Assembly: GCF_902652985.1 (NCBI RefSeq)
Contig: NC_047019.1
Coordinates: 14,318,097 to 14,382,096 of the forward strand
Length of the DNA: 64,000 nucleotides
Direction: 5' to 3'
Origin: Pecten maximus
Lineage: Eukaryota
The notes under the pieces are model-generated. The model was not told where the DNA came from. It was given only the letters and a program-made list of their open reading frames with translations, and did not search any database. Made by a program: the position numbers and the translations under genes. This document shows positions 1 to 64,000 of this stretch, piece after piece (positions within the stretch are counted from its first letter, which is position 1; every line of letters begins with the position of its first letter).

Positions 1-560
1 TTATATAGGGAAATCATATTTTTGACTATTATTTGGAATTCATTCTAACTTTCTTAACATAATCAGCTTGTGATGGCAGTTTGATGGTTTACACATGTTG
101 GCCCTGACTCTCAACCCCCCCCCCCCCCCCCCCCCCCTAATGGGTGGGGCTAAAAAGAGTCAAACAGACTGAAATTTCAAAGATCTTCTTCTCAAGACCC
201 GATTAAGACAGAATCAAATACTCTTCATAGGTGGAAGGGTCGTATAGTGCTTTACTAATGTAATGAACTTCATGACCCTGGGGTCACAAGTTCGCCCCTG
301 GGGAAGGGGTAGATTTTACTATAGTTTATATAGGGAAATCACATTTTTGACTATTATTTGTTTGATTTCTATCGGAATTCATTTGAACATTGTTAACATT
401 ATCAGCATTGGATGACAGCTTAATGGTATACAACTGTTGGCCCTGACTGACCAATAGGGTCTGAAGGGTGGGTTCCAAAAGGGTCAATTAAATTAACTGA
501 AATATTCAAATCTCAGGTGACTGTTAAGCCCCATGGGCCTCTTGTTTGTCAATTGACTTG
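1..560 (+). mobile_element. Partial (window-truncated) satellite-carrier element: about 1.5 copies of a ~330-360 bp internal tandem unit, ending in the family 3' terminus (caggtgactgttaagcc..gggcctcttgtt)
   Basis: Units restart at tatataggg (pos 2 and ~330); the same unit recurs at 40200-41590; the 3' tail matches 6560-6608, 28520-28560 and 41545-41585. Confidence 0.5.
116..137. repeat. poly(C) homopolymer of about 22 nt inside the satellite unit
   Basis: Run of C; the corresponding position in the other copies reads gacccccaggggc. Confidence 0.9.
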
Positions 561-639
561 TTGGTTAAGACACAACATCATATGAAATAAGTATGTCATG
601 ATTTTGAATCATGATGTTAATCTGATTAAAATACAGGTC

Positions 640-760
640 ACAGTTGGTCAAAAGGTGATTAGCCTATAAGCTAGGTAATTGCAGTTTAACAACAATTTCA
701 AACTATTGATAAAATCATTTCTGGTAAAACTAACATAACATTTAAGGAAACTATGGGCAT
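640..760 (+). repeat. Dispersed repeat module (ggtgattagcct ... gtttaacaacaat ... ttgataaaat ... ggtaaaactaac)
   Basis: Related copies at 6740-6960 (minus) and 57410-57560 (minus). Confidence 0.4.
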
Positions 761-1318
761 CACAAGTTTTTCCTACTTGCCTATTTTAAGGACACTGGCA
801 CTGTGGTTTTGAAGAAAAGGACAAATGAGATTTTCACTGATTATGGGATTACGCTAATCACCATTTGAAAACCTGGACCCAGATGATCTTTATATCATAA
901 GCTGCTTCTTAACGTGGTGGCTAAGACGATCTGTATTTCCAAGAATTTCTGCTAGAGACCTCTTGTTGTAAGATACAGGTGGTCTTTAGGTCAGACTGAA
1001 CTGTGTTATATGTTCATTATACATTGTATCAATTAACATGCAGACACAAAAATTTCTATTAACAGTACATTATTTCCACAGAAATACATTGACTTAAATA
1101 AATATTGAAATCTGTTGAAATTTTTTAAAAGTGTGTCTTTTTCAACTTTTTGACACTGTAAATGTGATTCTGTATCAAATTCTGTGATCACGTCAACTAA
1201 CACAGAATTTTGTATTGGGATGTTGAGAAATCCACAAAATATGATAAGAGGAAATTAGAAAACTTCTGTTTCCCAAAAATTTTCAGCTAAATTTGAATTT
1301 AAACCTGTTATGTTTTAG

Positions 1319-1506
1319 GACGGCATCTTCGAATATGAATCAATGGATGAGGAAATGATGAACCGTATAATGAATACAACGTATGTGGACTGTTGTTTAC
1401 CTCACAAGTCTGAAGAAGAAGAAGAAGAAGAAGAAGAAGGAGAAGAAGAAGAAGAAGAAGAAGAAGAAGAAGAAGGAGGAGAAGAAGAAGAAGAAGATAA
1501 AGATGA
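1319..1506 (+). CDS. Putative exon of the plus-strand host gene: DGIFEYESMDEEMMNRIMNTTYVDCCLPHKS followed by a poly-Glu tract
   Basis: ttttag acceptor at 1311-1318, GTAAGT donor at 1507; only one open frame; the coding GAA microsatellite gives a poly-E run; phase does not join directly to the next exon I found. Confidence 0.4.
1412..1494 (+). repeat. (GAA)n microsatellite inside the coding exon
   Basis: Perfect GAA triplet run with GGA interruptions. Confidence 0.9.
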
Positions 1507-2312
1507 GTAAGTCTAGCTGAAAATTTTCTGAATCAAATTATTTATATTATAAAACTAGATATCAAATAAGACAGTTAAATTGCTTTAACACTTTGAAAAA
1601 CACTTGAGATACAGGTTGTGTTTAATTTACAAGAAATGCTATAAGAACTCGGATACTATTTCCAAGGTATTGTTACTGTTCTATGTCCCATGGGTTTCTT
1701 TATAAAGTGAATTTCTATAAATATACACATATATAAAAGACTGCTATATAAAGCATTATTTTTTTTAAAGATATATGGCAGCCCCTGTACAAGTAAAGAA
1801 GCTGGAACCTGAATTGTTTACTATGCCGTTGAAGATGCAGAGTGCAACTGTGAGTTTATATGAATATCTAAATTTCACACTCTGGCCACCAATTAATACT
1901 GATTTATGTTTTAACATGGATTGGCATTCAATCAACTTGTTATTTATTAAAAAAATTTGTTAAAAAAATTGTTATTTGCAAGATTGTGTTCATGTTGACA
2001 ATACATAAAAATCTGATGGCTGTATGATAATGCTTAATTTATGCTTTTGAATTTTCTTATTACAATAAAACTTGCCTAATATGACCCCATAGGGTGAGTG
2101 ACCGTTTTGGTCACATTAGACAGGTTGTCAGAAAAGTCAAAGTTTTATGCTTTGAGAAAAAGCAGAATTTCACAGGAATATACATACAGTGTCAGATTTA
2201 GCAGGGTGTTGGAAAAGTCAGATGTCGTATTAGACAGATTTTACTGTATTAGAATAAACTATATATAGGATGTATACCAACATAAAAGTTTTCTAGATCA
2301 TATAATAGTAGA

Positions 2313-5300
2313 TATAACAATGTGTCCATTTCTCAGTTTCTGATGGACTATGTACTAGATATGACTGCGTGTCCATTTGTCAGACTCTGATGGACTATGA
2401 ACTAGATATGACTGCGTGTCCATTTGTCAGACTCTGATGGACTATGTACTAGATATGACTGCGTGTCCATTTGTCAGACTGATGGACTATGTACTAGATA
2501 TGACTGCGTGTCCATTTGTCAGACTCTGATGGACTATGTACTAGATATGACTGCGTGTCCATTTGTCAGACTCTGATGGACTATGTACTAGATATGACTG
2601 CGTGTCCATTTGTCAGACTCTGATGGACTATGTACTAGATATGACTGCGTGTCCATTTGTCAGACTCTGATGGACTATGTACTAGATATGACTGCGTGTC
2701 CATTTGTCAGACTCTGATGGACTATGTACTAGATATGACTGCGTGTCCATTTGTCAGACTCTGATGGACTATGTACTAGATATGACTGTGTCCATTTGTC
2801 AGACTGATGGACTATGTACTAGATATGACTGCGTGTCCATTTGTCAGACTGATGGACTATATACTAGATATGACTGCGTGTCCATTTGTCAGACTGATGG
2901 ACTATATACTAGATATGACTGTGTGTCCATTTGTCAGACTGATGGACTATATACTAGATATGACTGCGTGTCCATTTGTCAGACTCTGATGGACTATGTA
3001 CTAGATATGACTGTGTCCATTTGTCAGACTCTGATGGACTATGTACTAGATATAAGTGTGTGTCCATTTGTCAGACTGATGGACTATGTACTAGATATGA
3101 CTATGTCCATTTGTCAGACTGATGGACTATATACTAGATATGACTGTGTGTCCATTTGTCAGACTCTGATGGACTATGTACTAGATATGACTGTGTCCAT
3201 TTGTCAGACTGATGGACTATGTACTAGATATGACTGTCCATTTGTCAGACTTTGATGGACTATGTACTAGATATGACTGTGTGTCCATTTGTCAGACTCT
3301 GATGGACTATGTACTAGATATGACTGTCCATTTGTCAGACTCTGATGGACTATGTACTAGATATGACTGTCCATTTGTCAGACTTTGATGGACTATGTAC
3401 TAGATATGACTGCGTGTCCATTTGTCAGACTGATGGACTATATACTAGATATGACTGCGTGTCCATTTGTCAGACTGATGGACTATGTACTAGATATGAC
3501 TGCGTGTCCATTTGTCAGACTCTGATGGACTATGTACTAGATATGACTGCGTGTCCATTTGTCAGACTCTGATGGACTATGTACTAGATATGACTGCGTG
3601 TCCATTTGTCAGACTCTGATGGACTATGTACTAGATATGACTGTGTCCATTTGTCAGACTGATGGACTATGTACTAGATATGACTATGTCCATTTGTCAG
3701 ACTGATGGACTATATACTAGATATGACTGTGTGTCCATTTGTCAGACTCTGATGGACTATGTACTAGATATGACTGTGTCCATTTGTCAGACTGATGGAC
3801 TATGTACTCGATATGACTGTCCATTTGTCAGACTTTGATGGACTATGTACTAGATATGACTGTGTGTCCATTTCTTTGAGACTCTGATGGACTATATACT
3901 AGATATGACTGTGTGTCCATTTGTCAGACTGATGGACTATGTACTAGATATGACAGTGTGTCCATTTGTCAGACTGATGGACTATGTACTAGATATGACC
4001 GTGTCCATTTGTCAGACTGATGGACTATATACTAGATATGACTGCGTGTCCATTTGTCAGACTGATGGACTATATACTAGATATGACTGTGTGTCCATTT
4101 GTCAGACTGATGGACTATATACTAGATATGACTGCGTGTCCATTTGTCAGACTCTGATGGACTATGTACTAGATATAAGTGTGTGTCCATTTGTCAGACT
4201 GATGGACTATGTACTAGATATGACTATGTCCATTTGTCAGACTGATGGACTATGTACTAGATATGACTGTGTGTCCATTTGTCAGACTTTGATGGACTAT
4301 GTACTAGATATGACTGTGTGTCCATTTGTTTGAGACTCTGATGGACTATATACTAGATATGACTGTGTGTCCATTTGTTTGAGACTCTGATGGACTATGT
4401 ACTAGATATGACTGCGTGTCCATTTGTCAGACTCTGATGGACTATGTACTAGATATGACTGTGTCCATTTGTCAGACTCTGATGGACTATGTACTAGATA
4501 TGACTGTGTGTCCATTTGTCAGACTGATGGACTATATACTAGATATGACTGTGTGTCCATTTGTCAGACTCTGATGGACTATGTACTAGATATGACTGTA
4601 TGTCCAGTTGTCAGACTCTGATGGACTATGAACTAGATATGACTGTCCAATTGTCAGACTGATGGACTATGTACTAGATATGACTGTGTCCATTTGTCAG
4701 ACTGATGGACTATGAACTAGATATGACTGTCCATTTGTCAGACTGTTGGACTATGTACTAGATATGACTGTGTCCATTTGTCAGACTGATGGACTATGTA
4801 CTAGATATGACTGTGTGTCCATTTGTCAGACTCTGATGGACTATGTACTAGATATGACTGTGTCCATTTGTCAGACTGTTGGACTATGTACTAGATATGA
4901 CTGTGTGTCCATTTGTCAGACTGTTGGACTATGTACTAGATATGACTGTGTCCATTTGTCAGACTCTGATGGACTATGTACTAGATATGACTGTGTCCAT
5001 TTGTCAGACTGATGGACTATGTACTAGGTATGACTGTGTCCATTTGTCAGACTCTGATGGACTATATACTAGATATGACTGTGTCCATTTGTCAGACTGA
5101 TGGACTATGTACTAGATATGACTATGTGTCCATTTGTCAGACTGTTGGACTATGTACTAGATATGACTGCGTGTCCATTTGTCAGACTCTGATGGACTAT
5201 GTACTAGATATGACTGTGTGTCCATTTGTCAGACTCTGATGGACTATGTACTAGATATGAGTATGTGTCCATTTGTCAGACTGATGGACTATGTACTAGA

Positions 5301-5395
5301 TATGACTGTGTCCATTTGTCAGACTTTGATGGACTATATACTAGATATGACTGTGTGTCCATTTGTCAGACTCTGATGGACTATGTACTAGGTAT
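2313..5395. repeat. Intronic minisatellite, unit 43-47 bp (gtgtccatttgtcagactctgatggactatgtactagatatgactgc), about 68 copies
   Basis: Regular tandem periodicity with ct and gc indel variants. Confidence 0.95.
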
Positions 5396-5498
5396 AACAT
5401 AATTTAATATATCAACTGTTAAATCATTTCATATGAGTTGGCCAGTTTGAAACATCAAATTCCATTCAAAAAATGAACGTGTTGGTGTCATGTTGCAG

Positions 5499-5599
5499 TA
5501 TGAAGAATATGCAGAACCTTGTGATATGTATGGGGATGTTGATATGGAAGTGGAACAATCAGAAGCTGCTCAAGCTGAAATTGAAATATCATATGCTAT
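5499..5599 (+). CDS. Host gene exon: YEEYAEPCDMYGDVDMEVEQSEAAQAEIEISYA
   Basis: tgttgcag acceptor, GTAAGT donor at 5600; phase-consistent with downstream exons. Confidence 0.55.
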
Positions 5600-6188
5600 G
5601 TAAGTGTTCTGTATCATATGGTATGTAATAATTCTGTAATACATGACAGGTAAGTGCTCTGTATTACATGACAGGTAAGTGTTCTGTATTACATGCTAGG
5701 TAAGTGTTCTATATATCATGCTAGGTGAGTGTTCTGTATAACATGCTAGGTACATGTAAGTGTTCTGTATTACATACCAGGTAAGTGTTCTGTATTACAT
5801 GCTAGGTAACTAAGTGTTCTGTATTACATGCTAGGTAACTAAGTGTTCTGTATTACATGCTATGTAAGTGTTTTATAATACATGCTAGGTAAGTGTTCTG
5901 TATTACAAACCAGGAAAGTGTTCTATAAGTGTTCTGTATTACATGCTAGGTAAGTGTTCTATATTACATGCTAGATAAGTGTTCTGTATTACATGCTAGG
6001 TAAGTGTTCTATATTACATGCTAGATAAGTGTTCTATAAGTGTTCTGTATTACATGCTAGGTAAGTGTTCTATATTACATGCTAGATAAGTGTTCTGTAT
6101 TACATGCTTGGTAAGTGTTCTATATTACATGCTAGGTAAGTGTTCTATATATCATGCTAGGTAAGTGTTCTGTATTACATGCTAGGTT
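5600..6188. repeat. 25-bp minisatellite (gtaagtgttctgtattacatgctag), about 23 copies, starting exactly at the exon donor
   Basis: Every unit carries the GTAAGT donor consensus and ends in AG. Confidence 0.9.
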
Positions 6189-6214
6189 ATCGCTATACTT
6201 CTCAGATAGTTCTT

Positions 6215-6610
6215 GATGGATCTTTGTCAGAAGGACCAAGGTGAGCTTATGCCATACTGTGGCATCCGTTGTCCGTCCGTCAACAATTAACTTCTTCTTC
6301 ATAACCACAGATGGGAATTTGACGAAATTTGGTCAAAAGCATCCCTATGGGTTGGGACTCAAAATTGTACAAATGGTGGGGCTGACCCCACAGGGACTTA
6401 GGGACGGGGCCAAACAGGGTCAATTTGGCTAAATTGATATAAACAACTTCTTCTCTGAAACTAAGCAGTGGATATCACTCATATTCACCTAGTAGCACCC
6501 CCTTGTGGTAGGGATTCAAAATTGTACAAATGGTGAGGCTGAGGGGCGTCATTCTTGTTTCATATTCTCATGAAACCAGGTGAGCGATACAGGCCCTTTG
6601 GGCCTCTTGT
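6215..6610 (+). mobile_element. Satellite-carrier family member with about 2 internal ~170-bp units
   Basis: 5' ggtgagcttatgcc..tccgttgtccgtccgtcaacaatt..cttcttcttcataacc; 3' aaccaggtgagcgatacaggccctttgggcctcttgtt; homologous to 26990-28562. Confidence 0.5.
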
Positions 6611-7169
6611 TCTTTTCAATCAATTTCAAAAATAGAGAAATGTTAAGAGAAGCTGGGAATAAGGAGTTTTGCGTGCTCTCAGTAATTTCTGATCGTTCAA
6701 TGGGCACCAAGATCCATTTGGGATCTGGGCCCAGTCGTTCAGAAGGTGATCAGCCTAATCACTGAATTAGTGAAAGTCTCATTTCTCCTTTAATTAAGAC
6801 CTTCTATGTGCATATTCCTTGAAATAGGCAGAAATAAAATGACTGAGGAGTGTTATATTTTCATAAACATTTTTGTCAAGTTAGTTTTACCAGAAACAAT
6901 TTTATCAAGATTTTAGAATTGTTGTTAAACTGTTGTTAGCCTATTCAACTTTTTAACAACTGGCCTCTGTTTTCAACAGAGGTATTGTGAGTACTTCAGT
7001 TCATCATCACACTAACCACTAATAATACCTAAGATTTGTTATTAACAAATCAATAGGTCTACTGTTAACAGTTTATAGATTTGCATTATAGTTCGGTTAA
7101 ATCATTGACAAGGTGACAGAACTTTTTATGATAAACAATAAATATTTATAAATGATACTTTTTTTCCAG

Positions 7170-7248
7170 AAGTTTGAATGTTGATGCTAGAAAGGAATTA
7201 AAAGAGCAGAAAAGTGAGCCTTTAACTTCATCATTAATGCGAGCCATG
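7170..7248 (+). CDS. Host gene exon: SLNVDARKELKEQKSEPLTSSLMRAM
   Basis: tttttccag acceptor, GTAAGT donor at 7249; phase 1 in, phase 0 out, matching the flanking exons. Confidence 0.55.
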
Positions 7249-7553
7249 GTAAGTTTATATTAATTTACATTTTACATTTCAGTTTCAAATTCACTCTATG
7301 TTACTCTGCATGGTCCCTTTATTGATCATTGATACTAACAAGATGGCTTTTAGATTGATCATCAAATCTGAACTGCACACCCTTTAATATTCAGACCTGT
7401 TTGTGTGAGTTGTGCCAGCATTTGTTTTTAAAAAGTTTTTGTCTACCAGTAATCTTGGCTAGAAAATTCCCAGCGTTCTCTTGATTTTGATATAATCATC
7501 ACACTTTAAAGTACACATGTTTTGCTGTATAGAATAAGATGCCGGGGTAAACA

Positions 7554-8454
7554 CAAATGTAATGGGTGTACAAAAATGTAATGGGTATACGAAAATGTAA
7601 TGGGTATACGAAAATGTAATGGATATACGAGAAATGTAATGGGTATACAAAAATGTAATGGGTATACAAAAATGTAATGGTTATACGAAAATGTAATGGA
7701 TATACGAGAAATGTAATGGATATACAGAAATGTAATGGGTATACAAAAACGTAATTATACAAAAATGTAATGGGTGTACAAAAATGTAATGGGTATACGA
7801 AAATGTAATGGGTGTACAAAAATGTAATGGTATACAAAAATGTAATGGGTATACGAAAATGTAATGGGTATACGAGAAATGTAATGGGTATACAAAAATG
7901 TAATTATACAAAAATGTAATGGATATACGAGAAATGTAATGGTTATACAAAAATGTAATTATACAAAAATGTAATGGGTATACAATGTAATGGATATAAA
8001 AAAATGTAATGGTATACAAAAATGTAATGGATATACAGAAATGTAATGGGTATACGAAAATGTAATGGATATACGAGAAATGTAATGGATATACAAAAAT
8101 GTAATGGTATACAAAAATGTAATGGGTATACAGAAATGTAATGGGTATACAAAAATGTAATTATACAAAAATGTAATGGGTATACAAAAATGTAATGGAT
8201 ATACGAGAAATGTAATGGATATAAAAAAATGTAATTATACAAATATGTAATGGGTATACAAAAATGTAATGGGTATACGAAAATGTAATGGATATACAGA
8301 AATGTAATTGGTATACAAAAATGTAGTTATACAAAAATGTAATGGGTATACGAAAATGTAATGGATATACGAGAAATGTAATGGATATACAAAAATGTAA
8401 TGGGTATACAAAAATGTAATGGATATACAGAAATGTAATGGGTATACAAAAATG
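7554..8454. repeat. 19-21-bp minisatellite (aaatgtaatgggtatacra)
   Basis: Tandem units; the same array resumes at 16098-16215 on the far side of the LINE+satellite insertion. Confidence 0.9.
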
Positions 8455-8865
8455 TTCCGAGAGGATTACTACCTTGCCGTGGTCCGGAAGCTTGAGTGTT
8501 TCAATGAAACTTTGGGCTTTGCTGGCCAGAGCGTTATAAGTTCTTGTTAGGTCAAACCATGCCAGAGAGGTCAAAGTTGAGGAACCAGACCAAAAGTAAT
8601 CTAACCCAGTAGCTCAATTTTGAGCCAAACCATTTGCCGTGGTTTGCGTCCCGTAAATCCGGGGAAGAAGGTCCTGGTGGTTGAGTAATTTGGATGTTGA
8701 TTATAAATCATGCCAGTCTGCAACACACGACTTTGGCTTCAAACTCGGACTAGACGGGTGGCAATATGGTCCCTGTATTTTCAATCGGCTGGAGAACCAA
8801 ACTGCTGCTTTCTCTTTCGAGTATACTATTTTATGTAACCCTGACACTTTCGACACTGGAAACCC

Positions 8866-10251
8866 GTGCTAACAAAAGTGTCCCCTAGTTGGGCTCCGTG
8901 GTGGGTGGGGACAAAAATAGTGAACAACTTCTACATACATATGGGTACAAACGATCAAAATGACACAAAACGCAAAGGCGAGTCATCAAACACAACAGAC
9001 ACAGCACAAACAAAAACAATACCTAGTCAAACCTCACAAGCAAAAACTATACCAAATCAAACCCAAACTTCGATCAAAACTACATCTGGAACTGGAGCCT
9101 CTCCGCTGTTCCCTCACTTCCTAACCATGTCCTCCAGAGATAAGGGCAAGAAAACTTCCGAGTTATCACCCATCCTGTTGAGGAAGGGAATTCAGGGAAT
9201 AGCGGGTGAGGTAAAATCCATCAAGCCAATGAGATCTGGTATTCTCCTCATTGAGGTTTACCGCCGTCAACAGGCGATGAACCTCATGGGTACTTCCAGT
9301 TTTGCCGGTCTCAATGTCGAGGTGAAGCCCCATGCTTCACTGAATTCTTCAAAAAGTATAATCAGGTGCCCCGCATTGAACAACGACTCCGAGGCCGACA
9401 TACTGGAGTACTTCCAACATGTTGAGAACATCCATGTTTCGGAGGTTAGGCGGATCCGCTCCAGACGCAATGGTCAAACAATCAACACAAATACATTCAT
9501 TCTCACGTTCGGAGTGCCGCAGCTACCTCAGACGGTAACAATAGGTTACCAGAGGTACGGTGTCTCCGCCTACATCCCCAACCCTCTGCGATGCCGTAAC
9601 TGTCAAAAGTACGGACATCACGAGGACAGATGTGGACGGAACACTGTCTGCGAACACTGCGGACGTGAAGGCCACACAGACAACGACCAATGCAACATTG
9701 TTGGCAAGCGTTGTATAAACTGCCAGGGTGACCATGCGGCCTCATCTCGAGACTGTCCTGCCTGGAAGAAGGAGAGGGAGATCCTCCGGTTGAAATATAC
9801 CGAGAATATTTCCTTTCCTGAAGCCAGGAGGATTGTCGAGAGTAAGGACAGCACAAACCCCACGTTTGCCACAATTGTCAAACAGTCGACAGCACGTACC
9901 ATCTCGGTGAAGGATACCTCTATCCAAGCATTTGAGGACCAGTCTGCCTGGGGTCCAGATGCTCCCGAGATGGCAAACCTACCAAAATACAAACACTTAA
10001 TTGGGAGAGCCTCACGCTGGAGTGCCACCCCCAAACCTCCAGAGCCATCAAAACCCATACAACTCGCACCACCATCAATCGTACCATCGCCATCGAATAC
10101 AAAAACAATCGTAAACGAACGGAAATCTAAGACAGGTGCCGACCACCATAGACAACGAACTCTGTCACAGCCGTCGGTCGACACCTCCAGAATTACCAAG
10201 CGACCTAGCTGCCACTACACCCCCTCAAGATCAAAGAACACCAAAATCTAG
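8866..10251 (+). CDS. LINE ORF1, gag-like nucleic-acid-binding protein with 3 CCHC zinc knuckles
   Basis: CRNCQKYGHHEDRC, CEHCGREGHTDNDQC, CINCQGDHAASSRDC; the true start may be the internal Met near 8944. Confidence 0.8.
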   Translation: MLTKVSPSWAPWWVGTKIVNNFYIHMGTNDQNDTKRKGESSNTTDTAQTKTIPSQTSQAKTIPNQTQTSIKTTSGTGASPLFPHFLTMSSRDKGKKTSELSPILLRKGIQGIAGEVKSIKPMRSGILLIEVYRRQQAMNLMGTSSFAGLNVEVKPHASLNSSKSIIRCPALNNDSEADILEYFQHVENIHVSEVRRIRSRRNGQTINTNTFILTFGVPQLPQTVTIGYQRYGVSAYIPNPLRCRNCQKYGHHEDRCGRNTVCEHCGREGHTDNDQCNIVGKRCINCQGDHAASSRDCPAWKKEREILRLKYTENISFPEARRIVESKDSTNPTFATIVKQSTARTISVKDTSIQAFEDQSAWGPDAPEMANLPKYKHLIGRASRWSATPKPPEPSKPIQLAPPSIVPSPSNTKTIVNERKSKTGADHHRQRTLSQPSVDTSRITKRPSCHYTPSRSKNTKI

Positions 10252-10443
10252 GGTACGGATCAATAGGCATCCCTCCCTAAACAACAAACCGGCCAAGGGT
10301 TCAGATGACCCTATCCTTGGCTACAACAGGTATGGCGTTCTTATGGACGACAGTGAACAGCATATAACCAACGTTGCTGTTACTAGACAGCCTATACCAG
10401 GCATCCCTGTCAGTCCGAAGAACGACCAGCATGAACCAGGATA

Positions 10444-13400
10444 ATGGCCAATAATAGCAACACGATCATACAATGGAATATACGCGGACTACGGGCAAAT
10501 ATAGAAGAGTTTCAAAATTTATCTAAAGAGTTTAGACCTGCCTTATTTTGCCTACAGGAGGTCATGTTAAAAAAGCCAATTACCCTTAGAAATTTCTCGC
10601 TTTATAATAGCACCACAGCTATAGGAATCAAAGCAGCAGGAGGCGCAGCTGTAGCTGTCAATAAGAATATTCCTCACAGAATGATCACGTTAAACACAAA
10701 TTTACAGGCTGTCGCTGTATGTGCAACTTTACACAGACAAGTAACTGTCTGTTCAATTTATCTTCCTCCAAGTGTTGCTTTCACTAGTGAGCAACTGAAT
10801 AACCTCGTCTCTCAACTCCCAACACCATACATAATTCTCGGAGATTTTAATGGGCATAACAGCCTGTGGGGCTCTCCGAACACAGACGAGAGAGGAAGAC
10901 GTATTGAGGAATTTATAGATAAAAACAACTTGTGCCTGTTTAACAATAACACCCCAACATATTTACACCCTGCTACAGGCTCTTGTAACCACATAGACCT
11001 ATCACTATGCCACCAATCCATTTTTCTCGATTATGACTGGAAGGTTAATAATGATTTATGTGGGAGTGACCACTTCCCTATTTTTCTAAATAATATTGGG
11101 ACTCCTCTTGATAAACCACTTCCTCGATGGAATATGCACAAAGCGGATTGGGTCCAATTCCAACACATGTGCAACGAGGAGCTTACTGTAGAAAAACTAA
11201 CTAACCTTGATGGTTCATTTAAAACATTCACCAAAACTCTTACTTCTATTGGCGAAAAAACTATACCAAAGTCCGTTCCAAAACCTACAAAGTTTCTTCT
11301 ATCTGAAGAATCTTTTATTAATAGATCCGGCCGAAAGGCAGCTCTAAGACGATTTTTGACTTCCCCAACTGTTGAAAATTACAATAATTTTAAAATTTGG
11401 AGGGCAAAGGCTCGACGATCTATCAAATCCGATAAAAAGAATAGCTGGAAGGAATACGTTTCTAAAATATCTTCAAACACATCATCTTAAAAGGTATGGG
11501 ATCAATTGCGAAAAATAAGTGGAAAAAGAAAAACGGCACCATCATCCCACCTTATCAATAAAAAGCAAATTTTCTCTTCTATATCAGAAATTGCAAATGC
11601 ATTCGCCAAAAATATAGCCCAAAACTCATCGGCCAAAAACCACTCCCAAAAATTCCAACGATTTAAAAAAGAGAAAGAAAAGAAACGTCTTAATTTTAAA
11701 TCCTCCAACACAGAAAGTTACAATAAACCATTTGATCTCCCAGAGTTGCTTGAATCCTTAAACAAATCACAAGATTCGGCAGCTGGGCCAGATGAAATTC
11801 CGTACCAATTCCTAAAACATCTACCGGAATCATCTTTACGTTGTCTCCTTTATATTTTTAATCAAGTCTACGAATCAGGAAAGATCCCAGATTCTTGGAA
11901 GGAATCTACAATTATTCCAATTCCAAAACCTGGTAAGGACACCACTGAACCAAATAATTATCGTCCAATCTCTCTAACGAGCTGCATATGCAAAACACTT
12001 GAACGGATGATAAACACTAGACTAGTTTGGTTCCTTGAATCTAATAATATTTTGAGTCCACTCCAAAGTGGATTCAGAAACCGCAGAGGAACGGTAGACC
12101 ATCTGGTCAGGTTAGAAACCTTCATTCGAGAAGCTTTCGCGAAGAAGGAGCATCTAGTCGCTGTGTTCTTTGATCTGGAGAAAGCATACGATACTACATG
12201 GCAATATGGTATTATGAAAGACCTGCATGAAATTGGTGTACGTGGGAATCTCCCAAAATTCATCGCAAACTACATATCTGACAGACATTTTAAAGTTCGC
12301 GTAGGTTCAACTTATTCTGAAACAGCCAAACAGGAAATGGGAGTCCCTCAGGGTGGAATCCTTTCCGTAACACTTTTCGGCCTGAAAATCAACAGTATAA
12401 CTAAATGTCTCGGTAAGTCAACTGAAGGGTCTCTCTTCGTTGATGACTTCTTGATCTGCTATAGGTCAAAGAACATGCACACGATAGAACGACAACTTCA
12501 ACAATGTCTAGGCAAACTACAAACATGGGCAGATGAAAACGGCTTCAAATTCTCCAGATCAAAAACTGTCTGCATGCACTTCTGCCAAAAACGAAAACCA
12601 CATAATGATCCAGATCTAACATTAAATGGTATCAAAATTCCAGTTGTCGAGCAGACTAAATTCCTCGGACTAATTTTCGATTCGAAACTCTCCTTTGTTC
12701 CACATATAAAATACTTGAAAGATAAGTGCTCAAAGGCAATGAACATTTTACGAGTACTATCCCATACTGACTGGGGCGCAGACCGTGAAATGCTTCTGCG
12801 CCTTTATAGGACGCTTATTCGATCAAAACTCGACTATGGCTCCATCGTTTATGGATCTGCACGAAATTCTTACCTGCAGATGCTAGATCCTGTCCAAAAC
12901 CAAGGATTACGTCTGGTACTTGGTGCTTTTCGAACAACACCTGTGCAGAGCCTTTATGTAGAGGCAAATGAACCATCCTTAAATGACAGAAGGAAAAACC
13001 TTTCTCTTCAATATGCCGCCCAATTGAAATCCAACCCGAAAAACCCAGCTTTTGACCTTGTTGTCAATCCGCAATACCAAAACATATTTACTCAAAACCA
13101 AAAACTCATACCAACATTTGGCATTAGAATTTCTAACTTTCTTCAGGAACTTATCATAAGTTTAGACAACATAGGCAAGTACACCGTAACTGATGTACCG
13201 CCATGGCTTGTCAAAACACCTGATATTAACCTTACTCTACATGAGAGGGCAAAGTCGAGTGTATTACCCCAAGAGCACAAATCTTCCTTTCGGGAATGCA
13301 TTAAAGATTTTCACGTTCAGATCTTCACTGATGGCTCAAAAGATGGAGTAAAGGTCTCCGCAGCATGCTATTCCGATCGCCATTGCTCTTCAATCCGCTT

Positions 13401-13953
13401 ACCAGATGGTGCCTCTATCTTCTCTGCGGAAGCATGTGCCATCGATTTGGCCCTCGACCATATCGAAGAACAACGCATTAGAAAGGCAATAATTTGTTCC
13501 GACTCTCGATCTGTCCTTCAGAATTTACAATCACGAGATCCAAAGAATATACTCATACAAAACCTTGTTTTACGAATATCTCGTATCTTAAAAAAATGCA
13601 AAATAACACTACTTTGGGTTCCGAGCAATGTCGGAATTAAAGGCAACGAACTTGCTCTAAATCTGCAACAAACAAATATTAAAATACCATATACAGATTT
13701 CAAATCTGTAATTAGTTCTGCCATTCAGAGTAAATGGCAGCAACGCTGGTCTCTCGAGACGAGCAACAAACTTTTTAAAGTACAACCAAAACTTAAAACA
13801 TCAAAACCAAGTCGGAAGGATCGTAGAGAGGAAATAGTCCTCTCTCGGCTCCGTACCGGGCACACATATCCTACTCATTCGTTCCTTTTGAAACGAGAGG
13901 ACCCACCGGTGTGCTATGCATGTGATGCTCAATTCACAGTGGAGCATTTTTAG
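10444..13953 (+). CDS. LINE ORF2 (AP endonuclease, reverse transcriptase, RNase H); one in-frame TAA at 11488-11490 splits it into the 10444-11490 and 11506-13953 ORFs
   Basis: Both track ORFs are in the same frame (start coordinates ≡ 1 mod 3); the domain order is canonical; the C-terminal motif CYACDAQFTVEHF stops before the usual final Cys. Confidence 0.8.
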
Positions 13954-16077
13954 CCCACCATCATCAGATGGTGGGCTGTTCAAATCGCCCTGCGTCCGTG
14001 GTCCGTCCGTCCGTCCGGCCGTCCGTCCCTCCATCCCTCCGTCCGTAAACAATTTTTGTTATCGCTATTTCTCAGAAAGTACTGAAGGGATCTTTCTCAA
14101 ATTTCATATGTAGGTTCCCCTTGGTGCATAGTTATGCATATTGCGTTTTGAGACCAATCGGATAACAACATGGCCGACAGGCAGCCATCTTGGATTTTGA
14201 CAATTGAAGTTTGTTATCGCTATTTCTGAGAAAGTACTGAAGGGATCTTTCTCAAATTTAATATGTAGGTTCCCCTTGGTGCCTAGTTATGCATATTGCG
14301 ATTTGAGACCAATCGGAAAACAACATGGCTGACAGGCAGCCATCTTGGATTTTGACAATTGAAGTTTGTTATCACTATTTCTGAGGAAGTGCTGAATGGA
14401 TTTTTCTGAAATGTCATATATAGGTTTCCCTTGGTGCTTAGTTATGCATATTGCGTTTTGAGACCAATCCGAAAACAACATGGCCGACAGGCAGCCATCT
14501 TGGATTTTGACAATTGAAGTTTGTTATCGCTATTTCTGAGAAAGTACTGAAGGGATCTTTCTCAAATTTAATATGTAGGTTCCCCTTGGTGCCTAGTTAT
14601 GCATATTGCGATTTGAGACCAATCGGAAAACAACATGGCTGACAGGCAGCCATCTTGGATTTTGACAATTGAAGTTTGTTATCGCTATTTCTGAGAAAGT
14701 ACTGAAGGGATCTTTCTCAAATTTAATATGTAGGTTCCCCTTGGTGCCTAGTTATGCATATTGCGATTTGAGACCAATCGGAAAACAACATGGCTGACAG
14801 GCAGCCATCTTGGATTTTGACAATTGAAGTTTGTTATCACTATTTCTGAGGAAGTGCTGAATGGATTTTTCTGAAATGTCATATATAGGTTTCCCTTGGT
14901 GCTTAGTTATGCATATTGCGTTTTGAGACCAATCCGAAAACAACATGGCCGACAGGCAGCCATCTTGGATTTTGACAATTGAAGTTTGTTATCGCTATTT
15001 CTGAGAATGTACTGAATGGATCTTTCTCAAATTGCATATGTAAGTTTCCCTTGGTGCCTAGTTATGCATGTTGTGTTTTGAGACCAATCTGAAAACAACA
15101 TGGCCGACAGGCAGCCATCTTGGATTTTGACAATTTAAGTTTGTTATCACTATTTCTGAGAAAGTACTGAATGGATCTTTCTGAAATTTCATATGTAAGT
15201 TTCCCTTGGTGCCTAGTTATGCATATTGCGTTTTGAGATCAATTGGAAAACAACATGGCCGACAGGCAGCCATCTTGGATTTTGACAATTGAAGTTTGTT
15301 ATCGCTATTTCTGAGAAAGTACTGAATGGATCTTTCTGAAATGTCATATATAGGTTTCCCTTGGTGCTTAGTTATGCATATTGCGTTTTGAGACCAATCC
15401 GAAAACAACATGGCCGACAGGCAGCCATCTTGGATTTTGACAATTGAAGTTTGTTATCGCTATTTCTGAGAATGTACTGAATGGATCTTTCTCAAATTGC
15501 ATATGTAAGTTTCCCTTGGTGCCTAGTTATGCATGTTGTGTTTTGAGACCAATCTGAAAACAACATGGCCGACAGGCAGCCATCTTGGATTTTGACAATT
15601 TAAGTTTGTTATCACTATTTCTGAGAAAGTACTGAATGGATCTTTCTGAAATTTCATATGTAGGTTTCCCTTGGTGCCTAGTTATGCATATTGCGTTTTG
15701 AGATCAATTGGAAAACAATATGGCCGACAGACCGCCATCTTGGATTTTGATAATTGAAGTTTGTTATCTCTATTTCTCAAAGTACTGAATGGATCTTTCT
15801 CAAATGTCATAAGTAGGTTCCCCTTGGTCCCTTGTATTGCATTTTTGGACCAGTCTGTCCTGAAAACAACCTGGCAAACAAACAGCCATTATCGTTAAAT
15901 CTCAAATTTCTTATATAGCTAGGATTCCCTTGTTTGAAAAGTACTGGAGGGATGTCTCAATTTGCACAGATTAGTAAAATGAAGGGAAAAGTAGAGAAAA
16001 GATCAATCTGACATGGAACCTATGAAGATCATTCAATGGTGGGCGCCAAGATCCCTCTGGGATCTCTTGTTTAATAG
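13954..16077 (+). mobile_element. Satellite-carrier module abutting the LINE ORF2 stop: 5' palindrome agcccaccatc/gatggtgggct, GTCCGTCC repeats, a 155-bp satellite, and a 3' ...ctctgggatctcttgtt
   Basis: The 5' TAGCCCACC resembles the carrier 5' end TTAGCTCACC; the 3' tail resembles GGGCCTCTTGTT. Confidence 0.5.
14060..15790. repeat. 155-bp satellite, about 11 units, with a 465-bp (3-unit) higher-order repeat (HOR)
   Basis: The caattgaagtttgtt landmark recurs every 155 bp; identical minus-strand track ORFs at 14287, 14752 and 15217 lie 465 bp apart. Confidence 0.9.
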
Positions 16078-16097
16078 AATGTTCCGATTTCAAGCAC

Positions 16098-16215
16098 ATA
16101 TGGAAATGTAATGGATATACAGAAATGTAATGGATATACAGAAATGTAATGGATATACGAGAAATGTAATGGGTATACAAAAATGTAATGGTACACAAAA
16201 ATGTAATGGGCAATG
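16098..16215. repeat. Resumption of the 19-21-bp aaatgtaatggrtatac minisatellite
   Basis: Same unit as 7554-8454. Confidence 0.85.
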
Positions 16216-16410
16216 GAAGTTTTATCCCAAAGTAATTAAGCCCCAGCAAAAATAGGCCCTCTCCTTCATTATTGCAGAATCGTAACCTATCGTATATTAT
16301 AGTAAGCTAAAAGTGTTTCCAAAATAAGCCCTTCCTTAACTGAAATACTTAATTTCTCTTTACAATTTGAGGAAAGTGACTTAATCATTTAAATAGAAAT
16401 AGATAGTATA

Positions 16411-16640
16411 TTGTGGATTACAGTTACAGATATTACCAAGTAGTTAGTTTGCGGATAACAGTGAGTTTAAGATATTTTCCAGTGGTTAGTTTGCGGATTA
16501 CAGTTTAAGATATTTTCCAGTTGTTAGTTTGCGGATTACAGTTTTAAGATATTTTCCAGTTGTTAGTTTGCAGATTACAGTTTAAGATATTTTCCAGTTG
16601 TTAGTTTGTGGATTACAGTTCCAGATATTACAAAGAATAT
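16411..16640. repeat. 38-bp tandem repeat (gttagtttgcggattacagtttaagatattttccagtt), about 6 copies, immediately upstream of an exon acceptor
   Basis: Direct tandem units. Confidence 0.85.
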
Positions 16641-16668
16641 ATTTTCTTCTTAATCTCTGATGTTACAG

Positions 16669-16763
16669 ACTGCGCCGTCTGAGGAGTCTGAGGATGACGA
16701 TATGGCGTTTGGACTGTTTGATGATGGCATGGATTTCAGATCGGAAAGGAAGGCGAAGCTAAA
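16669..16763 (+). CDS. Host gene exon: TAPSEESEDDDMAFGLFDDGMDFRSERKAKLK
   Basis: tgttacag acceptor; weak GTACAA donor at 16764; phase 0 in, 2 nt out, matching the next exon; acidic DDDMAFGLFDD motif. Confidence 0.5.
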
Positions 16764-17468
16764 GTACAAACTACTTAACATTTCCTTTTATACCTATAAA
16801 AGATGGATTTATAGATGATGTCGCTTTTTAGCCATGTACGGTTTTGTCATGGCAACAGCCTGTCATAATTATATATTTTTCTTTTGAAACACTACGTATA
16901 GTTCAGAATAACTGACTAAATTGACCAAATATCTAAGAAACAAAAAAATAATCAAACTTGGGCATGTTCTGTTGACAGGGATATTTCATAGGAGGGGGGG
17001 GGGGTAAAGACAGCCGGAACACGCTATATGACACTGCTCACAATGCACATTCAAACCAGTTAGCATTGAAGACAGTGAGATAAAAATAACTTTTATAAAA
17101 ACTTACATTTGGTTGCAAGTATGTGAGAAAAATAATCAAACAAGCCTCGTGCTGACTGGCCAAACTCTTACACTCAGGTTGAGATATCCCTGTCCAAGGA
17201 ACAGACCCGTGATAGATTCTATTAATCTATGTTACTGCTTGAAAGTGACAGGGAATATTGGCAGTCCTACTTTTAATAATATTTTGTTTAACTCTAAAAG
17301 CTCAAATATCCAGATGATTGATTCAGGTCTTCTTTGCATCTTGACATGCATTCAGTTCATTATATTTTTGGTCAAGTTTTCTCAGGATATCTTCGGTAAG
17401 GCTGTTCATAAATGATGCAATTTTTATGAAGTTTCAATAAATTTTGTTCCTGTTTTTTTCTTTTGTAG

Positions 17469-18408
17469 GGATTCAGTAGATGACTTGTTAGATCTCTCAG
17501 CAGACTTGGAGACAGATACTATATACAGTGCACCTTTTTCTGCTTCTGAAATGCGCATAGGTCCCCCTCCCTCATCACAATCTGCCATGGCTTCTAGATC
17601 AGCAGGACTTCCTCCCCAACCTGCACAACCTGCCATGATGGCTCTTAAGTCAGCAGAATCTCGTCGACCTGCACAATCTTTCATAGCTTCTGAAAGAGCA
17701 GCACCTCCTCCACCTCCTCCTCCACCTTCAAAGCCTACCATGTCATATGAATTAGAGAAAGCTTCTCCTAAATTAGCAATGTTTGATGTAATGGCTGATG
17801 AATCAAGAGACCATCCTCCCCCAGTCCCACTTCTTGCCATGTCCAGAGGAGCTCCTCCACCTCCAGGAGGTCCTCCCCCAGTACCATTGAATGTCATAAA
17901 TAAAGGCGCACCTCCCCCAGTCCCTCTGTATGATACATTAGGAGGTAGTCCTCCTCCAATCCCACAAGGTCGCATGAGAGGTCTAGTAAGGCGAGGTATT
18001 GAACTAACCCCACATTCTGCAATTGCAATGAAATCCACAAGATCTCCTCCACAGCAGGCCAAGGATTTTACATCAGCCATTCCTCCTCCCCCACCTCCAC
18101 AGCAGGCCCAGGCTTTTACATCACCTATTCCTCCTCCCCCACCTGATCAACAGCAGGCCCAGGCTTTTACATCCACCATTCCTCCTCCCCCACCTCAACA
18201 GCAGGCCCAGGCTTTTACATCGCCTATTCCTCCTCCCCCACCTCCACAGCAGGCTAAGACTTTTATATCAGCAGGGTCCTCTCCCCCTAAGTCAGTATCA
18301 CAACCTCCCATCTTTGCCCGTAAAATGTCTTCCGAAAAGAATTCCTTCAAGAGTGATGCAAATGTATCCATTGCTGTGCCTCTATCTTTAGACTTGGACC
18401 TTCTTGAG
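17469..18408 (+). CDS. Host gene large exon of 313 codons: proline-rich, with polyproline blocks (GAPPPPGGPPPVPL) and four QQAQAFTSPIPPPPPP repeats
   Basis: ttttgtag acceptor, GTAGGA donor at 18409; track ORF 17485-18420; FH1/WASP-like profilin- or SH3-binding polyproline character. Confidence 0.7.
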
Positions 18409-18649
18409 GTAGGACTTTGAGATTTTGTTATTTACAATGTGCATACAAAAGTTACATAACATCTCCAGCATATGTAAGCTTAATTTGGATATACAGAATT
18501 TGTAATTGTCATCATGTTAAAATCATTATTTTAATATCATAGATTATTATTAACCATCTACTTCAATAAGCTGGTACTTACAGAATAATTTCTATGGACC
18601 AGTTTTAGAAAAATAAAACTGATTCTGGAGTCTTATGGACTTCCCTCAT

Positions 18650-21600
18650 TTGAAAAGTGTAATGAACTTTCTTCACACTCTAAGTGAATTGGACTTTCAT
18701 CATATTATAAACGTAGTGGCTTTCCCTCACATTATAAGTGTATTAGACTTCCCTCACATAATGTGTATAATGGACTTCCCTCACATTATATAAGTGTAAT
18801 GGATTTCCCTCACATTATAAGTGTATTGGACTTCCCTCACATTATAAGTGTATTAGACTTCCCTCACATGATACATGTAAGTGTATTGGACTTTCCTCAC
18901 ATAATAAGTGTATTGGACTTCCCTCACATTATAAGTGTATTGGACTTCCCTCACATAATAAGTGTATTGGACTTCCCTCACATTATAAGTGTATTGGACT
19001 TCCCTCACATAATATGTGTAATGGACTTCCCTCACATTATATAAGTGTATTGGACTTCCCTCACATTATAAGTGTATTGGACTTCCCTCACATAATATGT
19101 GTAATGGACTTCCCTCACATTATAAGTGAATTGGACTTCCCTCACATGATAAGTGTATTGGACTTCCCTCACATTATAAGTGTATTGGACTTTCCTCACA
19201 TGATTAGTGTATTGGACTTCCCTCACATTATATCAGTGTATTGGACTTCCCTCACATAATATGTGTAATGGACTTTCCTCACATTATAAGTGTATTGGAC
19301 TTCCCTCACATTATAAGTGTATTGGACTTCCCTCACATTATATAAGTGTATTGGACTTCCCTCACATAATATGTGTAATGGACTTTCCTCACATTATAAG
19401 TGTATTGGACTTCCCTCACATTATAAGTGTATTGGACTTCCCTCACATTATATAAGTGTATTGGACTTCCCTCACATTATAAGTGTATTGGACTTCCCTC
19501 ACATTATAAGTGTATTGGACTTCCCTCACATTATAAGTGTATTGGACTTTCATATTATAAGTGAATTGGACTTCCCTCACATTATAAGTGTATTGGACTT
19601 TCATCATATTATAAACGTAGTGGCTTTCCCTCCCTTTATAAGTGTATTGGACTTCCCTCACATTATAAGTGTATTGGACTTTCATCATATTATAAGTGAA
19701 TTGGACTTCCCTCACATTATAAGTGTATTGGACTTTCATCATATTATAAACGTAGTGGCTTTCCCTCCCATTATAAGTGTATTAGACTTCCCTCACATTA
19801 TAAGTGTATTGGACTTCCCTCACATGATAAGTGTATTGGACTTCCCTCACATTATAAGTGTATTGGACTTCCCTCACATTATAAGTGTATTAGACTTCCC
19901 TCACATTATAAGTGTATTGGACTTCCCTCACATTATATAAGTGTATTGGACTTCCCTCACATGATAAGTGTATTGGACTTCCCTCACATTATAAGTGTAT
20001 TGGACTTCCCTCACATTATAAGTGTATTGGACTTCCCTCATATTATAAGTGTATTGGACTTCCCTCACATGATAAGTGTATTGGACTTCCCTCACATGAT
20101 AAGTGTATTGGACTTCCCTCACGTTATAAGTGTATTGGACTTCCCTCACATTATAAGTGTATTGGACTTCCCTCACATTATAAGTGTATTGGACTTCCCT
20201 CACATTATAAGTGTATTGGACTTCCCTCACATTATAAGTGTATTAGACTTCCCTCACATTATAAGTGTATTGGACTTCCCTCACATTATAAGTGTATTGG
20301 ACTTCCCTCACATTATATAAGTGTATTGGACTTCCCTCACATTATAAGTGTATTGGACTTCCCTCACATTATAAGTGTATTGGACTTCCCTCACATTATA
20401 AGTGTATTGGACTTCCCTCACATTATAAGTGTATTGGACTTCCCTCACATTATAAGTGTATTGGACTTCCCTCACATTATAAGTGTATTGGACTTCCCTC
20501 ACATTATAAGTGTATTGGACTTCCCTCACATTATAAGTGTATTGGACTTCCCTCACATTATAAGTGTATTGGACTTCCCTCACATTATAAGTGTATTGGA
20601 CTTCCCTCACATTATAAGTGTATTGGACTTCCCTCACATTATAAGTGTATTAGACTTCCCTCACATTATAAGTGTATTGGACTTCCCTCACATTATAAGT
20701 GTATTGGACTTCCCTCACATTATAAGTGTATTGGACTTCCCTCACATTATAAGTGTATTGGACTTCCCTCACATTATAAGTGTATTGGACTTCCCTCACA
20801 TTATAAGTGTATTGGACTTCCCTCACATTATAAGTGTATTGGACTTCCCTCACATTATAAGTGTATTGGACTTCCCTCACATTATAAGTGTATTGGACTT
20901 CCCTCACATTATAAGTGTATTGGACTTCCCTCACATTATAAGTGTATTGGACTTCCCTCACATTATAAGTGTATTGGACTTCCATCACATTATAAGTGTA
21001 TTGGACTTCCCTCACATTATAAGTGTATTGGACTTCCCTCACATTATAAGTGTATTGGACTTCCCTCACATTATATAAGTGTATTGGACTTCCCTCACAT
21101 TATAAGTGTATTGGACTTCCCTCACATTATATAAGTGTATTGGACTTCCCTCACATTATAAGTGTATTGGACTTCCCTCACATTATAAGTGTATTGGACT
21201 TCCCTCACATTATATAAGTGTATTGGACTTCCCTCACATTATAAGTGTATTGGACTTCCCTCACATTATAAGTGTATTGGACTTCCCTCACATTATAAGT
21301 GTATTGGACTTCCCCTCACATTATAAGTGTAATGGACTTCCCTCACATAATAGGTGTAATGGACTTCCCTCACATTATAAGTGTATTGGACTTCCCTCAC
21401 ATTATAAGTGTATTGGACTTCCCTCACATTATAAGTGTATTGGACTTCCCTCACATTATAAGTGTAATGGACTTCCCTCACATTATATAAGTGTATTGGA
21501 CTTCCCTCACATTATAAGTGTATTTGACTTCCCTCACATTATATAAGTGTAATGGACTTCCCTCACATTATAAGTGTATTTGACTTCCCTCACATTATAT

Positions 21601-23212
21601 AAGTGTATTGGACTTCCCTCACATTATAAGTGTATTGGACTTCCCTCACATTATAAGTGTATTGGACTTCCCCTCACATTATAAGTGTAATGGACTTCCC
21701 TCACATAATAGGTGTAATGGACTTCCCTCACATTATAAGTGTATTGGACTTCCCTCACATTATAAGTGTATTGGACTTCCCTCACATTATAAGTGTATTG
21801 GATTTCCCTCACATTATAAGTGTATTGGACTTCCCTCACATTATAAGTGTATTGGACTTCCCCTCACATTATAAGTGTAATGGACTTCCCTCACATTATA
21901 AGTGTAATGGACTTCCCTCACATAATAGGTGTAATGGACTTCCCTCACATTATAAGTGTATTGGACTTCCCTCACATTATAAGTGTATTGGACTTCCCTC
22001 ACATTATAAGTGTATTGGACTTCCCTCACATTATAAGTGTAATGGACTTCCCTCACATTATATAAGTGTATTGGACTTCCCTCACATTATAAGTGTATTT
22101 GACTTCCCTCACATTATATAAGTGTAATGGACTTCCCTCACATTATAAGTGTATTTGACTTCCCTCACATTATATAAGTGTATTGGACTTCCCTCACATT
22201 ATAAGTGTATTGGACTTCCCTCACATTATAAGTGTATTGGACTTCCCTCACATTATAAGTGTATTGGACTTCCCCTCACATTATAAGTGTAATGGACTTC
22301 CCTCACATAATAGGTGTAATGGACTTCCCTCACATTATAAGTGTAATGGACTTCCCTCACATTATAAGTGTAATGGACTTCCCTCACATTATAAGTGTAT
22401 TGGACTTCCCTCACATTATAAGTGTATTAGACTTCCCTCACATTATAAGTGTATTGGACTTTCCTCACATTATAAGTGTAATAGACTTCCCTCACATTAT
22501 AAGTGTATTGGACTTCCCTCACATTATAAGTGTATTGGACTTCCCTCACATTATATAAGTGTAATGGACTTCCCTCACATTATATAAGTGTATTGGACTT
22601 CCCTCACATTATAAGTGTAATGGACTTCCCTCACATTATAAGTGTATTGGACTTCCCTCACATTATAAGTGTATTGGATTTCCCTCACATTATAAGTGTA
22701 TTGGACTTCCCTCACATTATAAGTGTATTAGACTTCCCTCACATGATAAGTGTATTGGACTTTCCTCACATTATAAGTGTAATGGACTTTCCTCACATTA
22801 TAAGTGTAATGGACTTCCCTCACATTATAAGTGTATTGGACTTCCCTCACATTATAAGTGTATTGGACTTCCCTCACATTATAAGTGTATTGGACTTCCC
22901 TCACATTATAAGTGTATTGGACTTCCCTCACATGATAAGTGTATTGGACTTCCCTCACATGATAAGTGTATTGGACTTCCCTCACATTATAAGTGTATTG
23001 GACTTCCCTCACATGATAAGTGTATTGGACTTCCCTCACATTATATGAGTGTATTATACTTCCCTCACATGATAAGTGTATTAGACTTCCCTCACATTAT
23101 AAGTGTATTGGACTTTCCTCACATTATAAGTGTAATAGACTTCCCTCACATTATAAGTGTATTGGACTTCCCTCACATGATAAGTGTATTGGACTTCCCT
23201 CACATGATAGAT
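18650..23212. repeat. 27-bp minisatellite (acttccctcacattataagtgtattgg), about 165 copies, 4.5 kb, intronic
   Basis: Strict 27-bp periodicity with 29-bp tatataagtg variants; produces long artifact ORFs on both strands. Confidence 0.95.
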
Positions 23213-23850
23213 ATAATTCTTTTGCAATCCATCAATATTTACATATATGTCTATCAGGTATTACAGGGTGTTTATACACTACGACTTAGTTATTGGGGAG
23301 ATGTGTTTGGTTGAGTGAATTTCAGAGTTTGCTTAAGTTTATTTTTAATCTGGGGCAAGTGAGACACATACAGAAATGTAATTATACCTAATTCCTGGAC
23401 ATATCGGTTGATTCTGTTAGTAAAAAGTGAATCTTTATAGGTATTCAATATGAAAATATTCTAAGGCACCAGTCATTAACAGTGAAACTGTGGGAGACTA
23501 TAGGTTTCCTCTCAGTCCGTCTTGTATATGTGTATGTAACGCAAAAGATTGCCAGCGCTCAAACAACTTCATTTTTTGAGGGAGAGATTTTGATCAATTT
23601 CTTTACAATGACCAGTTCAAGTTTTAGGGTTTCAGGGTCAAGGTCACTGTAACTATTTTTAGCAGGGGCTAGTAGGGAACATGTACTGCAATAGCAATAT
23701 AACCAGTATGTGTGTTTTTTCTGTCGAAGTTGCAGACAAGATAATTGTATATATAAACATTAACTATGATATAAAAGGTGACCAATATATTTATTCAAAT
23801 AAGACTTTGATTTGATAATTTGTCACATGGTTTGTATTTGTAAAATTTAG

Positions 23851-23907
23851 GTTGAATCATCAACCAGTATGCCAAGTGTTGAAGAAAAGAGTGTTGTCAT
23901 TGAGGAG
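23851..23907 (+). CDS. Host gene micro-exon: VESSTSMPSVEEKSVVIEE
   Basis: tttag acceptor, GTAGGT donor; phase 0/0; the exon-end motif attgtcattgaggagg is triplicated just downstream (23897-23980). Confidence 0.5.
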
Positions 23908-25061
23908 GTAGGTATATTTACAGGCATAAGTAATTGTCATTGAGGAGGTACAGACATTTATATGTACATGTATTGTCATTGAGGAGGCAGGTATATTTCT
24001 AATCTGTGAGAGGTACTTTAACTACAGACTTCTGTGGATTACAAGACAGATTTTACGCACATTTGTCAGTATGCAATTGTAAGCAGGGGCAGCATTGCTA
24101 TATCAGGATTTTCGGTCATTTTATACACCCCCTACCATAAAGAATGATGGTACATTTCTAACAAATAGTTGGTAATTTTCAAACACATGTAATTCTACAT
24201 TATTTTTATTTGAATGTACATACAATAAGCCTTCATCAATTGTTTTATCTTGATTATCTTCGTTTAGATTACCTCCCTTGACAGTTTCTGACACTGTCAT
24301 CACCACCAACCCATTATTTTTGCTGTTGCTTGGTAACATGGAAGTCAGTTTGTTATTGGCTTATGACTAAGACAAATATTCAAATGCTTAAATCTTAATT
24401 GTAATCCAAGGCACATAATTTGGCATTTAACTTTGTTGTAGATTTGTGCTTACTGATATATTCAAATTTTGCAAAGAAAAAATGTAAAGAACGGACTGAA
24501 TTTCTGTATACATCAGTCTATTAATGTTTAATTTATAAACTCTAAATAGATTTCATTATCATAGCAAAAATAGTGTTAAATAAGTAAGGTTGATTTCATT
24601 ATCATAGCAAAAATAGTGTTAAATATGTAAGGTTGGATGGATTTAGTACTAAAACATTCAATATCAAATGTGTTATTCCAAAACATGTCAAAGTTTTAAG
24701 AGAGAAGCTTAAGGATGTTATTACGAAGTGATATGTGTGTGTATGTGGGCTTCAGCTGTGTTCAGGTGTCTAGATCTAAGTTATTACGGGTATTCATAAA
24801 AATGATACTCTACTTTAATCTCTATCTTTGTACAGTAATATTTTATAATGTTGAAAAGGGTTAGTGCCACACTGAAAGCATTTGCAATACTATAAAATTT
24901 ATGATTTTCAAGAAGAAAAAAACACAATACATTGTAGTTCGTTGGCAAAACTCTTTACATCCAGTGTGTTTTATAGGCTATACAGCAATGAAAATTGAAA
25001 AAAAAAGTTCAAACATCACAATAGACTTATATTATATGTAGTTGTTATTTGAATTGCACAG

Positions 25062-25109
25062 GAACAACCAAAAAATCCTTACAGAAAGAAAAAGAAACAG
25101 GTGGCAAAG
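25062..25109 (+). CDS. Host gene micro-exon: EQPKNPYRKKKKQVAK
   Basis: gcacag acceptor, GTAAGT donor; phase 0/0. Confidence 0.45.
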
Positions 25110-25782
25110 GTAAGTGTTGTACAAAAACACAAATCAAGTGAAGACATACATGTACATGTATTTAAATATGAATTAATTTGTAAATAGATACACTGTGTGT
25201 TAATTGATGAATTTAAAACTAACTACAGTTTGTTTGTCCTTCTGCAACTTAATTACCAGTTATACTACATGTACAACATGGAGATTTAAGATGTATAGAT
25301 AGATATATGTCAATGACCAACAATTTTTTTAACAAAATGTTCTGTTTTATGGAGATTTGAGATGTATAGATTGATTTTTCTCTCACCCTGGACAGGGATA
25401 TCCGCAGTTTTACTGGGATGAGATATACTTATCTCACCCTAGGGAAAAGACAAGCTAAACATACTCTTTGAAAGTGCTCTTGTTCTCGATAGGGTGATGT
25501 CACCATGACCTGACCCGGAACGTTTGAATGCTAAATATCAATATTTTTCAAGAAAAAGAAATTTAAATAAGTATTAATTATCAGAGTTAACCGAGTGTTT
25601 GGTGTTCTTTTTGAAAAGCTAATCGGAACTATATTTTGTATGAAATCAACATCGTAAGTTGTAAAGCGTCTGCTGCAGCCTTATCACAACTGTCGTCCAC
25701 CGCCAGTGTGTTGTTTACATACGTTTGGATTTGGTTCACACTTCGATTGGAAAACAGGGCAAGAGAAAAATAATCATTCACC

Positions 25783-25930
25783 CCTTTTTGGGATGAGATA
25801 GGGGGATCTCAACCCTCGGAGGGAGATTGTTAAGTTCCCAAACACTCGGCAAGCCTCGTGTTTGGGAATTTAACAATCTCCCCCCTCGGGTTGAGATCCC
25901 CCTATCTCGCCCCAAAAGGGGTGAAAGATT
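25783..25930. repeat. Near-perfect foldback hairpin: ~68-bp arms and a 13-bp loop
   Basis: The left arm tcacccctttttgggatgagatagggggatctcaaccctcggagggagattgttaagttcccaaacac is mirrored by the right arm. Confidence 0.8.
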
Positions 25931-25959
25931 CTATTAATCTCAATGACTGCGCTTACGGT

Positions 25960-38891: not shown

Positions 38892-39179
38892 TTGAGGTTG
38901 TGATGAACAGATATACTGAGTTGTCTGACAATAATTGATAATGTTTTTCGATATATGACTGCTTACTTCATGTGATCATAGTGAGTGGCGATGTTTTCAG
39001 ACTAAAGACACACTTCAACTACATTTCCCTAGTATGTACTGTGTATAAAGACAGATTTATCTTTTCCCTAGCCAAAATGGAGAAGCCTCCATAGAGAAAT
39101 ATCTATGTATATCACTTCAGGTTATACATTCAATGACCTGTACAGTACCGCGGTAAATACAATGTTGTCTGTTTAACAG

Positions 39180-39276
39180 CTAGGAGGATGGACCAGGAGT
39201 GAGGTGGAGAAAGAACTCTTCATCAATTTGTCTGTCTGTATCAAGGCCTTAAATGCTGCTGGACTGAAGTCACTAG
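39180..39276 (+). CDS. Host gene exon: LGGWTRSEVEKELFINLSVCIKALNAAGLKSL
   Basis: gtttaacag acceptor, GTAAGT donor; in-frame with track ORF 39204. Confidence 0.55.
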
Positions 39277-39690
39277 GTAAGTTGGTGACTTTCCCAACCA
39301 TGTCGGTTTCTATGGGTACTCCTATTTCTCTTCCCAATAACAACAAGCTTTCTTGTGCATTTCACAAAATATGTCGAAAACAATTAATTAACTCCTTTTT
39401 GGTTTAATGTTGGCTTAGGTTCTATATCAACTGATTGATGGAGGAGAGTAATTTGTCATAACACTCCATAGGAAACTCACCCAATTCAACCTGTTTACAC
39501 CATTCAAACAATAACTTAATTTCTTTAAACTGAACCCCCAGTAATTTGGCAGTGAAAAAGTACATGTATAAGGCTCAATTAATTAAAATACTAGATGTGC
39601 ATTATTGAATTCATTGAGCAGGAATCTTACTATAAAATATCAATAGATATATTGCTAGATATTTTACTTTATAAAATATTAATTTTATAG

Positions 39691-39986
39691 GAATGAAGGT
39701 TGCTATGGAAATGGAGAATGTTTTGGTGACGGCGTTTGTTGTCATGTGGATACTCAAGACACTAGCACCAGAGTTATTCCCCCTGAATACTTCCGTGAGG
39801 AGTTGGTCAGACACTGCTGTGGAAGTAGCTGCAGCTGCACTCGAGATTTATGACCACGATCGGTCACTGCTGAACAAAGCCATTAATTACTGTAATCAGA
39901 TAGAGAGGGCCCATCCAGGTGTATCTTCTACCTTGGAACTGGGACCAAACTGGTTTGAAGTGGCATCAAAAATATTGGGGTTTTAG
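39691..39986 (+). CDS. Host gene terminal coding exon ending in TAG: (G)MKVAMEMENVLVTAFVVMWILKTLAPELFPLNTSVRSWSDTAVEVAAAALEIYDHDRSLLNKAINYCNQIERAHPGVSSTLELGPNWFEVASKILGF*
   Basis: ttttatag acceptor; the phase joins exactly to the previous exon (G+GA); track ORF 39693-39986. Confidence 0.6.
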
Positions 39987-40191
39987 CTTCAAATGCATAT
40001 ATTATAAATAGCTGTACATTTACATGTACAAACTTAATACATTATTGTAGTTGGTAGAAAAATAGTTTTCTGTCATATTCAAGAAAACAAGATATTTTGA
40101 GATTATCGTATTTATATGTTACATAAGGTTGATGCATTTTAACAGTTGCAAGGAAACAAAAAACTTTTGTAATGAGATTGATGCAACATTT

Positions 40192-41590
40192 TTAAGGATT
40201 TTTAGGTCACCTGAGACGAAGTCTCAAGTGACCTATTCTAATCGCCTTTTGTCCGTCGTCGTGCGTCGTGCGTCGTCCGTCGTGCGTTCGTAAACTTTTT
40301 ACATTCTCGACTTCTTCTCCAAAACCACTTAACAAAATTCAATGAAATTTGGCAGAAAGTTTCTATGGCTGAAGGTCAACCAAAATTGTGAATTATATGG
40401 TCCCCACCCCCCAGGGGCCTGAGGGGTGGGGCCAAAAAGGGTCAAATTGACTAAAACTTCAAAAATCTTCTTCTCTACTCTCAGATATGGTGGAGTCAAA
40501 CACTCTTTATAGATGAAAGGGTCTTGTGGTGCTTTACCAAAATTGTGAATTGCATGACCCTGGGGTCTCACGTTTGCCCCTGGGGAGGGGGTAAACTTTA
40601 CTATAGTTTATATAGGGAAATCACATTTTTGACTATTATTTGTTTGATTTGTATTGGAATTCATTCTAACTTGTATCAAATTATCGGCATGGGATGACAG
40701 TTTGATGGTATGTACATGTTGGCCCTAATTGACCCCCAGGGGCTGGTGGGCGGGGCCAAAAAGGGTCAAATTGACTAAAATTTCAAAAATCTTCTTCTCT
40801 ACTCTCAGATGTGGTAGAATCAAATACTCTTCCTAGATGGAAGGGTCTTAAGGTGCTTTACCAAAATTGTGAATTTCATGACCCTGGGGTCTCACGTTTG
40901 CCCCTGGGGAGGGGGTAAACTTTAGTATAGTTTATATAGGGAAATCACATTTTTGACTATTATTTGTTGGATTTCTATTGGAATTCATTCTAACTTGGTT
41001 CAAATTATCAGCATGGGATGACAGTTTGATGGTATGTACATGTTGGCCCTGGTTGACCCCCAGGGGCTGGTGGGCGGGGCCAAAAAGGGTCAAATTGACT
41101 GAAATTTCAAAAATCTTCTTCTCTACTCTCAGATATGGTAGAATCAAATACTCTTCATAGATGGAAGGGTCTTAAGGTGCTTTACCAAAATTGTGAATTT
41201 CATGACCCTGGGGTCTCACGTTTGCCCCTGGGGAGGGGGTAAACTTTACTATAGTTTATATAGGGAAATCACATTTTTGACTATTATTTGTTTGATTTCT
41301 ATTGGAATTCATTCTAACTTGGTTCAAATTATCAGCATGGGATGACAGTTTGATGGTATGTACATGTTGGCCCTGGTTGACCCCCAGGGGCTGGTGGGCG
41401 GGGCCAAAAAGGGTCAAATTGACTGAAATTTCCAAAATCGTCTTATCAACTATATGTTAGAATCAAATACTCTTCATAGACTGACCCCATTAGGACTGAT
41501 GGGTGGGGCCAAAAAGGGTCAATTTAGTTGGCCGAAATATTTCAAATCTCAGGTGACCGTTAAGGCCCTTTGGGCCTCTTGTTTCATTTT
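40192..41590 (+). mobile_element. Satellite-carrier element with about 3.3 units of a ~360-bp satellite
   Basis: 5' ttaggtcacctgagacgaagtctcaagtgacct hairpin plus gtccgtcgtcgtgcg repeats; 3' caggtgaccgttaaggccctttgggcctcttgtt; units homologous to 1-470. Confidence 0.55.
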
Positions 41591-41968
41591 AGTGAGACTG
41601 GCAGGAAATGTAATTTTAAAATTAATTGGTTATTCAATTTGTTGGTAAACACTATACATGATACATAGTTTATTTTCCAAAATTGTGCCCACATAGGGGT
41701 ATTATCAAATACATGTACATAATATGAGAGGAAGTATTCAATGGTAAACAAATTAATACAAACTTTAAATATGATAAAACATGCCTCTGATGATTCACTC
41801 CTTGTCATAGGTATAGAATTCCTGCAGACTGAAAGGTCTTCTGAATGCAAATTAATATTTCTGTTTTGTTTATGTTTAATATAATTGTTTTATTTATTGT
41901 TTACTTTTATATTTGATAGAGGAACTCAATTTTATATTTCTAACATACACTCTTACATTGTATATATA

Positions 41969-42116
41969 GAGAATACATGGTCAGTGTCTTAAAATATAAG
42001 CTGTATTTTGGCGAGGGTAAAGAAAGACAAAAGTGGCGAGCCTTGGCGAGCCACTTTTGTCTTTCTGTCCCGAGCCAAAAATACAGCTTATATTTTAAGA
42101 CACTGACCATGTATTC
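41969..42116. repeat. Foldback hairpin with ~72-bp arms and a 4-bp loop
   Basis: gaatacatggtcagtgtcttaaaatataagctgtattttggcgag... mirrored around ttgg; followed by a separate 15-bp inverted pair (tatttatcctgcaac at 42117 and gttgcaggataaata at 42338). Confidence 0.8.
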
Positions 42117-42835
42117 TATTTATCCTGCAACAGACATAAAAATAATCATCAGAAATAATCATTTTGAAGTGAAACGGTGTCAAAAATGACAGAAATATGT
42201 TCGCCTTTTAAACGTAGTTTCATTTTGAAGTAGGTCAGTCGAACTGACGCACGTGCTATGATTCCAAAATACAGCTGTTTTTCGTCACTGCCGTATACAG
42301 CAAAAATATATACGGTGGGTGTATTCCGACAATGCGGTGGCAGTTGCAGGATAAATATACATTTGAATGTCTTAGATTTTATTCACATATATAAAAAAAA
42401 AAATTCGTTCAGGATTTTTTGCAATCAAATTCCTGACATTTTCTGTGGGTTTGAATTGTCTTACAGCTTACATTAAAAGTTAATTGTAAGGTGTATTTCC
42501 TTTTAGTGAAGTGATGAAGTTTTAAATACCATTACTGTATAATATGAAATTGAAAGTTATAGTAATTTATGATGTTAAGTTTTTAATTTGTTGTGTTAAT
42601 TGTGTTGCAGTTTTTCACCCAGTTTAATTCATTAATAATGAAATCAGGTATTTTACTGATTATATTCTAAAAGAATTCACTGTAATTTGATATAATATAT
42701 CATTATCTTGATTACTCTATTTTCCCATAACCACACGTCCAGCTCTCCTTTGTCTAGAATTAGATGGACCACTTTAAAGATACTGGTAAAACATGGTGGT
42801 GAGATGTCTGGAAGTAAAAAATATATAACAATATA

Positions 42836-42866
42836 TGAGCCGCCGGCTGGCATTTAGGTCCTTAAG
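42836..42866. repeat. Left 31-bp terminal inverted repeat
   Basis: Exact reverse complement of 48407-48437. Confidence 0.85.
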
Positions 42867-43289
42867 GCATAAAAAATCAAAATTGAGTTTTTGGTATTTT
42901 CATAATCTAGAGATAATGGCGGTTAAATTGGTGTAAAAATAGCTTTGGTGTGTCAATAACTGACGATTTGACGCTACATTGAATATATGTCGCATTTGGT
43001 ATGCTAGATGACGTTGGCGTTAATAACGACGTCATTTTACCAGTGCCATTTTTGACGTCATTTTTTGCAACGTCATTTATCACAGACAGTTGCATAATGC
43101 TTTGCTGTTACAGGTCTTGAATTGAAGACTGTTATTTTCTAATTGTTATTATATCTATAGTCATTTAAAAAGAAAAAAGTCCTTTTTCAGTTGTAATGAT
43201 TCATTTATTTACAAGGATAAAATTTGTGATTCACATATCAACTTGAACACAAACATGTATCTTGCAATAAACAGGTAACATCCCTTGTA

Positions 43290-43650
43290 ATTACACACAA
43301 AAACAATCAGTCACATCCCTTACACACAAAAACAATCAGTCACATCCCTTACATACAAAAACAATCAGTCACATCCCTTACCTAATACAAAAACAATCAG
43401 TCACATCCCTTACACACAAAAACAATCAGTCACATCCCTTACATACAAAAACAATCAGTCACATCCCTTACATACAAAAACAATCAGTCACATCCCTTAC
43501 CTAATACAAAAACAATCAGTCACATCCCTTACCTAATACAAAAACAATCAGTCACATCCCTTACCTAATACAAAAACAATCAGTCACATCCCTTACCTAA
43601 TACAAAAACAATCAGTCACATCCCTTACCTAATACAAATAACAATCATTT
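43290..43650. repeat. 29-34-bp minisatellite (acaaaaacaatcagtcacatcccttac[ctaat]), about 11 copies, inside the transposon
   Basis: Tandem units. Confidence 0.85.
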
Positions 43651-43872
43651 TATATTTTATTTGGTAGAAACAGATTGCAAAGTGAACTCCAGGACTCCAT
43701 CAGGATTATATTGTTACAATTAATTACATGTAGTGTAAGAAGATAAAACATTTATTTTGAAATTGTATTTAACTGTATCCTAACAAGCAATGCTCATTTC
43801 ATAATATAAAATAAAAGCATGAGTACAGTATTTAAGTTTTCATCAATAACAATTTTGATCTCAACTTTCAGT

Positions 43873-44114
43873 TCATTCTTCTGTGTGGGTGGGTCTAGAG
43901 GTGGGCTGTGGGACAGTGGGCAGGGGACATAGAAGGTCCTTAGACGGATCCTTTACAAAAGGCCTGATATTTTTGTACAGGTACCATGCACGTTCTGCGG
44001 AAAAACCTTTTGCCTCCAGTCTCACTGGCAAACCCTGTGGAATAATCTTTCCCCTCTTCACAAGCCTCACTGGCGTTGTCTCCCCGTCAACACCTTTTTT
44101 AACAGTAACCATTC
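43873..44114 (-). CDS. Transposase-like gene terminal exon: (G)MVTVKKGVDGETTPVRLVKRGKIIPQGLPVRLEAKGFSAERAWYLYKNIRPFVKDPSKDLLCPLPTVPQPTSRPTHTEE*
   Basis: tttctttctttcag acceptor; track ORF 43873-44112; stop TGA. Confidence 0.6.
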
Positions 44115-44379
44115 CTGAAAGAAAGAAACAGGAATGGCATGTTGTAATTGAACTTAGTTTTGAAAGGGATACATGTACACATAAAAATCAAAAAACCTGT
44201 ACAAAACCATTTTATTTTTAAATCGGATAAAAATTCTGCATGCCCCACATACCAAATACATCATTAGAATCAGACTCATAAATCTAGCGGAATTACCCAT
44301 GGAGGTAATTGATAATGAAAGCGCAGTACATTATATAAATTAAATGGATTGAAATATGTAAATATAGCAGTACATGTAC

Positions 44380-44710
44380 CTGAAGTGGTGGAAGCAAAGT
44401 GAAAGTGATGGTATTTCCCAATACCAGGAACCGCTCTAAATACAGGCTTGAAGAATTGTTTCCAGTCTCTCCAGATCCACGAATTTGGTGACATCTCACT
44501 GTATAAATCTGCCTGGTTATGTGTGGATGAAGCATGAATTGTCATCTTCAGGTCAGACAAACTATCCACATCATTGCGTCTGATTTTCCTTCGGGCAATA
44601 CCAAACATCCCATCCACAAGACAACGGGCATGATATGGCTTCATGAAATGTAGATGGATGTCATCATGATATCCATTTGCCACTCTCCAAGCCAGATAGC
44701 TTGTGACAAC
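44380..44710 (-). CDS. Transposase-like gene exon 6: VVTSYLAWRVANGYHDDIHLHFMKPYHARCLVDGMFGIARRK...WIWRDWKQFFKPVFRAVPGIGKYHHFHFASTTS
   Basis: tttttatgattcag acceptor, GTACAT donor; same frame as track ORF 44276-44719. Confidence 0.6.
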
Positions 44711-45144
44711 CTGAATCATAAAAAAATAAAATTAGGTTCATTGTATAAAGCAGTGTAAGAACCTGTATTATTAAGTTTATTATATTACTGGCCTGCTTTC
44801 TACTAGCATGTCAAAAATAAGACACCTGTATATAATAACACTATTGTGACTTCACAATTACAAAATTTTGGAGAAATCGGAGATGAGTGGGTATCAACAT
44901 TCAACAGCTTCAAAAATATGTAACTTATAATGTCATAATGATTATGTAATGCTGAATAATTGTTTCAGTACAAAGAAACATACAGCCTGCTCCTTATATT
45001 TGCATAACTACCAGTTTTGTGATAAACAGAAACTTACACTGCTGACTTTTTTGAATGAATTCAGTTCAACTTGGCAAATGATCTTAACTGATGTGCCACA
45101 CTCCTTTAAGGTGTTTTCTTAACTCAACAACAAATATTCCATAC

Positions 45145-45367
45145 CTGATTCTTATTTTGGCCACCACAATTGTCTGCATTCAAGTACACAGTTTTTTCTC
45201 CTTCCCCATGGTATTCGAAGAAGTGGTGCAACATAGATACAACAGCATTGGCCGAGTGGCTCTGGGCACCATCCAGACCAATGGACTGATCCTCGCCAAA
45301 CAAATAATTTGTTTGCAGGGACCGACCATCATTGCAAATACCAAATAGATTAGCTTTATATGGTGAC
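45145..45367 (-). CDS. Transposase-like gene exon 5: ...GICNDGRSLQTNYLFGEDQSIGLDGAQSHSANAVVSMLHHFFEYHGEGEKTVYLNADNCGGQNKNQ (candidate catalytic Asp block)
   Basis: ttttctttcag acceptor, GTATGG donor; phase-consistent. Confidence 0.6.
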
Positions 45368-45595
45368 CTGAAAGAAAAAGCTGTACAATATCAGAGAAGC
45401 AGTGTTCAAGATCATTTCTTTTAATTTCAATCCGATATTTTTTTATTCTGATATTCAAGATTGAAACTTTACATCTTTAATACATGAATTACATTTTATG
45501 AAATATGATCCAATACTACAGAGATTTAATGGTTTTAAATGTAACCTGTTTTACCTACTGCTTCTCCCTTTTAACAGACTTAAATTGTTTTTTAC

Positions 45596-45846
45596 CTGAA
45601 GTACAAAGCTCCTTCCTGTCTGCAATGACTGGGCAGAAGTACACTTTGAGCATAATCAAATGTGTAGTGGACATCTTTTAGGTCCATGGATGTTGGAGGA
45701 ACAGGAACAGTAGACTTCGGATGACCATGAAGACCTGCAATAGCAGCATGACATTTTTGTCGATAATGGTCTCTCTCCTTTTGGGCTGATGAAATGTGTT
45801 CTGCAAAGTCTGTGCTAGCCTCCATTTTATCTGCCTCAGTGATGGC
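45596..45846 (-). CDS. Transposase-like gene exon 4: ...HYRQKCHAAIAGLHGHPKSTVPVPPTSMDLKDVHYTFDYAQSVLLPSHCRQEGALYF
   Basis: ctag acceptor, GTAAAA donor; same frame as track ORF 45592-45825. Confidence 0.6.
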
Positions 45847-46150
45847 CTAGATACAATATATGTACAAAAATCTTATCTTAACATGTCATCAAAATGTTCT
45901 ATATACATCGTACATACAAAATGTATATAATGAACCGATAAAAATGTATAACAAGATGTTTAAAGCAATAAAAGTTTTCTTTGTTATTTTACTAATAAAT
46001 TCATACCATTATTGTTATGAATGAATATGAATGTAGAATTATTACAATATCACTATCTGTTTATCTAAAATTAGAACTCAAATATATTAAGATATTTTGG
46101 TTTTAATGTCCATGGATATTAAATTAGACTTGTTTTGATTAGGTTCTTAC

Positions 46151-46286
46151 CTTCTGTATCCGATTCCTAAAGGATTCACATTTGTGACATACATCTGTCT
46201 TGCAGGACATGAACTGGATGTGTGGGAGACACTGGTGCCATATTCTTCTGAAAGTGGTCTCAGATAGGCATCGGTTTTCTGTTTCA
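46151..46286 (-). CDS. Transposase-like gene exon 3: Cys/His-rich ETENRCLSETTFRRIWHQCLPHIQFMSCKTDVCHKCESFRNRIQK
   Basis: ttttcaacag acceptor, GTAAGA donor; phase-consistent. Confidence 0.55.
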
Positions 46287-46680
46287 CTGTTGAAAATAGA
46301 TATGTCACTAGATCATAAAATTGGAGGGTGACGATTATAAACAATACTAAAACCAAATAATTCAATGTCATTTCCAAAGTTTGAAATATATTATTTTCAT
46401 TTTAACAAATAATTTGGACAAATTCTAAGATATCTAGTGATGGAAGATAATTTATTAGCAGCTTGTTTGTGTTTATAATTAAAGCATACATAGTTAAAAA
46501 AAATATTCTTATAGCTAAACCAATTTATAAAGGCATTATTTCAAATGTTTTATGATTATAAATTAAATGTATCTGTAGACAATATTTAATTCATAACAGT
46601 GAAAATTGACACTGGTTTATCATGGATTGCTGTATGAATTGATTACCAAGTACTTTTTTCATTATGAGGATAATACTTAC

Positions 46681-46806
46681 ATACATACTTGGCTGTATTT
46701 CTTATGGACAGATAGATAGGTTTCACTTCCAGGTAAATATATTGGTGGAAAGCTGTCCCGTCCACGTGGTGCAGCAGGTTGGGGCAATCCCATCTCATCT
46801 GCATAC
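46681..46806 (-). CDS. Transposase-like gene exon 2: (R)YADEMGLPQPAAPRGRDSFPPIYLPGSETYLSVHKKYSQVC
   Basis: ttatatgttag acceptor, GTAAGT donor; the phase joins exon 1. Confidence 0.6.
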
Positions 46807-47276
46807 CTAACATATAAATGTAACTGCATTAAAAAATAATTAACATCAAAATTCATTTCCAAATACATGTATCTCATTGTGCTGATAGTAAAATATGTAT
46901 AATGGAAATTTCGAAACAGACAAGGTCTGTATCAAACTGTGACCTATTACAATTGAATGTATGTAAATAAATAATATAGCTATTATATATTTCAAAATAC
47001 ATGTACCCGGTATGTTTATATTTAATCAAGGTGACTTGAGATGATTTTTTTAAATTAAGTTTTGCACATGTTAAGTTAAATTACTAACAGTTGTATTATT
47101 TATTTATTTTTCCCCAGCAAAAGAGAACAAAATACAGACTGCACAGATAGTTTGATGTTAATCATGACATGCACGACAAGTATGAATATTCTACATACAG
47201 AACTATGGGTTTCATTTTTATTTTTTTTTTAATGTTAAATACCTGTGTATAAGTACACATACGGCACAGCACTTAC

Positions 47277-48043
47277 CTTGAAATAAACTGGACAACTTGT
47301 TGAACATTATCATAGGTCACTGCATTTTTGGGTTTTTTCCCTGTATTTCCATGTATCCGTGGAACAGCACCATTCTTGACGAAATGGGCCCTGATGTTTT
47401 TCAAGTAATGTGCATTTATGTTATTAACATAAAGGAAACAAGCCTTGCAAACACTTGTGTTCTGGAATTGGTAGTCAAAGCGATGCCGTCTGACGTTAGT
47501 TTGACCATGCATTCCCCTTGTCATGCCACATGCCTGGAGCTGTCCAATAATTAACATGTCCCTGCCATCTCTCTCCATTCCCTGCACATTCAATCTGTTA
47601 TCTTTGATATCCATATTGGGAAATTTGGACAGACACCCCTTCTTACATTTACGCTGTGCGTCACGTTCGTCCGAGTTATTTTCGTCGTCATCATCATCAT
47701 CATCAACCTCGTTGTCATCACTACGTAGTGTGTCTTGATCAGAATCATTTTCTGTGTCCCTTTCAACGTCATTTCTGATAAAAACTCTCATCCGAGTATG
47801 TAGAATCGGCGAATTAATAACGCTAATGCCGTTACTCACATCATCATCATCATTATCACTCTCGATGTCATAGTCAAAATCAACATCTTCATCCTGATTA
47901 CCGGAGACAGAACCCACCTCTTCAGCTGTACCACTGTTTACCCGACTTGTACACGGAAAGAAATGGCTAAAATCATCGTCTATCTCACTTGCTAAATCGC
48001 TATCACATCCGACTACGTTAAAATTTGGCGGAAGAGACATCAT
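47277..48043 (-). CDS. Transposase-like gene exon 1: acidic N-terminus, then a C-x3-C...C-x2-C...AVP THAP-like zinc-finger region (RKCKKGCLSKF...VCKACF...GAVPRIHGNTGKKP)
   Basis: Track ORF 47273-48043; GTAAGT donor immediately after FIS(R); a CCGGAAGT ETS-like motif ~80 bp upstream of the ATG. Confidence 0.7.
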
Positions 48044-48406
48044 ATAAGATTTCTTGATGCGTTAGACCTAAACACTCCCATCTGCCATCTTCGTAGCGAA
48101 TGTAAACAACTACGTAAATACCGGAAGTGTGTTCGGCAGAAAACGGGGAAACCCCATTCGTGTCGATATTTTTGTTGAATAAACACTTTTATTTACATTT
48201 ACCGTTAATGTTATTGAATGGAAAATTAACCGACATATCTAAAGTTTAAGGACAGGTATTTAAAGTTCATCTATAACAAAGTATATCAGCTGCATTTTGT
48301 GTTTTTGCAACGCAAGTGGGATTCCCGTTTTCGCGCGAAACGGAAATAGAATGGAAATAATAACTCTGACGGAATTCCCTTTTTTCTCCGTTTTCATTGG
48401 ATAGAA

Positions 48407-48437
48407 CTTAAGGACCTAAATGCCAGCCGGCGGCTCA
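48407..48437. repeat. Right 31-bp terminal inverted repeat
   Basis: Exact reverse complement of 42836-42866. Confidence 0.85.
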
Positions 48438-50428
48438 ATTATAAACCCTGGTAAATACTAGCAGCGATATACCACCTCACTAGAGAGATTAGTCTTTTCT
48501 TTAGCTCAATGGTTGATGTGTAAGATTATAGTAAGTTTGAGGCATTGGAATAAATGTAAATCATCATGATCCTTTGTGATAGAAGACAATGTTTCAAAAT
48601 TTTAAGACAATTGTTGCTGTAACAATCAATTCTTGACTTCATCACGAAGTTATTATAACAACCCCTGATGTAAATCTACAGCTAGTTTGTATGGTAGAAC
48701 TGGCTTGGAAGCGCATCTTCATGCCTAGCTTGTGTGAACCCCAACACTTTTCATTCAACAAGCCCGATAGTGCATCAGATATTGCAGAGATAAGATTATT
48801 TTAACACTACAACAATTTTTTTTAAATATTCTCTGATGGAATTACAAAGACATTTTACCATTGTCTTCAGTTACAAGAAGGGTGAATGGGCTATTTAGTG
48901 TATTCAGATAAATGAAATTTACTTCAGGACCTTTTATTAAATTGATAACTGTCAGACTGTTAAAACGGTTGAAGGACTTTCAGTAAATTCTGATAGATCA
49001 GACATAGATGTAATGCTTATTGCTATTTTGTTATGTGACTTTCAAAGTTATGCAGGTGAATTTCTTGGCAGATCTTGACTGTGACATAGAAGGTGTTTAC
49101 AATCATCATGATATAGCGCATTTTGTGATTGTAACAGTGAAAATAAGGAAGAAATTTAACTTCCTATGACGGTTATTAAGGTAGGCAAATAAAACGTAGC
49201 TTACAGCGTGTTTGTTTGAACTATTAATATTATCTGTGATAAACCTGAATGTCATGATATGTTGCATTATTATTGCTAACACACTTTTGATTGTACTGTC
49301 GCTTATATATATGTAAACTTTATTGATTTTACAACAATTACGAAACAAAGTTATATTAACTTATATTAATCACACTTGGTGGCCCGGTTGGAAGCGCGCG
49401 AGGGGTCTTACTGTGGGAGGAAACTGAAGTGCCCGGGGAAAACCCACGTGGTCGGGCAGGTGACCCCATACCTTTTCACGTCCGATCGGGGAAATGAACC
49501 AATGTGCCACCCGACCACCCTATGTAGTAACTAAAAAGACACAAAGCAGGCTATTGTTGGTTAGTGACGGCGACGTTTAATATTTATGTATAAAATAACA
49601 TAGGTAAAACTGATATATCACAGATGTCCACTTGTTTCATCATACAGCAATATATCCAATGTACCCACAGGTTAAATGCTAAATGATGTCTGCTGATCAA
49701 ATTTGACTTATGTTTAGCGTAATAGCAATAAGAGTCAATAGGTTGTGATATCAATTTATTTTTGAAATCACAAACGTAGTAGGACCAATAGAATGTCTTT
49801 CAATTCATTTCAAAAAAAGAAAATATATTTATTTTTTGTAATGGAACATTTTTTCCTGGCATATTTTATGGCCTATTGACGGGACTTTAGTCCAATTCGT
49901 TTTTAAGATTTTTTAGATTAACAATGCAGAATTAAAAAATATTGACAACGCCAATTGTACAAACATTGCATTTAACAGTTGAACTGCTAACAGAGATTGC
50001 TGAAATCAAAATGCAATATTTGCTTATTTTGCACTTTTTTCGATATTTGTGTATGTATTAATAAATCAATAAAAACAAAAATTCCTCTTTCTTGTGATTT
50101 GAAATAGTCGACCAATATACTGCATGATTGAATATATATGCTACCATTGAGCTTCAGATCACACAGTACAAGTTCCTCTGTGAGCTCATGTGATGGCAGT
50201 TTTAGGAGGTTACATTTATGTTCACATATATAATGGATAGGTGGAGAACTACGTACAGATATTTCAGGATCGTTTGATTTCAAAACATTTCGTAGTGTCT
50301 GTAAGTTGAGTTAAACATTGGAATTGTCATTTGAATTGACTAATACTCCTAAAAAATAAAGAGTTCTAAATTTGATCTTTGATATATATTTTTTCCATCT
50401 AGAAAAAACAATCGCATTATTGGTGCTC

Positions 50429-50450
50429 GGGGGGGGGGGGGGGGGGGGGG
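50429..50450. repeat. poly(G) homopolymer of about 22 nt
   Basis: Run of G. Confidence 0.9.
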
Positions 50451-51139
50451 AATCACAGAAGTTTCTTATTTGGTAATCTGCAGAAAAATATTTAGATGCC
50501 TGCCAAGTAGTTTGTTTATTTGAAGTTATGGATACATAGGGAGACAAAACAGAGAGACGCTAAGACGTAAAGGACTGCTTCTCATGTAGGATGAGGTCTT
50601 GTGTATAGATATTAGGCCAGTATAGTGTATAGACAGGAGCGCAAGGCTATCAACTTTGTGAGAAATAAATGACGCTGTATCGGGGCTGTAAGGATCAAAT
50701 CCGTTAAAATGATAAGCAGGTTCATCTCCAAAACCGGAAATCCCGACAAGTTAACGGTATTCAGCCTGTAGATTCCGGAGATGAATAAGGAAAAGGACGT
50801 CGGACATTGAAGGCACAATTAAAACCTGCTGGAAACAGTCAATGGTGTCGCCAATGCTTATTGTAACTCTCAAAAATTCTGGATATATATCTATCACGTG
50901 TCTTAATGCTTCGTTTGGTTTTCTATTAATGCTCATTTTGGAGCAGAGAATAATGGCCATCAGGTGTTCATCTATTATTTCAATAGTAAAAACATATTGT
51001 TTAGGTTCCGCCAGAGACTTGTATATCAGAGATCCGTGTAATGTATCTGAGGAATTGTCCTCATTTGCTGAAATTTGCACTGATTGCAAAAACAATCGGA
51101 CCCACTCGCTTGGATTCTCCCATTAGTATCTCTTCGTAT

Positions 51140-53660
51140 ATGTTTAAGGATCCGATACGTAGTGAGTGAAGAACTCGCCAGGAAAATTCTAGGAAAGTTG
51201 GACGAAAGCAAATCTCAGGCCCCTGACCAAATGCACCCAAGAGTATTGAAAGAACTTCAATAAGTCTTATGCAAACCTCTAAGTATTATTTTCAACAAAT
51301 CACTGGAATCAGGTAAAATACCATTAGCGTGGAAAGAAGCTAACATCACGGCAATATTTAAAAAGGAATCGAAAACAGAACCTGGAAACATCGTAGGTAA
51401 AACAATGTAAAGGATGATACGGGCTGCAATTGTTAAGCATGTGGATATAAATAATATGTTTAGTTATAGGCAATTTGGATTCATGTCAAAACGGTCAACG
51501 GCGCTACAACTTTTAATGGTTCTGGGGGATTGGACTAAAATTTTAGATCAAGGAGGGGAGGTTAATATCTACATGTACTTCATGAAGGCCTTCGATAAGG
51601 TCCAACATGGACGACTAATAGGAAAAGTTAGAAGCTACGGTATTAGCGAACGGGTCATATCATATGGATAGAAAGCTTTTTAAGTAATAGAAAACAATGG
51701 GTAGTGGTAAATGGAGCAATAGTCAGAAGAACACCACGTAACCAGCGGAATACCACAAGGAAGTGTTTTAGGCCCAGTATTGTTTGTTATTTATATTAAT
51801 GATTTACCAGAACACACAACATCTACAACATTCTTATTTGCGGACGTTACTAAGATATACAGGAATATCAAATGTGAAAATGATAAGGAGTTACTTCAAA
51901 AAGATTTAAATACATTAAAATCTTGGTCTGATATATGGTTGTAAAGTTTCATCCACAAAAATGCAAAGTACTTTCAGTCAATGGCAAAAACACGAGGACT
52001 TACTACATGGAAGGATCTGGTGAGGAGAAGATCGACCTGGAAAATATAACACAGGAAAAAGACATCGGTTGTGCTAGTAGACCGGAGATCTTACTTTCGC
52101 CGCTCACATTCAACAAGCAGTAAATAAAACAAATGGTATACTTGGGCTTATTCGCAGATCGTTCGTGGACTTAGATCAGGCAACATTCAAGCATTTATTC
52201 AGGGCTTTGGTTAGACCATATATCGAATACGGTGCTAATGTATGGTGCCCCTATAAAATTAAAGATATTGAAACATTGGAACATGTGCAAAGAAGAGCGA
52301 CTAAGTTAATTCCAGGATTTAAGGGGCTACCATACAGCTAGCCCGAGTTTTCTCTGGCCCTGTCACCATGTCTGGTGTAGGGCCAGAGCGCACTACTATA
52401 TGAAAACGTGGAATTATCCGACACCGTTTGGTGTCGCTAAGAATTTGATGCAAAAACAATAAAATCGGGTGTGACATAACACCTACCTTACATATATGGA
52501 TAAATGAGATATTTATGTACCCCAAAACACCCATTTAGTCTCATCTAGGTGTTTTATTTCGTCCGTACAGGCCCTCGCTTTACGCTAGTCAAAATTTCAT
52601 ACTGTTGACCCGCCATTTTGTAAGTGACAGTACGACTAACCACCCAAATCGGAACGCAATGGACCGAAAAGACCACATATCATTTATTGTGTTTTTCTTC
52701 TTACAAAGTTTAAATTATGAAAACTAAGTTGATTATTTCCCAAAAGATGTTATATTCCATTAAAAAAATCATTATTTATAAATTATAAGCGGTAAAATAT
52801 ATAAAAGTAAATGTTGTATTTTTTTTTCTTTTCGCTCCATCGCGCACAGATTAGGGTAATTAGGCGGACCGCGACCTACATAGTTAGCAATATGGCGTCG
52901 AGTCAAGTATGAAATTTTGACTAGCGTAAAGCGAGGGTCTATACGGACGGAATAAAACACCTATATGAGACTAAATGGGTGTTTTGGGGTACATAAATAT
53001 CTCATTTATCCATATATGTAAGGTAGGTGTTATGTCACACCCGATTTTATTGTTTTTGCATCAAATTCTTAGCGACACCAAACGGTGTCGGATAATTCCA
53101 CGTTTTAATATAGTAGTGCGCTCTGGCCCTACACCAGACATGGTGACAGGGCCAGAGAAAACTCGGGCTACCATACAGCGAGAGACTAAAAAAGCTAGGA
53201 CTCCCTATCGGCGAATAAGAGGAGATGACATCATACATGTTTTTAAAAATTATATCAAGGAGCACGACCACAGGGTCACAAATGGATTTTTTGAGATTGA
53301 AAATATCAAACCGAACAAGAGGACATACATTTGCATGAAGATTAAGAAGAAATACTGCAAGCGCGAGATCAGAAAACATTCATTCAGTTTTAGAATCGTG
53401 GACATCTGGACCAGTCTTCCCGAACGTGTTGTTGTTTCTGCAGCAATAAAAGACTTTGAAATAAACCTTGATATCCACTGGAAGGACCTTGATTTGAAAT
53501 ACAACCATTTGGCGGGTTATAACACAACATCCGGAAGAAACACTGACATTTTAATTCAATAATTGAGATATGGATATAGAGGCATAACGCCTGCATTCAT
53601 TATTTATCATATATAATATCATATCGTATCATATCACATCATATATTTCACGCCACAAAA
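51140..53660 (+). mobile_element. 5'-truncated, degenerate CR1/L2-like non-LTR retrotransposon (RT domain through 3' end) with an (atcatat)-type microsatellite tail
   Basis: RT motifs APDQMHPRVLKEL, LAWKEANITAIFKK, FRQFGF..RST..QLL, FMKAFDKVQHGRL, FHPQKCKVL, AHIQQAVNKTNGILGLIRRSF; C-terminal YRRIRGDDIIHVFK...HSFSFRIVDIWTSLPERVV; multiple stops and frameshifts. Confidence 0.7.
52322..52650 (-). repeat. Inverted duplicate of LINE segment 52870-53190 (a hairpin-like rearrangement inside the CR1-like element)
   Basis: Track ORFs 52319-52534(-) and 52975-53562(+) share an identical 65-aa N-terminal sequence. Confidence 0.8.
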
Positions 53661-54204
53661 CTGTCGTGTCGAAAATATACTCACACGTTCTTCGACGTCA
53701 ATGTTTAGAGCTGGTGTCGGCAAATACCTGCGCGTTTTGTATTCACGGTTATCCGCGTTTTATATTCACGGTTATCCGGTTGCGCAGTGCTGAGGAATGC
53801 ATCAACCGACGGAATTAAAAAAAGAATGATAGTAAATCATCCAGATAAGTTGGAGGTATTTGAAACTTTAAAACATTGGTTATCTCTCTATATAAAGAAC
53901 GTTAAACCGTAAGAAATTGGAAACTAGTGATCTGAGTTTTCCAATATAAATATCGTAAAATATTAGATAATCCGCTTTTTATGTTTCCGGCCTAAAATAA
54001 ACATTGAATTACCAGCATCCTGGAAACGGATTTTATATGTAAGCAGTAAGGTTTGTTTCCGAATCCAGCTTGATTTTTAATATACATTGTAGTGTAAGTT
54101 TTCTATTATAGTTCACAAACGAATGAAACATAGTCAATCGCCAGCAAATAGTCGGGTATTACACTTTTATCTCGTCCCGTCCGACACACACATCACGTTT
54201 ATTA

Positions 54205-54850
54205 ATGGGTAGTGTACGATACCGTCCACTGAGGAGTCATAGCCTATTAATAGAAACTGGACAGCATAGAAAAGTTCCTCACTATTTAAGAGTTTGTCCT
54301 TTCTGTAAAAATGACGTAGAAGATGAATACCATTTCATTTTAAAATGTCCCTCCTTTAACGGCCCCAGAATAAAATATATAAAGCCTCACTATCTGGTTA
54401 ATTCCTCTGTCAATAAGTTAATCAATTTACTATCAACCGGTAATGTTAAAGAATTAAGTAATCTGGGCAAGTTTTTATACCAAGCATCTTTACTACGTTC
54501 TACTCTGATGGCTTCTAGTGGTTTGACCCATATTATTCATTTACCTTTTTGAATCATATATATATATGCATGATATAGTGTCATATGCCAGTGCATTGCT
54601 CTACCCGAGCTGACTTGAATTATATTCTATGTTTGGTTTGGTTTGGTTTATTTTGTTTAACGTCCTATTAACATCTAAGGTCATTTAAGGACGGCCTCCC
54701 GTGCGTGCGACATGCATGCGTGTGGTGAGTGCGTATGTGTGTCCCGGGAGGCTGCGGTATGTTCGTGTTAAGTCTCCTTGTGATAGGCCGGAACTTTTGC
54801 CGATTTATAGTGCTATCTCACTGAAGCATACTGCCGAAGACAACCAGCAG
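54205..54850 (+). mobile_element. 3' fragment of another non-LTR retrotransposon: ORF2 C-terminal Cys/His motif region (54205-54552) plus a 3'UTR repeat (54625-54850)
   Basis: LRSHSLLIETGQHRKVPHYLRVCPFCKNDVEDEYHFILKCPSFNGPR matches the canonical ORF2 C-terminal finger; the downstream repeat recurs at 57835-58045(-) and 60650-60790(+). Confidence 0.5.
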
Positions 54851-55289
54851 CACACCCCACCCGGTCACATTATACTGACAACGGGCGAACCAGTCGTCCA
54901 ACTCCTAATATGCTGAGCGCTAAGCAAGGAGCAATAACTACCATTTTTAAAGACTCTGGTATGTCTCGGCTAGGGGACAGGGCCCAAAGCCTTCATCATA
55001 GGGGCGAACGCTCAACTAAAGGCCAAAAGTGAGGCATTGTCAAGGGAGACATTAGGAAGAAGAAAGTTGTTCAGAAAGAAGAGAAAAGATAAGATCCCAA
55101 ATTTAGTCGCCTCTTACGATCATGCAATGGGGGCAGCAGGTACAATTCTTACGCCCTACCTGCAGGGAAAATATTATAATTGTAAGATGTTGATGAGATG
55201 TATACTCTCAAGACTAATAAAGAATTGGATTGATTGGTGAACCTAAATCAAATCTATGTGTGTTTTTGATACCGAAACAATTTAACCTA

Positions 55290-55510
55290 ACAACAAATTA
55301 CAATGGGTAACAACAAATCACAATGGGTAACAACAAATCACAATGGGTAACAACAAATCACAATGGGTAACAACAAATAACAATGGGTAACAACAAATCA
55401 CAATGGGTAACAACAAATCACAATAGGTAGCAACAAATCACAATGGGTAACAACAAATCACAATGGGTAGCAACAAATCACAATGGGTAACAACAAATCA
55501 CAATGGGTTA
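55290..55510. repeat. 20-bp minisatellite (caacaaatcacaatgggtaa), about 11 copies
   Basis: Tandem units. Confidence 0.9.
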
Positions 55511-55860
55511 CATTCAATTATACTATTAATAGCTTACTGTTATCGTGACAGTTTGCCATCAAATCGCTGTAATTTTTGACATCATGTCGCATAAAAAATA
55601 AAATTTGCTTGTGTGAATTTTTTTTTATATTTAATGCTGACCAAGGTGACGATGAGTTAGTAAGACTTGTGAATAGTCCGCAATACTTTATGAAGCATCT
55701 AGCCCCGACATGGGACAGGAATTCTTACTCCGCTATGCAACAGAGCAATCGGTGTCTAAATCACACGGGTAGCGACATAGCATTGTGGTATTACCGAGGA
55801 GTTTTGAAGGGCCGGAAGTTTGTCATTTTAAGAAAGGACTTGTTTTGAATATCAAGAAGA

Positions 55861-55913
55861 ATGTTTGCTTTGGTACTGCTGGTATTGGCTTCAGCAGCTG
55901 CAGCAGATGATGG
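55861..55913 (+). CDS. Secreted-protein gene exon 1: signal peptide MFALVLLVLASAAAADDG
   Basis: ATG followed by a hydrophobic core and AxA-like site; GTAAGT donor at 55914. Confidence 0.55.
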
Positions 55914-56454
55914 GTAAGTTTTAATGATACTTGTGCAGAAACATTTGTAGCAATTTCACAATTTATTAACCTAAAGATAAGCATGTCTTCTGAATTATTA
56001 GTATACGTAGCTAAAGATAAATAATTTTACATACTTCTGTGTTTGCTTAGTTGACATGTTCAATCAAATGCAATGGTTGTATTATTTTGCACGCTGACAG
56101 TTTAATACGACATACGAAGTTGTTATTTACTGAGGGAACAATATCTATCCACTATTTGATTTAAAATAACGTCTTGTTTGGGTATCATGTATTGTAAGTT
56201 TTTCACACTGGCAGTTGAATACGGCAGACCAAGTTGTCATTTACTAAGCGATCAATATCTATCCAGTATTTGTTACCCTTAACTTAGTCCAACTACGACC
56301 CAATGCAGTCATTCCCGACTACGGTCAGCTACATGTACGTGCACGATCGTATGATATGGACGCGGCTTTAGGGATATTAAATTGTTTAAAATGTATATGC
56401 TGCCACCATTTCTATAGTCCAGATCCTTGCCTTATTTGTTCTTTCCTTACTTTT

Positions 56455-56710
56455 CTTGTCTACCTGTTTGTCTTTTTTCCGTGACTTCTTTCCGTGCTTT
56501 GTTTCCTTTTCTTGGTGTTCACTTGACAACCGTCCACATACGACCCTTGCTGGTGGTGTCGGTCCCCTTGAAAACCAACCTCATATGACCCTGGTTGATG
56601 GTGTCGCCTTGAAATCCGACCTCGCACAATCCTGTCTATTGGTGTCCCCCTGAATCCAGCCTCATAAGATCCTTGCTGTTGGTGTCCCCTTGCCAACAAA
56701 CCTCATGTAA
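56455..56710. repeat. Degenerate ~45-bp tandem repeat (...acc.ca.a.gaccct.gctg.tggtgtc...) in about 5 copies
   Basis: Recurring ggtgtcnccttg / gaccctg blocks. Confidence 0.5.
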
Positions 56711-57627
56711 CCCTGGCTAGTCATAAGACGTTAAACCCCGTCACTCGACAATCACTGAATAACATGACATAGCCAGGAAAACAAAGAAATATTCACAGAA
56801 GTATTCACTCAATTACAAAGCAGAATACTTAAGAATCTTAAGATTACGATTGTTACAACAAAAAATAAGTCAAAACAAATAGAGACAAAGGTCACAGTCT
56901 GAATTCCAGTATTTAATTGCTTGACTCAACGAGAATGTTGGAAACGAAAATGCCATGAGACAGTTTGAAGAGACAGCTGATAGGGCAATCATAACGGCAA
57001 GGGCATTGCATAATGTCGAGGTTATTGTAACGTTCTAGTTACGTTTCTAGTGACACGGTCCAGAACGGTACACTTATCTAACGTTCTTTTGAGATCCGAT
57101 ATTGAAGCCCTTTACGAATTATAGGTCTTGTGTAACCCTAATCAGGATTTGAACATTTCATTCGGCTTATTTCGATTCTAATGGTCCCTCCATATCACTC
57201 ACGAATTCTAGAAGGACGTAACAGTTGTATGTTACAGTTTAAAACACCTTGGCTCCACTGTACTACAATATTATATCATTATTTATATATTAAGTATTAA
57301 GCAAAAGTCACATCAGGGCCCAGTCCTTTAAAAGGCTTAGTCGCTTGAATAGTAAAAATCGCATTTCTCCTTTACTTTCAATAATATATGTGTATACCCT
57401 TCAAAATCAGCATGTATAAAGAGACTGGTAGATGTTATAGTTTAAGAAAATTTTGTCAAACAAGTTTTACTATAAATTATCAGGATTTTAATAATACTGT
57501 TGTTAAACTCTGATTAGCCTAATCACCTTTTGAACAACTGGGCCCAGATATCAGCACCTTTCAATGATTATAACGATAGAGAATAGACAGCTGGTTCCAT
57601 TCTCTACTCTAACATTTATTGTTACAG

Positions 57628-57694
57628 GGTGTTTGACATCAGATACCCGAACGTCATTATAGCGGCCCAGGACGACGGCAATGTGTCTCTACAG
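57628..57694 (+). CDS. Secreted-protein gene exon 2: (G)VFDIRYPNVIIAAQDDGNVSLQ
   Basis: gttacag acceptor, GTACAA donor; the phase joins exon 1 exactly (GG+G). Confidence 0.5.
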
Positions 57695-57834
57695 GTACAA
57701 TTTGATAATCACACCAAGTTCATTGTTCAGAAACTTTTATATCAGTTGTACTGTTCTCACATTACCCTTATTTATGTACCGACTGCATATTCAGCCTACG
57801 TTCTTCATAGTTTCACACTGGTCCAATGAACGGG

Positions 57835-58045
57835 TGTCTTCGGCAGTATGCTTCAGTGAGGTAGCACTATAAACCTGCAAAAGGTCCGGCCTATCACAAT
57901 GAGACTAAACACAAACATACCGCAGTCTCCCAAAACACACATACGCACTCACCACACGCATGCATGTCTCACGCACGGGATGCCGTCCTTAAATGACCTT
58001 GGCTGTTAATAGGACGTTAAACAAAATAAACAAACCAAAGTTCTA
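57835..58045 (-). repeat. Inverted copy of the 54625-54850 LINE-3'UTR-like repeat
   Basis: Reverse-complement match (ggcctcccgtgcgtgcgacatgcatgcgtgtgg core). Confidence 0.75.
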
Positions 58046-58337
58046 GGTTATAAAGAATGTTAAGCTACAAAGAAAGTAGATACTGCCTGTAATATACATA
58101 TATCTTTTCTATGACTAGAAGGACTTAAGTGAGTAGATTTGAAATTGTGTAACTTTATTTTTTGCATCGATTCTGAACATCACTTTTTTAAAATTTGTAA
58201 TGATCTGCATGAATGTTCATAATTTACGCATGACATAAGTGTTTTAATATTTTCCGTTGTCATGAAGATCACTTGAATTTTGCCATATTATTGAGAAAAT
58301 ACATTGCTTTGAATTATATTAATGTTCTTGCCGTTAG

Positions 58338-58430
58338 TCTGGCCGTACCACCGGCGATTTGTACATACTACCCGGACCGAACGGAGGCTCTGTATACTTG
58401 GATGACGTAGACCTCCTTCATATCATACAG
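58338..58430 (+). CDS. Secreted-protein gene exon 3: SGRTTGDLYILPGPNGGSVYLDDVDLLHIIQ
   Basis: ccgttag acceptor, GTAACG donor; phase 0/0. Confidence 0.5.
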
Positions 58431-58519
58431 GTAACGTATTCTACCTTCTCCAGCTCTACAACATACTTCTTCGGGTGAAGTAAATGGTCCGGAACGTCTG
58501 CTGATCTCTATTTTACTTA

Positions 58520-58775
58520 ACCTTCATGATAGCTCGCTTCATAAACACCCTTTATATACTATAGTTAGCTACTTTTGCATCTCCCCTCCATGATAACTCG
58601 CTTCCATCAATATCTTTTATATACTAAAGTTAGCTACTTTTACATCCCCCCTTCATGATAACTCACTTCCATCAATATCCTTTATATACTGAAGTTAGCT
58701 ATTTTTACATCCCCCCTTCATGATAACTCGCTTCATCAATACCCTTTATACACTGAAGTTAGCTAATTTTACATC
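58520..58775. repeat. ~62-64-bp tandem repeat in 4 copies (cttcatgataactcgcttccatcaatatcctttatatactgaagttagctacttttacatcccc)
   Basis: Direct tandem units. Confidence 0.85.
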
Positions 58776-59096
58776 TCACTATCCAGACTTTGGTTTTTTT
58801 CTATTTCGAGTTTTATTTTTGGTCGCCTCCTTCTCCGACACTTTTGATATGCCATTAGCTTTACTGACAAGTCCTAGTCGAAGTAGCTGTATGGCGCAGT
58901 CTTATTCATTTTGACACCACTGTTACTGTCAGTTTGTTTTGAAAGGCGATAACATCTTGTTTGTTTGGTCTCTGACATCTGTACATTCAATTGATGGTAA
59001 ATGATAATATTTTCTGACCAGGAATGACATACATTTGGATACGTACTATGTCTGAATGCTTTGGTCTGATTAAGTGTGTTTTCTTTCATATACAAG

Positions 59097-59198
59097 ATTG
59101 CTACAAGCCTCCCTCCCGTTTGGTCTCCTCATGCCCATGTTGGATTTTTCGGCACCTTTAAAGGGGAAGAAAAAGTCGACTTGAAGTTAGAAGCGGAG
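59097..59198 (+). CDS. Secreted-protein gene exon 4: IATSLPPVWSPHAHVGFFGTFKGEEKVDLKLEAE
   Basis: tacaag acceptor, GTAAAC donor; in-frame with track ORF 59076. Confidence 0.5.
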
Positions 59199-59408
59199 GT
59201 AAACTTGATAGAGCTAACGAATGCATGCTTTTTATTAATTGCAAAAGGAAAGGCTTACATTTATGAAATATATAATTCATCTGAACCCTACTCATGCATT
59301 AGAAAATACACCGGTCGACATTGCTACATTTGTATATGTGGCAATTTAGAGCAAATAAGTATGCCTTTTAGAGTACTATATCACAATAGCATTGGTTAAC
59401 TGTTTTAG

Positions 59409-59598
59409 GACCCTGAAGGCGGAACCTTGACGTTTGCACTCGTTGCTGGAAATCTCCCACCAGGTTTTACGCTGAACGGTACTACCGGTCACGTGATGGG
59501 CGTGGTTCCTGATGTAACCACTAGCTACTCGTTCACCATCCGGGCAATCGATATGCATAACCAATTCGCTGATGCAGTTTTCAAGATGGAAACATTAG
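59409..59598 (+). CDS. Secreted-protein gene exon 5: cadherin-like / putative-Ig (He_PIG-type) motif DPEGGTLTFALVAGNLPPGFTLNGTTGHVMGVVPDVTTSYSFTIRAIDMHNQFADAVFKMETL
   Basis: tgttttag acceptor, GTACGA donor; in-frame with track ORF 59427; the LPPGFTLN..TG.V.G.P....Y.FT..A.D pattern. Confidence 0.55.
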
Positions 59599-60443
59599 GT
59601 ACGACTTACTCTGTCTTTGAATCATTTTATGTCACACTGTGTGACTACTGTCCATTTACCGTCTCTCTGTCCACTAACTATCCTTGTCATCGCGTTGGTG
59701 ACTTTATCCTTGATTAGGTGAAACATGTGAAAAGTTGTGACCAAAGATAAAAAGTAAATCCAATTTTAGGTCTGAACTGGTGAAGTGTATGTGTATTATG
59801 GAGTAGTACTTAACCACGGTTGTCCGCATTACAATTCCGCGAATAATAATCAATCTTATCAATTCTTAATTTCACGTATTTAAATATAGATACAGATTGT
59901 AATGATATTTGTAGGCTTTTGCACCAAACTTCAAAATTTACAGTTTTGTTCTTCAAACTTCAAAACATCACACTTGCGGATTTTTTTTTCTTCAAATTGT
60001 TCTTTTCCAATGTAGTTCAAAATACTTCCTCGAATGAAAGAGCACGACTTGCCTTTTCGGGAATGCTCTATGACCCTGACCTCTGTCACTTTGCATTGCC
60101 AAAGTTGTTGCTATTTCCTCACTTCGTGCAAACTTCATGCGTGATGTTCAGACTTAATTTGACAATAATATACGTGAAAAGAAAGTAAAACTTCGGTTTT
60201 TATTAAGAAATCGAAGACCTCCCTGTTTATTCGAATCAATAACTTTGTCGTTAAGTAGCATATGTAACAGATAATAGAAGATCTTCTCTCCACAAAAAAT
60301 CTTTTTAACGTGAGTTTTACTTCCATTTATGTTATCTTTAGTTGAAATGTCTATTATTTCAAGAAATGTATTTCCTTTTTCCTGGAAGTAGTGTTGATTA
60401 TATGTGCCGTTTTCCAAATATAAGGACATCAATATATATTTCA

Positions 60444-60558
60444 GAGTTTGATCACTGTTCATCCAACCCTTGTCTACACAACGGTCAATGTACAGACACG
60501 ACGGGAGGATTCCTATGTAACTGTACCACTACTTACGGCGGGGCTAAATGTGAATTCG
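60444..60558 (+). CDS. Secreted-protein gene exon 6: EGF-like domain (E)FDHCSSNPCLHNGQCTDTTGGFLCNCTTTYGGAKCEF
   Basis: tttcag acceptor, GTATGG donor; six-Cys EGF spacing; in-frame with track ORF 60342. Confidence 0.65.
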
Positions 60559-60649
60559 GTATGGAAACATAGCGTTGGTTTATTTTTTTTCAATTTATAG
60601 AGTCATAAGAATACGGCTATGACCTCAATATATGATTGACATGTCTATA

Positions 60650-60790
60650 TTTTGTTTTGGTTTGGTTTCTTATTGTTTAACGTCCAATCAACAGCTAAGG
60701 GCATTTAAGGACGGCCTCCCGTGCGTGCGACATGCATGCGTGTGGCGAGTGCATGTGTTTTGAGAGGCTGTGGTATGTATACTATAGGTT
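60650..60790 (+). repeat. Third copy of the same repeat
   Basis: ggtttggtttcttattgtttaacgtcc...aaggacggcctcccgtgcgtgcgacatgcatgcgtgtgg. Confidence 0.7.
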
Positions 60791-61198
60791 GTTAATGTTT
60801 GTCTCCTTGCAATAACGGAGATCTGGTGCCGAATATACCCCAGGTGTTAGTGTAATCGTTCAGAATATACTGACAGTAAATCAGTAATTGCACATCGAGC
60901 ATATAATACCTTGATTTTGGTCTTCCACATTGTTAAGTGATTTATTTATGTTTTTTCTTCCTGATATTATGTAACATTGAATAATATACACAGTGCCTGA
61001 TAGACATGAACGGCAAAACATTTCAATAAGTCATCGCTATGCAGGAAAATTACACAATGACACAGTCAATATGTATTACAAATACCAACTATCAATATTG
61101 AATGTTGAATACGAGTAGACCTACTACAGAGAGGTTATTTTTATAATGTATTTATCTTTTATCTAAGCATGTTCCAGTCACGCTGTCAGTATACATAG

Positions 61199-61335
61199 TC
61201 GAAGCACCATACCTAATGCCCAGATGACCGCCTATCTAACCTACAGTAGCTATCTTGCCTCCAATGGCCGATACGGCGCTAGTAGCTACGGTTGGTGTGG
61301 CCAAGGTACCAATTCATGGCTGCAAGTCGACTTAG
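61199..61335 (+). CDS. Secreted-protein gene exon: discoidin (F5/8 type C) N-terminal part ...TYSSYLASNGRYGASSYGWCGQGTNSWLQVDL; the 5' boundary is uncertain
   Basis: W..WLQVDL discoidin signature; GTAACT donor at 61336; the acceptor phase to the EGF exon is unresolved, so an intervening exon may be missed. Confidence 0.5.
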
Positions 61336-61640
61336 GTAACTAACAAATAGAAAATAGTATTCTTCTTCTTCATCTTTTACGTTTCTATTGGTGCCATTTT
61401 TGCGGTCATTATAAATAATATATGTGTTCATATATCAAGAGTGTTTCCTTTACGCTTTTAATGACTTTTAATAGCACGAGATCATAATACAATAATACGT
61501 ATATTTCATAGTTCAAAAGTGTTATACATCCTTTTTGTTGTGCTTATTACACATAATAATCAGCACAACCTACACAGGAAGACAATGTTTTCTACACCAT
61601 GTATAGAGATTTGATATGTTTTCTGTTATTGTGTTCTCAG

Positions 61641-61774
61641 GAAATATAACCCGGATCTACAAAGTGACACAACAAGGCTATTCTAGTCCTCAGTACACAA
61701 CGGGTTACACACTGTCCTACAGTACAGACGGAAACAACTTCCAGGAAGTTACCGACACCAATGGTAACACACAT
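61641..61774 (+). CDS. Secreted-protein gene exon: discoidin middle part (G)NITRIYKVTQQGYSSPQYTTGYTLSYSTDGNNFQEVTDTNGNTH
   Basis: ttctcag acceptor, GTATGT donor; the phase joins the previous exon; track ORF 61616. Confidence 0.6.
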
Positions 61775-62211
61775 GTATGTATAGAATCAGGTCACGTGAT
61801 GTAGCCGGAAGCCGACTAGATAATTAAAATTGGCATAATAACCTTTAGTAAAATAGTATTTTTATCCATGGCTTAAACCACGGTTGGCAGAACGTTTTTA
61901 AAATAATTATTTCAACTGAAATTTTGAGACCTAGCTGAAATTGATTGAACAGAGAAATGTTTATATTGCCACCAAAGAATGATGTGTGGAATTACTTGAG
62001 TGTTAGATTCAACTTCAATGTAATAAAAAAAATCATTGAACACTGACCAGAGAGACTAGACGAAAATACAGAACAATTAGCGCAATAGGTAAAGCAGGAT
62101 ATTTTGAATATAGCTATTTGAGAGATAAAAAAAACATTAGGGAATATAAACAGAAATTATTCCTAAAACATGCATTAATACTAATGGATTGTCCTCCATT
62201 TTACATTGTAG

Positions 62212-62347
62212 ACGTTCCCGGCGTCAACAAGTACGCGTTCCAGCTATCTACCAACACCAATTGATGCCAGGTTTGTTCGTTTCCATCCCAAGACATATAG
62301 TTCAAGACCTTGCTTTAAAGTGGAACTGTACGGTTGTCGTGTGTATG
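62212..62347 (+). CDS. Secreted-protein gene exon: discoidin C-terminal part ...PIDARFVRFHPKTYSSRPCFKVELYGCRVY
   Basis: ttgtag acceptor, GTATCT donor; the ARFVR..P......C...ELYGC discoidin end motif. Confidence 0.6.
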
Positions 62348-64000
62348 GTATCTGATTGAATGTAAATTGAAATAAAAGTGGATCAGCTAATTTCTTCTTA
62401 GAATTTTTTACTTTTTTATTCGTGAATCTCTATATATAATATGGCATTGAGGTATTGCGTGTATGACGGTATAGGTTGCTGGAATCCTTACTAATTGTAT
62501 GGCGTTGGTGGGGTGTAAAGATAGGCTCCATATGGATTTCCCACTAGTTCCCCACTTATTTTTTTTGCAAATTAGTGCGTTGTATTATCTCAATCTAATA
62601 AATGTCGTTATCAAATATTGAGTACTGACATTTTGTCCCTTTATTTCTTTAAGTGTTTGAGAGGAAAATGACACAAGTTTTAACATTCCTTTATAGTATG
62701 ATCTCATGAATTACTGAAATATTCAATGTATGATTGACCAGTTTTGAGAAATATTTATATTACATTTATAATTTTCCACTTGTAACTGCCTTTTCATTTA
62801 CCGATGTCTTTCAAAATCTGTAAAATTGGTACTTGCTGTCTTACGTTCATCTTTAAAAAGAACTAGTTTCCTCATTGTCAGGATAATGTGGTGATCGGAT
62901 CGAATGGTGTCTAGTTTATGATATTTCAGTGTGGTAGCACTTTAGAAAGCGTTGATTGACTACTCCTTCAGATAGGCCGTAAGGATTCGTAAGAGGCGAC
63001 TATAATTGTGACATTATCTTTTTCTTCTTCCCTAAATATTTCTTCACTTTGTGTCCATCGTTTGAAAGCTTTGGCCGTATACCTCAGTGAGATGGCACTG
63101 TAGAATCGGCATCAGGTTTCTATTAGGAACAAACGAATGTACCCCAGCCTCCTCTAGACCCATGAATTCAACACGACTCTCTTTTGGCAAACGCATATGA
63201 AGTCCCTAAATGACCGTTGGTATTGATTAAACGTTAATATTTAACCAAACTAATTATTGATGAAATTATCAATCTGATATATGTTATTGCAAAGACTCAA
63301 AATCTTATGCATCCAGTAAACAAATTAGTCCGAGGCATAGGTAGTTAAACGTTAATCAACTTCATTCCTATTAAATGAGTAGTGTTTGTATAAGCTGCTT
63401 GAACACAAACAAAAACAAGAAGTATAAGTACTACAAAACACACTAATTAGATACCATCACATTTACTAAAACAATAAGGGATTACCGACGTATTAACTCA
63501 GAAAGATCAAATAAAGGCAAATATTGATAATATATAACTTCAGCACGAACTGTAAAAACCACATGAATACCAAGACGAGGTGTTTCGGAAGAGAAAGCGT
63601 CATCTGCTTCATCGACGTTCTTGTACAGAATGTGTATATGATTGATATATCAAACAAATCAATTGTTTCGAAGATTGTTTTATTGATAAAATGAAGGAAT
63701 GTTCAGTTGCAACCATATACTTCCACTCTCAGCCCAGGCTGGCCTCCTGTATGCCACAGTTTTGGGTGAAAGCGGACGAATCTGGCCTGTACTGGTGCCC
63801 TAAAGTCGTGCTTAATCACAAGGTCGTAACTTGCACTGGCGGAAAAGGTCTACAAACAAAAATATTGCACTGAGTACTTTTGAAGATTTACACCAATTCT
63901 ATACGCTATTTTGAAAATTCTTACAACGTTACTTTTATTTAACGCAAACTTTTTAATGGAAACATGACATCGTATGCTCGTGAAGATAATGAAATGTTAA

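Follow-up and report, generated by a model that had tools for sequence, protein, structure and literature searches.

The window, i.e. the whole 64-kb stretch of Pecten maximus DNA that was analysed, has a GC content of 37% and a CpG observed/expected ratio of 0.50. Tandem repeats are abundant, 26 tracts making up 32% of its length, so that a minisatellite beside an exon is not in itself unusual here. The array described below is a 25-bp minisatellite that begins at the 3' end of a short predicted exon, exon C, at the entrance of an 11.9-kb intron. An exon model, A to D, has been built by hand on the plus strand; all its borders are AG and GT, and the phases of its exons are compatible. In the sequences quoted, a slash marks the splice border. 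The features of this part of the gene are the following:

1319-1506, plus strand: predicted exon A, with a (GAA)n poly-Glu tract, ending with 2 nt
1771-1849, plus strand: predicted exon B, starting with 1 nt and ending in phase 0, the same phases as exon beta (APVVQFSK...) of the scallop Ylistrum balloti
2309-5395, plus strand: minisatellite in the intron preceding exon C, with 68 copies of a 45-bp unit, the last of them 103 bp short of the exon
5499-5599, plus strand: predicted exon C, 101 nt, YEEYAEPCDMYGDVDMEVEQSEAAQAEIEISYA plus 2 nt, proposed from its acceptor ttgcag/, its donor /GTAAGT and its phase
6188-6611, plus strand: pearl/DTC84-like sequence, a degenerate (CCGT)n and a core repeat of ~158 bp, adjoining the 3' end of the array
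about 8845-13953, plus strand: LINE in sense orientation in the 11.9-kb intron after the array, with endonuclease, reverse-transcriptase and RNase H domains
17469-18409, plus strand: exon D, Pro-rich with AFTS repeats, its first nucleotide completing a codon, identified by homology

When 1.84 billion representatives are searched exhaustively with HMMER, a single match emerges (E = 9.6e-13), XP_060065435.1, an uncharacterised protein of Y. balloti. This protein maps colinearly to positions 17506-18333, 37907-38023, 38701-38805, 39177-39308 and 39687-39980, the last segment being 73% identical. The array therefore lies within a real plus-strand gene, which extends at least over 1319-39983. Word-indexed protein searches with exons C and D, with exons A to D minus low-complexity sequence and with the conserved C-terminal domain yield no matches, the first of them being probably swamped by poly-Pro words (8000 candidates). 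Pfam finds nothing significant in the exon A-D model, in the C-terminal domain or in the annotated Y. balloti protein P0001, and a PDB sequence search with the C-terminal domain gives chance-level prolactin matches only.

The homologous Y. balloti locus (63 kb of JAUZWB010000143.1, hereafter L001) has served for comparison. There, the homologue has as its immediate upstream neighbour a PARP4-like gene of equal orientation (L001:1-3047) with BRCT, PARP, VIT and VWA domains. Because of this neighbour, seen in Y. balloti only, it may be guessed that the annotation has divided a PARP4-type gene and that the gene of the window represents its C-terminal part. Two coding repeats are also present in the gene. 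A (GAA)28 microsatellite at 1412-1497 in predicted exon A would encode a poly-Glu tract of ~30 residues. The Pro-rich exon harbours a 48-bp repeat of the PPPPPQQAQAFTS type, with 4.7 copies at 18046-18272 and ~15 at L001:35002-35728; the copy number of this coding minisatellite thus varies between the two species.

Predicted exon C starts in phase 0, and its final AT forms an ATG codon with the first G of exon D. Its body (5499-5586) is unique in the window. Between exon B, which closes in phase 0, and exon D, the first codon of which lacks 2 nt, a coding sequence of length 2 mod 3 is needed. A scan of this interval for open AG...GTRAG exons of such length gives 13 candidates, of which all but exon C and one of 47 nt fall in repeat or LINE/transposon sequence. 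The intron phases around the exon C segment are equal in both species, with 0 after B/beta and 1 nt opening the Pro-rich exon. Exon C is judged likely to be a genuine exon.

The array itself comprises the following features:

5587-6187, plus strand: 25-bp minisatellite of 24 units, two of which are cut to 11 nt (TRF, unit tables and pattern searches)
5587-5611, plus strand: unit 0, made of 13 exon nt (TATCATATGCTAT) and 12 intron nt, matching the consensus at 22/25 positions
5600-5605, plus strand: presumed authentic 5' splice site TAT/GTAAGT, 7/9 against CAG/GTAAGT
5925-6146, plus strand: two copies of a 111-bp higher-order repeat (25+25+25+25+11), from TRF and the unit listing

A sequence-only reading of the window had reported a 25-bp tandem array here, following an exon that ends ...GCTAT/GTAAGTGTTCTGTAT, and both observations hold. 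TRF locates the array at 5593-6187 (period 25, 23.4 copies, 71% matches, score 357-605), with higher-order periods of 50 and 111, and pattern searches agree; the count of 24 units comes from a unit-by-unit decomposition that includes the two 11-nt units. The consensus unit, GTAAGTGTTCTGTATTACATGCTAG, occurs 20 times at three mismatches or fewer, always inside 5650-6185; shuffled sequences lead one to expect 0. No copies are found by pattern search in the rest of the 64-kb window, and the unit is absent from L001, which brings the sequence searched to ~127 kb.

In register, the array starts at 5587, i.e. 13 nt inside predicted exon 5499-5599. With the register of 13 exon nt plus 12 intron nt used for the edge test, the four 25-nt windows upstream of unit 0 match the consensus at 5-8 of 25 positions, which is chance level, as against the 22 of unit 0. 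This indicates that the first monomer spans the exon-intron junction and that the array has a sharp edge inside the predicted exon. Units 0 and 1 match each other at 21/25 positions; the exon tail reappears in unit 1 (5612-5636) as TATCATATGGTAT, with 12/13 identities (P ~2e-6), and BLAST aligns 5587-5603 to 5612-5628 at 94%. If the exon model is right, the first monomer unites the exon's 3' end with the start of the intron. Proximal units retain the junction's own variants and interior units have a common derived variant, TATTACATGCTAG, which is the usual picture of an array whose edge units escape homogenisation. Further along, TRF detects the 111-bp period in 4.0 copies over 5701-6149. Units 13-17 and 18-22, compared by reading the unit listing, differ at 2 of 111 positions, which is indirect evidence of a recent unequal exchange. 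No Rfam family is detected in the whole window.

The row of donor motifs is less regular than initially described. The sequence-only reading counted about 23 tandem GTAAGT motifs and assumed that every unit recreates a consensus 5' splice site; GTAAGT opens 14 of the 24 units, the authentic donor among them, and eight units have no GT. Of the 23 downstream units, 13 begin with GTAAGT, one with GTGAGT and one with a weak GTAATA, while the GT-less ones read ATAAGT (five), CTAAGT (two) or GAAAGT (one). The motif AG/GTAAGT is found in only 10 units. Three pseudo-donors are perfect (9/9) with respect to the U1 consensus CAG/GTAAGT, at 5650, 5675 and 5781 (+50, +75 and +181), and eight others score 8/9 (5700, 5756, 5889, 5950, 6000, 6061, 6136 and 6161). 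An in-frame TAA lies just past the donor (5602-5604, intron +2 to +4), the frame reading ...SYAM and then stop, so that any downstream donor would give a truncated open reading frame. This makes the suggested frame-shifting 25-nt steps moot; the spacing is in any case mixed, with steps of 11, 29 and 31 besides 25. A coding repeat has been rejected on account of the stop codons in the exon frame directly after the donor.

The array probably is a boundary-spanning (“mirage”-type) intronic minisatellite: a duplicate of the exon-intron junction that was amplified and tolerated, the first donor defining the exon. A 25-bp segment astride the junction, with 13 nt from the end of exon C and 12 nt from the start of the 11.9-kb intron, would have been tandemly duplicated, by replication slippage or unequal exchange to judge from the structure. 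It would then have been amplified to 24 units, its interior homogenised to the derived variant and the 111-bp block doubled recently. Since the donor lies within the seed, GTAAGT would come to be repeated along the intron. The first, authentic donor would define the exon and the remaining array would be removed as intron, by analogy with the published systems discussed below; an array spliced out in this manner would be tolerated, not selected. A transcript spliced from a downstream pseudo-donor, the perfect CAG/GTAAGT sites at +50 and +75 being the most plausible, would run into the TAA and encode a shortened product that is probably unstable. Minor use of perfect pseudo-sites is plausible, as three of them lie 50-181 nt downstream. 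These three sites score 9/9 against 7/9 for the authentic donor, which speaks against silence. As perfect pseudo-sites competed in the human F7 gene (PMC1557585), silence of the pseudo-donors is not guaranteed here. The series of slipped or NMD-prone isoforms that had been envisaged is speculative. The birth of a minisatellite from a splice junction, also proposed from the sequence, is by contrast supported by the boundary-spanning first monomer and by a single-copy orthologous junction at 38078-38110. This junction and four donor-anchored arrays of L001 are the elements of the comparison between the two scallops:

38078-38110 of the window, plus strand: single-copy exon-donor junction ACTGAAAAACCACAGG/GTGAGTTTGAT, orthologous to the 38-bp unit of L001
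L001:2113-2604: 33-bp unit, 14.8 copies, starting at the GTGAGT of a putative exon ending GACAAT/
L001:15146-18138: 51-bp unit, 62 copies, starting 31 nt inside an exon ending ...EQYK
L001:23104-25261: 43-bp unit, 50 copies, 98% identical, starting exactly at the donor of the last small exon
L001:48168-49780: 38-bp unit, 42.6 copies, starting 19 nt inside an exon ending ...ETDILQ

The exons at three of the four L001 arrays encode residues of the annotated protein P0001. The junction CCACAGG/GTGAGTTTGAT (38078-38110) is single-copy in the window and its orthologue is amplified 42-fold in Y. balloti. This supports the view that arrays in this gene were born from exon-donor junctions, and makes a junction origin the natural reading for the exon C array too. 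The small exon at the donor of which the 43-bp array of L001 starts is followed by an intron of ~11.9 kb and then by the Pro-rich exon, so that this array occupies the same position as the 25-bp array. The homology between these two units at equivalent positions is not significant (z = 1.3), and the units of the five donor-anchored arrays are unrelated except for the GTRAGT motif. The two arrays at the equivalent position are treated as independent. Judging from the unrelated units and from the absence of the 25-bp unit in L001, the five events are likewise independent of one another.

Among 33 distinct arrays of both loci, five have a unit that carries GTRAGT in the sense orientation, whereas the motif is missing from the antisense strand of all units. 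Shuffles lead one to expect 1.0 GTRAGT-bearing array (P of five or more = 0.003), and all five are the donor-anchored ones. Donor-spanning arrays number 4, against 0.69 expected (~6-fold, P = 0.006) under a rough model in which the seed of each array is placed uniformly in non-repeat sequence; this excess is modest and model-dependent. No acceptor-spanning array is found in the two loci (127 kb). The ~6-fold excess at donors suggests that a purely neutral account is not fully sufficient. It has been considered that donor-anchored minisatellites are systematic in scallop genes, through a donor-linked mutational process or through selection for rows of U1 sites in introns that repeats have enlarged. 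This reading, based on five independent arrays with unrelated units at donors in 127 kb of two species, is tentative and rather unlikely. The share of arrays in the gene span is 47% for the window and 74% for L001, and the exon C array is best read as a product of slippage that is tolerated in introns so rich in minisatellites (47-74%).

L001 displays further repeat features. Residues 133-138 of XP_060065435.1 (EHCIAG) are encoded only by a 17-nt segment, GAACACTGTATAGCAGG, of the 43-bp repeat unit; the annotated model therefore needs an array-derived micro-exon to keep the frame. This segment occurs 51 times in the 43-bp array or at its 3' edge, 50 of these occurrences being flanked by AG/ and /GTAAGT, and the array (L001:23104-25261) holds 50 GTAAGT. 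The 17-nt micro-exon could be real or a gene-prediction artefact. The 51-bp array is triplicated together with its two flanking exons as a 4-5 kb segmental repeat, with copies at L001:6065-7975 and 10032-12042, and this triplication probably accounts for the duplicated N-terminal peptide of the annotated protein. A 39-bp intronic minisatellite of the window (83 copies, 33539-36765) is ~74% identical to a 43-bp array of L001 (89 copies, L001:40574-44391). The two lie at corresponding positions of the colinear genes, and some minisatellites appear to be older than the species split.

The account of the array as a duplicated junction depends on exon C. If exon C is not an exon, the array would be an ordinary intronic minisatellite with GTAAGT in its unit by chance and the open reading frame would be coincidental. 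Homologues of exon C have not been found in protein or DNA searches: tblastn and blastn detect nothing above chance for equivalents of exons A, B and C in the Y. balloti locus, and the pairwise protein alignment to the N-terminal region of the Y. balloti protein is marginal (E = 0.043). Moreover, an open frame of 36 codons is not rare at 37% GC (estimated at ~0.08 per frame), and in a window of which ~32% is tandem repeat, arrays lie close to almost everything. Against this stand the coding length of 2 mod 3 needed between exons B and D, for which exon C and the 47-nt sequence are the non-repeat GTRAG candidates, and the properties of exon C itself (an AG acceptor, a perfect GTAAGT and an acidic composition like that of exon A). 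The other four donor-anchored arrays, furthermore, are on exons, and GTRAGT in array units is specific to the sense strand (5 vs 0); a chance GTAAGT in the unit has been rejected. A spurious exon C is accordingly judged decidedly unlikely.

It may also be asked whether the repeated 5' splice sites are functional. They could form a platform for U1 snRNP that helps to define a short exon or guards a long AT-rich intron from premature cleavage and polyadenylation; alternatively, the AG/GTAAGT motifs could act as recursive or decoy sites that tune productive versus unproductive splicing. Recursive splice sites are AG/GTAAGT motifs of long introns; they occur singly, are conserved and follow a strong polypyrimidine tract. 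The exon C array shares with them the juxtaposed AG/GTAAGT motif inside a long intron, but it is tandem and degenerate, with weak tracts, and remains within 600 nt of the donor. The ten AG/GTAAGT motifs, the three 9/9 pseudo-sites and the 11.9-kb intron would fit such a role, as would the frequency of donor-anchored arrays, above that predicted by the uniform-seed model, and the 17-nt micro-exon needed by the annotated Y. balloti protein. Conversely, the loss of GT in eight units and the alternation of GTAAGT with ATAAGT in the distal higher-order repeat suggest that the motif is not being maintained. The five donor-anchored arrays have no more than GTRAGT in common, and the 25-bp array at exon C has no counterpart in Y. 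balloti. The pyrimidine fraction ahead of the array AGs is only 0.44-0.67, and the RNA fold of the exon end with the first eight units is not unusual (z = +1.3), no structure masking the sites. In addition, the published analogues neither disturb nor regulate splicing (PMC1557585, PMC3087553, PMC3902484). A functional role of the repeated sites is therefore held to be very unlikely.

That a transposable element with internal tandem repeats brought the array, the exon 3' end and the donor being exonised from it, is highly improbable and has been rejected: pearl/DTC84-like sequence does adjoin the array and bivalve elements of this sort carry tandem repeats (PMC3879986, PMC7492417), but no dispersed copies between conserved flanks exist in the 127 kb, the 25-bp unit being found nowhere else in the window or L001, the core repeats of the adjoining family (155-324 bp) are unrelated to it, and only the final 13 exon nt are within the array, whose proximal units resemble decayed copies of the junction, not the reverse.

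The boundary-spanning minisatellite favoured here belongs to a class that has already been described, in amphioxus (“mirages”) and in the human genes F7, CBS, IFI6, LMNB2 and PDGF, and the 25-bp array is a further example of it. The closest counterpart is the 37-bp VNTR of F7 intron 7, the first monomer of which comprises the last 4 bp of exon 7 and 33 bp of intron (PMC1557585). It offers five to nine identical sites, and splicing takes the most upstream one alone; pseudo-sites remained silent at consensus values as high as 91, and only perfect ones competed, partially (PMC1557585). The authentic site alone is used in LMNB2 and in PDGF intron 4, whereas CBS intron 13 and IFI6 (6-16) intron 2 use the authentic site and two pseudo-sites, in IFI6 the two most proximal of 25 pseudo-donors in a row (PMC1557585). 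Like these, the exon C array is intronic, has a boundary-spanning first monomer and presents an authentic donor followed by pseudo-donors. It differs from the F7 repeat by its shorter unit (25 bp), by the inclusion of 13 exon nt and by its host, an invertebrate gene with introns that are mostly minisatellite. In F7 the pseudo-sites do not differ from the authentic one, while after exon C many score higher than it (8-9/9 vs 7/9) and a third have been destroyed.

Amphioxus mirages are known from Adh3, troponin C (TnC), the globins BflGb6/9 and PGBD5, where they duplicate splice sites without aberrant mRNAs (PMC3087553, PMC3902484), and they have been proposed to seed micro-exons or new introns. 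As with the exon C array, they are duplications of exon-intron boundaries in a marine invertebrate, with many units bearing AG/GT; as in the scallop arrays, edge units escape homogenisation and the phenomenon is recurrent, in amphioxus across genes. Mirages, however, affect both 5' and 3' exon boundaries and often have longer units (10-160 bp) in few copies, whereas all five cases in the two scallop-type loci are at donors, with 15-62 copies. The VNTR in intron 18 of ABCA7 also has a 25-bp unit. This VNTR and other splicing-associated repeats are likewise intronic, near an exon and of potential influence on splicing, but they are not made from the exon's own donor junction, and their effects are drawn from association or expression data (PMC5954066, PMC10078293). 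No description of such arrays in molluscs has been found in the literature searched.

Taken alone, the array carries little weight; with it, a class known in amphioxus and in human genes gains an example from a mollusc. It constitutes a natural test case for 5' splice-site choice, an authentic 7/9 donor being followed by three 9/9 copies within 50-181 nt. If the first site alone is used, the rule that the most upstream site wins would extend to an invertebrate and to pseudo-sites stronger than the silent ones of F7. More use can be made of the comparative result than of the array by itself: an orthologous junction is present once in one species and 42 times in the other, and the same gene has four additional donor-anchored arrays. 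This suggests that scallop genomes could supply a large sample for the study of repeat birth, of donor preference and of the seeding of micro-exons or new introns. If anything here might merit a genome-wide look, it is only the repeated occurrence of arrays at donors in scallop-type genes. On the practical side, gene predictors and read aligners will be led astray by arrays of this kind where exons end.

Several other elements populate the window. The pearl/DTC84-like sequence next to the array belongs to a family found at 6226-6611, 13990-15832, 27004-28560 and 40257-41480, characterised by a hairpin-like flank, a (CGTC)n = (ACGG)n microsatellite and core tandem repeats of 155-324 bp. Two segments of the first copy have counterparts in the third, 6226-6542 at 27004-27332 (80% identity) and 6546-6611 at 28496-28560 (95%). 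These elements resemble the pearl/DTC84 tandem-repeat-containing MITEs of bivalves (PMC3879986, PMC7492417), and a related 156-bp array is present at L001:36176-36785. The LINE has three long open frames, of 461, 348 and 815 amino acids (8866-13953). A 19-bp unit (GGGTATACAAAAATGTAAT) is repeated at 7545-8455 and at 16103-16210, on either side of the LINE and of the 155-bp-repeat element (14055-15832), and may represent one array split by insertions. Large intronic minisatellites include a 27-bp unit in 168 copies (18636-23209) and a 40-bp unit in 51 copies (31206-33242). DUF7869-type open reading frame fragments on the minus strand (44279-45390) are probably a transposase relic. Downstream, exons with He_PIG and EGF domains (59409-60569, plus strand) are part of another gene.

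Follow-up and report, generated by a model that had tools for sequence, protein, structure and literature searches.

A nonsense codon in the ORF2 of a damaged LINE copy from the scallop Pecten maximus

Features of the locus

The DNA analyzed here, called the window below, is a stretch of 64,000 nucleotides from Pecten maximus (contig NC_047019.1 of assembly GCF_902652985.1, positions 14,318,097 to 14,382,096 of the forward strand). Its features are listed in Table 1 by their positions within the window. The region from 8456 to 16099 comprises one genomic copy of a bivalve APE-type non-LTR retrotransposon (LINE), and when the window was searched for further copies of this LINE none was found besides it. 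LINEs copy themselves by target-primed reverse transcription. A working member of this family is predicted to have two ORFs that meet at a TAATG junction, namely a ~499-aa ORF1 containing three CCHC knuckles and a ~1223-aa ORF2 that encodes an endonuclease, a reverse transcriptase and an RNase H in addition to a C-terminal Cys/His motif, followed by a 3'UTR with a terminal stem-loop and an AAAC-rich tail.

Table 1. Features of the LINE copy, its flanks and the element inserted in it (positions within the window)
Feature	Position	Strand	Remarks
19-bp minisatellite, ~49 units	7545-8455	.	5' flank of the LINE; Tandem Repeats Finder
LINE 5'UTR, element start at TTCCGAGAGG	8456-8940	+	Homology to L002 begins there
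ORF1 as now read, 436 aa, three CCHC knuckles	8941-10251	+	Early TAG from frameshift
4-bp insertion CTAG/TAGC, ORF1 frameshift	10205-10208	+	Gap in L002 at window position 10205
Displaced ORF1 C-terminal 77 codons, open in other frame	10209-10444	+	Ends with TAA at 10442-10444
TAATG, ORF1 stop overlapping ORF2 ATG, sequence intact	10442-10446	+	
ORF2 part 1, APE-type endonuclease domain and linker, 348 codons	10444-11487	+	Pfam
Nonsense codon TAA, A>T at 11488	11488-11490	+	Sister copies and family alignment
ORF2 part 2, reverse transcriptase and RNase H, 820 codons	11491-13950	+	Cut within C-terminal Cys/His motif
6-bp in-frame deletion	13310-13311	+	Pro-Asp lost relative to L001
AAT (Asn) in RNase H motif WxPSHxG	13627-13629	+	CAT in L001; His in 118/118 relatives
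21-bp in-frame deletion	13648-13649	+	Between two AACTTG direct repeats
Apparent ORF2 stop TAG	13951-13953	+	Last LINE T plus AG of the insert
Non-autonomous Helentron-type element (HINE), ~2.12 kb	13952-16069/71	+	Inserted in LINE ORF2
HINE 5' subTIR AGCCCACCATC	13952-13962	+	Perfect inverted copy 4 nt on, 13967-13977
HINE microsatellite (GTCC)n, also read (CGTC/GTCC)n	13993-14046		
HINE central satellite, 155 bp x 11.5 units	14055-15832		
HINE 3' subTIR ATGGTGGGC	16036-16044		Complementary to 13953-13961
HINE 3' palindrome AGATCCC-TCT-GGGATCT	16049-16065		
Last LINE ORF2 remnant AATAGAATGTTCCGATTTCAAGCACAT, ~30 bp	16070/16072-16099	+	Corresponds to L001 7732-7758
19-bp minisatellite, resumed	16100-16210	.	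After the broken LINE 3' end

A protein search returned 691 homologues, of which the full-length ones measure ~1224-1249 aa and are 50-55% identical. One protein (P0001) was 94% identical to the ORF2 protein of the window, and the contig that encodes it, NSIT01000129.1 (L001), holds a sister copy with 90% DNA identity over window positions 10211-13951. A scan of the metagenome contigs uncovered a second close copy, NSIT01000296.1 (L002), which is 95.8% identical from ~8455 up to the end of the contig at window position 12673; this identity spans the UTR, ORF1 and ORF2. Two close copies were thus found, with L001 alone covering the RNase H and C-terminal part, and searching for proteins similar to the 300 aa of the RNase H and C-terminus brought up no additional close copy, the best match being 44% identical. 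Both contigs belong to NSIT01, a metagenome of Pecten maximus (king scallop) gills made with ~2.2 million read pairs (PMC5772249). With so few read pairs, its host contigs are probably collapsed high-copy repeats. Other dispersed repeats of the window match L001 as well, with up to 98% identity. L001 has damage of its own, two 1-bp deletions and an ATG>GTG change, so the copies decay independently.

The simple-repeat 3' tail (AAAC-rich), seen in L001 only, is absent from the window copy. Both flanks of the LINE belong to one 19-bp periodic array, in which any phase of the junction imitates a target-site duplication of 0-18 bp. The copy has an odd shape, with a complete 5' end, no 3' end and a nested position within the minisatellite; most simply, its 3' part was lost by a later deletion.

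At the other extremity, the 5' end at 8456 is common to the window copy and L002. The 5'UTR lacks 76 bp at 8791/8792 that are present in both L002 and L001, and a stretch of 17 nt in the window corresponds to 92 nt in L001. ORF1, which starts with the ATG at 8941, follows the frame of both sister copies upstream of 10205, and the homologous peptide switches frame downstream of this point. The shift is caused by a 4-bp insertion absent from L002, and the earlier note on this DNA was therefore mistaken in calling ORF1 intact; it seems whole only because the frameshift sits downstream of the zinc knuckles. Removing the four bases in silico gave a 499-aa ORF1 ending in TAATG, as in L002. This sister copy is open throughout ORF1, the TAATG overlap and the first 743 codons of ORF2, and more distant relatives have ATGA overlaps between ORF1 and ORF2 or gaps of at most 20 nt. 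In the window, ORF1 now stops 190 nt upstream of the ORF2 start, and the TAATG overlap has been uncoupled by the frameshift.

ORF2 and its lesions

The earlier note had described two ORFs, 10444-11490 and 11506-13953, as lying in the same frame, and both the ORF list and the translation bore this out: 10444-13953 reads as 1170 codons, interrupted internally by one stop only, the TAA at 11488-11490, and closed by a TAG. The 15 bases from this TAA to the TTG that mechanically starts the second ORF are open. Given the base composition of the window, 1170 random codons should contain ~80 stops, against the one internal stop seen, which identifies 10444-13953 as a real coding sequence. Pfam searches of ORF2 detected Exo_endo_phos_2 (1.4e-23) and RVT_1 (5.9e-35), both over their curated cut-offs, as well as RVT_3 at 30.0 bits (cut-off 21.6) and RNase_H at 22.9 bits, slightly below its cut-off of 25.8. 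The RNase H domain lies downstream of the reverse transcriptase, and its DGS, AE and SDS motifs can be aligned with those of the relatives. By sequence, the nearest solved structures are that of the TRAS1 endonuclease (R1 clade; 6e-08) and, for the reverse transcriptase, that of LINE-1 ORF2p.

Apart from its nonsense codon, ORF2 had been taken to be intact, and this part of the earlier description did not survive comparison with the family. The full-length relatives, at ~1224-1249 aa, are longer than the window frame, and in 111 of 118 of them the protein runs exactly 45 residues beyond the last codon of the window. The missing 45 codons were cut off by the insertion of the HINE, with the break falling inside the C-terminal Cys/His motif, and the apparent terminal TAG is the junction of this insertion. 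An otherwise undamaged look, as if the element were one mutation away from intact, can mislead: what passes for the “natural” end of ORF2 comes from a transposon inserted there. Further upstream lie a 6-bp deletion, a His>Asn replacement and a 21-bp deletion (Table 1). The last removes seven residues, including the conserved Asp of the RNase H motif GNExAD; the Asp, Ala and Lys of this motif that are lost are 99-100% conserved in the family. When the Lys at the nonsense codon, both in-frame deletions and the 45 codons are put back, ORF2 reaches ~1223 aa, equal to the family length.

Beyond the insert, homology to the LINE resumes for only ~30 bp. The whole window was searched for the missing 3' part, and nothing was found beyond this remnant at 16070-16099. 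Some 109 bp of ORF2 are gone from the window, as is the 3'UTR of ~250 bp, including its stem-loop and its AAAC-rich tail. Across 304 columns that are at least 95% conserved in the family, the window departs privately in just four respects: the nonsense codon, the Asn in place of His, the loss of 21 bp and the missing C-terminus. Its 11 remaining departures are also found in the sister copies and are family traits. The private status of the 6-bp and 21-bp deletions was judged from L001, the sole copy covering that part, and both could already have been present in the source element.

Origin of the nonsense codon and age of the copy

The earlier note had suggested aligning the element with other copies of its family to see whether the interrupting codon is sense elsewhere. 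In this alignment both sister copies have AAA at this codon, the context being TCT TAA AAG in the window, TCT AAA AAG in L002 and TCA AAA AAG in L001. Among 118 full-length family proteins, the column of codon 349 holds Lys in 115, Asn in three and a stop in none, and polarization against L001 places the A>T change at 11488 on the window lineage alone. These three observations together indicate that the TAA arose as an A>T transversion in a conserved Lys codon. It would thus be an ordinary transversion in codon 349 of ORF2, acquired after the copy left the active lineage.

We consider it highly probable that the window holds a LINE copy that is young in its substitutions and multiply disabled, in which the TAA is an ordinary lesion with no recoding role. 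The lesions would number about seven, with at least six of them independent: the TAA itself, the ORF1 frameshift, the 76-bp deletion in the 5'UTR, the 6-bp deletion in ORF2, the 21-bp deletion with the accompanying His>Asn change, the 2.1-kb HINE insertion that truncates ORF2, and the loss of the 3' end.

One other explanation would put the T at 11488 down to an error of sequencing or assembly, the true codon being AAA and ORF2 being uninterrupted at this point. The base does lie at the boundary of a T-run and an A-run (TCTTAAAAGG in the window and TCTAAAAAGG in L002, that is, TCTT-AAAA against TCT-AAAAA), where a paired homopolymer length error can mimic a substitution. However, the window copy carries ~32 private substitutions in 2230 nt, far over any plausible residual error rate, and a real mutation at 11488 is for this reason much likelier a priori than a miscalled base. 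The other lesions do not resemble errors either, as they include a 4-bp insertion outside any homopolymer, deletions of 21 and 76 bp, an insert of 2.1 kb and the missing 3' end, and with such damage elsewhere there is no ground to expect an intact frame at 11488. An error at this base is accordingly improbable and, if true, would leave the copy non-functional all the same. Far less credible still is a programmed readthrough of the stop, a possibility raised in the earlier note, by which the element would make an endonuclease-only protein and a low level of an endonuclease-reverse transcriptase fusion, in the manner of retroviral gag-pol. The frame is open on either side of the TAA, and this is the only point that speaks for such a scheme. 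The stop is absent from L001, from L002 and from all 118 family proteins, with sense Lys in both sisters and in 115 of the 118. In eukaryotes, translation terminates efficiently at a TAA with A as the next base. When the 126 nt around and after the stop were inspected for a leaky context or a downstream structure, neither was found: the context is UAA-A and the folding energy of -17.3 kcal/mol is close to the shuffle mean of -15.7 (z = -0.55). The product of readthrough would, moreover, be without the C-terminal motif and without two RNase H residues, the Asp and the His, and would come from an RNA that has lost its 3' end. The resemblance to the gag-pol of gammaretroviruses (MuLV) goes only as far as a single in-frame stop between two functional parts of a polyprotein; unlike in MuLV, the stop is not conserved and has no stimulatory structure or context, and the family does not use readthrough. 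We therefore give this reading next to no weight.

The several structural lesions could also suggest an old and long-decayed pseudogene whose open frame is a coincidence. This is very unlikely, as one stop in 1170 codons compares with ~80 expected by chance, ORF2 has no frameshift, the identity with L002 is 95.8%, dN/dS values fall between 0.11 and 0.17, and at most 12 private non-synonymous changes are found in 743 codons. Between the ORF2 of the window and that of L002, dS is 0.11 and dN 0.012, giving a dN/dS of 0.11, and the ratio is 0.13 in the comparison with L001. Using L001 as outgroup, the 32 window-private changes in 2230 nt divide into 20 synonymous and 12 non-synonymous ones, the stop included, where a neutral ratio of ~1 synonymous to 3.6 non-synonymous would be expected. 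This 20:12 ratio argues that most of the divergence arose in active, selected lineages. From the substitution pattern, neutral decay after the insertion would amount to at most about 15 changes, or ~0.7%. Such an age is consistent with a single nonsense mutation and some four small indels over 5.5 kb. Among the options of the earlier note, that of a very young element with one disabling mutation thus stands for the point substitutions (dN/dS of 0.11, decay up to ~0.7%) and fails on the number of lesions, of which at least six are independent. The earlier note had also proposed that multiple additional frameshifts would make the element simply an old pseudogene; multiple lesions were indeed found, but the copy is not old.

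The strong purifying selection between copies and the presence of at least one open sister contig indicate that the LINE family was recently active. A stronger combined scenario would have the family currently active, with ORF2 translated by a putative UAAUG termination-reinitiation. The two in-frame lesions of RNase H would mark a sublineage that went on transposing in the absence of RNase H activity, and the window copy would be a very recent casualty whose odd shape, with its 5' end complete, its 3' end missing and a minisatellite around it, stems from a non-canonical insertion and not from a later deletion; taken jointly, these proposals seem unlikely.

Comparison with known elements and the inserted HINE

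By domain layout, the family comes closest to the RNase H-bearing clades of the I group (I, Nimb, Ingi, Tad, LOA). It shares with these LINEs an ORF1 with three CCHC knuckles, an ORF2 with an APE endonuclease, a reverse transcriptase, an RNase H and a Cys/His motif, and, in L001, a short 3' repeat of the AAAC type. The window copy differs from them in having lost its 3' end and its C-terminal motif and in its damaged RNase H. The junction of the two ORFs recalls SART1, the telomeric LINE of silkworm, for which PMC3894237 gives UAAUG as the signal of ORF1/ORF2 translational coupling (Kojima et al. 2005). TAATG joins ORF1 and ORF2 in L002, and the same pentanucleotide stands at 10442-10446 of the window, which by analogy makes coupling a putative feature of this family. 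The family would belong to a different LINE clade than SART1, the window copy is non-telomeric, and its frameshift would halt ribosomes 190 nt upstream of the junction.

The homology to L001 breaks at 13951 and picks up again at 16070-16099, and L001 thus provides the uninterrupted site of the insertion. The inserted element starts with AGCC and ends with CTCTTG(TT). At the site, L001 has a run of six Ts, of which five stand to the left of the insert in the window and one to the right if the element ends in CTCTTGTT. As the count of Ts then equals that of the L001 site, there was no target duplication, and 16071 was taken as the end of the element. An inverted-repeat scan of the insert was dominated by palindromes of the 155-bp satellite, and the arms of the terminal repeats were compared directly. 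A classical Helitron, with an A^T site, a 5'-TC and a CTRR-3' end, was considered for the insert and is contradicted by the AGCC...CTCTTG(TT) termini, the T-run and the subterminal inverted repeats.

The closest systems are the Cg_HINE elements of the Pacific oyster, which are satellite-carrying non-autonomous Helentrons with GTCC and GTCY microsatellites (PMC7492417), and, named beside them, DINE-1 of Drosophila (PMC4067079). Matched by architecture alone, the insert at 13952-16071 agrees with Cg_HINE (PMC7492417) in every substructure listed, namely a 5' subTIR with its complementary inverted repeat, a GTCC microsatellite, an array of ~155-bp units, and a 3' subTIR followed by a palindrome. 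It also shares with Cg_HINE an oligo-T insertion site without target duplication. The unit of the insert is 155 bp, and its array of 11.5 units may exceed the typical length of HINE arrays.

The findings at this locus show no departure from known LINE or Helentron biology, and their importance is mainly for the annotation of scallop transposons and little beyond. The presence of a HINE inside a young LINE copy indicates that satellite-carrying elements of the Helentron type have been mobile since that copy was inserted. At ~26996-28562 the window carries a further element, which shares the ends of the insert and, near 28540, its palindrome layout, and which has a 158-bp array.

Mosaic identity and lesions of the sister copy

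Identity between the window LINE and its sister copy in L001, a king-scallop gill metagenome contig (NSIT01000129.1), is not uniform along the element: it rises from ~70% in the body of ORF1 to ~90% in the ORF1 tail and ORF2, with the step at L001 3971 (window 10211), and over the final 650 bp of ORF2 it climbs once more, to ~98-99% (dS 0.05). Judged from the sequences, this stepwise pattern suggests recombination or template switching among LINE subfamilies. The first breakpoint adjoins the 4-bp insertion of the window copy. The sister copy is dead too, by lesions that differ from those of the window copy (L001 4201, 5263 and 5413): its ORF2 start has changed from ATG to GTG, and two 1-bp deletions separate EN from RT. 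The opposite strand of L001 also carries an RT fragment from another element (9151-9681).

Setting of the LINE and a repeat resembling its 3' end

The window LINE is enclosed by one 19-bp minisatellite, with its 5' end complete and its 3' end absent. This is the reverse of the usual LINE insertion, which is 5'-truncated, and we suspect that the 3' end was lost through a later deletion or exchange inside the minisatellite. A short dispersed repeat, with window and L001 copies 92-98% identical, ends in ~50 nt made up of a stem, GGCCGTCC...GGACG, and an AAAC-rich tail. The LINE 3' end in L001 is similar to these ~50 nt, and the part so resembled is the one missing from the window copy. The repeat may be a SINE, or its copies may be 5'-truncated relatives of the LINE that have its 3' recognition tail in common.

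Positions of the features (window unless marked L001)
Feature	Position	Sequence or structure
19-bp minisatellite	7545-8455; 16100-16210	
Short dispersed repeat	54642-54728 (-); 57949-58034 (+); 60661-60748 (-)	
Short dispersed repeat, L001	512-598; 8066-8120	
Second HINE-like element, left end	26996-28562 (+), whole element	AGCTCACC...GGTGAGCT
Microsatellite, after left end	27041-27071	(CGTC)n
Tandem array, same element	27128-28370	158-bp unit
Right end, same element		GGTGAGCG, palindrome AGGCCC-TCT-GGGCCT, terminus CTCTTGTT
Very large minisatellites	2309-5395; 18636-23209; 5593-6187	
~320-bp tandem repeat	137-547; 40408-41584; L001 1448-1773	
P-protein-like tail	16672-16725 (+)	APSEESEDDDMAFGLFDD
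48/99-bp tandem repeat	18046-18272 (+)	CCT- and CCA-rich

Other repeats and possible coding fragments

A second HINE-like element, flanked by TT, has an end architecture identical in kind to that of the HINE (non-autonomous Helentron) at 13952-16071. Tandem repeats are unusually abundant in the window, the very large minisatellites being, in the order of the table, one with a 45-bp unit (68 repeats), one with a 27-bp unit (168 repeats, 4.6 kb) and a third that is a 25/50-bp array. The ~320-bp repeat is shared with L001, its sites being 78-87% identical.

Downstream of a possible splice acceptor lies a sequence similar to the acidic C-terminal tail that is conserved in ribosomal stalk P proteins, but the reading frame continues beyond this tail; the stretch may represent an exon or part of a pseudogene. 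The 48/99-bp repeat, rich in proline-type codons, may be a repetitive coding exon.

Follow-up and report, generated by a model that had tools for sequence, protein, structure and literature searches.

Positions 42836-48437 of the window, by which we mean the whole 64-kb stretch of Pecten maximus DNA that was analysed, are very probably a full-length, autonomous DNA transposon of the Sola1 group (Sola superfamily). The preliminary description recognized here an intact, intron-containing transposase gene in a DNA transposon bounded by terminal inverted repeats (TIRs), which our analysis bears out, with an RNase H-fold catalytic core in the transposase, but it left the superfamily unassigned. Profile matches to reference Sola1 cores and the 4-bp AWWT target site duplications (TSDs) of relatives identify it as Sola1. 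The 5.6-kb element belongs to a rare, already described family and is not a new kind of element.

As first described, two perfect 31-bp TIRs (31 of 31 bp matching) bracket the 5.6 kb. The sequence TGAGCCGCCGGCTGGCATTTAGGTCCTTAAG has exactly two matches in the 64-kb window, at 42836-42866 (+) and 48407-48437 (-), with 0 mismatches, and 100 shuffles of the sequence returned 0 matches (chance expectation 0). The 64-kb window contained no second copy, fragment or paralogous empty site of the element, and a scan of metagenome contigs gave 0 matches to the exact TIR of the P. maximus element; the TIRs and flanks of the exact P. maximus family are read from one copy, that in the window. A 2-bp TSD with T...A termini is indistinguishable from a 4-bp AWWT with G...C termini, and we adopted the published Sola1 convention, in which the element proper begins at G42837 and T42836 is the final base of the flanking AWWT. 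The ends and flanks are:

42836..42866, plus strand: left TIR, 31 bp, lying 3' of the gene; no mismatch to the right TIR
48407..48437, minus strand: right TIR, 31 bp, on the 5' side of the gene
42833..42836, unstranded: left flank tetranucleotide ATAT, fitting the AWWT target
48437..48440, unstranded: right flank tetranucleotide AATT, fitting AWWT and differing from the left flank

The gene between the TIRs was rebuilt independently, giving seven exons on the minus strand and a CDS of 2076 nt that encodes 691 aa with 0 internal stops. This model agrees with the exon structure proposed earlier (seven minus-strand exons, GT-AG introns, about 691 aa without stops), and the conceptual protein is identical at every residue to RefSeq XP_033740046.1 (LOC117327250, Pecten maximus), itself a computed gene model. 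All six introns conform well to the GT-AG consensus, with five donors of the GTAAG/GTAAA/GTATG type and polypyrimidine-AG acceptors. The splice junctions fall within collinear alignment blocks with homologues in six of six cases; at junctions 1, 4 and 5 the homologues add no alignment column to the query, and at least five of them (P0006, P0016, P0023, P0028, P0112) are each encoded in their loci by one unbroken ORF. The exons are:

47277..48043, minus strand: exon 1, aa 1-256, with the ATG at 48043
46681..46806, minus strand: exon 2, aa 256-298
46151..46286, minus strand: exon 3, aa 298-343, with the invariant C331-x2-C334 (DVCHKCE)
45596..45846, minus strand: exon 4, aa 344-427, with D407 (codon 45657-45655) on strand beta1 in HYTFDYAQ
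45145..45367, minus strand: exon 5, aa 427-501, with D492 (codon 45174-45172) in the Sola1 signature ADNCGGQNKN
44380..44710, minus strand: exon 6, aa 502-612, with H528 and D534 (codon 44614-44612) on helix 532-545
43873..44114, minus strand: exon 7, aa 612-691 and the TGA stop (43875-43873), with the conserved C-terminal helix FSAERAWYLYKNIRPF

Exon 1 encodes a disordered and acidic N-terminus, a G-x-x-PR-x-HGN block and the conserved cluster C133/C137/C199/H231; the acidity, already remarked upon, amounts to 41 D/E against 7 K/R across residues 1-130. In a profile-HMM search of the translation, the sole Pfam match of the 691-aa protein was DUF7869 (E=1.9e-19), which was found in 69 of 69 relatives as well. 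An AlphaFold2 model (pLDDT 83.7) adopts the RNase H fold with its canonical strand/helix order, the closest folds being those of Mos1 and of retroviral integrases. Neither the protein nor the family profile had a meaningful match among PDB sequences, and no paper on DUF7869 turned up in a literature search. The residues D407, D492 and D534 are a candidate catalytic triad of a DDD transposase. In the family alignment D407, N493 and G496-N500 are invariant, and conservation of D492 and D534 is 90% or higher; in the model D407 lies on beta1, D492 after beta4 in DNCGGQNKN and D534 on the next helix, with 42 aa and no insertion domain between D492 and D534. A catalytic role for D534 is what we infer. 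The conserved Cys/His ligands (C133-x3-C137-x61-C199-x31-H231, plus C331-x2-C334) mark a helical region that probably binds zinc and DNA. The motifs quoted in the preliminary description are all present, although C202 of its C-x2-C is not conserved (mostly A, V or T); its candidate catalytic blocks missed D407, and one of them, FSAERAWYLYKN, is a conserved C-terminal helix and not a catalytic block.

The Sola superfamily was reportedly described by Bao, Jurka and Kapitonov in 2009. We drew the Sola1 criteria from papers citing Bao et al. 2009 and from the Majorek 2014 supplement, and took from the latter the reference cores Sola1-1_AP (pea aphid, Repbase) and A. pisum XP_003249065. Both, as 125-aa trimmed sequences ending before the third Asp, match DUF7869 with E of about 1e-5 and 25.5 and 24.8 bits, against a gathering cut-off of 26; the Sola2 and Sola3 reference cores gave no DUF7869 match in Pfam. 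A profile built from 69 sequences of the family scored 42.9 bits with Sola1-1_AP and 34.1 bits with XP_003249065, compared with 5.4 bits (not significant) for the Sola2 core and no match for the Sola3 core.

AWWT is "a hallmark of the Sola1 transposons" (PMC3845634). Matched 4-bp TSDs (AAAT, ATAT, AATT, ATTT) flank 13 of the 14 relatives on long contigs and 11 copies on short contigs. The long-contig relative L007 has unequal flanks, AATT and ATAT; inverted repeats of about 600 bp around its ORF were set aside, and its inner 36-bp TIR bears the family motif. The relatives' TIRs start with G, several with a GAGCC(GCC) tip. The scallop element shares with relatives both this tip and, further in, a block of the form ...AGG(N)(N)CC(T)TAAGG; the GAGCC/TGAGCC tip is common to it and relatives L001-L006. 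This TIR motif is unusually conserved among transposases of just 30-40% identity. Matches to the family profile fall, at 50% identity, into about 21,000 clusters, and short units with TIRs and TSDs encode many of them.

The window copy itself is without an intact TSD, its flanks ATAT and AATT being both AWWT and non-identical. An imperfect 8-bp duplication with 6 of 8 positions matching had been proposed; the left flank was quoted as AATATATA, its actual letters are ACAATATA, and the match to ATTATAAA is only 5 of 8 in AT-rich DNA. We weighed TSDs of 2, 3, 6 and 8 bp for this copy, and the relatives follow the 4-bp rule. A 6-bp TSD, AATATA/ATTATA (5 of 6), was plausible by eye and was dropped because the relatives show 4-bp TSDs.

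Reshuffling between copies or an assembly mis-join after insertion is the most likely explanation for the unmatched flanks. We give somewhat less than an even chance to the locus not being a primary insertion: two Sola1 copies would have recombined (by an ectopic exchange, an inversion or gene conversion), or the assembly would be chimeric through this multi-copy repeat; ATAT and AATT would differ because each derives from a different AWWT target site. That both flanks are AWWT and yet unequal is consistent with this history, as is the presence of a family copy (LOC117327181) on the same 51.4-Mb chromosome sequence. Short metagenome contigs are expected to include chimeras assembled through repeats, and among the relatives 9 to 12 of about 23 such contigs show unequal AWWT flanks, versus 1 of 14 long contigs. 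However, the TIRs are perfect, the ORF is intact and there is no other sign of rearrangement, and a chromosome-scale assembly would be expected to resolve a 5.6-kb repeat, which argues against a chimera. Recombination or chimerism bears only on the history of this copy and does not conflict with its assignment to Sola1. It is improbable that the unequal AWWT flanks (ATAT/AATT in the window, AATT/ATAT in L007) are instead a footprint of the way Sola1 integrates. In one such scheme the excised element might carry donor-flank nucleotides as a piggyBac-like overhang, and base-pairing at another AWWT target would create a heteroduplex and then non-identical "duplications". If this were true, then, with its intact ORF, perfect TIRs and near-identical sister copies, the P. 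maximus element would be the first experimentally tractable, possibly still active Sola transposon.

A search for other genomic copies, as had been suggested, found at least 13 paralogous protein-coding loci in P. maximus that are near-identical. They carry at least 15 near-identical gene models (the 90% cluster has 18) with 94-100% aa identity, lie on at least nine chromosome-scale sequences and include intact as well as truncated copies, four of them full-length (684-691 aa). Of the two histories offered earlier, a recently active autonomous element thus fits far better than a domesticated gene. The copies, compared by sequence, argue for a recent multiplication of this Sola1 family in the P. 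maximus genome, and the copy in the window looks coding-competent. Domestication of a transposase-derived host gene, with inverted repeats kept by chance, would fit an intact, intron-containing ORF that is annotated as a gene in RefSeq. We consider it highly unlikely given the near-identical loci on many chromosomes, the perfect TIRs of the window copy and the very large number of family clusters, many in short TIR-bounded units with TSDs.

Assignment to other superfamilies fares no better. We attach very little probability to a divergent Tc1/mariner-type (DD41D-like) element, as the TSDs are 4-bp AWWT and not TA and there is no Pfam match to Transposase_1, DDE_1 or DDE_3. The least probable reading of all is a P, hAT or Kolobok element with a THAP domain, which would share the 31-bp TIR length of the P element and a loose C-x3-C...C...AVP resemblance. 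The THAP-like finger reported earlier gave no THAP match at E<=10 in the protein or at E<=0.01 in the 69 relatives, and the ligand spacing of the exon 1 cluster differs from the C-x2-4-C-x35-53-C-x2-H pattern of THAP (PF05485), a C2CH zinc finger with a C-terminal AVPTIF box. The suggested likeness to P or hAT elements, together with an 8-bp TSD, does not withstand the 4-bp TSD of the family and the 42-aa spacing, without insertion domain, of the second and third catalytic residues; neither the protein nor its 69 relatives had P element or hAT matches in Pfam. Kolobok was rejected on flanks that are AWWT and never TTAA, and on the lack of a conserved C/DxxH within the 42-aa interval.

Two repeat arrays lie within the element:

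42961..43078, unstranded: left subterminal TGACG/CGTCA cluster, including three copies of ACGTCATTT
43297..43647, unstranded: 32-bp minisatellite, 11.4 copies with 96% matches, internal passenger sequence

The TGACG/ACGTCATTT repeats had been noticed before and are indeed present, but 125-240 bp inside the element (42961-43075) and not within the TIR. Seven of the 43 TGACG/CGTCA motifs in the window fall inside 150 bp at this cluster, whose motifs are candidate CRE-like sites or accessory sites for transposase binding. Repeats at the right end are of another type, AAACGG/CCGTTT. The poly(A) signal of the gene is at 43756; the minisatellite lies beyond it and spans another AATAAA/ATTAAA site, at 43661.

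By inference, the scallop element would move by cut-and-paste chemistry. The transposase would bind the 31-bp TIRs and excise the element, insertion would occur at AWWT tetranucleotides through a 4-bp staggered cut, and repair would duplicate the AWWT. For annotation, LOC117327250 and at least 12 other P. maximus RefSeq loci named "uncharacterized protein" are Sola1 transposon genes and not host genes, and the family that Pfam lists as DUF7869 corresponds to the catalytic core of the Sola1 transposases. One P. maximus Sola1 locus carries the RefSeq name "nucleolin-like". The value of these assignments is mostly housekeeping, with nothing surprising to specialists. We know of no biochemically characterised Sola transposase, and PDB searches found no solved Sola transposase structure. 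With an apparently intact copy from a recent amplification, a confident structural model, a defined DDD triad and a conserved TIR motif, the family is a reasonable starting point for biochemical work on a Sola transposase, which would be the first of its kind, or for a mollusc transgenesis tool.

Among known systems, the element shares with Sola1 the transposase core DUF7869, the DNCGGQN(K/R)N and GHT signature, the DDD triad, TIRs and, in its relatives, 4-bp AWWT TSDs. Bivalves are known Sola1 hosts, and the 5.6 kb is close to the 5445-bp average of their curated elements (PMC10294476). It differs in the six introns of the host-specific P. maximus family and in the missing matched TSD of the window copy; the TIR of an insect Sola1 MITE (GGACCGTTTATTT..., PMC3845634) is not obviously like the scallop TIR. 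Sola2 and Sola3 likewise have an RNase H-fold DDD/E core, a D-x-C/G-x-G-Q-like motif at the second Asp (TDGCAGQYKN in Sola2) and 4-bp TSDs, but their cores gave no match to DUF7869 and neither is matched significantly by the scallop family profile. Tc1/mariner elements (Mos1, Sleeping Beauty) and retroviral integrases resemble the scallop transposase at the level of the fold only, without sequence relationship, and differ in their N-terminal region. The Drosophila P element likewise has TIRs of 31 bp, introns in its transposase gene and a core with the RNase H fold.

The two perfect 31-bp terminal inverted repeats (TIRs) of the preliminary description were borne out: the window contains the 31-mer TGAGCCGCCGGCTGGCATTTAGGTCCTTAAG at two places only, with no mismatch between them, and 100 shuffles used as a chance control yielded none. 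We rebuilt the gene model by six-frame translation and a scan for GT/AG junctions, which recovered the proposed seven-exon gene on the minus strand with a coding sequence of 2076 nt encoding 691 aa.

42836-42866, plus strand: left 31-bp TIR, exact match
43297-43647: 32-bp minisatellite within the transposon, 11.4 copies, 96% matches
44114-43873, minus strand: exon 7, rebuilt model
44710-44380, minus strand: exon 6, rebuilt model
45367-45145, minus strand: exon 5, rebuilt model
45846-45596, minus strand: exon 4, rebuilt model
46286-46151, minus strand: exon 3, rebuilt model
46806-46681, minus strand: exon 2, rebuilt model
48043-47277, minus strand: exon 1, rebuilt model
48407-48437, minus strand: right 31-bp TIR, exact match

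Donors are consensus-like and acceptors are of the polypyrimidine-AG type in 6/6 introns, and the protein is identical at 691/691 residues to RefSeq XP_033740046.1 (LOC117327250, Pecten maximus). Aligned with 68 homologues, all six splice junctions fell within collinear blocks; junctions 1, 4 and 5 had zero columns inserted relative to the query, and junction 5 cleanly divides the invariant block GGQNKNQ/VVTSY. At least five homologues (P0006, P0016, P0023, P0028, P0112) are single unbroken ORFs in the fetched loci and, together with the collinear junctions, make the exon model appear well supported independently of transcripts.

The sole Pfam match of the window protein was DUF7869 (aa 463-616, E=1.9e-19), with no match to named transposase families or THAP even at E<=10. 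DUF7869 was present in 69/69 aligned relatives and THAP in 0/69, and sequence searches of the PDB with the protein and with the family profile were empty. The THAP-like finger suggested earlier was rejected because it has no profile match and its conserved ligands are spaced C-x3-C-x61-C-x31-H, differing from THAP; its C-x2-C part also failed, C202 not being conserved in the family alignment. In this alignment D407 (HYTFD) is invariant, D492 is nearly invariant and is followed by invariant N493 and G496-Q-N-K-N500, H528 is invariant and D534 nearly so. An AlphaFold2 model built on the alignment was confident (mean pLDDT 83.7, core >90 throughout) and gave the order beta(402-408), beta, beta(430-439), beta(444-451), alpha(466-479), beta(486-491), alpha(497-512), beta(518-523), alpha(532-545). 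The modelled core is thus predicted to have an RNase H topology, with D407, D492 and D534 at catalytic-residue positions. A weak match to PF07592 (DDE_Tnp_ISAZ013; 'transposase 36', a bacterial family with a link to Zator) was seen in 1/69 family members (E=0.0036, not significant) and may hint at a remote relationship.

P, hAT and Kolobok were rejected: their elements make 8-bp or TTAA duplications, which are absent here, and the 42 aa from D492 to D534 contain no insertion domain. In the 8-bp flank that had been considered possible, the left 8 bp are ACAATATA and agree with the right flank at 5/8 positions. An intronless relative (P0023, 36% identity) is present as three copies with identical proteins in one assembly (L001-L003), and pairwise comparison of these copies delimited a 2.8-kb unit with ends TGAGCCTGCG...CAGGCTCA and the same tip as the Pecten element. 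With the element start set at G, the three copies are flanked by AAAT/AAAT, ATAT/ATAT and AAAT/AAAT. Target-site duplications (TSDs) in other relatives were ATAT (L004, L008) and ATAT and AATT (L005, L006). An insert of ~7.4 kb is nested close to the 5' end of one of the intronless copies (L002 2562-9936), and the genes predicted within this insert include an rve-type integrase fragment.

The family TIRs have in common a G-starting tip (GAGCC, GTGAC, GGGG or GGCGG) and, ~12 nt inward, a block like (G)AAAAGGNNCC(T)TAAGG(TG), which reads ...GGCATTTAGGTCCTTAAGGCA in Pecten and is kept across transposases with only 30-40% identity. The subterminal regions are asymmetric: the left (42961-43078) holds 7 TGACG/CGTCA motifs in ~120 bp, among them three ACGTCATTT and two GACGTCA of CRE-like type, and the right (48100-48400) has AAACGG/CCGTTT-type repeats instead of this cluster. 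The TGACG/ACGTCATTT repeats reported previously lie 125-240 bp inside the element and not in the TIR. The minisatellite at 43297-43647 lies between the poly(A) signal (43756) and the left end of the element, and spans a second poly(A)-type site (43661).

The window copy itself has unequal flanks, which both fit the 4-bp pattern AWWT, yet form no duplication.

42833-42836: left flanking tetranucleotide ATAT, fits AWWT
48437-48440: right flanking tetranucleotide AATT, fits AWWT

We enlarged the TSD sample by 80 metagenome loci. On contigs >=20 kb, TSDs matched in 13/14 copies, the lone unmatched one being L007 (AATT/ATAT), whereas on short contigs 11 copies matched, 9 were unequal with both flanks AWWT and 3 were irregular. 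The 9 unequal copies always paired ATAT with AAAT or ATTT. The short-contig cases are explained by short-read assembly, in which flanks of different copies of a multi-copy repeat are easily joined. The Pecten copy most likely owes its unequal flanks to a mis-join or to copies having recombined ectopically, and a second family copy does lie on the same chromosome sequence; a mechanistic cause may be envisaged, but nothing in the data requires one. At L007, inverted repeats of ~600-690 bp (3289-3908 / 9145-9836, 87% identity) enclose the P0028-encoding relative, hold units resembling TATATATAAACACCGCGGGA in tandem and have CTGA/CTGA at their outer flanks; they may represent a larger element with the Sola1 copy nested inside.

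In the 90%-identity cluster, P. maximus accounts for 18 gene models, of which 15 were listed; they represent at least 13 loci, spread over nine or more chromosome-scale sequences. Four models are 684-691 aa long and 97.3-100% identical to the window copy, and the remainder are truncated and 94-99.6% identical. Among 1.84 billion representatives, the family profile matched 20,953 clusters at E<=1e-3, of which 2,338 reached E<=1e-30. Near-identical copies on many chromosomes, together with thousands of clusters, point to a recently amplified selfish element in a very large family, which is not the pattern of a domesticated gene; of the two options left by the preliminary description, a recently active autonomous element is favoured by these near-identical loci. 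The reading as an autonomous DNA transposon whose multi-intron transposase gene is intact stands, but its family leads were wrong. Outside the window, XP_033737385.1 (P0123), labelled 'nucleolin-like isoform X2' in RefSeq, is a truncated transposase copy consisting of the acidic N-terminal 296 aa, and hence a misannotated transposon fragment.

Long arrays of minisatellite and satellite type are also unusually abundant in the window, with examples of 27-bp (x168), 45-bp (x68), 40-bp (x51) and 39-bp units (x83, strong GC skew).

2309-5395, 7545-8455, 14055-15832, 18636-23209: minisatellite and satellite arrays
27128-28370, 31206-33242, 33539-36765, 40408-41480: minisatellite and satellite arrays, continued

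The motif CCAGGGGC...GGGCGGGGCCAAAA.GGGTCAA common to the arrays at 27128-28204 and 40408-41480 suggests one repeat family. A possible foldback or MITE-like sequence lies ~700 bp to the left of the element, at 41964-42123: a near-perfect palindrome whose 79-nt arms are 86% complementary and separated by a 2-nt spacer.

Bivalves host Sola1, with curated elements averaging 5445 bp (PMC10294476), and AWWT target sites are given as a hallmark of Sola1 in PMC3845634. As references we used RNase H cores provided as supplementary data by Majorek et al. 2014, two each of Sola1 (Sola1-1_AP and a second aphid Sola1), Sola2 (Sola2-1_HM and a sea-urchin Sola2) and Sola3 (Sola3-1_HM and a nematode Sola3). 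DUF7869 was the only Pfam family matched by both Sola1 cores (E about 1e-5), at 25.5 and 24.8 bits; trimming of the cores to 125-aa fragments may well account for scores slightly below the 26-bit cut-off. Neither Sola2 nor Sola3 cores matched DUF7869. These matches and the 4-bp TSDs of relatives lead us to assign to Sola1 an element previously left without a superfamily, and DUF7869 represents the Sola1 transposase core. The element is a new member of this known group and apparently a young one. The main use of the assignment is annotation correction for LOC117327250, its paralogues and DUF7869; the element also offers a possible starting point for functional work on a Sola transposase, which would be the first of its kind. 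Among known systems, Tc1/mariner resembles the window transposase at the level of the RNase H fold only and was rejected, its TSD being TA, unlike that of the window family. The DUF7869 match is common to the window transposase and the Sola1 reference cores, and sets both apart from Sola2 and Sola3.
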